A stretch of 55,446 bases of DNA from Dehalococcoidia bacterium UBA5748 (lineage in GTDB: Bacteria; Chloroflexota; Dehalococcoidia; Dehalococcoidales; UBA5627). The stretch covers positions 1 through 55,446 of the forward strand of contig DIFM01000027.1 of NCBI GenBank assembly GCA_002419135.1, in the 5' to 3' direction. Within the stretch, counting starts at the first letter, position 1. Every line of letters starts with the position of its first letter. The position numbers and the translations under genes were made by a program. Below the pieces are notes generated by a model, which saw nothing but the letters and a program-made list of their open reading frames with translations, made no database searches and was not told where the DNA came from. This document shows, piece after piece, positions 1 through 55,446 of this stretch.

Positions 1-1
1 T

Positions 2-937
2 GGACTTTTTCAGAGTTTCCTTAAATCGGTAGCATCGGTTTGGATACTGGTAATCATTTTTATCGCCTGCTACGTTTTGATGACTTTAATACGCCCTACG
101 CTTTCCACAGTGGTAACCGATTTAGCAGAGCGGGATAAACTGACCAAAGCCTACGGGCTTTTAAAGGCAGGCATCAATGTCGGCTGGGCATTGGGGCCTG
201 CTATCGGCGGTTATTTTCTGACAATTGTTACTTATGAATGGTTATTCGGCTTAGCAACATTAACTGCCTTAATACCTTTGCTGATAACAGCCTTTTTACT
301 GCACGAAAGCCTCGAAAACAGCGATGAAAAGGATATCATCGGCATTAAGAATATCGGCAAAGTAGTTAAAAACAGCAATTTTATGATGTATATTATCATC
401 ACTTTTCTGCTTTTAATCGGATTCGGACAAATGGTAAGCACTCTTTCGGTTTATTCTGTGGATTTTGCCGGCTTCACAACTGCTCAATACGGCTCGCTTT
501 TAACACTTAACGGCATTATAGTGGTGCTTTTGCAGTATCCGATGGCATCTATAACAAGTAATAGACCCAAATATAAGGTGCTGATTACGGGCAGCTTACT
601 GGTATTTGCAGGGCTGATTACATTTTCATGGGTCGGCAGTTATACGCTGGCTGTTTTAGCGATGGTTATGTTGAGCTTCGGAGAAATTACCTTTTCGCCG
701 ATTGCGCTTTCGGTGGTCAGCGATATTGCCCCGAAAAGGCAGCGCGGTTTATATATGGGTACCTTCTCCTTAAGCGAAACGCTCGGGCATGCCACCGGCC
801 CCTTTGTCGGCGGCATACTGATGGATATTTTCCCCAAAGACCCGATATTTATCTGGGGAGGATTGGGTGCCTTTGCACTGGCCGCCGCCATCGGGTTTCT
901 GTGGTGGGGAAAGAAGTTTTATAAGACGCCTGTATAA
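2..937 (+). CDS. MFS-type transporter, C-terminal part (5' end lies outside the window)
   Basis: The frame is open from the window edge (no stop from position 2). The protein is a run of hydrophobic helices with a basic loop (DIAPKRQRGLYMG) typical of MFS permeases. The track start at 77 is only the first in-frame start codon. Confidence 0.65.
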   Translation, partial: GLFQSFLKSVASVWILVIIFIACYVLMTLIRPTLSTVVTDLAERDKLTKAYGLLKAGINVGWALGPAIGGYFLTIVTYEWLFGLATLTALIPLLITAFLLHESLENSDEKDIIGIKNIGKVVKNSNFMMYIIITFLLLIGFGQMVSTLSVYSVDFAGFTTAQYGSLLTLNGIIVVLLQYPMASITSNRPKYKVLITGSLLVFAGLITFSWVGSYTLAVLAMVMLSFGEITFSPIALSVVSDIAPKRQRGLYMGTFSLSETLGHATGPFVGGILMDIFPKDPIFIWGGLGAFALAAAIGFLWWGKKFYKTPV

Positions 938-1039
938 AGAGCTGCAATTCCATTTAAAGACTATATCTTGACAGCATTTCTCGTTCCCGACTGATTGGGA
1001 CTTCCACCAAGGAAGCTTTTTTGGGGTACAGACTGGTTA

Positions 1040-1480
1040 CAATGGTAACAGTTTAGTATTGGCAGGACAATGATATGTTCCGCTCGCCCTGAGTCCCGAT
1101 GTATCGGGAAAGGGTCTGTAGAGCGGAACAATAATAAAATTAATTTTTCTCGCCGCTATGGATTCGACAGGCTTCCTTCGATTAACTCAGGACAGGCACC
1201 ACGAGCGGCTTGAGTCGTCCTTTTAACAGTTTAACCTATGTGCCGGTTGCACATCCGACATATCGGGATGACGGATGAGGTACGTAAGATATGACCGCCA
1301 CGAACTCAGCATGTCAAAACATCGTCGTTGCGAGCCCCGATTTATCGGGACGAAGCAATCCCTACAGTACCATCTAATTACCACGCTACGCATATATATA
1401 ATAAAAGCGTAGTCTCGACGATATTGAACGGTAGAGATTGCCGCGTCGTTCGTTGTACACTCACTCCTCGCAATGACAGC
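1040..1480. repeat. Cluster of short palindromic REP/MITE-like intergenic repeats
   Basis: Hairpin cores CCCGATGTATCGGGA (1095-1109), CCGACATATCGGG (1255-1267) and CCCGATTTATCGGGA (1336-1350). A perfect 9-bp inverted repeat GTTCCGCTC/GAGCGGAAC flanks the first core. The 21-nt stretch GACCGCCACGAACTCAGCATG (1293-1313) recurs exactly at 24895-24915. Confidence 0.7.
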
Positions 1481-2590
1481 TTAAAAATCCATTACGAATC
1501 TGCCGTTTTTGTGCAGCAGGTCGCCGTCAACACGGATTTCTCCGCCGTTTCGCAGGTCGCAAATCATATCCCAGTGAATCGCCGATTCATTTTTGCTGCC
1601 GCTTTCCGGATAACCCGCCCCCAGTGCCATATGAAAACTGCCGTTAATTTTCTCATCAAAAAGAATTTCGCCGGTAAACCTGTTGATATTGGGGCTGGTT
1701 CCGATGGCAAACTCGCCAAGTGTGCGCGAGCCGGCATCCGTATCCAGCATTTTAAGCAGGTAATCCTCGTTCTTTTCGGCACTGGCTTTTATAACCTTGC
1801 CGTTTTCAAACCATAACCTTACTCCGGTAACCTCTTTCCCGCCCTCGATGGCCGGATAAGAAAAATAAACATGGCCGTTAACACTGTCTTCAACCGGGCT
1901 GGTAAATACCTCTCCGTCCGGCATATTATAGCGTCCGTCGCAATTTATAAAAGGACGCCCTTCGATACTCAACGTCAGCTCGGTTTCCTCTCCCCTGATG
2001 TAGACGAATTTTTTACCTTCCAGCCAATCTATAATATTTTGCTGGCGTTTCGAGAAACGCTGCCAGTAGCCTACCGGGTCTTCCATGTCGGGTAGACAGG
2101 CTTTATAGACAAAATCTTCATATTCGGAAAGGCTCATTTCAGCATCCTGCGCATAAGCACTGGTGGGAAAAATCGTATAAACCCAGCGAAATTGTCCGTC
2201 GGCGGAACGACGCATCTGCGTTTTCATCAGTTCGGTTCTGGCTTGATGACGAGTTACCATTCGCAACGGCTCCACACTGCTTAGAGCCTTGGTGTTTGAA
2301 GTAGCGCCGATAGCTATGGAAACGTCGTAGTTATCAGTGATTATCTTTTCGGGCTCGTGGATAAACTTCAACTGCTCGTCGGAAGCATACTTGTAGAAGA
2401 CTTCAGCTAATCCTTCCGGCTCTAAAAATACTATCGGATGTCCGCCGGCTTTTAATACCTCGGCATAGACAGCTTTTACCAGCGGTGCAGCCGCATAATC
2501 ACCCCGTATTTTTACCTTGTCACCCTTCTGTACCGTTACAGAGTAATTAACTAAAAGTTCAGCCATTTTTTCTATTCGAATATCTTTCAT
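1481..2590 (-). CDS. Aminopeptidase, M29 (AmpS/PepS/aminopeptidase T) family
   Basis: 369-aa ORF. The N-terminus (EKMAELLVNYSVTVQKGDKVKI) and overall length match thermophilic-type M29 aminopeptidases. Confidence 0.75.
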   Translation of the reverse strand: MKDIRIEKMAELLVNYSVTVQKGDKVKIRGDYAAAPLVKAVYAEVLKAGGHPIVFLEPEGLAEVFYKYASDEQLKFIHEPEKIITDNYDVSIAIGATSNTKALSSVEPLRMVTRHQARTELMKTQMRRSADGQFRWVYTIFPTSAYAQDAEMSLSEYEDFVYKACLPDMEDPVGYWQRFSKRQQNIIDWLEGKKFVYIRGEETELTLSIEGRPFINCDGRYNMPDGEVFTSPVEDSVNGHVYFSYPAIEGGKEVTGVRLWFENGKVIKASAEKNEDYLLKMLDTDAGSRTLGEFAIGTSPNINRFTGEILFDEKINGSFHMALGAGYPESGSKNESAIHWDMICDLRNGGEIRVDGDLLHKNGRFVMDF

Positions 2591-2857
2591 AATCGCACCC
2601 CTAAAATTCTGCTAAAATATTTATATATTCTATACCAGTCCCAGATATAAATGCCACTTGCAATCTGTATAACGAAAGAATACAATATCATCCATTCTGA
2701 TAATTTCAGTTGCGGACAAACCTATTTTACATTTAGAAAAAAACATCTATAATTAAATTATCAGGTATTGAATAATAAAATATTTAATCGAAAAAAATAT
2801 AAAAGTCGAAGGTACAGTTATGTACCCAAAAGGTAAAAAGGAGTATGGAACAAACAG

Positions 2858-4192
2858 TTGAAGACAAACTTAAAAACAATTAGTAGCAGTAATTCTTTGG
2901 ATACCCTCTCGGATAGCTACAACTGCGAAGGTGATGACGAACCACCCAGTAGCAGTGACGACTCAGAGCCTCCCCAATGCATCCCCGCATCTAACAGAAT
3001 CAAACTTTTCGGGACAGTTCCCGATAAAGATTGGAACGATTGGAAGTGGCAATTCCGCAACCGTGTAACCTCAGTTGAGCAGCTGTCCAAGTATGCCCCG
3101 CTGTCCGCTACAAGGTATGCCGAAATAAACACAGTAACTAAGACTTATCCGTTGTCTATTACTCCTTATTATCTTTCACTTATGGATTTAAATAATCCGC
3201 AAGACCCGGTTGCCATGCAGGCTATTCCTTCCATCGAAGAAATAACCGTCAGATATACCGGTGTTGAAGACCCCCTTGAAGAAGAAAGGGATTCGGTCGT
3301 GCCCGGACTGGTACACAGATACCCTGATAGAGTACTGATGGTACTCACCGACATCTGCCCGATGCTTTGCCGTCATTGCACACGCAAACGTGAATGGAAA
3401 AACGGAGACTGGGTACGCACACCGGACGATATAGAGAAGATGTTGAACTACATCCGCGGCAATACAAACATCAGAGACGTCATTTTATCCGGCGGTGACT
3501 GTCTGACCCTTTCAAACAAACATCTGGCAAATGTCATTCACAGTTTAAGACAAATCAATCATGTAGAAATCATTCGTATCGGCACTCGCTTCCCGGTAGT
3601 CCTGCCGCAGCGCATCGACAGCGAGTTCTGCGATATACTTTCGGAATATGGCCCTATATGGTTAAACACCCACTTCAATACCGTAAACGAGATAACCCCG
3701 GAATCGGCTGCCGCTGTCGACCGCATTATTCGTGCCGGCGTTCCGGTAAATAACCAGAGTGTGTTGATGCGTGGTATTAACGACACCGTTGAAAAGCAGA
3801 CCAGGTTATGCCAGGGATTGTTAAAAATTAAAGTGCGCCCTTATTACCTCTTCCAGTGCGATGAGGTACAGGGAACCGACCACCTGCGTACCTCCATAGA
3901 TACCGGTATCAAGATTATCGAAGGCATGCGCGGTTTTACTTCCGGGCTGGCTATCCCCAACTTTGCTGTAGACCTGCCTCAAGGAGGAGGTAAGATAACA
4001 CTTCAACCGAATTACATTGTTGCCAGAAGTGAAAAGGAAATCCTGTTTTCAAATTACCGGGGCCGTATGATTAACTGTAACAATGTATCGGCAGACCAAC
4101 CGGTACAAACTTACCCTGCTCCCGAAGCAATACCAGACAAACTCATTTATAATTTGCCAGAGGTAATGGATGCGGATCGGGTTATCATTTGA
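2858..4192 (+). CDS. kamA: KamA-family radical-SAM/PLP amino acid 2,3-aminomutase (lysine-type substrate pocket)
   Basis: CPMLCRHC radical-SAM CxxxCxxC motif, the DWNDWKWQFRNR N-terminal motif, and the GGGK PLP-lysine motif. Asp is retained in FQCD and in AVDLPQGGGK. TTG start, preceded by GGAG at 2840-2843. Confidence 0.85.
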   Translation: MKTNLKTISSSNSLDTLSDSYNCEGDDEPPSSSDDSEPPQCIPASNRIKLFGTVPDKDWNDWKWQFRNRVTSVEQLSKYAPLSATRYAEINTVTKTYPLSITPYYLSLMDLNNPQDPVAMQAIPSIEEITVRYTGVEDPLEEERDSVVPGLVHRYPDRVLMVLTDICPMLCRHCTRKREWKNGDWVRTPDDIEKMLNYIRGNTNIRDVILSGGDCLTLSNKHLANVIHSLRQINHVEIIRIGTRFPVVLPQRIDSEFCDILSEYGPIWLNTHFNTVNEITPESAAAVDRIIRAGVPVNNQSVLMRGINDTVEKQTRLCQGLLKIKVRPYYLFQCDEVQGTDHLRTSIDTGIKIIEGMRGFTSGLAIPNFAVDLPQGGGKITLQPNYIVARSEKEILFSNYRGRMINCNNVSADQPVQTYPAPEAIPDKLIYNLPEVMDADRVII

Positions 4193-5174
4193 CCTCAAAC
4201 CGGATAAACCCCCGGTTAATGAATATATAGACGACTCCATGGAGGAATACGACTCCATGGAGACCGTCAATCTTATTAAATCCTCTATCGAAGCCAACGG
4301 ACATCCGGTAACACTGCTTGGCGGAGGAAAAGCTTTCCTCGACAATATACGCAGGGAAAAAGTGGATTTCGTATTCAATATCGCCGAGGGGCAGGGAAAC
4401 TACCGCAGCCGCGAATCGCAGGTTCCGGCTATTTTAGAGATGCTGGATATACCCTATTGCGGTTCGGACCCGTTATGCCTCGGCATATGCCTCGATAAAG
4501 AATTGACCAAGAAAATAGTCGCCATGGAAGGGGTAGTGACACCCAAATGGCAAATGATTTCAGATATCAAACAGTTACACTCGATTGACTGGAAAGGTTT
4601 CAAATTTCCGCTGATGATAAAACCGGCGCACGAGGGTTCCAGCAAGGGCGTCAGGCTGTCATCGGTGGTAATGAATGTGGAAGAGCTGGAAACGGAAGCC
4701 AAACGTCAGTTCGAAGGCTATAATCAAGCTCTTATGGTAGAGGAATTTATCGGCGGAGATGAGATAACCATAGGCATTACCGGAAATGAACCTGTTGGAG
4801 TGCTGGCGATAATGCGAGTGCTTCCGAGGAAAAAGACGGAGCATTTTATTTATTCCATCGAGGTCAAAAGGGATTATCTGAAGCTGGTGGATTATGATTG
4901 CCCGCCGAAACTTGACGAGCAGGTTATTAAAAAGCTGGAAGATGTCAGCCTCAAGATATTCAAAATACTGGGATGCCGCGATTTTGCCCGCATTGATTTC
5001 AGACTTGATAACGATGGAAACCCCTATTTTCTGGAGATAAACCCGCTGCCCGGACTGGGTAACCACAGCGACCTGGTACTTATGGCTTATATGATGGGTA
5101 TTTCGCATGAAGAATTGATAAATAAGATACTGACAGCAGCCTTAAAAAGGTATTCGACATGCCTGCCACAATAG
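4170..5174 (+). CDS. ATP-grasp ligase, D-alanine--D-alanine ligase-like (copy 1)
   Basis: 334 aa with Ddl-like organisation: a pre-ATP-grasp domain, then PLMIKPAHEGSSKGV and a C-terminal FLEINPLPG motif. It overlaps the kamA stop by 23 nt. Confidence 0.8.
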   Translation: MRIGLSFDLKPDKPPVNEYIDDSMEEYDSMETVNLIKSSIEANGHPVTLLGGGKAFLDNIRREKVDFVFNIAEGQGNYRSRESQVPAILEMLDIPYCGSDPLCLGICLDKELTKKIVAMEGVVTPKWQMISDIKQLHSIDWKGFKFPLMIKPAHEGSSKGVRLSSVVMNVEELETEAKRQFEGYNQALMVEEFIGGDEITIGITGNEPVGVLAIMRVLPRKKTEHFIYSIEVKRDYLKLVDYDCPPKLDEQVIKKLEDVSLKIFKILGCRDFARIDFRLDNDGNPYFLEINPLPGLGNHSDLVLMAYMMGISHEELINKILTAALKRYSTCLPQ

Positions 5175-6166
5175 CAGTTATTTACAATCAACCCGCCGCA
5201 AGCCCCTACTGCGATAGAAACGAGCAGGCTGCCGAAGACGGCGTTTTGATAGAAACGGCTGCCGTGGAAAAAGCGCTTAACTCGCTGGGATACTTGACTT
5301 CCAAAATCCCTTTGACATTGCCGCTGGAGCAGGCTTTCAGTAAACTGTCGCGGATAACAGCCGACATTGTTTTTAACCTTTTTGAGGGATTTAGCGGCTT
5401 TCCCGAAACGGAAGCCCTGATAGTAAAACAACTGGAATCGCTTAAATTGCGTTATACCGGTTCTCCGTCGACAGCACTGAAACTGGCTCTGGATAAGGCA
5501 GCTACCAAAACATTATTACAACAGGAAGGCATTCGTACCCCCGCTTTCCAACTGCTGGACGAAGCAACGCTCTGTGATTTTAAACTTAATTTCCCCTGTA
5601 TCGTCAAGCCAAATGCCGAGGATGCCAGCCACAGCTTGAATGTTAAAAGCGTAGTCTATGATTACGATTCATTAAAGAAAATGGTTTCTGAAATCAGTGA
5701 GATGTACGGGGAAAAAGCGCTGGTGGAAGAATATATCGACGGACGCGAATTCAATATGACGGTAATGGGTAATGACATTCCGACCACATTACCGATTTCT
5801 GAAATATGTTTTTCATTACCGGAGGATACACCAAAAATACTCAGCTATGAAGCCAAGTGGGAAACCGAAAGCATCTATTACAAAGGGACACTCCCGCATT
5901 GCCCGGCAGATTTGGAGCCCGATACCGATAGAAAAATCATCGAGGCGGGACTAAAAACCTATACCCTTACCGGCTGCTCGGGATATGCCAGAATAGATAT
6001 GAGAATGGATGAACATGGAAATATGTATGTTTTGGAGGTTAATCCCAACCCCGATATTTCCCCCGATGCCGGAGCCGCCATTCAAGCAGCAGCATCCGGC
6101 ATGAGTTATAATGACTTTATACAGAACATTATGCAACTGGCTATGGAGAGGGACTTTGGTTATTAA
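5159..6166 (+). CDS. ATP-grasp ligase, D-alanine--D-alanine ligase-like (copy 2)
   Basis: 335 aa with CIVKPNAEDASHSL and VLEVNPNPD ATP-grasp motifs. It is a divergent paralogue of the upstream gene and overlaps it by 16 nt. Confidence 0.8.
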   Translation: MPATIAVIYNQPAASPYCDRNEQAAEDGVLIETAAVEKALNSLGYLTSKIPLTLPLEQAFSKLSRITADIVFNLFEGFSGFPETEALIVKQLESLKLRYTGSPSTALKLALDKAATKTLLQQEGIRTPAFQLLDEATLCDFKLNFPCIVKPNAEDASHSLNVKSVVYDYDSLKKMVSEISEMYGEKALVEEYIDGREFNMTVMGNDIPTTLPISEICFSLPEDTPKILSYEAKWETESIYYKGTLPHCPADLEPDTDRKIIEAGLKTYTLTGCSGYARIDMRMDEHGNMYVLEVNPNPDISPDAGAAIQAAASGMSYNDFIQNIMQLAMERDFGY

Positions 6167-6638
6167 GATACGCAAACTGAAAAAGGAAGATAAACCGGCT
6201 TTAATGGATATTCTTCATAACACCCCCGAGTTCACAGCGGATGAGGTAACCATAGCCGAAGAGGTTATCGACGGCTCGCTGGATAATCCCGGTAAATCGG
6301 GCTATTTCTCACTGGCTGCCGAGAATGATGAAGGAGTTTTTACCGGCTTTATCAGCTACGGACCGGTACCGATGACTCAATATGCCTGGGATATTTACTG
6401 GCTGGCAGTCAGGCGCGAATTTCAGGGACACGGCGTAGGAGCCGCTTTACTGAAAGCCGCCGAAGAAAATATAGTACAAGCCGGCGGCAGAATGGCATTC
6501 ATTGAAACTTCCGGTAAAGCGCAATACGATAAAACGCGCCGTTTCTACCTTACCAACGATTATAAGGAAATCTGCGACCTCCCCGATTTCTACGCCCCGG
6601 GTGATAACAAAGTTATATATCAAAAGATTCTGGGGTAA
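6156..6638 (+). CDS. GNAT-family N-acetyltransferase
   Basis: Acetyl-CoA binding motif (REFQGHGVGAALLKAAE). The track ORF starts at 6111 inside the upstream gene. A TTG at 6156 gives MVIKIRKLKKED and an 11-nt overlap, but the start remains uncertain. Confidence 0.75.
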   Translation: MVIKIRKLKKEDKPALMDILHNTPEFTADEVTIAEEVIDGSLDNPGKSGYFSLAAENDEGVFTGFISYGPVPMTQYAWDIYWLAVRREFQGHGVGAALLKAAEENIVQAGGRMAFIETSGKAQYDKTRRFYLTNDYKEICDLPDFYAPGDNKVIYQKILG

Positions 6639-6904
6639 ATAACCTGCAAACTATTTGAATATTTATTATTGATTGAAAATATAATAATCATAGCATGTAC
6701 CAATGATAAGATATCAATTCATTCGTTGCGATTAAAAAGCGTAACAAGACTTAATAATGGACTTTAATTCTATAACGAATGTGAATAAACCTATTATTTT
6801 ACTAACCTTACTGAAGTTATTTCGTTATACTATTAAAATACCCTGTCGCATGTGATATGATATAAGGGAAAGGATAATAACTAAATCCGGTTAACGGTGG
6901 ATTT

Positions 6905-8227
6905 ATGCCGAATTTCAGCCATATATTAAAAAAAATATGCGAAAGACTAAGTAAACACGCTCAAAAAACACCTTTTTGGGTCATTATCCATATTGTACTT
7001 TTCCTTGGTGTTTTCCTGCTATGGACTCATGTATTTTGGGATTATCTAGGCCCCAGCCCCGGAGCGGTCGAAAAAAACATTGTTCTCTTGATAATGGACG
7101 GGCAAATTCCCTATGTCGATTTCGAATGTGAATATCCGCCGGTGGCTTTACTCCTTTTCATAATACCGGGGTTGTTTTTTAGGGCATTACCGGAATATTA
7201 CATTGCCTTCACCGTAGAAATGCTGCTTTTCGATTTACTGGCTGTCTTCTTAATTGCCTTCATAGCTAAAAGAATTAACATTTCAAAAGTTAAAGCCCTA
7301 ATCTCATATACCCTTTTAATTGCCATTGCCGCCGGTCCGATAGTAACCCATCGTTACGACCTGGCGCCGGCCGTTATGACGCTGGCTGCAGTGGCTGCCT
7401 TTCTGGCAGGTAAAAATAAGACCGCCTGGGGAGTGCTGGCACTGGGGGTAATGGCAAAGATTTTTCCGATCGTTGTAGCTCCGCTTTTCGTAATCTGGCT
7501 ACTAATAAAGGGCCAATATATGCGGCTTTTTAAAGGTATCGCCGCTTTTACAGGAGTTGTTTTGTTGACAATAATTCCCTGGCTTATTATGGATGCCGGC
7601 TCTTTGAGTTCATTCCTTACCTATCATATGGATAGAGGATTACATGCCGAGAGCACTTACGGTTCCTTTATTATATTGGGGCAACACTTCGGATGGACCA
7701 GTGTGGAATGGGATTTCAGCTTCGGCTCGTTTAATATCACATCCGGGCTGGCGGATAATCTGGCAGATGCTTCCTTCTATATTATGGGACTCGCTTTAAT
7801 ATTTGCGTATGCACTGTTTACCTATCAACTCCGCAAGCAGGAAATTACTAAATTAGGCACAGACGATACACAGATTGCGCAGGAAACCCTGCTTGTTCGC
7901 TATGTTGTAATCTCGGTACTGGCATTCCTGCTCTTCAATAAGGTGTTTTCAGCACAGTATATGGCATGGTTCTGCCCGTTGATACCGCTACTTAACATAC
8001 GCTTTAAAAACCTCATTGTTGCACTGCTGCTGATTGCCGGAATATTTACGATATATATCTACCCCTTCAATTATTTAGAGTTCGAATATTACGAGAGCCT
8101 CCCGGTTCTGCTGATGGCAAGCCGCAACCTGCTGCTTATTATCGTTTTTCTACTGGTATTTTGGGGCAAAAAACCACGAGAAAAGAACATACAGGAAAGT
8201 AGTGCGAATATTGTTGTTCCGACTTAG
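6905..8227 (+). CDS. Polytopic membrane protein, GT-C-like (DUF2029/GT87-type) glycosyltransferase candidate
   Basis: 440 aa with about 10 or more predicted TM helices and an early loop (DFECEYPPVALL) like polyprenyl-phosphate-sugar-dependent transferases. The family assignment is from memory only. Confidence 0.5.
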   Translation: MPNFSHILKKICERLSKHAQKTPFWVIIHIVLFLGVFLLWTHVFWDYLGPSPGAVEKNIVLLIMDGQIPYVDFECEYPPVALLLFIIPGLFFRALPEYYIAFTVEMLLFDLLAVFLIAFIAKRINISKVKALISYTLLIAIAAGPIVTHRYDLAPAVMTLAAVAAFLAGKNKTAWGVLALGVMAKIFPIVVAPLFVIWLLIKGQYMRLFKGIAAFTGVVLLTIIPWLIMDAGSLSSFLTYHMDRGLHAESTYGSFIILGQHFGWTSVEWDFSFGSFNITSGLADNLADASFYIMGLALIFAYALFTYQLRKQEITKLGTDDTQIAQETLLVRYVVISVLAFLLFNKVFSAQYMAWFCPLIPLLNIRFKNLIVALLLIAGIFTIYIYPFNYLEFEYYESLPVLLMASRNLLLIIVFLLVFWGKKPREKNIQESSANIVVPT

Positions 8228-8252
8228 AAAACGGTTTTTTTTACGGGATTGA

Positions 8253-8960
8253 ATGCTTATGAAATGTTTATTTTTAGCCAGCGGTTTCGGCACCCGCCTG
8301 TATCCATTAACCCAAAAGACAGCTAAATGTTTGCTACCTTATAAAGGCAAACCGGTTATCAGCCACATTGTAGAAAAAATACCGGACGGAATCGATATTT
8401 CTGTTACCGTTAACCGCAAATTCGCCTCGCAGTTTGAAGATTGGCAAAATAAACTCGACAGACCTGTTGATTTATGGGTAGAACCGGTTGATAACGAACA
8501 GCAGATGCTTGGGGCTATCGGTTCGCTGAATTACTGGATTAAAGGAAATAACATTGATGATAACCTGCTGATAATTGCCGGCGATAACTATTTCAGCAGT
8601 GACCTTTCGGGATTTCTATCCGCTTTCGATTTAAAAGATACAATAATCGCCCTATATGACGTCGGCAATAAAGAGGAAGCACGGCAGTTCGGTAGTGTCA
8701 GGTTAGAAGGTACTAAAGTAATTGAACTGACAGAAAAGTCTGCAAATCCGCAGTCCGGCCTAGTATCTACTGCCTGCTACGCTTTCCCATCGCGCATTAT
8801 TCCCCTGCTTGATGACTATTGTAAAAATGTTAAGAGGGATAACCTGGGGAGTTTCATAAGCCATCTTGTAAAAATAGACTCCGTGCAGGGTTACATTCTT
8901 GACGGTTTATGGTTTGATATCGGCAGCGCCTGGCAAAAAATATCCGATATCGACGAATAG
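8253..8960 (+). CDS. Sugar-phosphate nucleotidyltransferase (NTP_transferase family)
   Basis: N-terminal LASGFGTRLYPLT (GxGTRLxPLT) signature and a 235-aa single-domain size. The start could be 8253 or 8259. Confidence 0.75.
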   Translation: MLMKCLFLASGFGTRLYPLTQKTAKCLLPYKGKPVISHIVEKIPDGIDISVTVNRKFASQFEDWQNKLDRPVDLWVEPVDNEQQMLGAIGSLNYWIKGNNIDDNLLIIAGDNYFSSDLSGFLSAFDLKDTIIALYDVGNKEEARQFGSVRLEGTKVIELTEKSANPQSGLVSTACYAFPSRIIPLLDDYCKNVKRDNLGSFISHLVKIDSVQGYILDGLWFDIGSAWQKISDIDE

Positions 8961-9040
8961 TTTTTGTCCTGCCGACTGTATTCCTATATAATTTAATATG
9001 TAAGTGGGCTTTCTCAAAGCAGCTTATCGAGGCAAATAGT

Positions 9041-9422
9041 ATGAGTAATATGCAAATCAAAGAGCTGGCCGTAGATGATGAAGAAATAATCCTGCTTTAT
9101 TTTTGAGCGGCTATTAAAGGGTTGGAATTATCAATTAGAAACCACAAGTTCACCCCAAGAAGCATTGAAAAGAATAAAACGTAATGACTACGAATTTGTC
9201 CTGCTTGATATAAAGATGCCCGATATTAACGGCGAACAGCTTTATAAAATGATAGCATAGTTAAAGCCTCCCCTTGTTGCCAGAATTATTATCATCGCGG
9301 GAGATGTCATGAATAAGACAACAGTTTCTTTTCTGAATAAAACTGATTCTCCGGTACTCACCAAGCCGATTGACACTGATAAATTAAAAGAAACCATTGA
9401 CAAAATCATCTCAAATCAATAA
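9041..9422 (+). pseudogene. Disrupted CheY-like response-regulator receiver domain
   Basis: The sequence starts MSNMQIKELAVDDEEIILLYF and hits a stop. The receiver continues in another frame (SSPQEALKRIKRNDYEFVLLDIKMPDINGEQLYKMIA), meets an in-frame TAG at 9258-9260, then reads LKPPLVARIIIIAGD...TKPIDTDKL. That is at least one frameshift plus one premature stop. Confidence 0.7.
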
Positions 9423-9530
9423 TTTTTTTGCCATAAATGCTATTTCATACAATAACAAACTGAAAGCCGGCGTTTGCCATGTAATAATATGCCCCTTGTC
9501 AGCAAGGGTATTGGCAGATATAATTATGTT

Positions 9531-9713
9531 ATGAAACCTGATTTATTAGATATAATTGTGTGCCCGTTGTGTAAAAAAAGGCTGCAGCTTACGATAGAGG
9601 AACAAAACGAACAGGAAATTGTTACCGGTTTTCTGTTTTGCAGCGAATGCAACATTACATACCTGATCTCGGATACCATACCCGATTTACTGCCCCCGCA
9701 AGCCGTTTCGTAA
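9531..9713 (+). CDS. Trm112-family small zinc-ribbon protein
   Basis: MKPDLLDIIVCPLCKK...LFCSECNITYLISDTIPDLL matches the Trm112/DUF343 pattern. The ATG at 9531 is preferred over the TTG at 9474. Confidence 0.65.
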   Translation: MKPDLLDIIVCPLCKKRLQLTIEEQNEQEIVTGFLFCSECNITYLISDTIPDLLPPQAVS

Positions 9714-9878
9714 TTTCAAAACGATAAGTGTTTAGCGGTTTTTGGGAAATCGCTCCTGTTTTATATGGCATTCTTTTTAAAATATAAATCCGTATTTTTT
9801 GTCTTTTTACACCAGGAAAAAACTCTCATTTTTTATGCTTCTTATTCCGTTTATTCTGCAATTGTCTAAAAAAATAAG

Positions 9879-9907
9879 TTGTGATAAGCTATAAAAAATT
9901 ACATAAT
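9879..9907 (+). promoter_or_regulatory. Candidate sigma70-type promoter of the rnf operon
   Basis: TTGTGA (9879-9884), a 17-nt spacer, then CATAAT (9902-9907). The rnfC ATG lies 7 nt after the -10 and has no Shine-Dalgarno sequence. Confidence 0.3.
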
Positions 9908-9913
9908 TTTTAA

Positions 9914-11242
9914 ATGATAAATAATACATTAAAACCCAAATACCGCGGTATTCCGCAGTGGTTTAAGATACCCGAATATAAACTGACTGCGGAATATTTC
10001 ATTAAAACACTGCCTCTTCCCGACAGGGTTATTATTCCCTTGCACCAACATATAGGACCGCCTTCATATCCTGTTGTTAAAATCGGTGATAAGGTTTTGA
10101 CAGGCCAAAAAATCGGCGACAGTGATGAATTCAGGGGCGTTCCGGTGCATGCCACAGTATCCGGAAAAGTAGTCGATATCATTTCCTTTACGGACGTTGC
10201 ACACAATAAAGAACAGCAGGCTATTGTAATTGAGTCCGACGGAAAAGATGAATGGATAGATATGCAAACTATCGACGATCTTGAATCTCTATCCAATGAA
10301 CAAATAATCTCCAAAATAAGAGATGCCGGGGTAGTGGGTATGGGGGGAGCCATATATCCGGCACATCTCAAGTTAACGCTTCCGAAAAGCGGCAGGCTGG
10401 AGACAGTAATACTTAACGGATGCGAATGCGAGCCTTATGTAACCGCGGACTACCGCGTAATGCTGGAATACGGCGAAAAAGTTATATCCGGATTGAAAAT
10501 TATTACGAAACTGATCTCTCCCGATAATATTTTTATTGCTATCGAAGATAATAAACCGGATGCCATAGCGCATTTAACGACAATCCTTGAAAAATCAAAC
10601 CTTAACAGCAAAGTTAAAATGGTTCCGATAAAATTGAAGTACCCCGTCGGCGCCCGTGAACTGCTGGTTAAAGCTCTCTTAAGTAAAGAAGTGCCACTGG
10701 AAGGCAGGTGCCGCGATATCGGCGTGCTGGTTCACAATGTCAGTACCGCCAAAGCCATTCACGAATCCGTTATCGAGGGCAGGCCTTTGGTTGAACAGGT
10801 GATAACCGTCAGCGGAGGTGTTAAAAATCCTCAAAACCTGCTTGTACGGGTAGGAACTCCGGTCAAAAACATTATAGACTACTGCGGCGGAATAACGGAC
10901 GAAGCCAATCAGGTTGTGCTGGGCGGACCGATGATGGGCAGCGCCGTACCGGACACCGAAACGCCTCTAACCAGAGGGACGAGGTGCCTGCTGCTTAACA
11001 ACAATCAAATAAGAAATGAAGTGGACTGTATCCATTGCGGCAGGTGCATCGATGCCTGTTCGATGAGGCTCAACCCTTCACTACTGGCAAAATACTCTAA
11101 GGCCGGCAGATACGATGATTGCGGAGAAGCATATATCGATGCCTGTATCGAATGCGGTGTCTGCACCTATGTGTGCCCGGCTAGTATTCCGATAACACAG
11201 TACATAAAATCAGCCAAACAGCAACTTTCGCTGATGGAATAA
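9914..11242 (+). CDS. rnfC: Rnf complex subunit C
   Basis: 442 aa with the LNGCECEPY motif and two ferredoxin-type clusters, CIHCGRCIDAC and CIECGVCTYVCP. It is the first gene of the C-D-G-E-A order. Confidence 0.9.
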   Translation: MINNTLKPKYRGIPQWFKIPEYKLTAEYFIKTLPLPDRVIIPLHQHIGPPSYPVVKIGDKVLTGQKIGDSDEFRGVPVHATVSGKVVDIISFTDVAHNKEQQAIVIESDGKDEWIDMQTIDDLESLSNEQIISKIRDAGVVGMGGAIYPAHLKLTLPKSGRLETVILNGCECEPYVTADYRVMLEYGEKVISGLKIITKLISPDNIFIAIEDNKPDAIAHLTTILEKSNLNSKVKMVPIKLKYPVGARELLVKALLSKEVPLEGRCRDIGVLVHNVSTAKAIHESVIEGRPLVEQVITVSGGVKNPQNLLVRVGTPVKNIIDYCGGITDEANQVVLGGPMMGSAVPDTETPLTRGTRCLLLNNNQIRNEVDCIHCGRCIDACSMRLNPSLLAKYSKAGRYDDCGEAYIDACIECGVCTYVCPASIPITQYIKSAKQQLSLME

Positions 11243-11245
11243 TCG

Positions 11246-12211
11246 ATGGCAAAGATAAAGAATGATAACTCTAATAAGACTGAGGAGAAACTGATTATTT
11301 CCTCCGCCCCTCATTTACGCAGCAAGTGGTCGGTTAAACGCACCATGTATCTGGTGATTCTTGCCCTGATGTTACCTACCGCAGCCGGTATTTATTTCTT
11401 CGGCTTCAATGCCATATTTGTAATCCTGACCAGTGTCATTGCCGCCGTAGCCACGGAATACCTCGTAAAACTGCTCAGAAAGAAACCCTTCGTTATGGAT
11501 GGCAGCGCGGTAATTACCGGATTGTTGTTGGCATTAACATTACCACCGACCATTCCGTTGTGGATGGCGGCTATTGGAAGCGTTTTTGCCATTGCAATAG
11601 CTAAAGAAGCTTTCGGAGGACTCGGGCATAATATCTTTAATCCCGCACTGGCCGGACGTGCATTTTTACAGCTCAGTTTCCCGGCACAAATGTCCGTATG
11701 GATTGCCCCATCCGGTTTTGCACCGGATGCCGTTACATCCGCCAGCCCCCTAAGCGACGCCTTTGAAAAAATCGGCTCCAACCCGGAAATTTATCGCGAG
11801 CTTTTAATCGGAAATATCAATGGTTCGCTGGGAGAAACTTCCGCCCTGCTGCTTCTGGCGGGCGGTATTTTGCTGATAATTCTCAGGGTTATCGACTGGA
11901 GAACTCCGGTTGCCTTTATCGGTGCAACAGCACTGTTGAGCCTGGTTTTAGGGCAGGACGCCGTTTATCAGGTACTCAGCGGGGGATTGATGATAGGCGC
12001 ATTCTTTATGGCGACCGACTATGTTACCACCCCAATGACACGCACAGGAAAGATTGTTTTCGGTATCGGAGCCGGCATTTTAACGGTTACTATCAGATTA
12101 TACGGCGGCTATCCTGAAGGCGTATGTTTCGCAATTTTACTTATGAATGCCGCCACTCCTCTGATAGAAAGATATACTCAACCGAGACCCTACGGGTTAG
12201 GGAAGAAGTAA
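11246..12211 (+). CDS. rnfD: Rnf complex subunit D
   Basis: Polytopic protein with SSAPHLRS near the N-terminus and the FFMATDYVTTP motif typical of RnfD/NqrB. Confidence 0.9.
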   Translation: MAKIKNDNSNKTEEKLIISSAPHLRSKWSVKRTMYLVILALMLPTAAGIYFFGFNAIFVILTSVIAAVATEYLVKLLRKKPFVMDGSAVITGLLLALTLPPTIPLWMAAIGSVFAIAIAKEAFGGLGHNIFNPALAGRAFLQLSFPAQMSVWIAPSGFAPDAVTSASPLSDAFEKIGSNPEIYRELLIGNINGSLGETSALLLLAGGILLIILRVIDWRTPVAFIGATALLSLVLGQDAVYQVLSGGLMIGAFFMATDYVTTPMTRTGKIVFGIGAGILTVTIRLYGGYPEGVCFAILLMNAATPLIERYTQPRPYGLGKK

Positions 12212-12214
12212 ATT

Positions 12215-12754
12215 ATGCTGGACAGATTTAAGAAGTATTATCCGCTCTTTTTTCTGGTACTCGTAATTCTGGCATCTTCAGCTTTAATGATGAGCGCAGA
12301 AAAAATAAACAGGCTGGTACTGGAGTCGCGGCAGGCCCCGGAAACTTTGGCTCTGTTGCAACAACTGTTTACCGAAGCTACTTTTTATACATACCGTGTC
12401 GATACAGAAATATATACCCTTTACGATTCCCGGAGGCATAAACTTGGTTATGCCATGTATGGCGAGGGATTTGGATACAGAGGTAAGATTACCGTCCTCG
12501 CCGGTCTAAAAGACAAAGAAACAATACACAATATAATTGTAATTAACCAGATAGAGGATATTTCATACTGGAACATGCTAAAAAATAATAACTTCTTCGC
12601 TCAATTTATAGGGCTAAAAATTGAAGAATGTTATCCGAGTTTTGCTTGGCTGCCCGGAGGTGTTGATGCCGTATCCGGGTCAACTATCAGCTCGAGAGGT
12701 GTAACTAATGCCGTTCGAGATGCCATACTGGATAAACTCGAGTATTTGGATTAA
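12215..12754 (+). CDS. rnfG: Rnf complex subunit G (FMN-binding)
   Basis: N-terminal anchor helix and a C-terminal FMN-attachment motif (DAVSGSTISSRGV). Confidence 0.85.
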   Translation: MLDRFKKYYPLFFLVLVILASSALMMSAEKINRLVLESRQAPETLALLQQLFTEATFYTYRVDTEIYTLYDSRRHKLGYAMYGEGFGYRGKITVLAGLKDKETIHNIIVINQIEDISYWNMLKNNNFFAQFIGLKIEECYPSFAWLPGGVDAVSGSTISSRGVTNAVRDAILDKLEYLD

Positions 12755-12778
12755 AATTGTTAGGCAGGAGAATTAAAA

Positions 12779-13393
12779 GTGTCGGGATTTAGCAAAGAGT
12801 TTAAAAAGGGGATTGTAATTTCCAATCCTGTTTTTGTTCTGGCGCTCAGCCTGTGTCCGGTGCTGGCAGTAACCGATACGCTGGATAAGGCTCTTGGTAT
12901 GAGCGGCGCATTTGCTCTGGTGATAATCGCCTCCAACCTGATAATCTCTTTGATGCGTAAAATGATACCCGACGTTGTACGCATACCCGTTTTTGTAATC
13001 ATAATTGCCACTTTTGTTTCTATAGTAGAAATGCTTTTCCAGGCTTATATTCCGGCAATTTATTCCGCTCTGGGCATTTACCTCTCACTTTTAGCGGTAA
13101 ACTGCCTGATTCTGGGCAGGGCGGAGGCATTCGCATCCAGGAACAAAGTTTCCGATTCGCTGGCGGATGCATTAGGTATGAGTGTCGGTTTCTGTCTGGC
13201 GCTTATTCTCATCTCATTTTTCCGCGAGCTTTTAGGAAAGGGCGGCATTACAGTATTCGGCAACGAGCTTTTTACCCTTCCCGTCCTTGCAGAAAATCCG
13301 ATTTCCGTTTTCGGCATGTCAATGGGGGCTTTCCTCGTAATGGGTCTTCTGATTGCCTTTTTCAAACAGATAGGTGTAATAAAAGATGTCTGA
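12779..13393 (+). CDS. rnfE: Rnf complex subunit E
   Basis: 204-aa six-helix protein starting KGIVISNPVFVLALSLCP, a typical RnfE/NqrD signature. GTG start. Confidence 0.9.
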   Translation: MSGFSKEFKKGIVISNPVFVLALSLCPVLAVTDTLDKALGMSGAFALVIIASNLIISLMRKMIPDVVRIPVFVIIIATFVSIVEMLFQAYIPAIYSALGIYLSLLAVNCLILGRAEAFASRNKVSDSLADALGMSVGFCLALILISFFRELLGKGGITVFGNELFTLPVLAENPISVFGMSMGAFLVMGLLIAFFKQIGVIKDV

Positions 13394-13964
13394 ATTATTC
13401 TCCATATTCATAGGACTGGCGCTTATCAATAATATAGTCCTGGTACAGTTTTTGGGGCTGTGCCCCGTTTTCGGCGTTTCCAAAAAACTGGGGCCGGCGG
13501 TCAATATGGGGCTGGCGGTCACTCTGGTTATATTCGTTTCATCAACTCTGGCATGGCTTGCCAATAATTACATACTGATTCCGCTTAATGCCGAGTACCT
13601 GCACCTGATAATCTATCTGCTGATAATCGGTTCTATGGTGCAAATGCTGGAGATTTTCTTAAAGAAAACCAATGCAAACCTCTATAAGTCTTTCGGCATT
13701 TACCTGGCACTGATTGCCACCAACTGCGCTGTTATCGGCGTTCTGCTTCTGAATGCCGACGAATCCTACAATTTCATTGAAAGCCTGATAGCTTCGCTGG
13801 GCGCCGGCGCCGGCTTTACACTGGTTATGGCTTTAATGTCGGGCATACGCGAAAAACTGGAACTCTCCGATATCCCCAAAGCAATGAAAGGGCTTCCGGT
13901 AATATTTATAACGGCGGCTTTGATGGCTCTGGCTTTCGGCGGCTTTGTTGGGATGTTGTTTTAA
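13386..13964 (+). CDS. rnfA: Rnf complex subunit A
   Basis: 192-aa six-helix paralogue of RnfE (NNIVLVQFLGLCP). It overlaps rnfE by 8 nt. Confidence 0.9.
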   Translation: MSELFSIFIGLALINNIVLVQFLGLCPVFGVSKKLGPAVNMGLAVTLVIFVSSTLAWLANNYILIPLNAEYLHLIIYLLIIGSMVQMLEIFLKKTNANLYKSFGIYLALIATNCAVIGVLLLNADESYNFIESLIASLGAGAGFTLVMALMSGIREKLELSDIPKAMKGLPVIFITAALMALAFGGFVGMLF

Positions 13965-14098
13965 TGAATTACATAATTATTTTACTTGTATTTACCGTAC
14001 TTGGATTTGCTTTCGGGGCATTGATTTATTTTGTCCAATATAAAATAAGCCAGAGTAAAAATAAATCCGAAGATAACAATTCCTACAACAAAAATTAA
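13964..14098 (+). CDS. 44-aa single-helix ORF resembling only the N-terminal membrane anchor of RnfB
   Basis: Its ATG overlaps the rnfA stop (TAATG). MNYIIILLVFTVLGFAFGALIYF resembles the RnfB/RsxB N-terminal helix (LxLAFGAxLxxA). No Cys-rich Fe-S domain follows, and the ORF was too short for the track. Confidence 0.4.
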   Translation: MNYIIILLVFTVLGFAFGALIYFVQYKISQSKNKSEDNNSYNKN

Positions 14099-14229
14099 TG
14101 AGCTATTAACATTAGGTATAGAAATAATGCTTAAATATCATAATCCTTTGGCATTCTATCGTAAAAACTTATAAAGACAAATAATAAATTAAATTGTATA
14201 AAAATGATTACATCAATGTAGGTCGTATA

Positions 14230-14258
14230 TTGACATCTATTAATGTTTGTGATAAATT
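14230..14258 (+). promoter_or_regulatory. Candidate promoter upstream of the hydrogenase operon
   Basis: TTGACA (14230-14235), a 17-nt spacer, then TAAATT (14253-14258), within a 440-nt AT-rich intergenic region. This would give a leader of about 280 nt. Confidence 0.25.
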
Positions 14259-14538
14259 GACAGACGATTAGAAAATATAATAAACTTTCTCTACACTAAT
14301 TGTATTGTTTTTGTTTGTTTTACGGATGTTTATATCTACAACATGACCTTATAGCCTAAGGGTTAATATATAAATGCCGGTCGAGGTTGTGCCTGAAGAA
14401 TTGGTTTCTCCTATCGAGGAAAGGAGATAGCATGGTGAGTTGGCGATAAGCTTAAATGCTTAGACGTCCGGATATTATAAAAATTACATATTTTTTTACC
14501 GACTAGGTTATCAATAAATTCCACGAAAAGGAGTAAGA

Positions 14539-15609
14539 ATGGATACACTCTTTCTGAGACCCAAACCAACAAGGCGAGAATTTTTACAAGTAGCCACTGC
14601 CTCACTGGCACTCCTCGGGCTTAGCCAGGCTCTATCACCCAGAGTTGTTAAAGCCCTGGAAGAAACCTCCGGAAAACCCGCTGTTGTCTGGCTTCACGGA
14701 CAGGAATGTACCGGTTGCAGCGAATCCTTTGTTAACAGCCTCGACCCGACAGCAGCAGCCATTATTCTGGACACAATCTCCCTGCGCTACCATGAAACCC
14801 TGATGGCGGCTTCCGGATATCACGCCGAAGAAGCACTGGAAGATGCGATATCCGAAAACGGTTATCTTTTAGTAATAGAGGGAGCAATTCCTCTGGCTGA
14901 CGACGGATTGTATTGCACCATCGGTGGAAAAACCTTCAAGGACATTGTCAGGGAATCCGTTAAAAATGCAGCGGCAGTTATATGTGTAGGCTCCTGTGCC
15001 TCATTCGGAGGTTTCCCGGCGGCAGGCCCGACAGATGCAGTAGGATTCCTCTACAAGAATACCAAGAAACATCATGAATTCGATGATGTCTTGGGCGACA
15101 AACCGGTTATCAATCTGCCCCGCTGCCCGATGCACCCTGAAAGCCTGGTAGCCATTATTGTTCACTACCTGACATTCGGTGACATACCTCCGCTGGATGA
15201 TTTCCAGAGACCGATAGCCTTCTACGGCGAATTGATGCATGATAACTGCCCGCGCCGCGGACAATTCGAGGCGGGACATTTCTTAACCGATTGGGGAGAC
15301 CCCAATCAAGCAGGATACTGTCTGTATCTGAAGGGATGTAAAGGACCCTGGGCAAGACATGATTGCTGGAAACGGGGATGGAACGGCACAAGCGCTTATT
15401 GCATAAATGTCAACGCCCCCTGTATCGGATGCAGCGAACCCGAGTTCTACGAGAGGTTCAGCCCGTTATATGACAGACAGTTCGACGTGACTTTACCCGG
15501 AATCGGTAAAGTAGATATTGATAAAGTTATGGCTACCGTAGCTGCTATTGCCGCAGCCGGCATCGGCATCGATACGGTTATAACCAAGCTGAAAGGGGAG
15601 GAGAGTTAA
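14539..15609 (+). CDS. hupS: [NiFe] uptake hydrogenase small subunit, Tat-exported
   Basis: Twin-arginine signal (PTRREFLQVATASLALLG), the proximal-cluster motif HGQECTGCSES, and a C-terminal hydrophobic anchor. Confidence 0.9.
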   Translation: MDTLFLRPKPTRREFLQVATASLALLGLSQALSPRVVKALEETSGKPAVVWLHGQECTGCSESFVNSLDPTAAAIILDTISLRYHETLMAASGYHAEEALEDAISENGYLLVIEGAIPLADDGLYCTIGGKTFKDIVRESVKNAAAVICVGSCASFGGFPAAGPTDAVGFLYKNTKKHHEFDDVLGDKPVINLPRCPMHPESLVAIIVHYLTFGDIPPLDDFQRPIAFYGELMHDNCPRRGQFEAGHFLTDWGDPNQAGYCLYLKGCKGPWARHDCWKRGWNGTSAYCINVNAPCIGCSEPEFYERFSPLYDRQFDVTLPGIGKVDIDKVMATVAAIAAAGIGIDTVITKLKGEES

Positions 15610-17196
15610 ATGGGACAGAGAATTATTGTTGACCCGATTACCCGTATCGAAGGCCACCTCAAAATAGAAGTAGAGGTGGAGAACGGTATAGTTACCAATG
15701 CCTGGTCTTCCGGCAATATGGCACGCGGCATCGAAGTGCTGTTGCAGGATAAAGACCCGCGAGATGCCCCTTATATCACCAGCCGTATCTGCGGTGTTTG
15801 TGAGGGCGTGCATGCTATCGCTTCGTCCTTCTGCCTTGATAACGCTTTCGATGTAGATGTACCCGAAGCCGGCAGACTGATGCGTAACCTTTACTGTTCA
15901 TCACAGTATATCACGGACCACTACATTCACTTCTATATACTTTCAGCTCTGGATTATCTGGATATAATGGCAGTAGCGGATTATGCAGGGAATGATGCCG
16001 GATTACTGGCTATCAGAGATAAAATCAGGTATCTGGCTTCTAAAAATGACTTGTCACCGTTCACTCCGCGCTATGAACCGGACGAATATTGTATAAATGA
16101 CCCTGAGACGGTAACCACGCTGGTTTCACACTATATTCAGGCGATAGAAGCAAAAGCCCGCTCGAGCAAGATGCGCGCTATGATTACCGGTGTTCAACCG
16201 CATTTCAATTCGACTATGGTCGGCGGATGCACGGCAACACCGACAGTCGAACAGCTAAGAGAGTTTAAAAAACTCTGGCTGGAAGAGATTGACTTTGTTA
16301 ATAATATTTATATAAAGGATGTCGAATTTGTCGGCACCGGCCCTCTTCTGCCTCTGGCTACAATGGGGCTGGGCGGCGGCACCCAGAATTACCTCTGCTA
16401 CCCGATGTTCCCGCAAGCCGACCCTGCCAGCAATGCCGACCGTCCTTTCGGCGGCAGAAACCATATGTTTAAGGGAGGCGCCATCATAGGCGGCGCTCTG
16501 AATCCTGCCGAAGACGTGGATTACAGCAAGATAACCGAATCGGTAGCGAATTCCTGGTACGATTATCCCGACGGTGTAGACAGCCTGCATCCCAGCGAGG
16601 GCATCACCAAATTGAACGCCAGAAAAGAGGATGCCTATTCCTTCGTCAAGGCCCCGCGCTACAAGGGGCAGCCGATGGAAGTCGGCCCTCTGGCAAGAGG
16701 ACTGGTTAACCAGTATCCCGGACTTATGGCTTTGATAGAAGCCGGTGTTAAACCGGGTGTGGTCGCCAGACATTATTGCCGCGCCGTTGAATCGCAATCG
16801 ATAGCTGAAGCCGGACCGGAATGGATTGACAGGTTAACCGCAATGGCTTTAGAAGGGACGATAGTGGGTATGAAAGACAAGGATATTCCCAAATCGGCAG
16901 AGGGCTTCGGTGTCTATGATGCACCCAGAGGCGCACTCGGGCACTGGATAAACATCAAGGACCAGCGCACCAAGGACTATCAAATCGTAGTTCCCACCAC
17001 CTGGAATGCTTCGCCGCGTGATGAAAAGGGTGTAATGGGACCCTATGAATCATCTCTTATCGGATGCCCGATACCCGACCCGGATAACCCGATTAACATC
17101 GTACGCATCATACGTTCTTTCGACCCGTGTCTGGCCTGTGCCATCCACGTCATCGACCCGGAAAGTAATAACATAAAAGTACATAAGGTAGTTTAG
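15610..17196 (+). CDS. hupL: [NiFe] uptake hydrogenase large subunit
   Basis: N-terminal RICGVCEGVH and C-terminal DPCLACAIH Ni-binding motifs. A 15-residue tail after the His is the expected protease substrate. Confidence 0.92.
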   Translation: MGQRIIVDPITRIEGHLKIEVEVENGIVTNAWSSGNMARGIEVLLQDKDPRDAPYITSRICGVCEGVHAIASSFCLDNAFDVDVPEAGRLMRNLYCSSQYITDHYIHFYILSALDYLDIMAVADYAGNDAGLLAIRDKIRYLASKNDLSPFTPRYEPDEYCINDPETVTTLVSHYIQAIEAKARSSKMRAMITGVQPHFNSTMVGGCTATPTVEQLREFKKLWLEEIDFVNNIYIKDVEFVGTGPLLPLATMGLGGGTQNYLCYPMFPQADPASNADRPFGGRNHMFKGGAIIGGALNPAEDVDYSKITESVANSWYDYPDGVDSLHPSEGITKLNARKEDAYSFVKAPRYKGQPMEVGPLARGLVNQYPGLMALIEAGVKPGVVARHYCRAVESQSIAEAGPEWIDRLTAMALEGTIVGMKDKDIPKSAEGFGVYDAPRGALGHWINIKDQRTKDYQIVVPTTWNASPRDEKGVMGPYESSLIGCPIPDPDNPINIVRIIRSFDPCLACAIHVIDPESNNIKVHKVV

Positions 17197-17202
17197 GGGG
17201 TA

Positions 17203-17832
17203 GTGAAAATGACGAATACAGAAAATCAGGAAATGCGGCACCCTCCGGTGTTTCGAAAATTACACGGTTTAATAATGTGGTCTATCCTTCTTCTGGTAGT
17301 GACCGGTTTTTATATCCACTATCCCTTTGTGGACGGACAGGGATTCTTAATGTCGCTGGCACGCGGCGTTCACTTCCTGTTTGCCGCTATTTTGGTAGTC
17401 GCCGGTTTAACCCGCTTCATAATGATGTTTGTCGGCAAAAACCGTGATTGGAAATCGTTTATTCTCACCTTAAAAGACTTAGCGTTGATGCCCAAGTTCA
17501 TTGCTCACTATCTGCATTTGTGCAAGGAACCCCAGCTGTCCAAAAAATATAATCCGTTGCAGATGTCGACATACTTCGTGGTATTCATCTTTATAATCTT
17601 CCAGATACTTTCAGGCTTGGCCCTGCTGTTCCCCGAAAGCTTTATGGCATGGTTTAACTACGGTATCTTCGGTAACGAATATACCACACGTATCTGGCAC
17701 TATATCATAACCTGGGTATTCGTCTTCATACTGATGATTCATCTTTACCTTAACATACGCCAGGGACGCGGAAATGAAGCTGAAGATATCCGGGAGATGC
17801 ATTCGATACAATCTGCTGAAGAGAAAGAATAA
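17203..17832 (+). CDS. hupC: Ni/Fe-hydrogenase b-type cytochrome subunit
   Basis: 209 aa with four TM helices and conserved His residues, located directly after the large subunit. The start could be the GTG at 17203 or the ATG at 17209. Confidence 0.75.
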   Translation: MKMTNTENQEMRHPPVFRKLHGLIMWSILLLVVTGFYIHYPFVDGQGFLMSLARGVHFLFAAILVVAGLTRFIMMFVGKNRDWKSFILTLKDLALMPKFIAHYLHLCKEPQLSKKYNPLQMSTYFVVFIFIIFQILSGLALLFPESFMAWFNYGIFGNEYTTRIWHYIITWVFVFILMIHLYLNIRQGRGNEAEDIREMHSIQSAEEKE

Positions 17833-17853
17833 TACGGCAGGTAATAAGTAGAA

Positions 17854-18336
17854 ATGACTGATAAACTTAAGGCGGAAAAGAAGACTATGGTGCTTGGAAT
17901 AGGCAACATAATCATGGGTGATGAAGGCTTCGGTCTGCATGTTATCCGCCGCCTTAAGGAAATAGGAATGCCTGAAGATATAATTCTTGAAGAAGGCGGA
18001 GTGGGGGAACTTAACCTGCTGAATGATTTGCAGGGAATAGACAATTTGGTAGTGGTGGATATAATGATGCTGCCGCTGCCCCCCGGTGAACTAAAGGTAT
18101 TCGAACCGGGAAATCCGCCCACCGAACCCGGAAAAGCGATTATATCTTTTCACCAGATTGGTGTACTGGAACTGATAAATCTATGGACAATGATGGGGAA
18201 TGAAGAACCGGAAGTGACTTTCGTAGTAACCCGTCCGGAAACTATAGACTGGGGCACAGAGCTTTCACAAGCCTTAAAACCGACTGTCGAAAAGGCAGCA
18301 GATATGATAAAACAACTCTGTGCGGATTATAATTAG
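17854..18336 (+). CDS. hupD: Hydrogenase maturation endopeptidase (HyaD/HupD family)
   Basis: VLGIGNIIMGDEGFG motif, 160 aa, located in the hydrogenase operon. Confidence 0.88.
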   Translation: MTDKLKAEKKTMVLGIGNIIMGDEGFGLHVIRRLKEIGMPEDIILEEGGVGELNLLNDLQGIDNLVVVDIMMLPLPPGELKVFEPGNPPTEPGKAIISFHQIGVLELINLWTMMGNEEPEVTFVVTRPETIDWGTELSQALKPTVEKAADMIKQLCADYN

Positions 18337-18350
18337 AAGGAGTAATAATT

Positions 18351-18530
18351 ATGTATCATCTGGCTTTTTTAATCTCTGCACCGATATTACTGATTTCGGT
18401 AATAACCTTTTTCATTGGTGTGCGCAAAACCGGGAGCAACCCGCGCGGAGGCGTCGGTGTTATGTCCTGGGGATTTAATATCGGTCTTTTGGGTATTTTT
18501 GTAGCTGCCATGATATATCTCTTTGCCTAG
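18351..18530 (+). CDS. 59-aa two-helix membrane protein, unknown function
   Basis: Strong RBS (GAAGGAG at 18336-18342) and an ATG at 18351. Two hydrophobic helices are separated by RKTGSNPRGG. It ends just before a terminator and falls below the track cutoff. Confidence 0.45.
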   Translation: MYHLAFLISAPILLISVITFFIGVRKTGSNPRGGVGVMSWGFNIGLLGIFVAAMIYLFA

Positions 18531-18562
18531 AATATTTGCAAAATCCATTTTTGCTAAAATAT

Positions 18563-18597
18563 CGATGCCGGCTGTGTATTAGCTGGCATCGTTTTTT
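18563..18597 (+). terminator. Rho-independent terminator of the hydrogenase operon
   Basis: CGATGCCGGC...GCTGGCATCG stem followed by TTTTTT. Confidence 0.65.
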
Positions 18598-18659
18598 AAA
18601 AGTATTGATTTCCATCTGAGTTAAATTATCCTTTATTCCCCTTTTAAACAGAGAGAACT

Positions 18660-18800
18660 GGCCATAGGAAATTGTCATCCTGGAGGGAGTGCAACGACCG
18701 AAGGATCCGGGGGGAAGGGTATTTTTTCACCCCACCCAAGATGCTTCATCCCGATTTATCGGGATTCCGGCATGACAATTCCATATTTGCCATCCTGAAA
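18660..18800. repeat. REP/MITE-like palindromic repeat copy
   Basis: CCCGATTTATCGGGA at 18750-18764 is identical to 1336-1350. Flanking segments are of the same kind as in the 1.0-1.5 kb cluster. Confidence 0.6.
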
Positions 18801-18905
18801 TCACAAAGGGAGATTGAGAGGGATTTGCAATACACCCTATATTGCCGCCAATGACTTTTAACAATGACACGTCAGTGATTTTGCTATAATTATTAAGTTA
18901 ACGAT

Positions 18906-21230
18906 ATGAAAAACATGCTTTCAGATACGAATAATACAGCCAGGATGCATCTTGAAGTAAAAGGAGTGGTTCAAGGCGTCGGTTTCCGTCCTTTTATCTA
19001 TCGCCTGGCTTATAAATATAATCTTGCCGGATGGGTACAGAACACCTCCGGTAATGTGGCTATTGAAGTACAGGGGATAAAAGCAAACCTTGATGAGTTT
19101 ATAGCTTCACTTAAAACCGAAGCGCCTCCCGTATCCCGCATACAGGAAATCAGCATATCGACTGTTCCGGTTAACGACGAGGTTGAATTCAGAATAATTG
19201 AAAGTAAAGCCCGCCAAGGCGCATACCAACCGCTTTCAGCGGATATCGCTACCTGTTCTCAATGTCTTGCCGAAATCTTCGACCACACCGACAGAAGGTA
19301 TCTCTACCCGTTTACCAACTGCACCAATTGCGGACCCAGATTCACTATTATCAAAGATATCCCCTATGACCGCCCGCTTACTACTATGCATCCTTTTAAA
19401 ATGTGCCAAAAATGCCGGGCGGAGTATAACGACCCTTTAGACCGCCGTTTCCATGCCCAACCCAATGCCTGCCCTGTTTGCGGGCCAAAATTGCAGCTTA
19501 CAGATAACAGCGGAACCGCTATCTTTTACGAAGATGTTTTAAGGAAAGCAGCGCAATTGATAGCCGAAGGTAAAATTATTGCTGTTAAAGGTCTGGGGGG
19601 CTTCCAGCTTGCCTGCGATGCCACCGACTATGACACTGTTAAAACGCTGCGCGAAAGAAAGAAACGCCCCGGCAAACCCTTTGCGCTGATGATGCCTTCT
19701 ATTGAGGAAATAAGACAACATTGCATAGTATCGGACAAAGAAGCTGCCCTTTTATCTTCCGCACAGGCTCCGATTGTCCTTCTAAAAAGACGTAATGACG
19801 ATGCGGAGATAGCCTTAAATATCGCCGAGAATAATAAATACCTGGGAGTGATGTTGCCCCCCACCCCACTACACCACATACTGATGAGCTATATTTCCAA
19901 GCCTCTTGTTATGACCAGCGGAAACCTGAGTGAAGAACCTATTTGCAGAGATAACGATGAAGCACTGACAAGGCTTAAAAATATTGCAGACTTTTTTATT
20001 CTGCACGATAGGGATATTCATTCCCGCTACGACGACAGCGTCTACCTGGTGGAAAAAGAGGAAGCACGCGCCGTAAGGCGCGCTCGCGGATATGCCCCCT
20101 CTCCCATTATGTTACCTTTCGATGCAAAGCAGATACTTGCCTGCGGAGCGGAGGAAAAAAACACATTTTGCCTTACCCGAGATAAATATGCTTTTTTAAG
20201 CCAGCACATCGGCGATATGGACAATGCCGAAACGCTGGAACACTTCGAAAACACCATTGCATTGTATAAACACCTTTTCAGAATAGAACCCGAAGTAATT
20301 GCGTATGACCTGCATCCCGAATATCGTGCCACCAAATATGCCTTACAATACGCTGCCGAAAATAGCCTGAAGGCAGTCGGTGTGCAACATCATCATGCAC
20401 ATATTGCCAGCTGTATGGTCGAAAATAATATCCAAACACCGGTTATCGGAGTGTCTTTCGACGGCACCGGTTACGGGACGGATGGCAACCTGTGGGGCGG
20501 AGAGTTCCTGCTTTGCGATTTTAAGGGATTTGAAAGAATGGCGCACTTCGAATATATACCGATGGCGGGAGGAACGGCTGCCATTCATAAGCCCTACCGA
20601 ATGGCTCTGGGTTATATCTATAAACTGCTGGGAACTCAGACCGATTTGACCGGCTTGCCGGTACTTGGTCAGATTCCACAGTTTGAGCTTGATGCTATAA
20701 AAAAACAACTGGAGTTAAAACTGAACTGCCCGCTGACATCCAGCGCAGGACGGCTTTTCGATGCTGTTTCCGCCATCATCGGAATCTGTGGTGAAACCGC
20801 ATACGAAGCGCAGGCAGCCATTGAACTGGAAATGGCGGCTCCGGATGATACCAACGATACTCTGATGCAAAGAGTTTATCCATTTGCAATTGATGGCAAT
20901 AGCGACACTTCTGTAATAAGAACGGGAAATCTGATAGAATGTATAATTCAAGATGTTTTCAAAAATACACCGGTTCAGATTATCGCCGCCAAATTTCACA
21001 AGACGATGGCTGAGATAATTATTGAAACCTGTAAGTTGATTGGGAAAAAGACCGGCATAAAAACGGTAGCTTTAAGCGGCGGGGTTTTTCAAAACCGGCT
21101 GCTTTTAAACATAGCAATCGACAGACTAGAAAAAGAAGGCTTTGCCGTTCTCAGCCACAGGAACGTTCCCTGTAACGACGGAGGGCTTGCGCTGGGACAG
21201 GCGGTAATAGCCCAATACAGTAATAGATAA
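18906..21230 (+). CDS. hypF: [NiFe] hydrogenase maturation carbamoyltransferase HypF
   Basis: Acylphosphatase-like N-terminus (VKGVVQGVGFRPFIYRLA), two zinc-finger pairs (CSQCLAEI..CTNCGPRF and CQKCRAEY..CPVCGP), and YrdC plus Kae1-like domains. 774 aa. Confidence 0.93.
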   Translation: MKNMLSDTNNTARMHLEVKGVVQGVGFRPFIYRLAYKYNLAGWVQNTSGNVAIEVQGIKANLDEFIASLKTEAPPVSRIQEISISTVPVNDEVEFRIIESKARQGAYQPLSADIATCSQCLAEIFDHTDRRYLYPFTNCTNCGPRFTIIKDIPYDRPLTTMHPFKMCQKCRAEYNDPLDRRFHAQPNACPVCGPKLQLTDNSGTAIFYEDVLRKAAQLIAEGKIIAVKGLGGFQLACDATDYDTVKTLRERKKRPGKPFALMMPSIEEIRQHCIVSDKEAALLSSAQAPIVLLKRRNDDAEIALNIAENNKYLGVMLPPTPLHHILMSYISKPLVMTSGNLSEEPICRDNDEALTRLKNIADFFILHDRDIHSRYDDSVYLVEKEEARAVRRARGYAPSPIMLPFDAKQILACGAEEKNTFCLTRDKYAFLSQHIGDMDNAETLEHFENTIALYKHLFRIEPEVIAYDLHPEYRATKYALQYAAENSLKAVGVQHHHAHIASCMVENNIQTPVIGVSFDGTGYGTDGNLWGGEFLLCDFKGFERMAHFEYIPMAGGTAAIHKPYRMALGYIYKLLGTQTDLTGLPVLGQIPQFELDAIKKQLELKLNCPLTSSAGRLFDAVSAIIGICGETAYEAQAAIELEMAAPDDTNDTLMQRVYPFAIDGNSDTSVIRTGNLIECIIQDVFKNTPVQIIAAKFHKTMAEIIIETCKLIGKKTGIKTVALSGGVFQNRLLLNIAIDRLEKEGFAVLSHRNVPCNDGGLALGQAVIAQYSNR

Positions 21231-21242
21231 GGAGAAAATAAT

Positions 21243-21482
21243 ATGTGCGTTGCAGTTCCTTCGCTTATCACTGCAGTAGACGGCTTTGACGCCGAAGTAG
21301 ATATCGGCGGCATATCACGCAAGGCAAGCCTGATGCTGACACCGGAGGCTAAAATCGGTGATTACGTTTTAATCCACGCCGGATACGCCATTTCCATAGT
21401 GGATAGAGAGGAAGCCGAAGCCACCCTGGAACTTTTCAGGGAAATGGCCGACAGCATTGAGCCTGAGGAGTTGAATTCCTGA
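21243..21482 (+). CDS. hypC: Hydrogenase assembly chaperone HypC/HupF
   Basis: MCVAVPS N-terminus with the essential Cys2. 79 aa. Confidence 0.88.
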   Translation: MCVAVPSLITAVDGFDAEVDIGGISRKASLMLTPEAKIGDYVLIHAGYAISIVDREEAEATLELFREMADSIEPEELNS

Positions 21483-22576
21483 TGTCAGAACTGACTTCTT
21501 TCAGGCAATCCGATATGGCAAAAGGGCTGGTGGACAGCATCAAACACCACGCTATAAAAGAGGCGCGCTATATGGAGTTCTGCGGCAGCCATACAGTCGC
21601 TATTATGAGAAACGGTCTGCGGCAGATTCTTCCACCTATGTTGACTTTGGTTTCGGGGCCGGGCTGCCCGGTATGCGTTACCAGCAATTCGGAACTGGAT
21701 AAAGCCATTGCGCTGGCAAAAGTGCCCGGCGTTATCGTCACTTCTTTCGGGGATATGATACGCGTACCCGGCAGTAACTCCAATCTTCAGGAAGCTAAAG
21801 CTAACGGCAGCGATGTACGTATTGTTTATTCACCGCTGGATGCCCTGGAGCTTGCGAAGACAAATCCTGATAAAGCAGTGGTCTTTATAGCGGTGGGTTT
21901 CGAAACCACCGCCCCTACCGTTGCCGCCTCTGTTTTACAGGCAAAACAGGAGGGTTTGAAAAACTATTATATTCTTTCTTTGCACAAAATATGCCCGCCG
22001 GTCATTAAAGCGCTGCTGGATTCTGGAGAGGTAAACCTGCAGGGACTGATATGCCCCGGGCATGTCAGCGCCGTTATCGGCGCCAAGGCATGGGATTTTA
22101 TAGCAGCTGACTACGGTATTCCCTGCGTAGTTGCCGGTTTCGAACCGCTTGATATTTTGCAATGCATCGATATGCTGGCACAGCAAACCGCAAAAGGTGA
22201 AGCAAAGGTGGAGATAGCTTATAAACGCAGTGTAACCTATGATGGCAATATAACTGCCCAGAAGATACTGGAACAGGTTTTCCAGCCCTGTACAGCCAAC
22301 TGGCGCGGTATGGGAGATGTTGCACACAGCGGTTTGAAGTTAAGGACCGAATTTGCCGCTTTCGACGCCGAATTGAAATTCGATTTCGACCCCGGTCCCA
22401 CCAAAATCCAGAGGGGTTGCATTTGCGGAGAGGTACTTCGGGGAGTGAAAACGCCGCCCGATTGCAAATTATTCAGAAAAGTCTGCACTCCGATAAATCC
22501 CATCGGCCCCTGCATGGTTTCATCTGAAGGCAGTTGCGCCGCCTATTATCATTATGGAGAAAGCAATGACCGATAG
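21482..22576 (+). CDS. hypD: Hydrogenase maturation factor HypD
   Basis: GPGCPVCV motif and a C-terminal Cys cluster. 364 aa. Confidence 0.92.
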   Translation: MSELTSFRQSDMAKGLVDSIKHHAIKEARYMEFCGSHTVAIMRNGLRQILPPMLTLVSGPGCPVCVTSNSELDKAIALAKVPGVIVTSFGDMIRVPGSNSNLQEAKANGSDVRIVYSPLDALELAKTNPDKAVVFIAVGFETTAPTVAASVLQAKQEGLKNYYILSLHKICPPVIKALLDSGEVNLQGLICPGHVSAVIGAKAWDFIAADYGIPCVVAGFEPLDILQCIDMLAQQTAKGEAKVEIAYKRSVTYDGNITAQKILEQVFQPCTANWRGMGDVAHSGLKLRTEFAAFDAELKFDFDPGPTKIQRGCICGEVLRGVKTPPDCKLFRKVCTPINPIGPCMVSSEGSCAAYYHYGESNDR

Positions 22577-23570
22577 AATATTACTGGCTCACGGGAGCGG
22601 GGGAAGTTTATCACACGATATAGTAAATGACAGTATACTTTCGATGCTGGGGAACCCGATTTTGAACAGGCTGGACGATTCGGCGGTTTTCGAGGCTAAA
22701 GGAAGAATTGCCTTTACCACCGACAGCCACGTAGTACAGCCGATGTTCTTCCCGGGAGGCGATATCGGCAGGTTATCGGTCTGCGGCACGGTTAACGACC
22801 TGGCGGTTATGGGAGCCACTCCTCTCTATCTCAGTCTGGCTCTTATTATAGAGGAGGGACTGCCGAAGGAAGACCTAAAAAATGTCGTAAATTCGATTAA
22901 GGAAGCGGCAGACGAAGCCGGCGTAAAAATAGTTACCGGCGATACCAAAGTGGTTAACCGCGGCAATGCCGACAAGCTGTTTATCAACACCGCAGGCATC
23001 GGAGTTATAGCCGATGGAGTGAATATTTCGGGGCATAATGCCAAACCGGGCAACAAGATTATCTTAAGCGGCACTATCGGAGACCATGGGATTGCTGTTT
23101 TAAGTAAAAGAGAAGGCATCGGGTTCGAGACAAAGCTGGAGAGCGACAGCGCTCCTTTAAATAAAATGATAGCCGAGATGATGCAGGTAAGTAATAAAAT
23201 AAATTGCATGAGAGACCCCACCCGCGGGGGGCTTTCCAGTACCTTAAACGAAATTGCAGAACAATCGGGGGTCAGTATCAGAATAGAGGAAGAAAAGATT
23301 CCTATAAGACGCGAGATAGCCGCCGCCTGCGAAATGCTGGGGCTCGACCCGCTTTATATCGCCAACGAGGGAAAGGTAGTGGCTGTTGTGGAAGCGGAGG
23401 ACGCCGACAGGATTCTGGCGCAGATGAAGAAAAATAAATACGGACAGAACGCCGTCATTATCGGCGAGGTAACCGAAAAACATACAGCTAAAGTAACCTT
23501 AACGACTGCACTGGGAACCTCGCGGATTGTGGATATGCTGGTCGGAGAACCGCTGCCGAGGATTTGTTAA
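22566..23570 (+). CDS. hypE: Hydrogenase maturation factor HypE
   Basis: LAHGSGG near the N-terminus and the terminal PRIC motif. The ATG at 22566, which follows GGAGA, is preferred over 22554. Confidence 0.9.
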   Translation: MTDRILLAHGSGGSLSHDIVNDSILSMLGNPILNRLDDSAVFEAKGRIAFTTDSHVVQPMFFPGGDIGRLSVCGTVNDLAVMGATPLYLSLALIIEEGLPKEDLKNVVNSIKEAADEAGVKIVTGDTKVVNRGNADKLFINTAGIGVIADGVNISGHNAKPGNKIILSGTIGDHGIAVLSKREGIGFETKLESDSAPLNKMIAEMMQVSNKINCMRDPTRGGLSSTLNEIAEQSGVSIRIEEEKIPIRREIAAACEMLGLDPLYIANEGKVVAVVEAEDADRILAQMKKNKYGQNAVIIGEVTEKHTAKVTLTTALGTSRIVDMLVGEPLPRIC

Positions 23571-23572
23571 TC

Positions 23573-23914
23573 ATGCATGAACTGGAAATTACACGCAGCC
23601 TGGTAAAACTGGCTCTTGACGAAGCTGAAAAAGCCAATGCTAAAAAGTTGACATCCGTAACCGTTGTACTGGGTGAAATGTGCGGGGCGGTTGATGATTC
23701 GGTTGCCTTTTATTTCGAAATAATGACCAAAGGGACCATCGGTGAAGGGGCAAAGATAATTTTCCGCAAAGTGCCGATGCAGGCCAAGTGTCGTAATTGT
23801 GGAAGCACTGTAAACCCCAAGGATATATTCTGGGAATGCGAAAAATGCCATTCGATGGATATCGAGATGATATCCGGCAAGGAATTATATATAGAAAGCA
23901 TAGAGGTGGATTAA
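23573..23914 (+). CDS. hypA: Hydrogenase nickel-insertion protein HypA
   Basis: MHELEITRS N-terminus and a zinc site (CRNCG...CEKCH). Confidence 0.88.
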   Translation: MHELEITRSLVKLALDEAEKANAKKLTSVTVVLGEMCGAVDDSVAFYFEIMTKGTIGEGAKIIFRKVPMQAKCRNCGSTVNPKDIFWECEKCHSMDIEMISGKELYIESIEVD

Positions 23915-24571
23915 ATGGAAATTAAAGTACTTAAAAATATACTGGATGCCAACGACCAGATGGCCATACAGAACCGTAAACTGCTGGCGTCCAAAAAAAT
24001 AATGATGATTAATGTCTGGGCATCGCCCGGCGCCGGAAAAACGACCACTATGCTGAGGACTGCGGAAACTCTTAAGGGAAAAGCGCGTATGGCGGTTATC
24101 GAAGGTGATGTGGCTTCCAGCATCGATACCGTGAAGCTGACTCAGTCCGGTGTTACCGCAATACAGATAAACACCGACGGTGGTTGCCACCTCGATGCCG
24201 GCATGATTAATTTAGCCCTGCAAAATCTGCCTCTGGACGAACTGGATATTATCTTTATCGAAAATGTCGGCAATCTGATCTGCCCGGGCGAATTCGACCT
24301 CGGTGAATATAAGAGGATTATCATTTCCAGCACACCCGAGGGAGAGGATAAACCTCATAAGTATCCGCTGATGTTCACCATCGCCGATGCCTGTATCGTA
24401 AACAAAATTGACCTTATGCCTTATGTAAACTTCGATATCAACAGTTTTATGCGCACGGTTAGCGGAATGAACGGAAAAATCGAAATATTTAAAATCAGCA
24501 GCATCAACGGCGACGGGGTTGATAAATGGGCGGACTGGGTATTAAAGCAACTGGATTCGTATAGACAATAG
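23915..24571 (+). CDS. hypB: Hydrogenase nickel-incorporation GTPase HypB
   Basis: P-loop SPGAGKTT, the ENVGNLICP motif and NKIDL. It starts immediately after the hypA stop. Confidence 0.9.
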   Translation: MEIKVLKNILDANDQMAIQNRKLLASKKIMMINVWASPGAGKTTTMLRTAETLKGKARMAVIEGDVASSIDTVKLTQSGVTAIQINTDGGCHLDAGMINLALQNLPLDELDIIFIENVGNLICPGEFDLGEYKRIIISSTPEGEDKPHKYPLMFTIADACIVNKIDLMPYVNFDINSFMRTVSGMNGKIEIFKISSINGDGVDKWADWVLKQLDSYRQ

Positions 24572-24595
24572 TTTTCAGCGAATACCGAACCACTT

Positions 24596-24631
24596 ATCCC
24601 CTTCCCGGTTCATGGAGAGGGGGATTTTTTT
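24596..24631 (+). terminator. Rho-independent terminator after hypB
   Basis: ATCCCC...GGGGAT stem followed by a T7 run. Confidence 0.6.
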
Positions 24632-24789
24632 ATTTACTGAATTCGTACTTACCAAACAGTGATTTTCTCTATTGTTAAAGGCAATAAATAACTATTGTCA
24701 GAAATATTACTTCAACCTTCCTCTACACTCCTGCGATAACAATTACATCCGTCTTGCTGGTATTTATTATGTCCGCATTTATTTATTAT

Positions 24790-25140
24790 TAAATTATTGA
24801 ATGTTCTGGGGGGGGGGGGGAGAAACGGCAAAGAATTGCCACAGCATTAGAAAGATGTTCTGTAATAGTCGCCCCCCCCCCAAATGCTTCGTTCGACCGC
24901 CACGAACTCAGCATGACAATAAAAATCAAAGCCGTTCGTGGTGAGCTTGTCGAACCATGACGACGACGATAAATAATTACACGTTTTGAAAATCTATTCG
25001 TTGACCCCTTTTCTGATACATCGACAAGCAAGGGCGAACGGTTTTTTAATGTCGTTGCGAGGATTCCCTCTATGAATGTCATTCTGAAGCCATAATGGAT
25101 GGCTGAAGAATCCGGGGGGCGGGGATAAAAATAACCCAGG
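24790..25140. repeat. Repeat-rich intergenic region with a G13 and C10 homopolymer pair
   Basis: G13 at 24808-24820 and C10 at 24872-24881. GACCGCCACGAACTCAGCATG at 24895-24915 is identical to 1293-1313. There is also an inverted GTTCGTGG / CCACGAAC pair and a GTCGTTGCGAGG segment like the one at 1324-1334. Confidence 0.7.
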
Positions 25141-25198
25141 GGATTAGTCCCGGGCTATCATAATTTACTGTTGCATCTGCTTTCCCTAAACGTGATTA

Positions 25199-26185
25199 CT
25201 AAGCGGCTTTTGCCTCTTCTTCGGCAATGCTTCCCACCGAAATGACATAAGAATTGACGGCTTCACCGGCCGGCACGTCGAACTTGAATTTGAACTGCTT
25301 GCTCGCCCCCGGTTCGATATCTCTTATATAAATTACCCTGGTGGCGATTTTTTCGTCCTTGACGTCCTTAAAAAGAGTAACTACGGCGGCATCCGCTTTA
25401 CCGTCACTGATATTTTTCAGCACGCCGGAAATCTCTACGTCGCCGTTGACCGGCTTCATATCATGACTTTTAAGCTGCACCTTCTCGAAATCGGTGGTAA
25501 TTGCCTTGCGAACAGAAACCTTGTACGTCCGGAATGCTTTCGCTTCGGGTTTTTCGGGTGTAATGTTGAAAGTGCAAATGCTTTGCGGCTTGAATTCGAG
25601 TTCCCTGTGGCAGACGGTATCTAAAAGAGTGCCTTCCCCGTCGTAGAAGTTGGCTTCCAGAACGGCGGTAGCTAACGTCTTCTCACAGATATTCTTGATT
25701 TCCATCTCAAGTGAGCGTTTGACGCCAGCACACTCATCGGCTTCGAGTATACGGTGGCTTAATACTTCAATTTTGCTGCTGCCTATGGCTTCAGGGTCGG
25801 GCGTAAGGACTGTTTTTACCACGCTTACGGTATAGCTTCTGATGTCAGCTTCCGGTTTGGAGTATGAAATGTTGAAGCTGCTTATGCCATCCTTATCAAA
25901 ATCCTTAAAACAGTCCTCGATAGTATCGACAATATTGCCGGCGGCATCATATAAAACGACGCTGAAAACCGCCTTGCCGATCGCCTTGCCGGCGTTATTT
26001 TTAAGGTTAAGCACCACTCCGCTGCCTTTTGCCTCATCCCCTTCTTTTATGAGCAGATTATGGCTGATAATTTCAAGGTGCCGGTTACCGGAAACTGTGG
26101 GTTCGGGCGGAGCACAAGGCTGAACAGCTTCGTCAGCCGTTTCTCCGGTTGAAACTTCTTCTTTTATTTCTTCGTTCTCAGACAA
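25199..26185 (-). CDS. Repeat protein with three FxLYD-like beta-sandwich modules (paralogue A)
   Basis: 328 aa. There are three modules of roughly 95 aa, each starting (L/I/V)E(I/V)xSH and containing a VVLYDAAGN or ANFYDGEGT type motif. Acidic N-terminus, no signal peptide. TTG start 8 nt after GGGAGGA. Confidence 0.7.
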   Translation of the reverse strand: MSENEEIKEEVSTGETADEAVQPCAPPEPTVSGNRHLEIISHNLLIKEGDEAKGSGVVLNLKNNAGKAIGKAVFSVVLYDAAGNIVDTIEDCFKDFDKDGISSFNISYSKPEADIRSYTVSVVKTVLTPDPEAIGSSKIEVLSHRILEADECAGVKRSLEMEIKNICEKTLATAVLEANFYDGEGTLLDTVCHRELEFKPQSICTFNITPEKPEAKAFRTYKVSVRKAITTDFEKVQLKSHDMKPVNGDVEISGVLKNISDGKADAAVVTLFKDVKDEKIATRVIYIRDIEPGASKQFKFKFDVPAGEAVNSYVISVGSIAEEEAKAA

Positions 26186-26264
26186 TCCAGTATCCTCCCG
26201 TGTATATTTTAATCTATTCGGAACAGGTTATCTTATAATACCCGTTTTCGAATTATTGTTTATT

Positions 26265-27347
26265 TTAAGCTGCGGGGACTGCCTCGGCTTCTGTCAGTTC
26301 ACCTATATCGATATCGCGTTTTTTAACCGTCAGTCCCTCGGGGCATGTGAAATCCAGCGCAAATATTTGTACGGTACCGGGAGCGATATCTCTCAACTCC
26401 AGGGTTCGTACGCCGATGGGTTCTTCGTTGGCATCCAGATATGTTACCACTACTACGGCGTCGGATTTGACGCTGCTGACGTTCTTTACCAGTCCGCTCA
26501 CTTCTTCGCGCCCTTCCGGCAGCCTCTTGACTTCATTGCGGCGCAGCTGTACTTTTTCCAGCTCGGCGGTTACCGTTTTAATCAGCTTGATGTTATAGCT
26601 CCTGATGATGTCATCTTTGACGCTCGTGGTCTGAATTAAAAAGGCGCGGCTGGTATTGCGCTGGATATCGGTTTCAATGTGTTTTAATGTGGATATGTAA
26701 TTGCCCGCGGCGTCGAACAGGTCGATGGCAAATATGGCGGAGGCGATACTTTCGCCGCATACATTTCTTACTGCGAGTTCTATGCCCCTTTTAATGGTCG
26801 TAATGCCGACATCCGGGGCTCCGGTACCCTGAAAACTGTGCCTTAAAATGACCAGCCTCTGGTCGCCTTCAGCTTCCGGGACCGGCGTGACAACCATTTC
26901 TTTTATATGTACATCGTAGCTTACTATATCGACTTTGTCAGCTTTAGCGGTCATAATTCTGAGGCTATAGGTCTTTTCAGCTTCAAAATCATTTATAGTG
27001 CGTTCGATTGTGTCGATGACATTACCTTTAACATCGAAAAGTATTGCCTCGAATACCAGCTTTCCGATGCTGGCTCCGGCATTATTTTTGAAAGTGAAGG
27101 ATACACCCTTGCCTATCCCATCCACGGACGCTTTTTTGAGTATAAGCGAATGAGACAGGATTTCGACTTTTTCATTGCCGCTGACAACGGGGTCGGGCGC
27201 CTTGCGCGCCATTTCGAACAGTTTTTCGGCAGAAGGCAAACCTTCCCCGCTGGTTTGGTCAAAATTTTTCAGCAGGGTATCAAGGTCTTCTTCGTTCTGC
27301 CGGGGTGGTGTGGGGTTAACTTCCTTAACATCTTCTTTTTCGGACAA
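26265..27347 (-). CDS. Repeat protein with three FxLYD-like modules (paralogue B)
   Basis: 360 aa with motifs AILFDVKGN, IDLFDAAGN and VTYLDANEE. Conserved N-terminal peptide EDLDTLLKNFDQTSGEGLPSAEKLFEMARKAP. TTG start after GGGAGGA. Confidence 0.7.
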   Translation of the reverse strand: MSEKEDVKEVNPTPPRQNEEDLDTLLKNFDQTSGEGLPSAEKLFEMARKAPDPVVSGNEKVEILSHSLILKKASVDGIGKGVSFTFKNNAGASIGKLVFEAILFDVKGNVIDTIERTINDFEAEKTYSLRIMTAKADKVDIVSYDVHIKEMVVTPVPEAEGDQRLVILRHSFQGTGAPDVGITTIKRGIELAVRNVCGESIASAIFAIDLFDAAGNYISTLKHIETDIQRNTSRAFLIQTTSVKDDIIRSYNIKLIKTVTAELEKVQLRRNEVKRLPEGREEVSGLVKNVSSVKSDAVVVVTYLDANEEPIGVRTLELRDIAPGTVQIFALDFTCPEGLTVKKRDIDIGELTEAEAVPAA

Positions 27348-27411
27348 CTCAATCCTCCCGATAGAATATTTTATAAATCAAATTGGATATTAACCAAATA
27401 TATTAATAATG

Positions 27412-28140
27412 CTAGGCCGTCATTTCAGCCGTTTCGCCGATGTCTATGGTATAGGTTTTTACCTTTTCTCCGGTCGGCGGGCGGAAAAGAAGGCTGAAAT
27501 TCTTTACCGAACCCGGCTCGATATCTTTTACAGGTAAGACCACAGTACCCGGTTTTTCTTTTTTGGTATCCAGAAAAGTAACCGCTATCGAGGCATCGGT
27601 TTTAATGCCGGATACATTTTTTATCATACCGGAAACGTTTACGTCCCCGTTTGGCAGGATTTTCCTTTCATCCCCCGTAGCTACAGCAACAGGAGTGACG
27701 GCTATGTTGGTGATTTTTACCTCATAGCTTTTAACATCAGCGTTTTCGGCAGAGGTGACTATGCGTAAAATACGAGTTTTATCGCATTGAAAATCGGTTA
27801 CCGTTTTTTCAACGGTGTCTATGACATATCCCTTGGCATCGAACATAAGGGTTTGCAGTGTAAGTTTGCCGATAGCGGCAGAGGCGATGTTTTTTATCTC
27901 CAGATAAACGCCCTTCCCCGGGCTTCCCTCACCGCTTTTAGGCAGGACTTTATGCGACACTATTTCAACCTGCTTGTTGCCGTTGGCTACCGGTTCCGGT
28001 GCTTTGCGTGCCATTTCAGCCAGTTTTTCGGCAGAAGGCAATCCCTCCCCGCTGGTTTCGTTAAAATTTTTCAGCAGGGCATCAAGGTCTTCAGTAATAT
28101 TTGCAGGCCGGATATCCTGAATATTATCTTTTTCAGTCAC
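27412..28140 (-). CDS. Repeat protein with two FxLYD-like modules (paralogue C)
   Basis: 242 aa with motifs TLMFDAKGY and VTFLDTKKE. It has the same N-terminal peptide (EDLDALLKNFNETSGEGLPSAEKLAEMARKAP) but lacks the middle module of A and B. GTG start after AAGGGGA. Confidence 0.7.
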   Translation of the reverse strand: MTEKDNIQDIRPANITEDLDALLKNFNETSGEGLPSAEKLAEMARKAPEPVANGNKQVEIVSHKVLPKSGEGSPGKGVYLEIKNIASAAIGKLTLQTLMFDAKGYVIDTVEKTVTDFQCDKTRILRIVTSAENADVKSYEVKITNIAVTPVAVATGDERKILPNGDVNVSGMIKNVSGIKTDASIAVTFLDTKKEKPGTVVLPVKDIEPGSVKNFSLLFRPPTGEKVKTYTIDIGETAEMTA

Positions 28141-28353
28141 AGCAGCATCCCCTTTCTACAGCGCTTATCAGTAACAGCTATAAACAGTCAAGTTATATTA
28201 TGTCTAAAATAATTGCAATAGCGCCTAAAACTCATATATGGAAAATTGACGCTACGGCTTGTGATAATTATAATTCGTCATTAAATAAAACACAAACGTA
28301 TTTTACATTTGCGGCGCATTAACACCGACTCATATAAAATGTTATAATTAGAG

Positions 28354-28809
28354 ATGACAATTAAAACGATAGCTAGCAATCGCAAAGCCTATCACGATTA
28401 TCATATTCTGGATAAATATGAAGCAGGGCTGGTGCTTACCGGAACCGAAATCAAGTCAATCCGTTCGGGGAGGGTTAATCTGGGTCAGGCTTTCGTTAAG
28501 CCGGAAGGCGGTGAGATATGGCTGATAAATGCTCATATCGCCCGCTACGAAGCCGGCAGTTATATGAGTCATGAGCCGACACGTACCAGAAAGCTGCTTT
28601 TGAATCGCAAGGAAATCAGAACTCTTATCAGTAAAACAAGCGAAAAGGGTTCGACGCTGGTACCGCTGAGATTATACATTAAAGGTCATGTAGCTAAAGT
28701 GGAGATAGCGCTGGCAAAAGGTAAAAAGCAATACGATAAACGCCAGACAATTATACAGCGCGATGCCGAAAGAGAAATGGACCGCACCATCAAAAGCCGG
28801 AGAAGATAA
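28354..28809 (+). CDS. smpB: SsrA-binding protein SmpB
   Basis: IASNRKAYHDYHI N-terminus, 151 aa, directly upstream of tmRNA. Confidence 0.93.
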   Translation: MTIKTIASNRKAYHDYHILDKYEAGLVLTGTEIKSIRSGRVNLGQAFVKPEGGEIWLINAHIARYEAGSYMSHEPTRTRKLLLNRKEIRTLISKTSEKGSTLVPLRLYIKGHVAKVEIALAKGKKQYDKRQTIIQRDAEREMDRTIKSRRR

Positions 28810-28830
28810 ATATCTTTAACAATTGAATAT

Positions 28831-29185
28831 GGGGACGCAAGGTTTCGACAGTAAAAGTTAGTTACTGGATTGCAGGTTGAGGTTGTCGCAGCCCTCATTA
28901 AAAAGGCGGCAAAAACATAAATGGCGAACCTGAAATGGTTCTCGCTGGCTAAAAACAGCTAGCGCATCCAACCTTACCCCACCCCGGTGGGTAGGGATTG
29001 GGTGTCGAAATGTCGGGGTGCCGTTATCCGAATGCCGATACGGATAGCGAAAGACTTATCGGCTGGCTTGATTGAACTGAGTTGGCAGAGGTCAATCGGG
29101 CAAGATTAAAATGCCGACTAAACCTGTAGCATATTCAGGGCAGCTTTTATTGGACGGGGAGTTCGATTCTCCCCCGTCTCCACCA
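28831..29185 (+). ncRNA. ssrA: tmRNA (SsrA)
   Basis: The 5' GGGGACGCAAGGTTTCGAC pairs with the 3' tRNA-like end GGACGGGGAGTTCGATTCTCCCCCGTCTCCACCA. The internal tag ORF GGC GAA CCT GAA ATG GTT CTC GCT GGC TAA (28923-28952) encodes GEPEMVLAG. Confidence 0.9.
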
Positions 29186-29271
29186 AAAAGCAAATTATTA
29201 TTTAAGGTAATAGACATAAGCATTATTCAACTTTTGCATAAAGAATCTCCCGGTCGTTAATAGGAAGTTAA

Positions 29272-29508
29272 ATGCGGCGTAAAATTCTATTCGGAATGAT
29301 TGGCGGTGCTGTTTTTCTTATTATCGGTTTTATACTTGGGTTAATCACCGGTATAAATATTGGCGGCAATTATTTTACTGATTTTGAGTTTGGCGGTGTG
29401 CGCGGTTATGAGGCGGCGGGCAAAATCGGAGGCGTATCGGGTGCTGTTTTGGGCACAGCGGTAGGAGTGCTACTGGGAGTTAAACTGGCGGGCAGGTCGG
29501 GGAAATAG
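29272..29508 (+). CDS. Small glycine-rich membrane protein, unknown function
   Basis: 78 aa with two Gly-rich hydrophobic helices. No recognisable family. Confidence 0.4.
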   Translation: MRRKILFGMIGGAVFLIIGFILGLITGINIGGNYFTDFEFGGVRGYEAAGKIGGVSGAVLGTAVGVLLGVKLAGRSGK

Positions 29509-29642
29509 ATTAGATGTCATACATGATGCCGGTCAACAAATAGAGGTTTTCCCTGACTATACATGAACGGATTGTAAGGTTAGCTCATTGAAATCTATTA
29601 GTTTTTGATACAGAAATAAATAAGTAATTTGGGACAGCATAA

Positions 29643-30377
29643 ATGACAGATGATATAAGCCGTGAGGGGCACAGAAAAAGGCTGCGTGAGAGATTCATAG
29701 AATCCGGTCTTACAGGTTTTGCCGATTACGAAATCATCGAGTTGCTGCTTACTCTCGGCTCTCCCCGGAAAGACTGCAAACAGCAGGCGAAGGAAGCCGT
29801 AAAAAAGTTCAAGACGCTGAGGGGTGTACTGGAAGCCCCGCCCGAAGAGTTGCAACAGATTAAGGGCATCGGTCCTCATAATTCATTCGGCATCTCACTG
29901 ATACATGAAGTCGCCAAAGAATACCGCAAGGATAGCATCATCGAAAAACAGGCGGTGTCTTCCTCGCAGGAAGTATTCGATTACCTCTATCATTCGATGA
30001 GAGGTTTGAAGAAAGAAATCTTTAAAGTGCTGTATCTGAATAGCCAGAATCAGATAATAGAAATCGAGGATTTGTTTCAGGGTACGGTCGACAGCAGCGC
30101 GGTGCACATCCGCGAGGTAATCGAAAGCGCTATTAAACATAAAGCGGTCTCCCTTATATTTTCCCATAATCACCCATCCGGAAATCCAACCCCCAGTCAA
30201 AGCGATAAGGATTTGACGCGCGACCTGATTATGGCAGCCGAGACAGTCGGTATAAAGGTTCTGGACCATATTGTAATCGGGGATAACAAGTATTATAGTT
30301 TTACAGGTGAGGGTTTAATCGACCGTTACGAAACGGATTTTCTGGGGATAAAAGCAAGAAATCGCATCCAGCGGTAG
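29643..30377 (+). CDS. radC: RadC-family JAB/MPN domain protein
   Basis: HhH region (ELQQIKGIGP) and the JAMM motif (FSHNHPSGNPTPSQSD). Confidence 0.88.
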   Translation: MTDDISREGHRKRLRERFIESGLTGFADYEIIELLLTLGSPRKDCKQQAKEAVKKFKTLRGVLEAPPEELQQIKGIGPHNSFGISLIHEVAKEYRKDSIIEKQAVSSSQEVFDYLYHSMRGLKKEIFKVLYLNSQNQIIEIEDLFQGTVDSSAVHIREVIESAIKHKAVSLIFSHNHPSGNPTPSQSDKDLTRDLIMAAETVGIKVLDHIVIGDNKYYSFTGEGLIDRYETDFLGIKARNRIQR

Positions 30378-30427
30378 ATATTTTTTATTGCTGAGATTCA
30401 GTTTCGGTTAACCTCACAGAGGATGAT

Positions 30428-30811
30428 ATGAACAAAATCTTTGCTATGGTTACTTGTATTCTTATAGTCTCTATTATGGCAGCGGGTTGTAGCGGAGGCA
30501 GCGTGAAAACATACAGCGATGTCGGCGACACGATAGAAGCAGCGGTAAACGGCGAGTTCGTTATCTCTCTTGATTCCAATCCGACCACCGGTTACTCGTG
30601 GAAGGCGTCTTATGAAGAGTCGGAGTTCGAGCTGATATCCGATGAATACGAACAGTATGAAACAGAACAAATGATGACCGGCGTGGGAGGAACACAGTAT
30701 TTACGTTTTAAAGCCTTAAAAGCCGGTAATTTCGAGATTACACTGGATTATCAGAGGTCATGGGAAGGCGAGCCGGCGGAACGTATGGTCTTCAGCGTCG
30801 AGGTTAAATAA
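30428..30811 (+). CDS. Chagasin-like peptidase inhibitor (I42 family) lipoprotein
   Basis: Lipobox (MAAGCSG) and the NPTTGYSW signature of inhibitor family I42. Confidence 0.75.
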   Translation: MNKIFAMVTCILIVSIMAAGCSGGSVKTYSDVGDTIEAAVNGEFVISLDSNPTTGYSWKASYEESEFELISDEYEQYETEQMMTGVGGTQYLRFKALKAGNFEITLDYQRSWEGEPAERMVFSVEVK

Positions 30812-31310
30812 TCGTCCCTTCAATCTCCAGCAGTTTTCTTTTTAAATCGAGTCCGCCGCTAAAACCGGTAATCTTGCCTGTACTGCCGATTACCCGGTGG
30901 CAGGGAACAATCAGCGGCAGCGGGTTTTTACCCAGCGCCTGCCCTACCGCTCGCGCCGCAAACGGTTTGCCAATCTTGTCAGCTAACCATTGATAGCTTC
31001 TTGTTTCACCATAGGAAATCGTTCTCGCCGCTTCCCAGACATCCTTTTGAAAAGCTGTGCACGATGAAAGATCCAACCGGTCGTCAAAATCTGCCCTCTT
31101 TCCGTCGAAGTAATCCTTAAAGCGTCGGGATAAATCCGAGAATTTGCCTGGAGACGGAGAGAACAGGCCGTCGTATTTAGCGATATGAAGCGAATTCAGA
31201 GCGTCTTCCTTGGAAATGCGAGGGAAGGAATTCTCAAGCAGCCCCCCTGGGGAGGCAATTACTGCAATCCATCCTGCGGCGGTTTGAAAGACAGTATAGT
31301 ATAATTCCAT
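30804..31310 (-). CDS. ogt: Methylated-DNA--protein-cysteine methyltransferase
   Basis: Active-site motif IVPCHRVI. 168 aa. Confidence 0.88.
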   Translation of the reverse strand: MELYYTVFQTAAGWIAVIASPGGLLENSFPRISKEDALNSLHIAKYDGLFSPSPGKFSDLSRRFKDYFDGKRADFDDRLDLSSCTAFQKDVWEAARTISYGETRSYQWLADKIGKPFAARAVGQALGKNPLPLIVPCHRVIGSTGKITGFSGGLDLKRKLLEIEGTII

Positions 31311-31400
31311 ATAAAGCCCCTTAATTCGTCTTATTTTAAGCCGTGGCGGCTCTGGTGAATGCCTCGTGGTAAAACCCGGCCTGTGTCCAATAACTATTAT

Positions 31401-32105
31401 TTAACGGATATCTCTTGCCAGTGCCAAACCCCAAACCGAAACGGCTCCGCCCGATTTCAAAGCTTTGGCACAGGCGTCCAAAGTTGCTACTGATGTAGCC
31501 ACATCATCAATCAATAAAACCTTTTTGTCCTGAACGCATTCATTTTTGCATGTAAAGGCGCCGGCAAGATTACTGTGTCTCTCCTGTATTGATTCTGTCA
31601 TAGCCTGTGCAGGGGTATGTCTATGGCGAACCAAGCAGTCTTTCTCCATTTGAACAGCGGTAAGCTTGTTGATTTCTTTAGCCAGTAGTTCAGATTGGTT
31701 GTAGCCGCGTTCCCTCAATCTCTTATGATGCAGTGGAACGGGAATAATAATATCATATGGTAGCGGGTTATCTATAAGAAAATCAGCCATCATCGCAGCA
31801 AGAGGGATAGCTATAGCTCTCAAATTACGATATTTCAACCGGTGCACTGCAGAGCGAATTGTACCTTCAAACCGGAACGGCGAACGGATTCCATCGATGG
31901 CAGGTTCGAAAGTCGGACAGTTTTTGCAGGAAGTGTCAAGGGGCTTGTTAACACCGCAAAACGGACATACAGGCGGTGTTATCCATGCCAATCGCTTATG
32001 GCAATTATCGCAAATCAGGTTGCCCTCTTTACTGCATTCTATACAGCGCAGGGGGAATAACAAGTCCAGCGCTGTCTTTTTTAATCCATCCAAAACAGGC
32101 AGCAT
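31401..32105 (-). CDS. ComF-family phosphoribosyltransferase-like protein
   Basis: N-terminal double zinc ribbon (CIECSKEG..CDNCH..CPFCG) and a PRTase motif (VLLIDDVATS). Confidence 0.8.
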   Translation of the reverse strand: MLPVLDGLKKTALDLLFPLRCIECSKEGNLICDNCHKRLAWITPPVCPFCGVNKPLDTSCKNCPTFEPAIDGIRSPFRFEGTIRSAVHRLKYRNLRAIAIPLAAMMADFLIDNPLPYDIIIPVPLHHKRLRERGYNQSELLAKEINKLTAVQMEKDCLVRHRHTPAQAMTESIQERHSNLAGAFTCKNECVQDKKVLLIDDVATSVATLDACAKALKSGGAVSVWGLALARDIR

Positions 32106-32151
32106 TTATATACCCTGTATTATATTATTTTGTAGTTCGAGTGTACGGTAA

Positions 32152-32409
32152 TTATTGATTCTGCCGGGAACGACCGCCCACCCCATTCATTATAGGTTCG
32201 TTGATATATATATCGCCGTTCCTGATTTTAAGGTTGTAGCCGCAATCGGGATTGGTACAAACCCATGCTTTATAGAGAATAGATGCCCCCTGGCTCCCGA
32301 AATCGGAAAGGGGTACCAGATTTCCGCTGGCGCATTTTTGGCATTTTGGAAAATTAACCTGTTCCACGAAGTCCACCTCCCGGCCGAAATTATTGCTTAG
32401 AGTATACAT
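32152..32409 (-). CDS. Small zinc-ribbon protein, unknown function
   Basis: 85 aa with a CQKC...CTNPDC four-Cys pattern. Confidence 0.4.
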   Translation of the reverse strand: MYTLSNNFGREVDFVEQVNFPKCQKCASGNLVPLSDFGSQGASILYKAWVCTNPDCGYNLKIRNGDIYINEPIMNGVGGRSRQNQ

Positions 32410-32443
32410 CAGATGTTAATTTGTTTACAAGGCTAAAAGTAAT

Positions 32444-33043
32444 TTACCGAGTGATATCGGTATTAGAAAAGGCTGCGTAAGCCAGCCCGGAATAAACGGC
32501 ACCTTGCGGCGTCAGTACGCTTTTTATAAGGCTCAGTCCGGTAGCTTTAATCGGACAGTTTATTTCTGCATTGCTTGAGCTGATAAAATCTCCGAATGTC
32601 TTACGTTCCTCAGGCAATGCTTCATCACCGACACGCGCCAGCGTCAGATGGGGTTTAAACCCTCTTTTTTCGGGCGGGAAGCCGATTTTCGCCATGCTGT
32701 CTTCAAGCTGTTTATAAAGCCTGTCCAGCATATCAATCCGTCCGTCCAGCCCCACCCAGACCACCTGCACACGCTCGGAGTTGGGAAATAATCCCAACTG
32801 TCCGATAGATAACTGGAAAGGTTCAATACCATTGACAGCCTCTGTCATAGCCTGTTCAATACTGTCTATCGCTGTTATTTCGATATCGCCGAGAAATTTC
32901 AAAGTCAGGTGTATGCTGTCGGGTGAAACCCATTTAATGCGGGGCTTTTCCACTTTTAATTTTGCTTGTAATCTTCCGAGTTCCGCTTTCAGGTCTTGCG
33001 GCAATTCTATGGCGATAAATGAGCGGATTCTTTCCATTATCAA
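32444..33043 (-). CDS. thpR: RNA 2',3'-cyclic phosphodiesterase (2H family, ThpR/LigT)
   Basis: Two HxTx motifs (HLTLKF and HLTLAR) with the expected spacing. Confidence 0.85.
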   Translation of the reverse strand: MIMERIRSFIAIELPQDLKAELGRLQAKLKVEKPRIKWVSPDSIHLTLKFLGDIEITAIDSIEQAMTEAVNGIEPFQLSIGQLGLFPNSERVQVVWVGLDGRIDMLDRLYKQLEDSMAKIGFPPEKRGFKPHLTLARVGDEALPEERKTFGDFISSSNAEINCPIKATGLSLIKSVLTPQGAVYSGLAYAAFSNTDITR

Positions 33044-33882
33044 GCAATCCCCAATAACCTGCGGGCGTTTTCTCCCAGTATCTTCATCTTGGTAATATCA
33101 GGTAAATCCTGCAACAGTATCTCTTTTATAATGCGTGACTGTTCTATTAAGGGGTAGTCGCTTCCGAAGAGAATCCTGTCTTCCCCGACAAGCGAAGTAA
33201 CCTGCTTATATATCAGCGGCTTATATAGGAAAGGTGAAGCTGCCGAGTCAAAATAGACGTTCTCAAGTACTTTTTCCACCTCCGGCATCAACGCGTAAAA
33301 CGGCAATCCTCCGCCCCAGTGGGCGCAAACAACAGTCAATTCCGGGTGGTTGTAAATAAAGGAATAAAGCATCTGAGGTGTTACGGTACCTTTCCCAGGA
33401 TATTGATGACCTACCGGCTCGGAGCTGTGCGTCAACAGTATCATTTTATTTTTTATAAGTACATCTACAAACGACTGCATAAAATCCCTATCATCAATTG
33501 GCAGCATCTGGATATCGGGTCTTAGTTCCCCAATTCCTATAGCGCCTCCGGCGGCACATCTTTCGATTTCTTTTACAGCGTCATCCATAGACAAGGGCTG
33601 GACACTGCAAAAAGCGGCCAGCCTGTCGGGATATTTTTTTATTGCTTCAAGAAGGTAGTCGTTGGTCTTGACACACAGTTCCTGGCTTGTCCAGCCGATA
33701 TTCTGCACCACCGAGATATCAACCCTGGAGGCATCCATGCTTACGATAAGTTCTTCGGCGGTAATCAGTTTTGCCTTCGGGTTTTCGTAAAGAGCGGCAA
33801 AACAGGGGTCGCAGTCCACATAACGCCGGCGGTTCTCTATTACCTGTGGAGGAAATATATGCGTATGAAAATCGATAATCAT
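33040..33882 (-). CDS. Amidohydrolase-family metal-dependent hydrolase (TIM barrel)
   Basis: N-terminal IIDFHTHIF metal-binding motif. 280 aa. It overlaps thpR by 4 nt. Confidence 0.7.
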   Translation of the reverse strand: MIIDFHTHIFPPQVIENRRRYVDCDPCFAALYENPKAKLITAEELIVSMDASRVDISVVQNIGWTSQELCVKTNDYLLEAIKKYPDRLAAFCSVQPLSMDDAVKEIERCAAGGAIGIGELRPDIQMLPIDDRDFMQSFVDVLIKNKMILLTHSSEPVGHQYPGKGTVTPQMLYSFIYNHPELTVVCAHWGGGLPFYALMPEVEKVLENVYFDSAASPFLYKPLIYKQVTSLVGEDRILFGSDYPLIEQSRIIKEILLQDLPDITKMKILGENARRLLGIA

Positions 33883-33951
33883 AATTGAGATGATAATAAC
33901 AGAACGGGGATTGAATCACAATCCCCGTTTCTAAATCTTTTTCAGGATTTT

Positions 33952-35178
33952 TTAAGCCTGTCTTAACATTCGTATTATTTCGCCAAGTTTAGGTGTTTTG
34001 CCATACATTAAAAGGAAGGTGCGGAATATCTTGCCGGCTAAAAATATCGAGCCGATTATTGTCAGAATCATCAAAGCCATACTGGTTATGAGTTGCCAGG
34101 TCGGGATGTCGGTTATACCCATACGCATTATTACTGTTAGCGGAGCAGTCAGGGGAAAGATAGTAAAGAACTGAGATAACCCGCTATCCGGAAATTCCAT
34201 GATGTGAGCTATAAAGAAAAACGGTACTACTGCCAGAAGAGTAAATACGGTCGAAAGCTGTTGGCTTTCACGGGCGGTTGCTCCGATTGAACCTGCTCCT
34301 GCCATAATGATGGCAAAGAGTAAATATCCAAGTATAAAATAAATAAGGCTGACAATCAGAAAATCGGTTGATATGGTAAGCCCGCTCAGTAACCCTCCGA
34401 TGGAAGTGGAAGCCATATCGGCAATAAACCTGGCGGAAATCAGCCATACCACAATTTGAATAAGTCCGGCAATTCCCAAGCCGAGCACCTTACCGGTAAT
34501 AAGCTGGGTAGATGAAACCGAAGAAAGCAGGATCTCCATAACGCGGTTTTCCTTCTCTTCTCCCAGTCCCTGTAACAGGAAACCCGATGATGTAAATATA
34601 GCCATAATCAGCAATATGCTGAAAATATACGGGACGATAAAAGAAGTAAATCCTCCCTGGTTTTCGGCAATTTGTCCGTTGCTGTCAAGAGTTATGCTGT
34701 TCAGTGAAAGCGGATACACCACCCGTTGTATTGTAACATCGGCTACCTTCCCTGCCAGAAGATTATTAACAAGAAATTCAGTCATAGCAGACGCCACTTC
34801 ACCGGAGATACCCAACTCTCTCTCGAGGGTGTATCTGACGATAACACCGCCGGACAGATAATCCTCGGGGATAACAAAATACTGCTGGATTTCCTCGCCC
34901 TTCATAGCATTAAAGGCGGTGGTTTCGTCCGGCTGTGAAATCAAGGTAACATTGTAATAGCTGGTATAATCGTTGAAAAGTCCGGTTTCATCAACGTATC
35001 CGACTGCTATCTTTTCTGCGACGGGAGGCGTTTCTCCTGTTCCCTGGAATATCTGGTATGCCCCGATGGCCAGTATACCCAACAGCGGGAAAGCAATCGT
35101 CATAAGAATAAAGGATTTTCTTCTAATCGTTGTTAAGAATTCATGCTTGAGTATGGTGGATATCTTATTCATTGCCAT
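33952..35178 (-). CDS. ABC-2 type transporter permease
   Basis: An N-terminal helix, a large extracytoplasmic loop, then five C-terminal helices. It overlaps the upstream ATPase gene. Confidence 0.75.
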   Translation of the reverse strand: MAMNKISTILKHEFLTTIRRKSFILMTIAFPLLGILAIGAYQIFQGTGETPPVAEKIAVGYVDETGLFNDYTSYYNVTLISQPDETTAFNAMKGEEIQQYFVIPEDYLSGGVIVRYTLERELGISGEVASAMTEFLVNNLLAGKVADVTIQRVVYPLSLNSITLDSNGQIAENQGGFTSFIVPYIFSILLIMAIFTSSGFLLQGLGEEKENRVMEILLSSVSSTQLITGKVLGLGIAGLIQIVVWLISARFIADMASTSIGGLLSGLTISTDFLIVSLIYFILGYLLFAIIMAGAGSIGATARESQQLSTVFTLLAVVPFFFIAHIMEFPDSGLSQFFTIFPLTAPLTVIMRMGITDIPTWQLITSMALMILTIIGSIFLAGKIFRTFLLMYGKTPKLGEIIRMLRQA

Positions 35179-36085
35179 CTCCGCTTACTCCGGCAATGCG
35201 GATAAAGATTTCGTGCAGGCTGGGAGTGCCGATTTCGAAGCGGTTTACCGTTACTCGTTTATCTATTAACTGCTGCAGAATATCCTGCGGGGTGGTGTTG
35301 CTATCCAGAATGAATTCGGTATAGCCGTCCTTTTGGCGGCTGTCGGTTACCCCTTTTAAGCTTCCTATATCGCCTTCATAAGTTATAAAGACCGAATTGT
35401 CGCGGTATTTATGTTTGATATCATTCAGGTTTCCATAAAGAACTTCAGTCCCCTTGTTAATCATAAAAAGACGGTCGCAGAGCTCTTCGACCTGATTCAT
35501 TTGATGCGTACTGAAAATAATCGATTCCCCCTGTTCTTTCAGCTCCAATATCAAGCCTTTTAAAAGCTCTGTGTTGACCGGGTCGAGGCCTGAGAAGGGC
35601 TCATCCAGTATTACCAGGGCAGGATTATGAATAACAGTTACCAGAAACTGGATAAGCTGCCCCATACCGCGGCTCATTTCCTCGATTTTCTTATTCTTGT
35701 GCGGCAGCATTCCGACGTGCTTAAGCATTTCTTCTATGCGTTCATCTGTTACCGAGACGCCTTTCAGTGTTGCCATATATCTTAAGCTTTCCATAACGGT
35801 TTGTTTTTTATACAAACCTCTTTCCTCGGGCAGATAGCCGATTTTGTTCTTGGTTCCCTCACGGAATTTTTCACCCAGAACATAAACCTCGCCGGAATCA
35901 GGTTTGATAATATCCATCATCATACGGATGGTAGTGGTTTTCCCGGCTCCGTTGGGACCTATAAGCCCGAAGATTTCGCCTTTTTCCACTGTAAATGAAA
36001 CGTCCGATACCACCGCTTTTTTGCCGTAGGTTTTGTAGATGTTTTTTACATCTACAGCTATATTTGACATATGGCTGTTATTCAT
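35165..36085 (-). CDS. ABC transporter ATP-binding protein
   Basis: Walker A GPNGAGKTT, Walker B LVILDEPFSGLD, and a degenerate signature MSRGMGQ. Confidence 0.88.
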   Translation of the reverse strand: MNNSHMSNIAVDVKNIYKTYGKKAVVSDVSFTVEKGEIFGLIGPNGAGKTTTIRMMMDIIKPDSGEVYVLGEKFREGTKNKIGYLPEERGLYKKQTVMESLRYMATLKGVSVTDERIEEMLKHVGMLPHKNKKIEEMSRGMGQLIQFLVTVIHNPALVILDEPFSGLDPVNTELLKGLILELKEQGESIIFSTHQMNQVEELCDRLFMINKGTEVLYGNLNDIKHKYRDNSVFITYEGDIGSLKGVTDSRQKDGYTEFILDSNTTPQDILQQLIDKRVTVNRFEIGTPSLHEIFIRIAGVSGDGNE

Positions 36086-36113
36086 AGCTGGTTGCTTTTA
36101 TTATAGCTTTAAA

Positions 36114-36779
36114 TTATTCTCCCTGATCGGCTCCGGTTTTTGCAGATTCTTCAGCTTCAGTTTCTTCGGTTGCTTCCGCTACTTCAGCGGCAGGAGCTGC
36201 AGTCTCTTCTTCCGCTATCGCCTTAATTCTGGTGATTTTAACAACTATCTGTTCAGGGTCGGCTGTAGTCGTAACTCCATCATCGAGGATAATATCCTTT
36301 ACAAAAATAGCGTCTCCCGCTTCTGCCAGATTACTGATATCAATTTCTATGTGAGGCGGCATTTCTTCGGGGAACGCTTCGATTTCAATATTATTCATTA
36401 CATGTTCCAGCATGTTGATTTTCGACTTAACAGCGGGTGAATCTCCGGTAAGATAGATTGGGATATCGGCAGACATCTTTTCTGTTTTATCTACCAGGTA
36501 GAAATCGACATGAATTAACTGCCCGTTAATGGCATCGCGCTGAATTTCACGGATAAAAACACTGCGGGGTTTCTTTTCCTTTTCAATCTCAAGCTCAATC
36601 AGCCGCGTAGCACCTTCGCGGAAAATAAGTTTTTTAAGTTCACTGTTATCGCATTGCAATGCGAGGGATTCAATTCCGTTTCCGAAGACGTGAATCGGCG
36701 TAATTCCCTGTCTGCGAAGAGATTTCGTGCTTTTGCCGAAAACCGTTCTTTTGGATGCCTTCAATTTTATATTACCCAT
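36114..36779 (-). CDS. rplY: 50S ribosomal protein L25 / general stress protein Ctc
   Basis: N-terminal L25 fold motif (RRQGITPIHVFG) and an acidic Ala/Glu-rich C-terminal tail, as in Ctc-type L25. Confidence 0.85.
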   Translation of the reverse strand: MGNIKLKASKRTVFGKSTKSLRRQGITPIHVFGNGIESLALQCDNSELKKLIFREGATRLIELEIEKEKKPRSVFIREIQRDAINGQLIHVDFYLVDKTEKMSADIPIYLTGDSPAVKSKINMLEHVMNNIEIEAFPEEMPPHIEIDISNLAEAGDAIFVKDIILDDGVTTTADPEQIVVKITRIKAIAEEETAAPAAEVAEATEETEAEESAKTGADQGE

Positions 36780-36975
36780 TTCTTTCTCCTTTAAATTACT
36801 TCAGGCTATTTATCGGTATCAATTAAAACAGGAAAGGACATAAAAAGCAATCTCTCAGTATAAAAAGCGAATACGTTATGTCAATCTATAGAAAATAATT
36901 GAAAGAAGTTTAATTTATCAGGAAATTCTTTCTGTCTGCAGTTTGCAGGATTAAAGTTTTGGATAGAAGGGCCTA

Positions 36976-37383
36976 TCAGATAAGCCGCCAGTCCTTATAA
37001 CCCTGTTGGATGATTTGGAGGTACTCGGGTGATGGTTTCGATTCATCTGCCTGAAGCTGCCCTTTTTTGATGTAGGTAACAACTTCTATGCCATCGCCGT
37101 CCTCATTATTAACGACAACCCTGATTCGCTCAAAATTCCCCGGACAATCCTCAGCCCTGTCAAGTTTTCCCCAGTCCGTATCGGGAACATCGTAAATGGC
37201 GCCCGGCACTTTATCACCGGCAGAGCGTTTTACGGTAGCTATTCCGCCGCGCCACTGGCGGGTCCAGCCTGTAAACATCAGCCGGTAATTATGCAGAGTG
37301 GCAATGTATAAAGGTCGGCTCTGCGGAGAAGTTGCCGCCATTCTTTTTTTATTTAAGTTTAAAGCATAAGCAAAATAGTACAT
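36976..37383 (-). CDS. Gamma-glutamylcyclotransferase (AIG2/GGCT-like) family protein
   Basis: YYFAYALNLN N-terminal motif and a 135-aa size. Confidence 0.6.
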   Translation of the reverse strand: MYYFAYALNLNKKRMAATSPQSRPLYIATLHNYRLMFTGWTRQWRGGIATVKRSAGDKVPGAIYDVPDTDWGKLDRAEDCPGNFERIRVVVNNEDGDGIEVVTYIKKGQLQADESKPSPEYLQIIQQGYKDWRLI

Positions 37384-37387
37384 GATA

Positions 37388-37543
37388 CTAACCCAGTGAA
37401 TAAAGAATTATCAGGATTCCCGTAATAATCAGCCACGAAGCCAGAACATAAACGGCTTTTTTGGGCCAGACCATTGCTATTATTCCGAACAGGACAAAAA
37501 TTATTCCGGCTATCATTAAAATCGGCGGTGTAATATCGAACAT
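37388..37543 (-). CDS. 51-aa two-helix membrane protein (DUF3096-like)
   Basis: MFDITPPILMIAGIIFVLFGIIAMVWPKKAVYVLASWLIITGILIILYSLG. It ends 4 nt before the GGCT start and falls below the track cutoff. Confidence 0.4.
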   Translation of the reverse strand: MFDITPPILMIAGIIFVLFGIIAMVWPKKAVYVLASWLIITGILIILYSLG

Positions 37544-37636
37544 GCCCTGTCTCCTATTATCGATTAGTTATAGTACCGGTTATTATAATAGTTTTTCCCC
37601 GTTCTGGCTAGGGGGGCAATAAAATAAAAAAAATTA

Positions 37637-37665
37637 TTGACAATATTTCACGAGGCGTTTATAGT
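37637..37665 (+). promoter_or_regulatory. Near-consensus sigma70-type promoter
   Basis: TTGACA (37637-37642), a 17-nt spacer, then TATAGT (37660-37665), about 70 nt upstream of the 37736 ORF. Confidence 0.45.
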
Positions 37666-37735
37666 GGTGTTGGCATTTTGTTTCTTCTATAAGTTAGACC
37701 TGTTCAGGCGTAATTGATTACGGGATTTGTAGTAG

Positions 37736-38719
37736 ATGAAGGTACACGAAGAACCAATCGAAATAGAAAATCTGACCAGGCTGAATGAATATGGCCCGGA
37801 TGACCTGTTTATCTGTTGCGCCAGTTTTGAAGACAGGTGTCTGCAGGCAGCCGCCAAAGCCGGCCCCAGTTATCGTGTACGCTTCAGCATCATCTTTGTA
37901 ATCGAAGAACCTTTCTATCAGCAGGTTGTCGAAACCAATATGTTGAAACTGCAAGCCGACTTGAGCAGAAGGACTTCAGAAGGGGTATTCGTTATCCGCT
38001 GTCAGCGAGATAATCCTATCGAAGGAATCAGTCAGTTGAAAAATATCTGGAATCGCTGCCGCCCCAAAGATTCCGATGATTCCTATATTACATTCGATAT
38101 AAGCGGTTTTACCAAGATTTATCTGCTTGAACTGCTGTATTTTCTGGTGGCAGAGCAGAATCTGGGTATCCCGCGCATTATTCACACCACGCAAAGTTAT
38201 TCTCCCACCAAACTTACACGCGGAGTGGAGCAAATTTCTACTGTACATAACTTCTTCGGTACTGTCTCATTCGACAAACAGACGATTCTGGTATTATTTT
38301 TGGGTTTCGAACCGGAACGCTCGCTTACGGTATGGAAGCATTTTAACCCGGTAAGAACGATTGCACTCATAACCAATCCTCCGCGCGGTAACAGCGAAGA
38401 GTATCTGGAATATGCCAAGAATAATAATTCTTTCCTGCTTTCTCAGGCAGGTGTGGAATTAAGGGACGTACCTGCCGATGACCCGCATTCGGCAAGAGAC
38501 GTGCTTGAAGAAATATACCATGAGATTCGGGATTCTTTTAATATGGTAATAGGGCCTTTCGGTACTAAATCACAAACGGTAGGCATTTTTCTTTTCTGCC
38601 TGGAGCACCCTAAGGCTCAGGTAGTTTATTCGTTCCCGGTAAACTATACCAAGTCGTATCTGAAACGGAAGCCGGGTAAAACGCTTATTTTGCCGCTTGC
38701 TCCAATTGTTAAAAGCTGA
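37736..38719 (+). CDS. Hypothetical protein with an internal duplication of a Csa3/CARF-like Rossmann module
   Basis: 327 aa. The two halves align: LFICCASFEDRC...DISGFTKIYLLELL against ILVLFLGFEPERS...IGPFGTKSQTVGIFLF. No effector, HTH or TM domain is visible. Confidence 0.6.
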   Translation: MKVHEEPIEIENLTRLNEYGPDDLFICCASFEDRCLQAAAKAGPSYRVRFSIIFVIEEPFYQQVVETNMLKLQADLSRRTSEGVFVIRCQRDNPIEGISQLKNIWNRCRPKDSDDSYITFDISGFTKIYLLELLYFLVAEQNLGIPRIIHTTQSYSPTKLTRGVEQISTVHNFFGTVSFDKQTILVLFLGFEPERSLTVWKHFNPVRTIALITNPPRGNSEEYLEYAKNNNSFLLSQAGVELRDVPADDPHSARDVLEEIYHEIRDSFNMVIGPFGTKSQTVGIFLFCLEHPKAQVVYSFPVNYTKSYLKRKPGKTLILPLAPIVKS

Positions 38720-38822
38720 TATATGGCGGAAAAGCCTAAACTTCCAGAAGATGAAATTAAACTGATTTCATAGCTAAATTCACCATTAAAAATAATAATT
38801 TCGTATTTAATTAAAAAAATAC

Positions 38823-38852
38823 TTGACATTATGCCTAGCTTTAGTTTATTCT
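38823..38852 (+). promoter_or_regulatory. Candidate sigma70-type promoter
   Basis: TTGACA (38823-38828), a 17-18 nt spacer, then TTATTCT, upstream of the small zinc-ribbon gene. Confidence 0.35.
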
Positions 38853-38883
38853 AGCTACAAACTACGAAAAAGGGAGGGAACCA

Positions 38884-39024
38884 ATGCAAGGCTATTGTAT
38901 GAAGTGTCGCGCCAAAAAAGAAATGAAAGATGCCAAAGCGATAACCATGAAGAACGGCCGCCCGGCGACCCAGGGTGTATGCCCTGTTTGTGGTACCAAA
39001 ATGTTCAAAATTGGTAAAGCGTAG
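38884..39024 (+). CDS. 46-aa zinc-ribbon protein (DUF5679-like)
   Basis: GGGAGGGA RBS, then MQGYCMKCRAKKEMKDAKAITMKNGRPATQGVCPVCGTKMFKIGKA (CxxC...CxxC), followed by a strong terminator. The overlapping 64-aa track ORF (38823..39017) is in another frame and looks spurious. Confidence 0.6.
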   Translation: MQGYCMKCRAKKEMKDAKAITMKNGRPATQGVCPVCGTKMFKIGKA

Positions 39025-39054
39025 TATTTACCAAAAACGGAAAATTGAATACTA

Positions 39055-39096
39055 GAGGCCGGACTCATCATAAGGATTTGTCCGGCCTCGGTGTTT
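39055..39096 (+). terminator. Rho-independent terminator
   Basis: Perfect 10-bp stem GAGGCCGGAC / GTCCGGCCTC followed by GGTGTTT. Confidence 0.65.
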
Positions 39097-39130
39097 AAAG
39101 TCGCTGCCTCTCCCTTGACAAAAAACGAAA

Positions 39131-39583
39131 ATGGCTATAGACTTGTCAAGGGTTATGAGTAAACAAGGAATGAATATCAGCGAAGCCGCCCAGACCCTGG
39201 GGGTATCCACCAGGACTATCAGGCGGTACATAAAATCCGGCAAGATACAGGCTGAACTTATAACCGGCCACTTTGGAGAAGAGTATCGCATTTTGGATCT
39301 GCCTTCCGACCTCGAGCCGATTAAAGAAGAAGCGGTTGATTACGAAAAACCCGGCGAAACCCCTATCCAACCTCCCTTATATGACCCCGGTAAGGCTCTT
39401 ATGCAGAGTATGGACCTTGTCAGGGAGCTGCAGGAAAAAAACACTAATATGGCTGCTCAACTTGGTATAGCCACCGAGCGCATTCGTAACCTTGAAAGCC
39501 AGTTAAAAGAGCTAAAACTTCTGACAACCCCGAAAGTCCCCTGGTGGAAAAAACCTTTCGTATCCGAAAGGAAAAAGAAATAA
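39131..39583 (+). CDS. Helix-turn-helix (excisionase/MerR-like) DNA-binding protein with a coiled-coil tail
   Basis: MNISEAAQTLGVSTRTIRRYIKSGKI HTH motif and a C-terminal heptad-like region. The start is uncertain (39131 or 39155) because a TTGACA..TATAGA promoter-like pair overlaps 39131. Confidence 0.6.
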   Translation: MAIDLSRVMSKQGMNISEAAQTLGVSTRTIRRYIKSGKIQAELITGHFGEEYRILDLPSDLEPIKEEAVDYEKPGETPIQPPLYDPGKALMQSMDLVRELQEKNTNMAAQLGIATERIRNLESQLKELKLLTTPKVPWWKKPFVSERKKK

Positions 39584-39810
39584 CATCTGTCCACCCCTGT
39601 CAAATATTGTCTAAGGTGTTTCTTTACAGTATCGCCTCGCTGAGAGTCCTTTTTTCAAATTGTTTTTCTTATTGGACGAGATTGTCTTAACCCTGTAATG
39701 AATTAGGCATTCGGTTATGGCTAAAAAATCGTTCGGTTGTCTTACCAAGCGTGCATAAGAGGGCATACGGTTTAATTTTAGGGTGGATATAGTTAAGATT
39801 GAGGAATCGG

Positions 39811-39895
<85 letters not shown>

Positions 39896-39974
39896 CCACA
39901 ACAAGATATTTTACCCTCTTATTCCGAATGATTCAACTTTTATGTTTTAACCACAGTTATGTTATGATTAATGG

Positions 39975-40421
39975 ATGCAAAAAGTATTGAAATATATCGG
40001 TATGCTAATCGGAATTGCCGTTGCAGGAGCGGTGTTCGGTGTGCTTTCGGCTTTTATACTTTCAAGGCTGATGGATGGTGGCTCCGGCGGGTGGGGTGGT
40101 TTAATAGGAGTAATAATGGGGTTGGCGTTGGGTTATCCGGTCGGAGTCTTCATCGGTATTGTCCTTTTTAAGACGCTGCTGCATTACAACGGTTCACTGC
40201 TGCTCGGTTTAGTAGGCGTCATCGTGGGTGGTGCTCTGCCCTTCATACTGGCTGAGCCTGTGGGTTTGAATAACTACGGGGATTTGTTGTGGGCAGTCAT
40301 CATAATAAGCTCTCCCCTGTTTGGTATTATCGGGTTTAACTTAAGGAAGAAATCTGCCGGCGAAAACCCCTCCCCAACAAATGGTAGTTTGGACACCCCG
40401 GACAACAATAGTTGGCATTAG
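39975..40421 (+). CDS. Glycine-rich polytopic membrane protein, unknown function
   Basis: 148 aa with four hydrophobic helices and a hydrophilic tail. Confidence 0.45.
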   Translation: MQKVLKYIGMLIGIAVAGAVFGVLSAFILSRLMDGGSGGWGGLIGVIMGLALGYPVGVFIGIVLFKTLLHYNGSLLLGLVGVIVGGALPFILAEPVGLNNYGDLLWAVIIISSPLFGIIGFNLRKKSAGENPSPTNGSLDTPDNNSWH

Positions 40422-40673
40422 AAAATCATTTAAAATACTTGTTATATTTTAATAACTGAAATATTTAAAAATATCATCTTAAATATCCATCCGCAAAGAT
40501 AAATCTGTCAAAGAAATCCCCCTCGATTATAAGACGAATTGTTCTCTGTAATATAATAAGAAATGTATACCTTATATTTCAGACAAATATTTTTGCGAGC
40601 GGCTATTCTGTGCTTGAAATGTCGAAAGAGGCCAAAAAATACGGGCGAATATAGAAAAGGCGGGGAAAATGTT

Positions 40674-40749
<76 letters not shown>

Positions 40750-40762
40750 CCTCTTTTTTTAA

Positions 40763-40837
40763 TGGAGCGGAAGACGAGATTCGAACTCGCGACCTCCTCC
40801 TTGGCAAGGAGGCATTCTACCGCTGAACTACTTCCGC
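40763..40837 (-). tRNA. tRNA-Gly (anticodon GCC)
   Basis: Reverse complement reads GCGGAAGTAGTTCAGCGGTAGAA...TTGCCAA...TTCGAAT...CTTCCGCTCCA. Confidence 0.9.
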
Positions 40838-40847
40838 ATACCCCATT

Positions 40848-40933
40848 TGGTGCCGAGAGAGAGATTTGAACTCTCACAAGCTTGCGCTTACTAGCCCCTC
40901 AAGCTAGCGTGTCTGCCATTCCACCATCTCGGC
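40848..40933 (-). tRNA. tRNA-Leu (anticodon GAG)
   Basis: Reverse complement reads GCCGAGATGGTGGAATGGCAGACACG...CTTGAGG...long variable arm...TCTCGGCACCA. Confidence 0.9.
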
Positions 40934-40934
40934 A

Positions 40935-41011
40935 TGGCAGGAGTGAGAGGATTCGAACCCCTGACCGACGGTTTTGGAGACCGCTGCTCTACCGAACTGA
41001 GCTACACTCCT
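40935..41011 (-). tRNA. tRNA-Trp (anticodon CCA)
   Basis: Reverse complement reads AGGAGTGTAGCTCAGTTCGGTAGAGC...CTCCAAA...TTCGAAT...CACTCCTGCCA. Confidence 0.9.
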
Positions 41012-41286
41012 AGGACTCCATCTAGCAGCATTTATGATACTACGAGAATGCTGCAGTTGTCAAAAATACAAACATCAATTTTCCGGTCAAATCCCGGACA
41101 TCGGGTTGTCACCGTGTATTTGTTACCGCATTAGCGGTCTATATGAAAAAAGATAATTATCCTGTCAAACCGGTTCTTTTCATTATCCGATATGATGGGC
41201 AATAACATTAAACCTTATAATAATCACGTTGGCACTCTTTGTATAATCGATGATACAATAATTGCAAATGGAAAGGGGGTGCCCTG

Positions 41287-42552
41287 TTGTATCAGAAAAC
41301 GGTACTTGATAACGGATTAAGAATTGTGACGAAAAGTATGCCGCAGACCAATTCGGTTTCCATGTGTATATTCATCGGAGTCGGTTCGCGGTATGAGAAA
41401 GAAAAAACTGCCGGCATCTCTCATTTTATAGAACATCTTATTTTCAGAGGTACCGAAAAAAGACCCGAAACCAGGTTGATTTCGGAAGCCATAGAGGGTG
41501 TGGGAGGCGTTCTTAACGGGGGAACAGATAAAGAACTGACTGTTTACTGGTGTAAAGTGCCTGCCGCCCACTTTTCGGTTGCCGTGGATGTGCTTTCCGA
41601 TATACTGCTAAATGCGCGCTTCGACCCGGCAGATATGGAAAAAGAGCGCCAGATTATTATGGAAGAAATAAAAATGACAAATGACGCCCCTGACCAGAGG
41701 GTAAACCACCTGATAGACCGGTCCTTATGGTACGGCAGTCCGCTGGCAAGGGATGTTGCCGGAACAAAAAAAACGGTATCGGCAATCACGCGCGATGATA
41801 TACTGGCATTTAAACAATTAAGCTATCTTCCATCCAATGCCGTGCTGTCAGTTGCCGGTAATATCAGTCACCAACAGGTTATCGAGGCTGTAAACGCTTG
41901 TCTCGGAAGCTGGGAGAACAGGCGTCACTTCCACAAGTATAGAGCTTATAAGTTAAAGCAATGCCCGCCGGTAAAAATAGAAAAAAGGAAGATTGAGCAG
42001 GCACACCTTTGTTTAGCTTTGCCGGGTTTATCGAGGTTTCATCCAAAAAGATATCATCTTGACGTATTGAATATCATATTGGGTGAAGGCATGAGCAGTC
42101 GTCTTTTCAACGAAGTTCGGGATAAGTTGGGGCTGGCATATACCATTGCCAGTTATGCCGAGCATCTTTCCGATACCGGCTCTTTAGTCGTCTATGCCGG
42201 AGTTGAGCCTAAAAAATTATCGACAGCTATTAAGGTGATTACAGAACAGATGGCCTTTTTTAAGCATGAGAAGGTTTCACCGGAAGAGTTGGCAAAAGCA
42301 AAAGAGATGGCTAAAGGAAGGCTGCTTTTAAGAATGGAGGAAAATCGCAATGTTGCCAGCTGGCTGGGGACACAGGAGATTCTCAATAACAGGATACTGA
42401 CAATAGATGATGTAGTCGCCATTATAGACGCGGTTACAGCAAAAGACATCAAGGAGATTGCAGGAGAACTGATGATATCCGAAATGTTGAAATTGGCGGT
42501 GGTCGGGCCTGTCAACAGGGACGAACCGCTGGAAGATTTGCTCCGTTTGTAG
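41287..42552 (+). CDS. M16-family (insulinase/pitrilysin-like) zinc peptidase
   Basis: Inverted zinc motif HFIEHLIFRGT (HxxEH). 421 aa. TTG start. Confidence 0.85.
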   Translation: MYQKTVLDNGLRIVTKSMPQTNSVSMCIFIGVGSRYEKEKTAGISHFIEHLIFRGTEKRPETRLISEAIEGVGGVLNGGTDKELTVYWCKVPAAHFSVAVDVLSDILLNARFDPADMEKERQIIMEEIKMTNDAPDQRVNHLIDRSLWYGSPLARDVAGTKKTVSAITRDDILAFKQLSYLPSNAVLSVAGNISHQQVIEAVNACLGSWENRRHFHKYRAYKLKQCPPVKIEKRKIEQAHLCLALPGLSRFHPKRYHLDVLNIILGEGMSSRLFNEVRDKLGLAYTIASYAEHLSDTGSLVVYAGVEPKKLSTAIKVITEQMAFFKHEKVSPEELAKAKEMAKGRLLLRMEENRNVASWLGTQEILNNRILTIDDVVAIIDAVTAKDIKEIAGELMISEMLKLAVVGPVNRDEPLEDLLRL

Positions 42553-42614
42553 TAATTAACAGTTGTCGATAGCAGCAGCAGTTCAAATCGCAACAAAACT
42601 ACAGGGATAATACA

Positions 42615-42646
42615 AAACGGGCGTGGTATTTACACCACGCCCGTTT
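42615..42646. terminator. Bidirectional rho-independent terminator between convergent genes
   Basis: 13-bp stem AAACGGGCGTGGT / ACCACGCCCGTTT with an A-tract on one side and a T-tract on the other. It lies between the M16 peptidase (+) and groEL (-). Confidence 0.7.
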
Positions 42647-42685
42647 AATGTTTTGTCTATATCTTGTCTAATCTCTGTCCGGAGC

Positions 42686-44329
<1,644 letters not shown>

Positions 44330-44379
44330 CTATATTTAACTTAAAATATTTCGTGACTTATCTTATTATAACTGTCTGC

Positions 44380-44673
44380 CTAGCATTTCTTTGCCAGAAT
44401 CTGGCTCTCGTTCAATATCATGTACTCTTGTCCGTCGATTTTAAATTCGGTCCCGCCGTATTTGGCGTAAACAACGATATCGCCGACCTTGACATCCATG
44501 GCGATTCTCTTGCCGTCTTCGGTCATCTTACCGGGACCGGCAGCTACGATTTCGCCTTCCATCGGTCTTTCCTTTGCGGTATCGGGCAGGACGATTCCCC
44601 CTTTGGTCATCTCCTCTCTCTCAATCGGTTTGACGACCACCCGGTCAGCTAACGGTTGTAATGTAATTGCCAT
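44380..44673 (-). CDS. groS: Co-chaperonin GroES
   Basis: 97 aa, [12 protein letters not shown]...GGIVLPD, upstream of groEL. Confidence 0.95.
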
Positions 44674-44722
44674 TCATACTCCTCCTTTTTCGTTTATTAA
44701 CTTGACAATATTTTTCAAAGCA

Positions 44723-44749
44723 TTAGCAATCTCAATGGGAGACTGCTAA
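44723..44749 (-). promoter_or_regulatory. CIRCE operator (HrcA binding site)
   Basis: TTAGCAATC-N9-GACTGCTAA against the consensus TTAGCACTC-N9-GAGTGCTAA. It lies about 50 nt upstream of groES. Confidence 0.8.
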
Positions 44750-44756
44750 CTTACAT

Positions 44757-44785
44757 ATAATAAAACAAATAAATATTTTCTGCAA
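44757..44785 (-). promoter_or_regulatory. groESL promoter
   Basis: On the minus strand: TTGCAG, a 17-nt spacer, then TATTAT, immediately upstream of the CIRCE element. Confidence 0.5.
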
Positions 44786-44918
44786 GTATCTGATGACAGA
44801 AAATTAAATATGTAGGGAATACCGGAGGAAAAAAATATTTTTATTGCTTTTACTTTTTACGCCGCACTCTTTATATCTCGTAAAAGCTGCCTTATCGTTG
44901 TGAAAAATGTCTTGTAAA

Positions 44919-45902
44919 TCAAATTAATTTTAATCCCGGGACGACGTCAACATCAAGTGCACTTATCTTCCCGCTTATAAGGCGGAAGTAGCCGCAGGAA
45001 GCTACCATAGCGGCGTTATCGGTGCAGAATACCGGTTTTGGGATAAGTACCGGAACGTGTGATTTCTCGGCTATGCGTCTGCGAAGCATTCGATTGGAGG
45101 CAACCCCTCCGGAAAGCAGTATTTGCCTTACATCGTTTTGCAGGGCTGCTTCAATGGCTTTTCCCACCAGCACATCGACCACCGCTTTTTGAAAACTGGC
45201 TGCCATGTCGGCAATGTTATCCCTGTCGATTTTTCCTTCCTCGCTCAGCTTCTGCAGATAGGTTTTTATACCGCTGAAACTGAAATCGTTGGTGCCTTTG
45301 ATCCAGGAATGGGGAAGGTCGATACAGGGGTCGCCGTTTTCTGCCGCTTTGTCAATGGCAGGGCCTCCCGGATATCCCAGCCCCATTATACGGGCTGCCT
45401 TGTCAAAGGCTTCTCCGGCGGCGTCATCACGGGTTCTGCCCAGCATTTTATAATCTCCGTGTCCTCTCATAAGAACCAGGTCACTGTGTCCACCGGAGAC
45501 AATCAAGCACAGGAGCGGGAATTCAGGTTCGTTTTCTCCCAGCCAGTTGGCGTACATATGAGCTTCCAGGTGGTTGACAGCAATAAGCGGCAACCCTTTG
45601 ACAGCCGCCAGGGCTTTGGCTGCGCTGGCGCCTACCAATAATGAGCCTGCCAGCCCGGGTCCGACAGTAACGGCAATGCCGTCTAAATCATCCCAGCCGG
45701 TTTCGGCATCATCCATTGCTTTTCGGATAACGGGAATAATTGAGAGAATGTGCTGTCTTGATGCCACTTCGGGAACGACTCCGCCGTAGCGGGCGTGGAT
45801 TTCCACCTGTGAGGCGATTTCATTCGAAAGCACAATAGTTCCGTCTCCCACTATGGCGGCGGCCGTTTCGTCGCAGGAAGATTCTATTCCGAGTATTTTC
45901 AT
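44919..45902 (-). CDS. tsaD: tRNA N6-adenosine threonylcarbamoyltransferase TsaD
   Basis: [14 protein letters not shown]-terminus and the HLEAH / GGVASN motifs. The ATG at 45902 is preferred over the TTG at 45911. Confidence 0.92.
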
Positions 45903-46059
45903 AACAGTCAATTATAGCATACCGGTTTGATATTTAAGAGTTGATATTTTTGACACTCGTATCTGCCGATGTTATTATTGTTATGTTATACGTTGGAAAA
46001 GTAACATTAAAAACCGAATATGTTAATTACGTATGAATTTCAAATAAGGTGAGGGGAAA

Positions 46060-47349
46060 ATGTCTGTCGAAGCATGGTATTTAGTGCTTCTCGTAATTTG
46101 TTTTATTTTATCCGCTTTTTTTTCAAGTTCGGAAACCGCATTTACATCTCTGGAGAGATTCCGCCTGCAGCACATGGTGGAAACCAATGTCGGGGGCGCC
46201 AAAAAGGTAGCCCGGTTACTGGAGAAACCGGAGAGGTTCTTATCGACCATTCTTTTGGGAAATAATCTGGTTAATGTAGCCGCTACCGCTATTGCTACTA
46301 CACTGGCAATATCGATGTGGGGACAGGAAAGCGGCGTGATTATCGCTACGGTAGGCATGACTATAATCCTGCTGATATTCGGTGAAACTACTCCGAAAAC
46401 ATTTGCCAAGATGCATCCGGAACGCATATCCACTTTATTCGTCAGGCCTGTGGAATGGTTGAGCTGGCTATTTTATCCGGTGGTTTTTATTCTTAGCTGG
46501 ATTGCTTCAGCCTTAATCCGTATAATCGGCGGCAAAACTGTTCCCAAGACGCTGGTCAGCACGGATGAAATACGCACTATGATAACTGTCGGTCACCAGG
46601 AAGGTTCAGTGGAAGAAGCCGAGGCCGACCTGCTGCATGCCGTATTCGAATTCGGAGATAATCCGGTAAGCGAAGTGCTGGTTCCCAGGCTGGAGGTGGT
46701 CGGAGTGGAAAAAGGTAAAACAATATCCGAATTTTTAGCCATCTATGCTGAAAACCCGATGTCGCGATTCCCTGTTTTTGTAGAAAATATGGACAATATT
46801 GTGGGAATACTTTCCATAAAGGATGTTTTGATGGCGCAGGCTAAGGGTACGGTTACTCCGGAGAGCCTTATAGATGACCTGATTCGTCCGGCTTATTTTG
46901 TTCCCGAGTCGAAACCGATAGATGAATTATTTGCCGAGATGCGCGACAGGAATTACCGTATGAGTATCATAGTAGATGAGTACGGCGGAACCGCCGGTAT
47001 TGTTTCTTTGAGCCGTTTGATGGAAGAAATAGTGGGCCCTGTCGGGGACGAGTTGGCGGCGGCGGAGAAGGAATTCGAATCCATCGATGAAAACACCTTT
47101 CAGATAGACGGCACGATGCGTATCGAAGAAGCCAACGAGGAGATGGGGCTGGGATTGCCGGAGGGTGAGTATGAAACGGTTGCCGGTTTTATCCTGCATC
47201 TGTTAGGCCGTATTCCGAAACAGGGCAGGCAAATCAAATATGAGGACCTCAAGATAGTCATTACCCGTATGAAAGGCCATAAAATCGAAGAGATAATGGT
47301 AACCAGGGATAAGAAGAAGGAAGATGAACCGGCTTCGGGTAAGGTTTAG
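46060..47349 (+). CDS. CNNM/TlyC-family protein (DUF21 membrane domain, CBS pair, CorC_HlyC)
   Basis: Four N-terminal helices, a CBS-pair region and a C-terminal CorC-type domain (FQIDGTMRIEEANEEMGL). Confidence 0.85.
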   Translation: MSVEAWYLVLLVICFILSAFFSSSETAFTSLERFRLQHMVETNVGGAKKVARLLEKPERFLSTILLGNNLVNVAATAIATTLAISMWGQESGVIIATVGMTIILLIFGETTPKTFAKMHPERISTLFVRPVEWLSWLFYPVVFILSWIASALIRIIGGKTVPKTLVSTDEIRTMITVGHQEGSVEEAEADLLHAVFEFGDNPVSEVLVPRLEVVGVEKGKTISEFLAIYAENPMSRFPVFVENMDNIVGILSIKDVLMAQAKGTVTPESLIDDLIRPAYFVPESKPIDELFAEMRDRNYRMSIIVDEYGGTAGIVSLSRLMEEIVGPVGDELAAAEKEFESIDENTFQIDGTMRIEEANEEMGLGLPEGEYETVAGFILHLLGRIPKQGRQIKYEDLKIVITRMKGHKIEEIMVTRDKKKEDEPASGKV

Positions 47350-47968
47350 AAGAGGCTCTGAGGTTAAATATATATCCCACCTTGATATTATCAGGGTATG
47401 GGTGAGGGCTTTTCGTCGTGCCGGTATCGAACCGGCTTATTCCGAAGGATTCAATCCCCACCCGCGCATTTCGCTGGCGGCGCCGCTGGCCACCGGTGTT
47501 ACCAGCGATGCCGAGTTGATGGACATTTACATCAACGATAGCGTATCCCCGCACAATTTTACCGCTGCGGTTAACAGGCAGATGCCCGCCGGTATGGAAA
47601 TTCTGAATACATATCAGGTCGATAGCGGATTGCCGTCTTTACAGGCTCAGGTTACCGCTGCAGAATATAGCGTTCAAGTAGCTGTAGAAGGCAGAGAGGA
47701 TAGCCTTAGACAGGCGTTGACAGACATGCTCTCAAAAGATCAGATTCCATGGCAGCACGTGCGAGATACCGGAATAAAATGCTATGACCTGAGGGCTTTA
47801 ATCGAAGACTTGTGGCTTGAAAATTGCAGTCAAAATATCGCCGTGGTCGGAATGAGATTGGCGTGTGACAATCGAGGTTCGGGCAGGCCGGAGCAGGTTA
47901 TCAAAGCGCTTGGTTTCGAACGTCCTCTTTCGGTTCATCGAACCAGATTGATTTTAAAAACGAGTTGA
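47324..47968 (+). CDS. DUF2344 / TIGR03936-type radical-SAM-linked protein
   Basis: RFRRGSEVKYISHLDIIRVWVRAFRRAGIEPAYSEGFNPHPRISLA is characteristic of this family, as I recall it. Confidence 0.7.
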   Translation: MNRLRVRFRRGSEVKYISHLDIIRVWVRAFRRAGIEPAYSEGFNPHPRISLAAPLATGVTSDAELMDIYINDSVSPHNFTAAVNRQMPAGMEILNTYQVDSGLPSLQAQVTAAEYSVQVAVEGREDSLRQALTDMLSKDQIPWQHVRDTGIKCYDLRALIEDLWLENCSQNIAVVGMRLACDNRGSGRPEQVIKALGFERPLSVHRTRLILKTS

Positions 47969-47971
47969 CCG

Positions 47972-49135
47972 TTGGATAATTCCAGTATGCCCCAAAAACT
48001 GTCAAGTCCTGTCATACCGGCAAACAGGCAGTTAAAGGCCAACCGCTTTGCCCGTATCAGCCGGCGCTTGTCTTTTTTTAAAGCGTTATTGTTTACTGCT
48101 TTATTAATCTTGCTTACATTCAGCGGCTTCTCATCAAAAATAATAATATATCTGGATTTACCACTGATTACGTCCGCGATCGTCTATGCCCTCATACTGA
48201 CTGTAGCCTACCTGGTACTTGTTACTCCATTGGATACTTATAAAGGGTTTGTACTGGCGCGGCGTTACGGTTTGTCTACCCAAAGTTTCGGGAATTGGCT
48301 GGGAGGGTATATTCAATCCGTACTTTTGGTGTCAATACTTGTCATAGCGGTTGTTGTTGCTGTTTACTGGGCGATTTCTGTTCTGCCTGAAATATGGTGG
48401 CTTTTAGTTTGGGGAATACTAATGGTTGTCAGTCTGCTACTGAATCTACTGTTACCGGGAATTATTATTCCGAGGTTTTATGAAACACGACCACTCGATG
48501 ATGAGGATTTGAGGCAGAGGTTCTATGCCCTTGTGAAAAAAGCCGGGGTTTCTGTAAAAGGTATTTATACTATCAAATTTAGCAGCAAGCGGACTACTGC
48601 CAATGCGGCACTGGTAGGTATCGGCGGGAGCAAACGTATATTACTAAGCGATACGCTGCTTGCCGATTACCCGGTTGAAGAAATCGAGGCAGTTATAGCC
48701 CATGAACTGGGGCATCTGAAGAATCGCGACGGAGCAGGTATATTTTTATTTCAGGCTTTAATTATATTTGCCTGCCTGTGGATAACCGCTGTCTCTGTTG
48801 GTGATTTGGCAGTCCCTTTGGGATATAGCGGTATCGGAGATGTTGCCTTGCTGCCGCTTATGGCTCTGGTATTTGCTATAATCAACACTGTATTTACGCC
48901 GGTTTCCAATGCGGTGATGCGTAGTTTCGAGACGGCGGCTGATGATTTTGCCATCAGGCTGACGGGTAATCCGTCTGCTTATATTTCCATGATAACAAAG
49001 TTGATGCGGCAGAACCTCGCGGAGGTCAATCCGCCGTTGTGGGTGGAGTTTTTATTATATGACCACCCCGGATATTACAGGCGAATTTCTTATGCCAAAA
49101 GTTTTATGCGTGAGAAAACGGAAAACAGTGAATAA
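47972..49135 (+). CDS. M48-family (Ste24/HtpX-like) membrane zinc metallopeptidase
   Basis: Multiple TM helices and the HELGH zinc motif (AHELGHLKNRD). The start could be the TTG at 47972 or the ATG at 47987. Confidence 0.8.
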   Translation: MDNSSMPQKLSSPVIPANRQLKANRFARISRRLSFFKALLFTALLILLTFSGFSSKIIIYLDLPLITSAIVYALILTVAYLVLVTPLDTYKGFVLARRYGLSTQSFGNWLGGYIQSVLLVSILVIAVVVAVYWAISVLPEIWWLLVWGILMVVSLLLNLLLPGIIIPRFYETRPLDDEDLRQRFYALVKKAGVSVKGIYTIKFSSKRTTANAALVGIGGSKRILLSDTLLADYPVEEIEAVIAHELGHLKNRDGAGIFLFQALIIFACLWITAVSVGDLAVPLGYSGIGDVALLPLMALVFAIINTVFTPVSNAVMRSFETAADDFAIRLTGNPSAYISMITKLMRQNLAEVNPPLWVEFLLYDHPGYYRRISYAKSFMREKTENSE

Positions 49136-49146
49136 GGGGTTGCTTT

Positions 49147-49788
49147 ATGTTAAAGATAATGCTTGTAAGGCACGGAGAAACAGATTGGAACAGGGTAAAA
49201 AGAGTGCAGGGCGGTTCCAGCGATACTCCCTTAAACGATATCGGCAAAGAGCAGGCGAAAGGTCTGGCTGCTTTGTTGGCAAAAGAGAAAATTAAAGCGA
49301 TATACTCCAGCCCCTTGCAGCGCGCCGTGGTAACGGCAAAAGAAATCGCTGATTTACATAACGTTAGCATTGAAATCAGTCATTCGCTGCGTGAAATAGA
49401 AGCGGGCGAACTGGAAGGAATTTTGTCTTCCGACCTCGGTAAAAGGTTCAGCGATTTCCTTTTCGATAGCGATAAAATGGTGAAAATCCCCAGCGGCGAA
49501 TCGCTTCCCGAAGTGCAAGAACGCGGCTGGGGTCTGATAAATAGACTTTCCGCCGAATATGATGAATGCACCATTGTCCTGGTCAGCCATTACTTTGTAA
49601 TACTCTCGCTAATCTGCAAGGTGTTGGATGTTCAGCTCCAGCAGATAAACCGCTTTCGTATGGATACCGGCAGCCTCAGCATAATTACGCTGGACGGCGA
49701 ATCACTCTGGCTTCAGGTTTTTAACGATACCGGATATATGAGCGACGAACTGCGCAAGGCTTGCTCATCGTATCCTCGCTCACTATAA
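49147..49788 (+). CDS. Histidine phosphatase family protein (phosphoglycerate mutase-like)
   Basis: LVRHGETDWN (RHG) catalytic motif. 213 aa. Confidence 0.82.
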   Translation: MLKIMLVRHGETDWNRVKRVQGGSSDTPLNDIGKEQAKGLAALLAKEKIKAIYSSPLQRAVVTAKEIADLHNVSIEISHSLREIEAGELEGILSSDLGKRFSDFLFDSDKMVKIPSGESLPEVQERGWGLINRLSAEYDECTIVLVSHYFVILSLICKVLDVQLQQINRFRMDTGSLSIITLDGESLWLQVFNDTGYMSDELRKACSSYPRSL

Positions 49789-49798
49789 TTAAACTGCT

Positions 49799-51223
49799 AT
49801 GGCTGTAAAAAATTTATCGATAGAGCAGAGGGTCTCCGGTTTTATCCTCGAAAACCGCTTGTTGTCAAGGGGTGATTGCGTTCTGATAGCTGTTTCCGGC
49901 GGGGCGGATTCCGTTTGCTTGCTGTATATAATGTTGCAACTGAAAGAGAAGCTGGATATCAGCCTGCACGTGGCTCACCTTGACCATCAACTACGAGGGG
50001 AGGAGTCTGAATCCGATGCGGTTTATGTTAGCCAGCTTGCACGCACTTTTGACATACCGGTGACATTGTCAAGGGCTGATGTCAACAGTTATCGTAAACA
50101 GCACAGATTATCATTGGAAGAAGCGGCCAGGGAAGTGCGTTACAACTTTCTGGCCCAAACTGCCGCTGCCGTCGGTGCTAAAACTATTGCTATCGGACAC
50201 ACGCTGGACGACCAGGTGGAAACAATCATGCTGCATATTATTCGGGGTAGCGGTATCGCCGGACTGGTCGGATTAAAAGCTAAAAGCAAGCGCTTGTTGA
50301 ACGGACATCAAGTTAACATAATCAGACCTCTGCTGGAAATAAGACGCGCGGAGACACTACAGTATTGCCTTGAAAATAATCTGGCAGCCAGGGATGACAG
50401 CACCAACCTGTTGCTTGCGCCGCTGCGAAACCGCATCAGGCACAGACTGCTTCCCGAGCTTCAAAAGTATAACTCGGGATTTGTCGAATCCCTGCTGCGC
50501 ACTTCTGCTATTGCTGCCGATGAAATCTCTTTTCTGGATGCCGAATTGGAAAAGGTTTGGGAATCGGTAGTAAAGGAACAGAATGACTCTGTAATATTAG
50601 ATAAAGATAAGTTCGATGCTCTGCCGAGTGCTCTGCAACGTCATCTGCTCAGAGCTGCTATTAAGAATCTGCTAGGCACGCTAAAAGATATCGAGGAGCG
50701 ACATATCGAGGAAATTATGGGCGTTTTGGCTAAACAGGCCGGCAAGTATATCAACCTGCCTTACGGGCTTATTTTTGCGGTAGAATACGGCAAATACCTG
50801 CTTGGCAGTGATACTAAAGCCCTATGTCCTTATCCGGAAATTATCGGCGAATTCGAAATTAAAATCCCCGGCGTCACCGCTATATTCGGCTGGTCGGTCG
50901 AAACGTCATTTTCAGAGCAGGTTATGGCGGATCAAAACGATAATCATTTTATCGCTTATCTTGATGCTGACAAATGCGGTACTAATCTTACTCTACGCAG
51001 TCGTATTGAAGGAGAACATTTTCAGCCGCTCGGTTTTGGTACTCCCAAACGGCTAAACCGCTTTATGATTGACCTGAAAATCCCGCAGGCGTGGCGGGAA
51101 CGCGTACCCCTGGTCTGCTGCGATGGACAAGTCGTCTGGGTGGTGGGCTACCGCATTGACGAAAGGTGCAAAGTTACCGCTGATACCATAAGTGTTTTGA
51201 AGTTAGAGTTCAGGCGGGTATAG
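49799..51223 (+). CDS. tilS: tRNA(Ile)-lysidine synthetase
   Basis: PP-loop motif AVSGGADS. 474 aa with the C-terminal TilS domain. Confidence 0.9.
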   Translation: MAVKNLSIEQRVSGFILENRLLSRGDCVLIAVSGGADSVCLLYIMLQLKEKLDISLHVAHLDHQLRGEESESDAVYVSQLARTFDIPVTLSRADVNSYRKQHRLSLEEAAREVRYNFLAQTAAAVGAKTIAIGHTLDDQVETIMLHIIRGSGIAGLVGLKAKSKRLLNGHQVNIIRPLLEIRRAETLQYCLENNLAARDDSTNLLLAPLRNRIRHRLLPELQKYNSGFVESLLRTSAIAADEISFLDAELEKVWESVVKEQNDSVILDKDKFDALPSALQRHLLRAAIKNLLGTLKDIEERHIEEIMGVLAKQAGKYINLPYGLIFAVEYGKYLLGSDTKALCPYPEIIGEFEIKIPGVTAIFGWSVETSFSEQVMADQNDNHFIAYLDADKCGTNLTLRSRIEGEHFQPLGFGTPKRLNRFMIDLKIPQAWRERVPLVCCDGQVVWVVGYRIDERCKVTADTISVLKLEFRRV

Positions 51224-51239
51224 TTTTTTTGGTTTTTAT

Positions 51240-52440
<1,201 letters not shown>

Positions 52441-52465
52441 AGTCCGGAAAGGATTATCTAACCGC

Positions 52466-52981
52466 ATGAGAGACTACGATGAAATCTACGGTGAAACCAT
52501 ACCCTTCAAATTTATGTACTATATTATCTTGGCTGAAGGGGCGACCGGCATACTATTTCTGGTATTTTTCTTCCTGCAGTCTTCCGGCAAATTCATACCC
52601 GATGCGGATGCTTCGGCTATTTTCTGGCTGATAATGGCTCTTGTCATGTTCGCAGTAACGGCTTTCCTGACAACGCTGACCAAGCTGGATATCAGCGTTA
52701 CGCAGGACAGGTTGAAGGCTTCGTTCGGCTTAATAAAATACGAAACCCCTCTTACAAATATCGCTGATATTTATTCAGACGATAGAGCAGGTATTACATA
52801 CGGCGGTTGGGGAGTACGCGTGGCAAGATTAAAACAGGGAATGACGCTGGCATATTCCACATTCGGATATAAAAGAGTGGTCGTCGAGCTTAAAACGGGT
52901 AAATACAAACTGTTCGTGTTTTCGGCATCCAATCCGGAAGAGTTTATAAGTGTTATTAAAAACCGGATGAAGCGTTTTTAA
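52466..52981 (+). CDS. Membrane protein with a PH-like C-terminal domain, unknown function
   Basis: Two N-terminal helices followed by a beta-rich domain of about 90 aa. RBS GGAAAGGA. Confidence 0.45.
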   Translation: MRDYDEIYGETIPFKFMYYIILAEGATGILFLVFFFLQSSGKFIPDADASAIFWLIMALVMFAVTAFLTTLTKLDISVTQDRLKASFGLIKYETPLTNIADIYSDDRAGITYGGWGVRVARLKQGMTLAYSTFGYKRVVVELKTGKYKLFVFSASNPEEFISVIKNRMKRF

Positions 52982-53141
52982 TGCGAAGAATATGTCTTTG
53001 CGACGAATGAGGCGCAGTCGAATAACGAAGCAATTTTTCACGAATAGGAATGATGAAAATAATCAAATCCTCTTGTATCTTATCCAAATCGCCATTATAA
53101 TATAGAACTAAAGTTCTAATAATGTATGTTTGGTCAGTAAA

Positions 53142-54488
53142 ATGGATATGTTCGAAAATGAGTTTGAAAAAGAAAAGTTAAAGGAAGCGCCTTTGGCGGC
53201 GCGTATGCGCCCGAAAACGCTGGATGAGTTTGTCGGGCAGCAGCATATCGTCGGAAAAGGCAGAGTTTTAAGGCTGGCTATCGAATCCGGCAACCTGCCC
53301 TCGATTATGCTGTGGGGACCACCGGGAAGCGGTAAGACCACGCTGGCAAACATCATCGCCAATTCCACATCATCTCATTTCAGCCCGATATCGGCTGTCA
53401 GCGCCGGTGTCGCCGAACTAAGAAAGACCATAGAGGAAGCCAAAGAGCGTCGTTTAATGACCAGAAAAAAGACCATTCTGTTCATAGATGAAATACACCG
53501 CTTCAACAAGGCACAGCAGGACGCCATTCTCCCGTTTGTGGAAGACGGAACTGTAACCCTAATCGGCGCAACCACTGAAAACCCGTCTTTCGAAGTAATC
53601 TCTCCCCTGCTTTCACGTTCCCAGCTTTTTGTTTTAAAACCGCTCACAAAAGAGGAAATCAGATTAATCATTCTGCGCGCAATTAAAGATACTTTACGCG
53701 GGCTGGGAGTATATAAAGTTGAAATCGAAGACGAAGCGCTCGACTACCTGATAACAATGTGCAACAACGATGCGCGCGCCGCCTTGAATACATTGGAGAC
53801 ATCTACGCTTATTACATCGCCGGATGCGGACGGTAAACGCAGAATCTCACTGGCAACCATCGAAAACACCATACAGCACAGAGCTGTATCGTATGATAAG
53901 GGAGGAGACAGACATTTCGATACCATCTCCGCATTGCATAAATCGATGCGCGGCTCCGACCCCGATGCTTCCCTTTACTGGCTGGGGAGAATGCTGGAAG
54001 GTGGAGACGACCCGTTATATGTTGCCAGAAGACTGGTAAGGTTTGCCGCGGAGGATGTGGGAATGGCAGACCCTCAAGCATTGGTAGTAGCTATGGCGGC
54101 ACAGCAGGCGATACATTTTCTGGGACTGCCGGAGGGCAAACTGGCACTGGCTGAAGCGGCAGTTTACCTTGCCACCGCACCCAAGAGTAATTCACTGTAC
54201 ACGGCATATTCAGCCATAGAAGAAGAAATTAAAAAAGGCTCCAACGACCCGGTACCGCTGCACCTGCGCAATGCGGTTACACCGATGATGAAGAATATCG
54301 GCTACGGCAAAAGCTATAAGTATGCCCACGATTTCGAAGGGCATTATGTTGGGCAGCAGAACCTGCCGGATTCGGTAAAGGATAAAAAGTTCTATACGCC
54401 AAGCGACCAGGGTAACGAACTAAAAGTAGCCGAACGCCTTAAAAAATGGCGCCCCGATTCGTGCGGCACAGAAGGCAATGAGCCATAA
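53142..54488 (+). CDS. rarA: Replication-associated recombination protein A (AAA+ ATPase)
   Basis: LAARMRPKTLDEFVGQQH, Walker A GPPGSGKTT, Walker B FIDEIHRFNK, and the MgsA C-terminal domain. Confidence 0.92.
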   Translation: MDMFENEFEKEKLKEAPLAARMRPKTLDEFVGQQHIVGKGRVLRLAIESGNLPSIMLWGPPGSGKTTLANIIANSTSSHFSPISAVSAGVAELRKTIEEAKERRLMTRKKTILFIDEIHRFNKAQQDAILPFVEDGTVTLIGATTENPSFEVISPLLSRSQLFVLKPLTKEEIRLIILRAIKDTLRGLGVYKVEIEDEALDYLITMCNNDARAALNTLETSTLITSPDADGKRRISLATIENTIQHRAVSYDKGGDRHFDTISALHKSMRGSDPDASLYWLGRMLEGGDDPLYVARRLVRFAAEDVGMADPQALVVAMAAQQAIHFLGLPEGKLALAEAAVYLATAPKSNSLYTAYSAIEEEIKKGSNDPVPLHLRNAVTPMMKNIGYGKSYKYAHDFEGHYVGQQNLPDSVKDKKFYTPSDQGNELKVAERLKKWRPDSCGTEGNEP

Positions 54489-54561
54489 TACAAGCGTAGC
54501 AACCGGCCGCTTTTTTTGACATCTCAACTTATTAAGGTTTATACTGTAAAAGTGGTGTTGA

Positions 54562-54636
<75 letters not shown>

Positions 54637-54695
54637 AAAATCAGCTTCGAAATACACCAAAAACATCCCCAGAACTTTCCAATAGTGAACATAAA

Positions 54696-55172
54696 GTGTT
54701 CACAAAAGACCAGCAACTGTTCACAAGCCAGCTCTTATCTGCCTTCTTAAAAAGTAGAGCCAATGGTTTATCCCCAAGAATAATCCTTGAATATGAATGG
54801 CGGTTAAAACGCTTCATAGGCTATCCTATTACTCCTGATGGTATTAAAAGCTTCTTGGATAACCTCAGTTGTTCTAATGGTAAATGGAATTACTTCCAGT
54901 GTGTAAGAGCACTGAGTAATTGGTTATTCAAGAATGGTTATACTAAGGACAATGCTATAACACTTGTAGAAGCCCCAAAACGGCAAAAGAAGCTACTTCC
55001 AGCCATAACCGAATCACAATATCATACATTACTAAATCAATGTCCTGAAAGGGATAGAGCTATTATCTCTCTTCTTTGGCATAGTGGTAAAAACCAGCTT
55101 CCGGGAACACTTCATGGAATATTACTACTGTTTCCGGATCATCAGACAGCGTCTGTTTATGGCAACCTATAA
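54696..55172 (+). pseudogene. Truncated tyrosine recombinase/integrase (N-terminal SAM-like domain only)
   Basis: LLSAFLKSRANGLSPRIILEYEWRLKRF...ERDRAIISLLWHSG matches the integrase core-binding domain up to the start of the catalytic domain. The sequence then diverges (KNQLPG...) and stops, so no R..HxxR..Y catalytic residues are present. It lies directly 3' of a tRNA. Confidence 0.6.
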
Positions 55173-55446
55173 AACCGAGCAGTGAGGTAGTTATACCAAC
55201 TATGATAATAAATATAAACGGGTACAGTCTCTTTAGCAAGTTAGTCTTTATTGATCACTTTCTTTTAATTGTAAATACTCTCATTACTACAGACCCTCTC
55301 TAACCATTCCTTGTTTTTCATGAAAAGTGAGAGAAGTCTCAATATCCTATTCTCCTTTTCCTCAGTCTCTCGGCGATAAGGAAGATAGTCCCCGAGATAA
55401 CAAGCGGCAGTGTAACAAACACCACAGTGTAGATTGTTTCCAATCC

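Follow-up and report, generated by a model that had tools for sequence, protein, structure and literature searches.

What would an anaerobe make with an operon that sets two Ddl-like ligases between a KamA-family aminomutase and a GNAT acetyltransferase? This question was raised by a locus of Dehalococcoidia bacterium UBA5748 (Dehalococcoidales), which we analyzed within a window of 55,446 nt (contig DIFM01000027.1, GCA_002419135.1). No paper describing such a cassette was found in the literature. Based on its gene content, residue patterns, and conservation, we proposed that the cassette probably makes an N-acetylated beta-lysine amide compound.

Organization and conservation of the four-gene cassette

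The region 2858-6638 contains four intact genes on the + strand, each overlapping the next: by 23 nt between the aminomutase and ligase A, by 16 nt between ligases A and B, and by 11 nt between ligase B and the GNAT when the TTG at 6156 is used. GC content was 0.34 and 0.32 in the flanks vs 0.44-0.49 within the four genes. The initial annotation had described both the co-oriented, overlapping unit and its AT-rich flanks, and both descriptions were borne out; the four genes form one operon. The features of the region are as follows.

2591..2857, + strand: AT-rich leader/promoter region (GC ~0.34), with the divergent M29 aminopeptidase gene on one side and the aminomutase gene on the other
2726..2753, + strand: sigma-70-like promoter candidate, TTTACA-16 nt-TATAAT, 11/12 consensus matches
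2858..4192, + strand: KamA-family radical-SAM/PLP aminomutase, predicted L-lysine 2,3-aminomutase; TTG start, 444 aa
4170..5174, + strand: ATP-grasp ligase A, Ddl-like fold; ATG start, 334 aa
5159..6166, + strand: ATP-grasp ligase B, Ddl-like fold; ATG start, 335 aa
6156..6638, + strand: GNAT N-acetyltransferase, 160 aa from TTG 6156 (the ORF from 6111 is also open)
6639..6904, + strand: AT-rich spacer past the operon (GC ~0.32)

The TTG at 2858 is the first start codon past an in-frame stop; close relatives have GTG at this position, and the AAGGAG upstream is conserved. For the GNAT, TTG 6156 is the likely start, because orthologues (151-186 aa) begin at the equivalent residue and a GGAG lies 7 nt upstream. 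The leader contains blocks conserved among five close relatives, and the promoter-like site at 2726-2753 falls within a block conserved in most close relatives; since the count of promoter-like sites in the leader was not above that in shuffled controls, this site is a candidate only. An Rfam search of the leader gave no match at E<=1, that is, no salt-sensing or other riboswitch upstream, and no terminator-like hairpin was detected in the spacer.

The view that the four genes belong together also held in other genomes. Of 88 independent loci, 76 had the full KamA-A-B-GNAT order and 8 more were cut by contig ends. Across at least three phyla (Chloroflexota, Desulfobacterota, and Planctomycetota), hundreds of genomes of anaerobes share this order, with loci from Dehalococcoidia, Desulfovibrio/Oleidesulfovibrio, and Planctomycetota. 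Projected gene junctions overlapped in most of the ~90 related loci, and both ligase genes were always in the cluster wherever the locus sequence was long enough. The cassette is widely distributed among Dehalococcoidia, hard-to-culture bacteria with small genomes that abound in sediments, aquifers, peat, and digesters; since the four-gene pathway is kept in hundreds of their species, it likely matters for their physiology.

The aminomutase and its predicted substrate

The aminomutase contains a LAM_C domain and is 51% identical to the lysine 2,3-aminomutase of Clostridium subterminale (PDB 2A5H). The CPMLCRHC, FQCD, and AVDLPQGGGK motifs, from which the initial annotation had recognized the radical-SAM cluster, the PLP lysine, and a lysine-type Asp pair, aligned to C125/C129/C132, D293, and D330/K337 of 2A5H. 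In particular, C167, C171, C174, and K379 correspond to C125, C129, C132, and the PLP lysine K337, and D335, D372, and R176 correspond to D293, D330, and R134. In the Clostridium enzyme, Asp293 and Asp330 bind the epsilon-ammonium group of the substrate and Arg134 binds its carboxylate. All of these residues (C125, C129, C132, R134, D293, D330, and K337 in 2A5H numbering) were kept in 75/75 cluster orthologues, and the Asp pair was also found in the short, non-orthologous KamA that stands in for the usual aminomutase in one Syntrophales cluster, in agreement with the lysine-like substrate predicted earlier. Thus, we concluded that the enzyme is a predicted lysine 2,3-aminomutase acting from L-lysine to beta-lysine (3,6-diaminohexanoate), a prediction well supported by these alignments.

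Placed against the family models, the aminomutase passed only the general KamA-family model TIGR00238 (340 bits, cut-off 199), and not the AblA, Eam, arginine-aminomutase, or EpmB models. The best equivalog model was AblA (TIGR03820), at 450.6 bits against a cut-off of 525.4; with the same model, other cluster aminomutases scored 461 bits (Desulfovibrio mangrovi) and 385 bits (Syntrophales). Glutamate 2,3-aminomutase was considered and rejected: in this enzyme Lys and Asn reportedly stand where the lysine enzyme has its two Asp residues (Ruzicka and Frey 2007), both diagnostic positions are Asp here, and TIGR04368 gave 432 bits vs a cut-off of 650.

Lysine fermentation and EF-P beta-lysylation both begin with a KamA-family enzyme, and the locus might accordingly serve catabolism or protein modification. 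However, no Pfam match to 5,6-aminomutase, 3,5-diaminohexanoate dehydrogenase, 3-keto-5-aminohexanoate cleavage enzyme, EpmA, or EF-P was obtained among the scanned window ORFs and the listed families of related loci, and lysine-fermentation genes were absent from the cluster, the scanned window ORFs, and the recurrent neighbours of the ~90 loci. In addition, the EpmB model (TIGR03821) scored lowest among the KamA-family models (233 bits, cut-off 369), and neither efp nor epmA was present among the Pfam-annotated genes of the window, so that the separation of the enzyme from EpmB stood. We regard a catabolic or protein-modifying role as scarcely credible. The context, as had been remarked, differs from those of ablA-ablB, epmB, and kamA degradation operons.

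The two ATP-grasp ligases

Ligases A and B are 31% identical to each other and 29-30% identical to E. coli DdlB, and both matched Dala_Dala_lig_C (7e-40 and 7e-29, respectively). Both fell under all Ddl, Van, and archaeal-Ddl NCBIfam cut-offs; the best Ddl/Van model gave 188 bits for ligase A and the best Ddl model 160 bits for ligase B, each vs a cut-off of 243. The AlphaFold2 model of ligase B had a pLDDT of 92, and its top 50 Foldseek matches in the PDB were all Ddl or related D-Ala:D-Lac or D-Ala:D-Ser ligases. Like DdlB (2DLN/1IOV) and the Van ligases, the cassette enzymes have the three-domain ATP-grasp fold (TM 0.73-0.80, normalised to the query) and retain all ATP, Mg, and catalytic residues: K97, K144, E180, E187, K215, R255, D257, E270, and N272 of DdlB are kept in both window ligases, are invariant among 84 A-type orthologues, and are invariant among 88 B-type orthologues except for D257 (85/88) and E270 (86/88).

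Unlike DdlB and the Van ligases, both enzymes carry fixed, paralogue-specific replacements in the D-Ala site. Among the orthologues, these were H63->E (84/84), Y216->R (80/84), and L282->D (84/84) in ligase A, and H63->E, S150->A, Y216->W, and L282->G (each 88/88) together with G276->D (83/88) in ligase B. In an alignment at ~29-30% identity, ligase A keeps E15, S150, and S281 of DdlB and has gained an invariant Asp next to S281, whereas in ligase B the residue aligned to E15, in a poorly aligning region, was never Glu (0/88). Neither ligase has the complete D-Ala-binding set (E15, H63, S150, Y216, S281, and L282 of DdlB), which, with every Ddl and Van cut-off missed, fits the earlier description of the pair as divergent. 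We predicted that both ligases are catalytically competent, with substrate sites that differ.

The Ddl fold was nevertheless the best match by sequence and by structure, and in the lineage of the window a GT87-like membrane glycosyltransferase and a sugar-nucleotidyltransferase are encoded just downstream; the two ligases might therefore be true or variant D-Ala-D-Ala ligases that act on murein-like or pseudomurein-like stem peptides of the cell envelope. However, beyond the missed cut-offs and the replaced site residues (H63E/Y216R/L282D in A; H63E/S150A/Y216W/L282G and the loss of Glu at E15 in B), the glycosyltransferase synteny was restricted to close relatives, and no mur genes were found among the Pfam-annotated genes of the window. 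Unlike Ddl genes, the ligase genes form an A/B pair beside an aminomutase and have no mur/ftsQ setting, and the same cassette occurs in Desulfovibrio despite the ordinary murein of these bacteria. A role in the cell envelope is thus highly improbable.

Acetylation and the proposed product

The GNAT matched Acetyltransf_1 (9e-10; 39 bits vs a cut-off of 20.7), and its acetyl-CoA loop reads QGHGVGA, where the known pattern is Q/R-x-x-G-x-G/A. Like the KamA-family and Dala_Dala_lig_C matches, its family match far exceeds what chance would give. It gave only four weak NCBIfam matches (E<=0.001; best RimI, 28 bits vs 86), and no beta-lysine acetyltransferase model was among the four families. Its sole strong PDB relative was 2R7H (1e-25; 5e-71 in a profile search; ~37% identity). 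At other loci, ligase B and the GNAT are joined in four natural GraspB-GNAT fusion proteins, and a GNAT-like/HDAC-domain fusion gene lies in or beside the cluster in 26 loci, making it a frequent fifth member. The deacetylase domain of this accessory gene was closest to acetylpolyamine amidohydrolases (6PHR, 5e-72; also 3Q9B), from which the gene differs in its added N-terminal GNAT-like domain. The fusions and the fifth gene lay beyond what the initial annotation could see; the deacetylase partner, and the winged-helix regulator and MarC gene seen at other loci, are absent from the window. Since the accessory deacetylase-like gene is frequent, the acetyl group may be attached reversibly or transiently.

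The methanogen ablA-ablB pair constitutes the N-epsilon-acetyl-beta-lysine pathway (Pfluger et al. 2003, summarised in PMC1224877), and the same aminomutase-plus-GNAT logic could be applied to the cassette. As in ablA-ablB, a KamA-family lysine 2,3-aminomutase that keeps the lysine Asp pair and finds its best equivalog model in AblA is co-transcribed with a GNAT. However, two ATP-grasp ligase genes always lie between them in adequately long loci, overlapping their neighbours, and several genomes encode GraspB and the GNAT as one protein. The aminomutase also falls under the AblA cut-off (451 vs 525 bits), the GNAT belongs to a different short family (160 aa) related to 2R7H and without a beta-lysine acetyltransferase match, and a deacetylase partner is frequent beside the cassette. 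We therefore consider it very unlikely that the abl logic suffices. Another resemblance is to Ngg, a bifunctional GNAT/ATP-grasp enzyme that reportedly makes N-acetylglutaminylglutamine amide together with AsnO (Sagot et al. 2010). Both systems combine an ATP-grasp peptide-bond former with a GNAT, at times fused, toward an N-acetylated small peptide; unlike Ngg, the cassette has two Ddl-type ATP-grasps and no amidotransferase, and its beta-amino acid is made in-operon, so the relation is resemblance, not membership. N-acetylglutaminylglutamine amide has been described as a solute (PMC1224877).

We proposed that beta-lysine is ligated twice through ATP-dependent amide formation and N-acetylated once, perhaps reversibly, to give a small cytoplasmic metabolite, and we put the chance of this at about even. 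The KamA-family enzyme would first turn L-lysine into beta-lysine; ligases A and B would each form one amide bond via an acyl-phosphate intermediate; and the GNAT would transfer acetyl from acetyl-CoA to a free amine on the beta-lysine unit, most likely a terminal epsilon-type amine. The end product may be a small N-acetylated beta-lysine di- or tri-amide. In DdlB, E15 and S150 hold the donor with its free ammonium, and S281 holds the acceptor carboxylate. Because ligase A keeps all three residues and has the invariant Asp beside S281, it may couple an amino acid to a second, cationic one, for example beta-lysine; because ligase B retains neither E15 nor S150 and in some genomes forms a single protein with the GNAT, its acyl donor may be an N-blocked (acetylated) intermediate. 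This step order is drawn from residue patterns, and for ligase B also from the fusion, on the ~29-30% DdlB alignment with its poorly aligned E15 region. In many other genomes, the cluster-encoded acetylpolyamine-amidohydrolase-like enzyme would strip the acetyl group, which would provide turnover or make the acetyl a transient protecting group. If true, this would add beta-amino acids to the substrate range of Ddl-type ATP-grasp ligases, with interest for peptide-ligase biocatalysis.

The kinship of the deacetylase domain also suggests a different product, in which the ligases join beta-lysine to itself or to a diamine or polyamine, yielding a polycationic oligo-amide that acts as an analogue of polyamines; acetylation by the GNAT and deacetylation by the amidohydrolase-like partner would then serve homeostasis, as SpeG/SSAT and acetylpolyamine amidohydrolase do for polyamines. 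The extra invariant acidic site residues (H63->E in both ligases, L282->D in A, and G276->D in B) are consistent with such a product, and non-saline habitats and the wide spread in Dehalococcoidia suit a housekeeping metabolite. However, no polyamine gene was consistently linked among the recurrent neighbours of related loci, the acceptor-carboxylate Ser kept by ligase A suggests an amino-acid acceptor, and we know of no small Ddl-type enzyme that polymerises. On balance, this polyamine-like product seems unlikely.

For the N-acetylated beta-lysine amide, the role is most likely that of a small-molecule solute or stress metabolite in the cytoplasm of strict anaerobes, which is the weakest part of the explanation. 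An osmolyte role is no more than plausible; sequence records place carriers in peat, aquifers, soils, lakes, and digesters, and also at marine sites, and the non-saline habitats among these make a poor fit with a solute required solely under high salt. The riboswitch search without a match, and the absence from the window of the deacetylase partner, the winged-helix regulator, and the MarC gene, likewise count against the proposal. It is possible, if somewhat doubtful, that the product represents a new class of beta-lysine oligo-amides, a tri-unit pseudopeptide or polyamine analogue with its charge tuned by reversible N-acetylation, serving Dehalococcoidia and other strict anaerobes as a core housekeeping metabolite and not as a salt-specific osmolyte. 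Because the cassette occurs in cultured Desulfovibrio/Oleidesulfovibrio, for which genetic tools exist, and the GNAT crystal structure 2R7H is at hand, the hypothesis is directly testable. The 2R7H protein, which we take to be a structural-genomics target from Desulfovibrio G20, is titled 'putative D-alanine N-acetyltransferase of GNAT family'; a protein 99% identical to it sits in a KamA-A-B-GNAT cluster, and the 2R7H title was apparently taken from the adjacent Ddl-like genes.

Organization and conservation of the four-gene cassette

The operon comprises four intact, co-oriented open reading frames:

2858-4192, + strand, KamA-family aminomutase
4170-5174, + strand, Ddl-like ATP-grasp ligase A
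5159-6166, + strand, Ddl-like ATP-grasp ligase B
6111/6156-6638, + strand, GNAT acetyltransferase

The first two junctions overlap by 23 nt and 16 nt, and the third by 11 nt with TTG 6156 as the GNAT start. The operon is bordered by AT-rich flanks with a GC content of 0.34 and 0.32, compared with 0.44-0.49 within the operon genes; the ORFs, overlaps and flanks of the four-gene unit recognized in the initial annotation were right in every detail. The GNAT probably starts at TTG 6156, because orthologues of 151-186 aa begin at the aligned residue, because the alignment with 2R7H begins ten residues downstream, and because a GGAG lies 7 nt upstream. For the aminomutase, TTG 2858 is the earliest start codon downstream of the in-frame stop, and close relatives have GTG at this position with a conserved AAGGAG upstream. 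A candidate promoter (TTTACA-16-TATAAT, 2726-2753) lies within a block conserved among relatives. No match to an Rfam riboswitch or leader RNA was found at E<=1 across the leader and operon (window 2400-7000), and no terminator-like hairpin was detected 3' of the operon. Leader blocks including AAATGCCACTTGCAA and ATACAATATCATCCATTC (window 2640-2760) were conserved in closely related Dehalococcoidales although the background is AT-rich, and may represent operator or promoter elements of the operon or of the divergent M29 gene.

For each of the four proteins, the closest relatives came from Dehalococcoidales metagenome-assembled genomes. When a single genome was scanned for each species, at least 547 stretches encoding a ligase B relative were found, from which 80 loci were kept; together with loci from other look-ups, these gave 88 loci after de-duplication. 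The same four-gene neighbourhood, sought in these genomes, recurred with the aminomutase, ligase A, ligase B, and GNAT genes in this order on one strand at 76 of the 88 loci, and the projected gene junctions overlapped in most loci. Eight further loci were cut by contig ends, and four were special cases. Locus L027 carries an apparent ligase B-GNAT fusion (7001-8464), which together with the fusion proteins P0299, P0327, and P0340 forms a group of natural fusions of 492-504 aa from other Chloroflexi; the contig-truncated locus L085 may encode such a fusion too. Locus L091 is a frameshifted assembly, and the Syntrophales locus L076 (5907-9708) encodes ligase A, ligase B, and GNAT followed by a short, non-orthologous KamA of 383 aa. 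At one distant cluster (L090:4671-5195), a small CxxCxxCC-domain protein with a faint PF03692 match lies between the aminomutase and ligase A.

The acetyl-CoA loop of the window GNAT is normal, and 2R7H, a structure that carries no functional assignment, was the sole strong PDB match of the GNAT profile, the others being generic small-molecule acetyltransferases. With the 2R7H sequence as query, the cassette was also located in Desulfovibrio mangrovi and in an Oleidesulfovibrio-like contig, in both of which a sigma-54 activator lies upstream, as well as in one Planctomycetota genome and three further contigs. The proteins of these cassettes were 30-44% identical to those of the window, with the orthology of the A-type and B-type ligases preserved.

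Predicted specificity of the aminomutase and the two ligases

The window aminomutase contains Radical_SAM and LAM_C domains and passed the KamA-family model (340 bits against a cut-off of 199). By curated HMM scores, it passed none of the equivalog models listed here.

Scores of the window aminomutase against curated class models
AblA: 451 bits, cut-off 525, below cut-off
Glutamate 2,3-aminomutase: 432 bits, cut-off 650, below cut-off
Arginine 2,3-aminomutase: 388 bits, cut-off 600, below cut-off
EpmB: 233 bits, cut-off 369, below cut-off

The enzyme was 51% identical to the Clostridium subterminale lysine 2,3-aminomutase (2A5H), the sole reference sequence compared, and residues C125/C129/C132, R134, D293, D330, and K337 (2A5H numbering) were kept both in the window protein and in 75/75 cluster-linked orthologues examined. 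D293 and D330 bind the epsilon-ammonium group of lysine, and glutamate 2,3-aminomutase has Lys and Asn at these two positions, so that a lysine-like substrate and beta-lysine as the product are probable. The short KamA paralogue of L076, 38% identical to the window aminomutase, also keeps both Asp residues. Residues 1-46 of the window protein (2858-2995) form a Ser/Asp/Glu/Pro-rich N-terminal extension to which nothing in the aligned portion of 2A5H corresponds; among the orthologues such extensions had a median of 52 aa (range 4-137). A related protein, P0003, is 431 aa long and identical to the window aminomutase over 97% of its length, and its length may stem from a start called at TTG 2897.

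Both ligases matched Dala_Dala_lig_C (7e-40 for A and 7e-29 for B), and all of their PDB sequence matches were Ddl or Van ligases; A and B share 31% identity, and the identity of either to E. coli DdlB is 29-30%. Neither ligase reached the Ddl, Van, or archaeal-Ddl NCBIfam cut-offs, the best scores being 188 (A) and 160 (B) bits against 243. AlphaFold2 gave a confident model for ligase B (pLDDT 92), which superposed on Ddl structures with query-normalised TM scores of 0.73-0.80; its top 50 Foldseek PDB matches comprised only Ddl and related D-Ala:D-Lac or D-Ala:D-Ser ligases. Of the structural comparison envisaged initially, the modelled Ddl fold of ligase B was thus confirmed, and the model added nothing on the substrate.

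We then compared 84 A-type and 88 B-type orthologues aligned to DdlB (sequence identical to 1IOV/2DLN). Residues K97, K144, E180, E187, K215, R255, D257, E270, and N272 of DdlB were kept in both families, and both proteins should therefore be active ligases. Family A keeps E15 (79/84), S150, and S281, with the replacements H63 to E (84/84), Y216 to R (80/84), and L282 to D (84/84). In family B, H63 to E, S150 to A, Y216 to W, and L282 to G were each found in 88/88 sequences and G276 to D in 83/88, and the position aligned to E15 holds a residue other than Glu. These patterns indicated that A and B are Ddl-fold enzymes with two different, conserved, and more acidic substrate sites.

Proposed pathway and accessory genes

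The sequences show that a lysine-type 2,3-aminomutase is inherited together with two Ddl-fold ligases whose catalytic residues are intact and with a GNAT of the acetyl-CoA type, and co-transcription of the four genes is predicted. We propose that beta-lysine would be the substrate common to the pathway, that each ligase would make a single amide bond by way of an acyl phosphate, and that the GNAT would cap an amine. Ligase A may join an amino-acid donor to a cationic amino-acid acceptor such as beta-lysine, because it keeps the donor-ammonium residues E15 and S150 and the acceptor-carboxylate residue S281 and has gained an invariant Asp. Ligase B may use an N-acetylated donor, because its donor-ammonium residues are lost and it is fused to the GNAT in some cases. 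These results support the initial interpretation of beta-lysine ligation and acetylation; the product itself, we infer, would be a small di- or tri-amide of beta-lysine that carries an N-acetyl group.

Several genes accompany the cassette elsewhere, including one for a winged-helix regulator in divergent orientation at 47 loci, MFS transporter genes at 16 loci, and one for a MarC membrane protein at 14 loci. A protein of ~590 aa with GNAT-like and histone-deacetylase domains was encoded at 26 loci (for example, L049:8547-10325, L086:9629-11386, L088:7265-9004, and L090:7211-9004), in Planctomycetota within the cluster itself, and most copies carry the GNAT-like domain at the N-terminus. A search of the window for three of these accessory genes, those of the deacetylase, the winged-helix regulator, and MarC, found none of them. 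Acetylpolyamine amidohydrolases deacetylate the terminal amines of flexible aliphatic chains, and they were the closest relatives of the deacetylase domain (6PHR at 5e-72). This amidohydrolase-like partner suggests that the acetyl group is on an epsilon-type amine and is removable. The product may serve as an osmolyte; against this role, the cassette is present in genomes from peat, aquifers, soils, lakes, and digesters, and no salt-linked regulator was seen. The main rival is that the product would act as a polyamine-like cation under acetylation control.

An acetylated beta-lysine amide pathway of this kind would work like an extended version of the abl pathway, and it shares the GNAT/ATP-grasp logic of the acetylated-dipeptide solutes. 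By the respective membership tests, the cassette fell outside AblA/AblB, Eam, EpmB, Ddl, and lysine fermentation. A full-text literature search that covered only part of the subscription journals, so that an earlier description may exist, did not find a paper describing the gene set; its matches dealt with ablA/ablB, Na+ riboswitches, or natural products of no relation to it. The enzyme families and the first step are known, and what seems new is their conserved, uncharacterised combination. We consider the cassette no surprise in kind, but as a lead it is solid, conserved across many genomes, and open to direct testing, in anaerobes that matter environmentally.

Genomic surroundings in the window

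The operon neighbours in the window are an M29 aminopeptidase, a GT87-like membrane protein, and a nucleotidyltransferase, whose synteny was seen in close relatives only; all three were therefore rejected as members of the system. The GT87-like and sugar-phosphate nucleotidyltransferase genes (6905-8960) lie downstream of the operon in this lineage only, and in one relative a PemK/MazE toxin-antitoxin pair is located between them (L001:13298-13881). No efp, epmA, mur, or lysine-fermentation genes were found among the Pfam-annotated genes of the window, the remainder of which is ordinary chromosome, with Rnf, NiFe hydrogenase and hyp genes, SmpB/tmRNA, GroEL, TsaD, TilS, and tRNAs. Within 9474-24571, a Trm112-like zinc-ribbon ORF is followed by the Rnf C, D, G, E, and A subunit genes and then by genes for the NiFe hydrogenase small subunit, large subunit, cytochrome b, and maturation protease, accompanied by hypF, hypD, hypE, and hypB-like genes. 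The tmRNA gene (28831-29185) adjoins smpB, and its predicted tag, GEPEMVLAG, lacks the usual ALAA-type ending and may come from a mis-called tag frame. Sizeable ORFs with no Pfam match were located at 25199-28140 (-), 37736-38719 (+), 51245-52981 (+), and 54516-55172 (+); the last overlaps a predicted tRNA-Met (54562-54636) and may not be a gene.

Follow-up and report, generated by a model that had tools for sequence, protein, structure and literature searches.

Bacterial and archaeal genomes commonly encode FxLYD domains, and a typical FxLYD protein carries a zinc ribbon and a transmembrane (TM) helix ahead of a single module; a literature search for FxLYD domains gave no study of them. Here, we asked what role might be played by three neighboring proteins that are built from two or three such modules each and that have no apparent export signal. 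Their genes lie in a 55,446-nucleotide stretch of DNA from Dehalococcoidia bacterium UBA5748 (contig DIFM01000027.1), the whole of which we refer to as the window.

Three leaderless paralogs in one apparent transcription unit

The genes, designated here FxA, FxB, and FxC, follow one another on the minus strand. A preliminary description of the locus, made from the sequence alone, had given their lengths as 328, 360, and 242 aa and their starts as TTG, TTG, and GTG, and the open reading frames (ORFs) confirmed both. The genes and their expression signals are as follows.

25124-25159, minus strand: terminator-like hairpin past FxA, 11-bp stem then U-run (computed fold)
25199-26185, minus strand: FxA, 328 aa, TTG start; short acidic head, three FxLYD modules, no B/C peptide (ORF and NF038353)
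26193-26199, minus strand: GGGAGGA ribosome-binding site (RBS) of FxA, kept in orthologs
26265-27347, minus strand: FxB, 360 aa, TTG start; acidic head, N-terminal peptide, three FxLYD modules (ORF and NF038353)
27353-27359, minus strand: GGGAGGA RBS of FxB, kept in orthologs
27412-28140, minus strand: FxC, 242 aa, GTG start; acidic head, N-terminal peptide, FxLYD modules 1 and 3 (ORF and NF038353)
about 28147-28155, minus strand: weaker RBS of FxC, AAAGGGGAT

A GGGAGGA-like site had been ascribed to every gene; this holds for FxA and FxB, where GGGAGGA stands 5-7 nt ahead of the start, but FxC has the weaker AAAGGGGAT. TTG or GTG starts with a strong RBS recur in orthologs. A scan of the minus strand found no terminator between FxC, FxB, and FxA, and the computed hairpin past FxA is likely the end of a C-B-A transcription unit. 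The locus was found in none of the RNA sequencing runs.

Signal peptides and TM helices were judged from hydropathy, charge, and alignments. In all three proteins the highest 19-residue Kyte-Doolittle mean is at most 1.37, the N-terminal 30 residues are acidic and their 9-residue hydropathy peaks at 0.72 or below, and the pI is 4.9-5.5, in agreement with the early view that the proteins have acidic N termini and lack both signal peptide and TM helix. No Sec or Tat signal peptide (a hydrophobic h-region past a basic n-region; a twin arginine) was seen in FxA, FxB, or FxC, and none was present in any aligned ortholog or paralog, which indicates that the starts have not been miscalled. Each start is also the first possible one past an upstream stop, so that a longer N terminus is not available to any of the three. 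The acidic head of FxA contains a conserved VQPCAPPEP.

The proteins are arrays of FxLYD beta-sandwiches

All three proteins scored above the 23-bit cutoff of the NCBIfam model NF038353 (FxLYD_dom), with one matched stretch per module (FxA, 67.8 bits over three stretches; FxB, 56.3 over three; FxC, 41.7 over two), which bore out the domain assignment first made by eye. The modules contain the motif variants VVLYD, ANFYD, AILFD, IDLFD, and TLMFD and measure about 95-105 aa, close to the 95 aa estimated before; those of FxB span approximately residues 54-155, 156-262, and 263-350. Modules cluster by position, with copies of module 1 being 39-47% and copies of module 3 being 40-44% mutually identical, whereas modules from different positions share 13-32%; A2 and B2 are only 23% identical. 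The terminal module, once set apart as distinct, is itself of FxLYD type.

Structure prediction, which the preliminary description had recommended, gave beta-sandwich modules for both proteins modeled with AF2, FxB and FxC. The mean pLDDT of the FxB model is 81; its three sandwiches exceed 90, while confidence is low for residues 1-50. A Foldseek search of this model against the PDB returned generic multi-Ig arrays at TM scores of 0.1-0.2 (TRAPPII, cytokine receptors, transglutaminase, complement), and the fold thus has no specific structural relative there; a PDB sequence search with the trio gave no match. In Pfam, at E values up to 1, nothing exceeded its gathering score, and only weak matches to DUF3426, DUF6711, and DUF5643 appeared. 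DUF4352, which had been put forward as a candidate, matched none of the three proteins at this threshold. The domain and fold searches matched no catalytic family, no similarity to known chaperone families was found by Pfam, PDB sequence, or Foldseek searches, PADLOC gave no anti-phage defense match for the trio, and PHROGs gave only phrog_14275, which has no annotated function.

The DUF3426 (PF11906) match was confined to the terminal module of FxA (E = 1.7e-4; 22.1 bits, below the gathering score of 27.7), with no Pfam match of this kind for FxB or FxC. In Caulobacter ZitP, a bitopic membrane protein, the DUF3426 domain is a non-catalytic module, predicted to be periplasmic, that recruits CpaM (PMC5182063). 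It is the one relative of the fold that has been characterized. By analogy, the modules of the trio may recruit proteins as well, although ZitP has a single such domain in a membrane-anchored protein and the trio has no membrane anchor. The predicted location of the ZitP domain (PMC5182063), like the FxLYD lipoprotein found in the paralog operons described below, fits the statement in the preliminary description that FxLYD-type domains are usually found in exported or cell-surface proteins. The trio resembles other NF038353 proteins in profile score, motif variants, and beta-sandwich fold, yet it differs from them in having no signal or TM helix, two or three tandem modules, a B/A pairing, and an N-terminal peptide private to the B type. 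The usual architecture, in which a signal peptide, lipobox, or TM helix precedes the domain (a typical rather than a formally defining trait), is absent from the trio, and the family is a clear exception to the usual exported, single-module form.

FxB and FxC share a private N-terminal peptide

The peptide previously reported to be common to FxB and FxC was confirmed by alignment and comprises 34 residues in each protein.

27189-27290, minus strand: peptide-coding region of FxB, residues 20-53, EDLDTLLKNFDQTSGEGLPSAEKLFEMARKAPDP
27991-28092, minus strand: peptide-coding region of FxC, residues 17-50, EDLDALLKNFNETSGEGLPSAEKLAEMARKAPEP

It contains an acidic amphipathic helix followed by a turn with the invariant motif GEG, and a Pro-rich linker, KAPEP, precedes the folded part of the protein. 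AF2 confidence is low (pLDDT of 34-63 in FxB and 45-77 in FxC); in FxC, helices are predicted at residues 19-29 and 37-44. No other segment of the B/C-type proteins is as well conserved as the peptide, which has a mean pairwise identity of 0.66 compared to 0.53-0.59 for the modules. The peptide also recurs outside this locus, both in orthologs and in paralogs that are only about 40% identical (B', below). An exhaustive search of 1.84 billion representative proteins with a peptide profile found it on this protein family only. This restriction, together with its conservation, makes a generic cargo tag unlikely and is better explained by a family-specific docking motif.

Several known kinds of short N-terminal signal were compared with the peptide, and none was supported. 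The suggestion that it is a compartment-loading or generic targeting tag found no support, as the profile search placed the peptide on no other kind of protein and neither shell nor dedicated exporter genes are present in any examined flank; specifically, its restriction to one family and the absence of shell genes from the flanks of at least 10 loci speak against a cargo peptide for microcompartment encapsulation or encapsulin loading. Proteins with a double-glycine leader are cut at a GG (or GA/GS) motif and depend on a C39-ABC exporter of their own, but the invariant motif here is GEG, and no peptidase-ABC transporter is encoded in any examined flank. The CheY-binding peptide of FliM/FliY (LSQxEIDALL) aligned with the profile over only 7 residues of Escherichia coli FliM (1.2 bits), and FliM was absent from the matches of the exhaustive profile search.

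The first helix of the peptide (EEDLDxLLxNFDE) did match eight acidic repeats, EDDLDSLLAGFDEP, located after the transmembrane segment of a 1,038-aa FimV/HubP family protein (E = 1e-5). However, the similarity covers only about 20 acidic, low-complexity residues, and nothing in the repeats corresponds to the GEG turn or the EKLAEMARKAPEP half. The match involves a short acidic motif and may reflect its composition. We know of no function for these repeats.

A B-then-A gene pair is the ancestral unit

The family is small: when 5.8 billion proteins were searched three times, 31, 18, and 48 clusters were obtained, and all named sources are Dehalococcoidales or Dehalococcoidia. Two related loci (L008 and L010) encode B then A only; three (L001, L002, and L004) encode C, B, and A; and one (L005) encodes C then B before the contig ends. 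Every A-type ortholog has a B-type gene immediately upstream. The pair of B followed by A is the ancestral arrangement, with the peptide on B and not on A.

The smpB gene is adjacent and divergently transcribed in the window and at nine further loci (L001, L002, L004, L005, L007, L010, L011, L014, and L016), and the adjacency extends to L018, whose SmpB is only 70% identical; the pair at L008 stands without smpB. In the window, a cluster encoding a Tat-type [NiFe] hydrogenase and hyp genes stands 627 bp from the trio. A functional link to these hup/hyp genes was considered and rejected, as relatives do not share this arrangement. The remainder of the window consists of housekeeping genes.

Paralogs recur in molybdoenzyme operons

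Leaderless paralogs of the trio are encoded in a second setting, the operons of exported molybdoenzymes related to pyrogallol-phloroglucinol transhydroxylase. The paralogs encoded there are designated B', A', and A'', and related proteins of two or three modules occur in such operons as well. In three loci that are close relatives of each other (L006, L012, and L013), the gene order is kinase, regulator, receiver, Tat molybdoenzyme, FeS protein, lipoprotein FxLYD protein, membrane protein, FMN_bind protein, B', A', Get3/ArsA, and B12 radical SAM enzyme. B' and A' are both leaderless, B' bears the peptide, and the pair adjoins the genes for the Get3/ArsA ATPase (TIGR00345; 147.8 bits versus a cutoff of 135) and the B12 radical SAM enzyme. 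The twin-arginine signal of the molybdoenzyme reads RRDFLVGAG and precedes a hydrophobic run; no signal is present on the FeS partner. The lipoprotein has one FxLYD module. Exported cassette proteins have a lipobox and a Thr-rich stalk, whereas the leaderless ones have neither.

Each of three diverged cassettes (L019, L022, and L024) has a leaderless FxLYD gene of two or three modules; the molybdoenzyme of L019 is only 38% identical. The A-like proteins of the more diverged cassettes have no peptide. One 1.5-Mb contig contains both an smpB-linked B/A pair and a cassette B'/A' pair. The trio in the window lies outside such an operon; its conserved neighbor is smpB/tmRNA, and its link to the cassettes is therefore one of paralogy only.

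Exported molybdoenzymes of this kind are abundant in uncultured Chloroflexi of anoxic sediments. Transhydroxylase-like molybdoenzyme complexes in Chloroflexi were noted by Hug et al. in 2013 (PMC3971608). A literature search yielded no paper that places FxLYD proteins in them.

A possible accessory role for membrane redox complexes

We tentatively propose that the trio family comprises non-catalytic docking/scaffold or accessory proteins that serve membrane redox complexes, a role suggested by the fixed presence of leaderless paralogs in the exported molybdoenzyme operons. Under this model, family members would be soluble, acidic, non-enzymatic proteins of three Ig-like FxLYD sandwiches, whose modules would offer protein-binding surfaces. 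The N-terminal peptide, as a docking motif specific to the family, would tether the array of sandwiches to a partner; candidates are the co-encoded A-type protein and one of the components of a membrane redox complex. The proteins could then support membrane-bound redox enzymes, either as subunits with an accessory or scaffold function or as factors in their assembly. As for the site of action, we lean toward the cytoplasmic side, given that the proteins lack the lipobox and Thr-rich stalk of the exported operon proteins and that helix 1 resembles FimV/HubP repeats located past a TM segment. That the predicted or characterized relatives of the domain are all extracytoplasmic argues against this placement.

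Such relatives, namely the one-module cassette lipoprotein and the DUF3426 of ZitP, speak for export of the folded proteins bound to a Tat-signal partner; the peptide would be the handle, and the proteins would end up outside the cytoplasm as subunits of redox complexes that are exported. Hitchhiking of this type is presumably already at work in the cassettes, where the signal-less FeS protein is encoded beside a Tat molybdoenzyme, and the short distance between the trio and the Tat-type hydrogenase cluster is also in its favor. We nonetheless consider this route unlikely, as most pairs lie beside smpB rather than next to a Tat substrate, the hydrogenase neighborhood is not conserved, A-type proteins, having no peptide, would require a different handle, and the B'/A' pair is grouped with the cytoplasmic genes of its operon (Get3/ArsA and radical SAM). 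If the peptide were instead a strict export or loading signal, either a leader for a dedicated transporter or an encapsulation peptide, possibly cleaved after use, its N-terminal position, its helix and GEG turn, and its separation from the folded part by KAPEP would all be accounted for. This is very improbable in light of the profile search, which revealed no other cargo family, the lack of transporter and shell genes in the examined flanks, and the GEG motif; moreover, the half past the Gly turn is equally conserved, which is not required of a cleaved leader, and the A-type partners have no peptide.

The divergent smpB adjacency, seen in the window, at the nine listed loci, and at L018, raises the alternative of a general housekeeping or stress role with no relation to redox enzymes, for example that of a binding or holdase-like protein that is abundant in the cytoplasm and co-regulated with trans-translation via the divergent smpB-ssrA promoter region, the cassette copies being a secondary recruitment. 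The strong GGGAGGA sites suggest high expression, and the housekeeping character of the rest of the window is in keeping with such a role. It seems improbable to us, since the L008 pair has no smpB, conserved gene order in small streamlined genomes is no proof of a common function, the proteins have no similarity to known chaperone families, and the repeated presence of paralogs in molybdoenzyme cassettes would be left unexplained.

The docking and scaffold reading can also be carried further, in a form that we regard as rather unlikely: in the membrane redox complexes of Dehalococcoidia, the B/A pairs may be accessory subunits of a class not recognized before. Their sandwiches, of an extracytoplasmic type, would have lost a signal peptide of their own and would be delivered via the docking peptide, either carried piggy-back by the molybdoenzyme through Tat or brought by the co-encoded Get3/ArsA ATPase. 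The conserved gene pair, the short and strongly conserved putative docking peptide, and the repeated place in molybdoenzyme operons provide handles for experiment. Once found, the partner of the peptide would give the first function for an FxLYD protein and might explain how poorly known redox complexes are assembled; should that partner prove trivial, the family would be an ordinary lineage-specific duplication.

Recent history of FxB and FxC

FxB and FxC are unusually similar at the nucleotide level over the peptide. We verified the exact 21-mer reported at 27219-27239 and 28021-28041, and the estimate of about 90% identity over about 83 nt proved accurate (90.4% over 83 nt, for 27208-27290 and the position 802 nt further on). 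Identity at synonymous sites is 0.8-0.9 across approximately 45 codons at the start of the genes and only 0.35-0.5 in the remainder. An Rfam search of 24000-29500 returned tmRNA only, and therefore no RNA element that would explain this conservation. Universal nucleotide-level constraint on the region was rejected as well: when B is compared with C within single genomes, synonymous identity varies between 0.38 and 0.73. Over the motif in this lineage, the nucleotide identity of B to C (0.85) exceeds that of B to its orthologs in the more distant L001, L002, and L004 (0.68-0.75), which suggests that the two peptide-coding stretches have been homogenized by local gene conversion. Conversion and strong constraint had been offered as alternatives, and both appear to apply: the amino acid sequence is constrained everywhere, with conversion suggested in addition for B and C of this lineage.

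FxC is a later duplicate of B that has lost module 2 in this strain. The absence of the middle module, recorded in the preliminary description, corresponds to a precise in-frame deletion of 324 nt relative to the L005 ortholog.

27663-27674, minus strand: junction of the 324-nt in-frame deletion that removed module 2 of FxC (alignment with the L005 ortholog)

In this alignment the edges of the deletion, GGGAGATAAAAGG and CAGAGATGAAAGA, are alike in sequence. FxC orthologs have about 350 aa and three modules, and related-strain contigs in two sequencing runs (X2 and X4) have approximately 324 extra bases at the junction; a protein from another assembly (P0027) has the same 242-aa form as FxC. 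The strain itself is present in hydrocarbon-degrading enrichments (runs X1 and X2). The loss was domain precise, and the shortened protein is predicted still to fold, with two beta-sandwiches at a pLDDT of 80-92 in the AF2 model.

Three leaderless genes next to smpB

On the minus strand, positions 25199-28140 hold three ORFs in succession, with lengths and start codons from the ORF calls:

27412-28140, minus strand, FxC (C), 242 aa, GTG start
26265-27347, minus strand, FxB (B), 360 aa, TTG start
25199-26185, minus strand, FxA (A), 328 aa, TTG start

Every gene begins at the earliest available start codon past an in-frame stop, which excludes a longer hidden N-terminus. Inspection of the ribosome-binding sites (RBSs) agreed with the preliminary description, which had given each gene its own: GGGAGGA, 5-7 nt ahead of the start, in FxA and FxB, and a weaker AAAGGGGAT ahead of the start in FxC. 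Orthologues in other assemblies likewise have the TTG/GTG starts and strong RBSs. Downstream of FxA lies a terminator-like hairpin with a U-run, and a scan found no terminator between FxC, FxB and FxA, so C-B-A may be one transcript. Long plus-strand ORFs lie opposite FxB and FxC (26907-27497, 196 aa; 27787-28212, 141 aa); they have a mirrored conserved stretch in common (GRRQxxPAGxVKIFQQGIKVF) and were interpreted as arising from conservation of the sense sequence rather than as genes.

All three proteins are acidic (pI 4.9-5.5) and have no hydrophobic segment (highest 19-residue Kyte-Doolittle mean, ≤1.37), and a signal peptide is absent from every aligned family member. The reported absence of signal peptides and transmembrane helices is thus borne out by hydropathy, start positions and relatives alike.

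The trio is flanked by hypB (convergent, 627-bp spacer) and smpB/tmRNA (divergent). The hyp/hup neighborhood is not kept in relatives (L001-L024 denote loci from relatives and metagenome contigs); adjacency to smpB is kept down to L018, where SmpB is 70% identical, and is missing in L008. The hypB-FxA spacer contains long G and C homopolymer runs (24800-24885), and the tmRNA (28831-29185; ARAGORN; Rfam RF00023, 166 bits) encodes the tag peptide GEPEMVLAG, with an Ala-Gly end in place of the usual Ala-Ala.

FxLYD modules and predicted fold

All three proteins score above the 23-bit cut-off of the NCBIfam model NF038353 (FxLYD_dom), at 67.8 (FxA), 56.3 (FxB) and 41.7 bits (FxC) with 3, 3 and 2 matched stretches, confirming the FxLYD-like modules proposed from sequence inspection. 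The Pfam search gave no match above gathering score for any of them; DUF3426 came closest (22.1 bits versus a threshold of 27.7), and DUF4352, a family put forward for checking, gave no match. When the proteins were cut into modules, identity was 39-47% among module 1 copies and 40-44% among module 3 copies, compared with only 23% between A2 and B2 and 13-32% between modules from unlike positions. The first and last modules therefore group by position, and the three-module layout is older than the paralogues. The terminal module, described earlier as distinct, is itself a diverged FxLYD module.

AlphaFold2 predicted three beta-sandwiches in FxB (pLDDT >90), preceded by low-confidence residues 1-50 with two short helices (20-27 and 40-46), and the predicted structure of FxC has two intact sandwiches plus helices 19-29 and 37-44. 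Foldseek against the PDB returned generic Ig-like arrays only, and a PDB sequence search with the trio found no match. The trio proteins are Ig-like sandwich arrays without a catalytic signature. The only characterized relative of the fold is the DUF3426 domain of ZitP, a protein-recruiting module (PMC5182063). Our literature search found no paper on FxLYD domains, a family known by name only. What is new here is the form of these FxLYD proteins (leaderless, tri-modular and paired, with an N-terminal peptide private to them); the kind of system is not.

Family distribution and a deletion in FxC

Searches of 5.8 billion proteins returned 31 (B), 18 (A) and 48 (family profile) clusters, and all family clusters with a named source come from Dehalococcoidales or Dehalococcoidia assemblies. 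L001, L002 and L004 have C, B and A in the order of the window, and L005 has C then B before the contig ends; all four adjoin smpB. L008 and L010 (a 1.5-Mb contig) have B then A only, which makes this pair the core and C a later copy of B. Two tandem RadC-like genes occur at L002:3493-5016 and L010:3926-5493, compared with one in the window (29643-30377).

Orthologues of C are ~350 aa long with three modules. Against them, FxC is short by exactly 324 nt (108 codons) in a precise in-frame deletion whose edges are similar in sequence, confirming the missing middle module noted earlier. The 242-aa form also occurs in a homologue from another assembly (P0027), and the deleted form was matched exactly in sequencing runs X1 and X2, while the 324 nt are present at 27663-27674 in related-strain contigs of X2 and X4. 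It is a genuine, strain-specific deletion. Within X2, the two-module form (depth ~35) occurs alongside the full-length form of a related strain (depth ~13), which differs at ~10% of aligned positions (window 27663-27674).

A conserved N-terminal peptide private to the family

FxB and FxC share the peptide EDLDxLLKNFxxTSGEGLPSAEKLxEMARKAPxP. A recount of the underlying DNA recovered the exact 21-mer (27219-27239 = 28021-28041) and gave 90.4% identity over 83 nt, in line with the earlier figure of about 90%, which had been ascribed to gene conversion or strong constraint. Constraint is evident in all orthologues: the peptide is kept in every B-type and C-type protein across genomes, with invariant residues F29, G34-E35-G36, E41-K42 and R48-K49-A50-P51, and is their most conserved segment (mean pairwise identity of 0.66 versus 0.53-0.59 in the modules). 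As for conversion, the synonymous-site identity of B to C falls from 0.8-0.9 across roughly 45 initial codons to 0.35-0.5 in the remainder, and same-genome values range from 0.38 to 0.73 across genomes. In the lineage of the window and L005, B and C are 0.85 identical at the nucleotide level in the peptide stretch, versus 0.68-0.75 for B against its orthologues from L001, L002 and L004, three genomes that are more distant, which over the 96 nt compared is suggestive of gene conversion. We read the stretch as being under strong amino-acid constraint everywhere, with probably at least one local conversion.

Of all 1.84 billion representative proteins, twelve matched a peptide-only profile (12 sequences, 52 positions) at E <0.001; those that are full-length and match convincingly all belong to the trio's own family of multi-FxLYD proteins. 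With convincing matches so confined, the peptide is not a tag common to varied cargo proteins, and by this search it is private to the family; the proposed compartment tag found no other cargo family. One notable outsider was a 1038-aa FimV/HubP family protein (TIGR03505 and TIGR03504) with eight acidic repeats (EDDLDSLLAGFDEP), located past its transmembrane segment, that resemble peptide helix 1 (E = 1e-5). Two further weak matches were unrelated repeat-containing or low-complexity proteins. A candidate likeness to the N-terminal CheY-binding peptide of FliM (EIDALL) was without statistical support (1.2 bits over 7 residues).

Paralogues in molybdoenzyme operons

One co-directional operon in L006, L012 and L013 includes two paralogues, B' (374-378 aa), which bears the peptide, and A' (335 aa).

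Gene order of the molybdoenzyme cassette in L006, L012 and L013
Gene 1, propeller sensor kinase
Gene 2, OmpR-type regulator
Gene 3, stand-alone receiver
Gene 4, Tat-signal molybdoenzyme, 958 aa
Gene 5, FeS subunit
Gene 6, lipoprotein, one FxLYD module and Thr-rich stalk
Gene 7, 189-aa membrane protein
Gene 8, FMN_bind lipoprotein
Genes 9 and 10, B' then A'
Gene 11, Get3/ArsA family ATPase (TIGR00345, 147.8 bits versus a cut-off of 135)
Gene 12, DUF4405-like membrane protein (L006 only)
Last gene, B12 radical-SAM enzyme

A second, convergent cassette closes with a further leaderless paralogue, A''. As L012 and L010 share one 1.5-Mb contig, a single genome has both the smpB-linked pair and a cassette pair. 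Diverged cassettes on metagenome contigs (L019, L022 and L024) each contain a leaderless two- or three-module FxLYD gene; the L019 molybdoenzyme is only 38% identical. Two pyrogallol-transhydroxylase-like operons have been recorded in Chloroflexi genomes (Hug et al. 2013; PMC3971608).

Possible function and location

The proteins are encoded in pairs, one partner bearing a strongly constrained, non-globular N-terminal peptide, and their paralogues have a fixed place in membrane redox-enzyme operons. The B and A proteins would have a binding or scaffolding role and no catalytic one, with the peptide as the motif that docks onto a partner, perhaps the A-type protein, perhaps part of the redox complex or of the machinery that assembles it. 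Of the ideas in the preliminary description, scaffolding or docking survives and the compartment tag does not.

We tentatively place this docking or assembly role on the cytoplasmic side. Unlike the exported products of the same operons, the leaderless proteins have neither a lipobox nor a Thr-rich stalk; the B'/A' genes cluster with those for Get3/ArsA and radical SAM; and the FimV/HubP repeats resembling helix 1 lie past that protein's transmembrane segment. It is unlikely that the proteins are instead carried outside by Tat hitchhiking, a reading in keeping with the predicted extracytoplasmic location of all other FxLYD or DUF3426 proteins and with the leaderless FeS subunit of the cassettes, which points to existing use of Tat piggy-back export there. 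It seems quite unlikely that the proteins have a housekeeping function linked to smpB and unrelated to redox enzymes, and we consider it highly improbable that the peptide is a true export or loading signal.

Other features of the cassettes

A' (L012:11191-12198, L013:6657-7664 and L006:9203-10210) has a CxxC pair (CTEC or CSVC) near its N-terminus and CHC at its end, making its termini a possible metal-binding pair on a beta-sandwich protein encoded directly before the Get3/ArsA ATPase. This Get3/ArsA/TRC40 ATPase (L012:12245-13147, L006:10258-11154 and L013:7714-8607; above the TIGR00345 cut-off) is a constant operon member, located after the leaderless FxLYD pair and ahead of the B12 radical-SAM gene, and no tail-anchored client was seen in the operon. 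Exported proteins of the lineage (L012:4267-4500, L012:8057-8623 and L013:12255-13094), the Tat-signal molybdoenzyme included, have a Cys lipobox and then a long stalk rich in Thr (TTTVT repeats), which suggests lipid-anchored enzymes kept off the membrane by the stalk. In the diverged L019 cassette, a 105-aa putative lipoprotein (L019:5663-5980), with no NCBIfam match, has three CxxCH motifs and is encoded with an FdnI-like cytochrome b on one side and the leaderless FxLYD gene on the other; it is a candidate small triheme cytochrome c.
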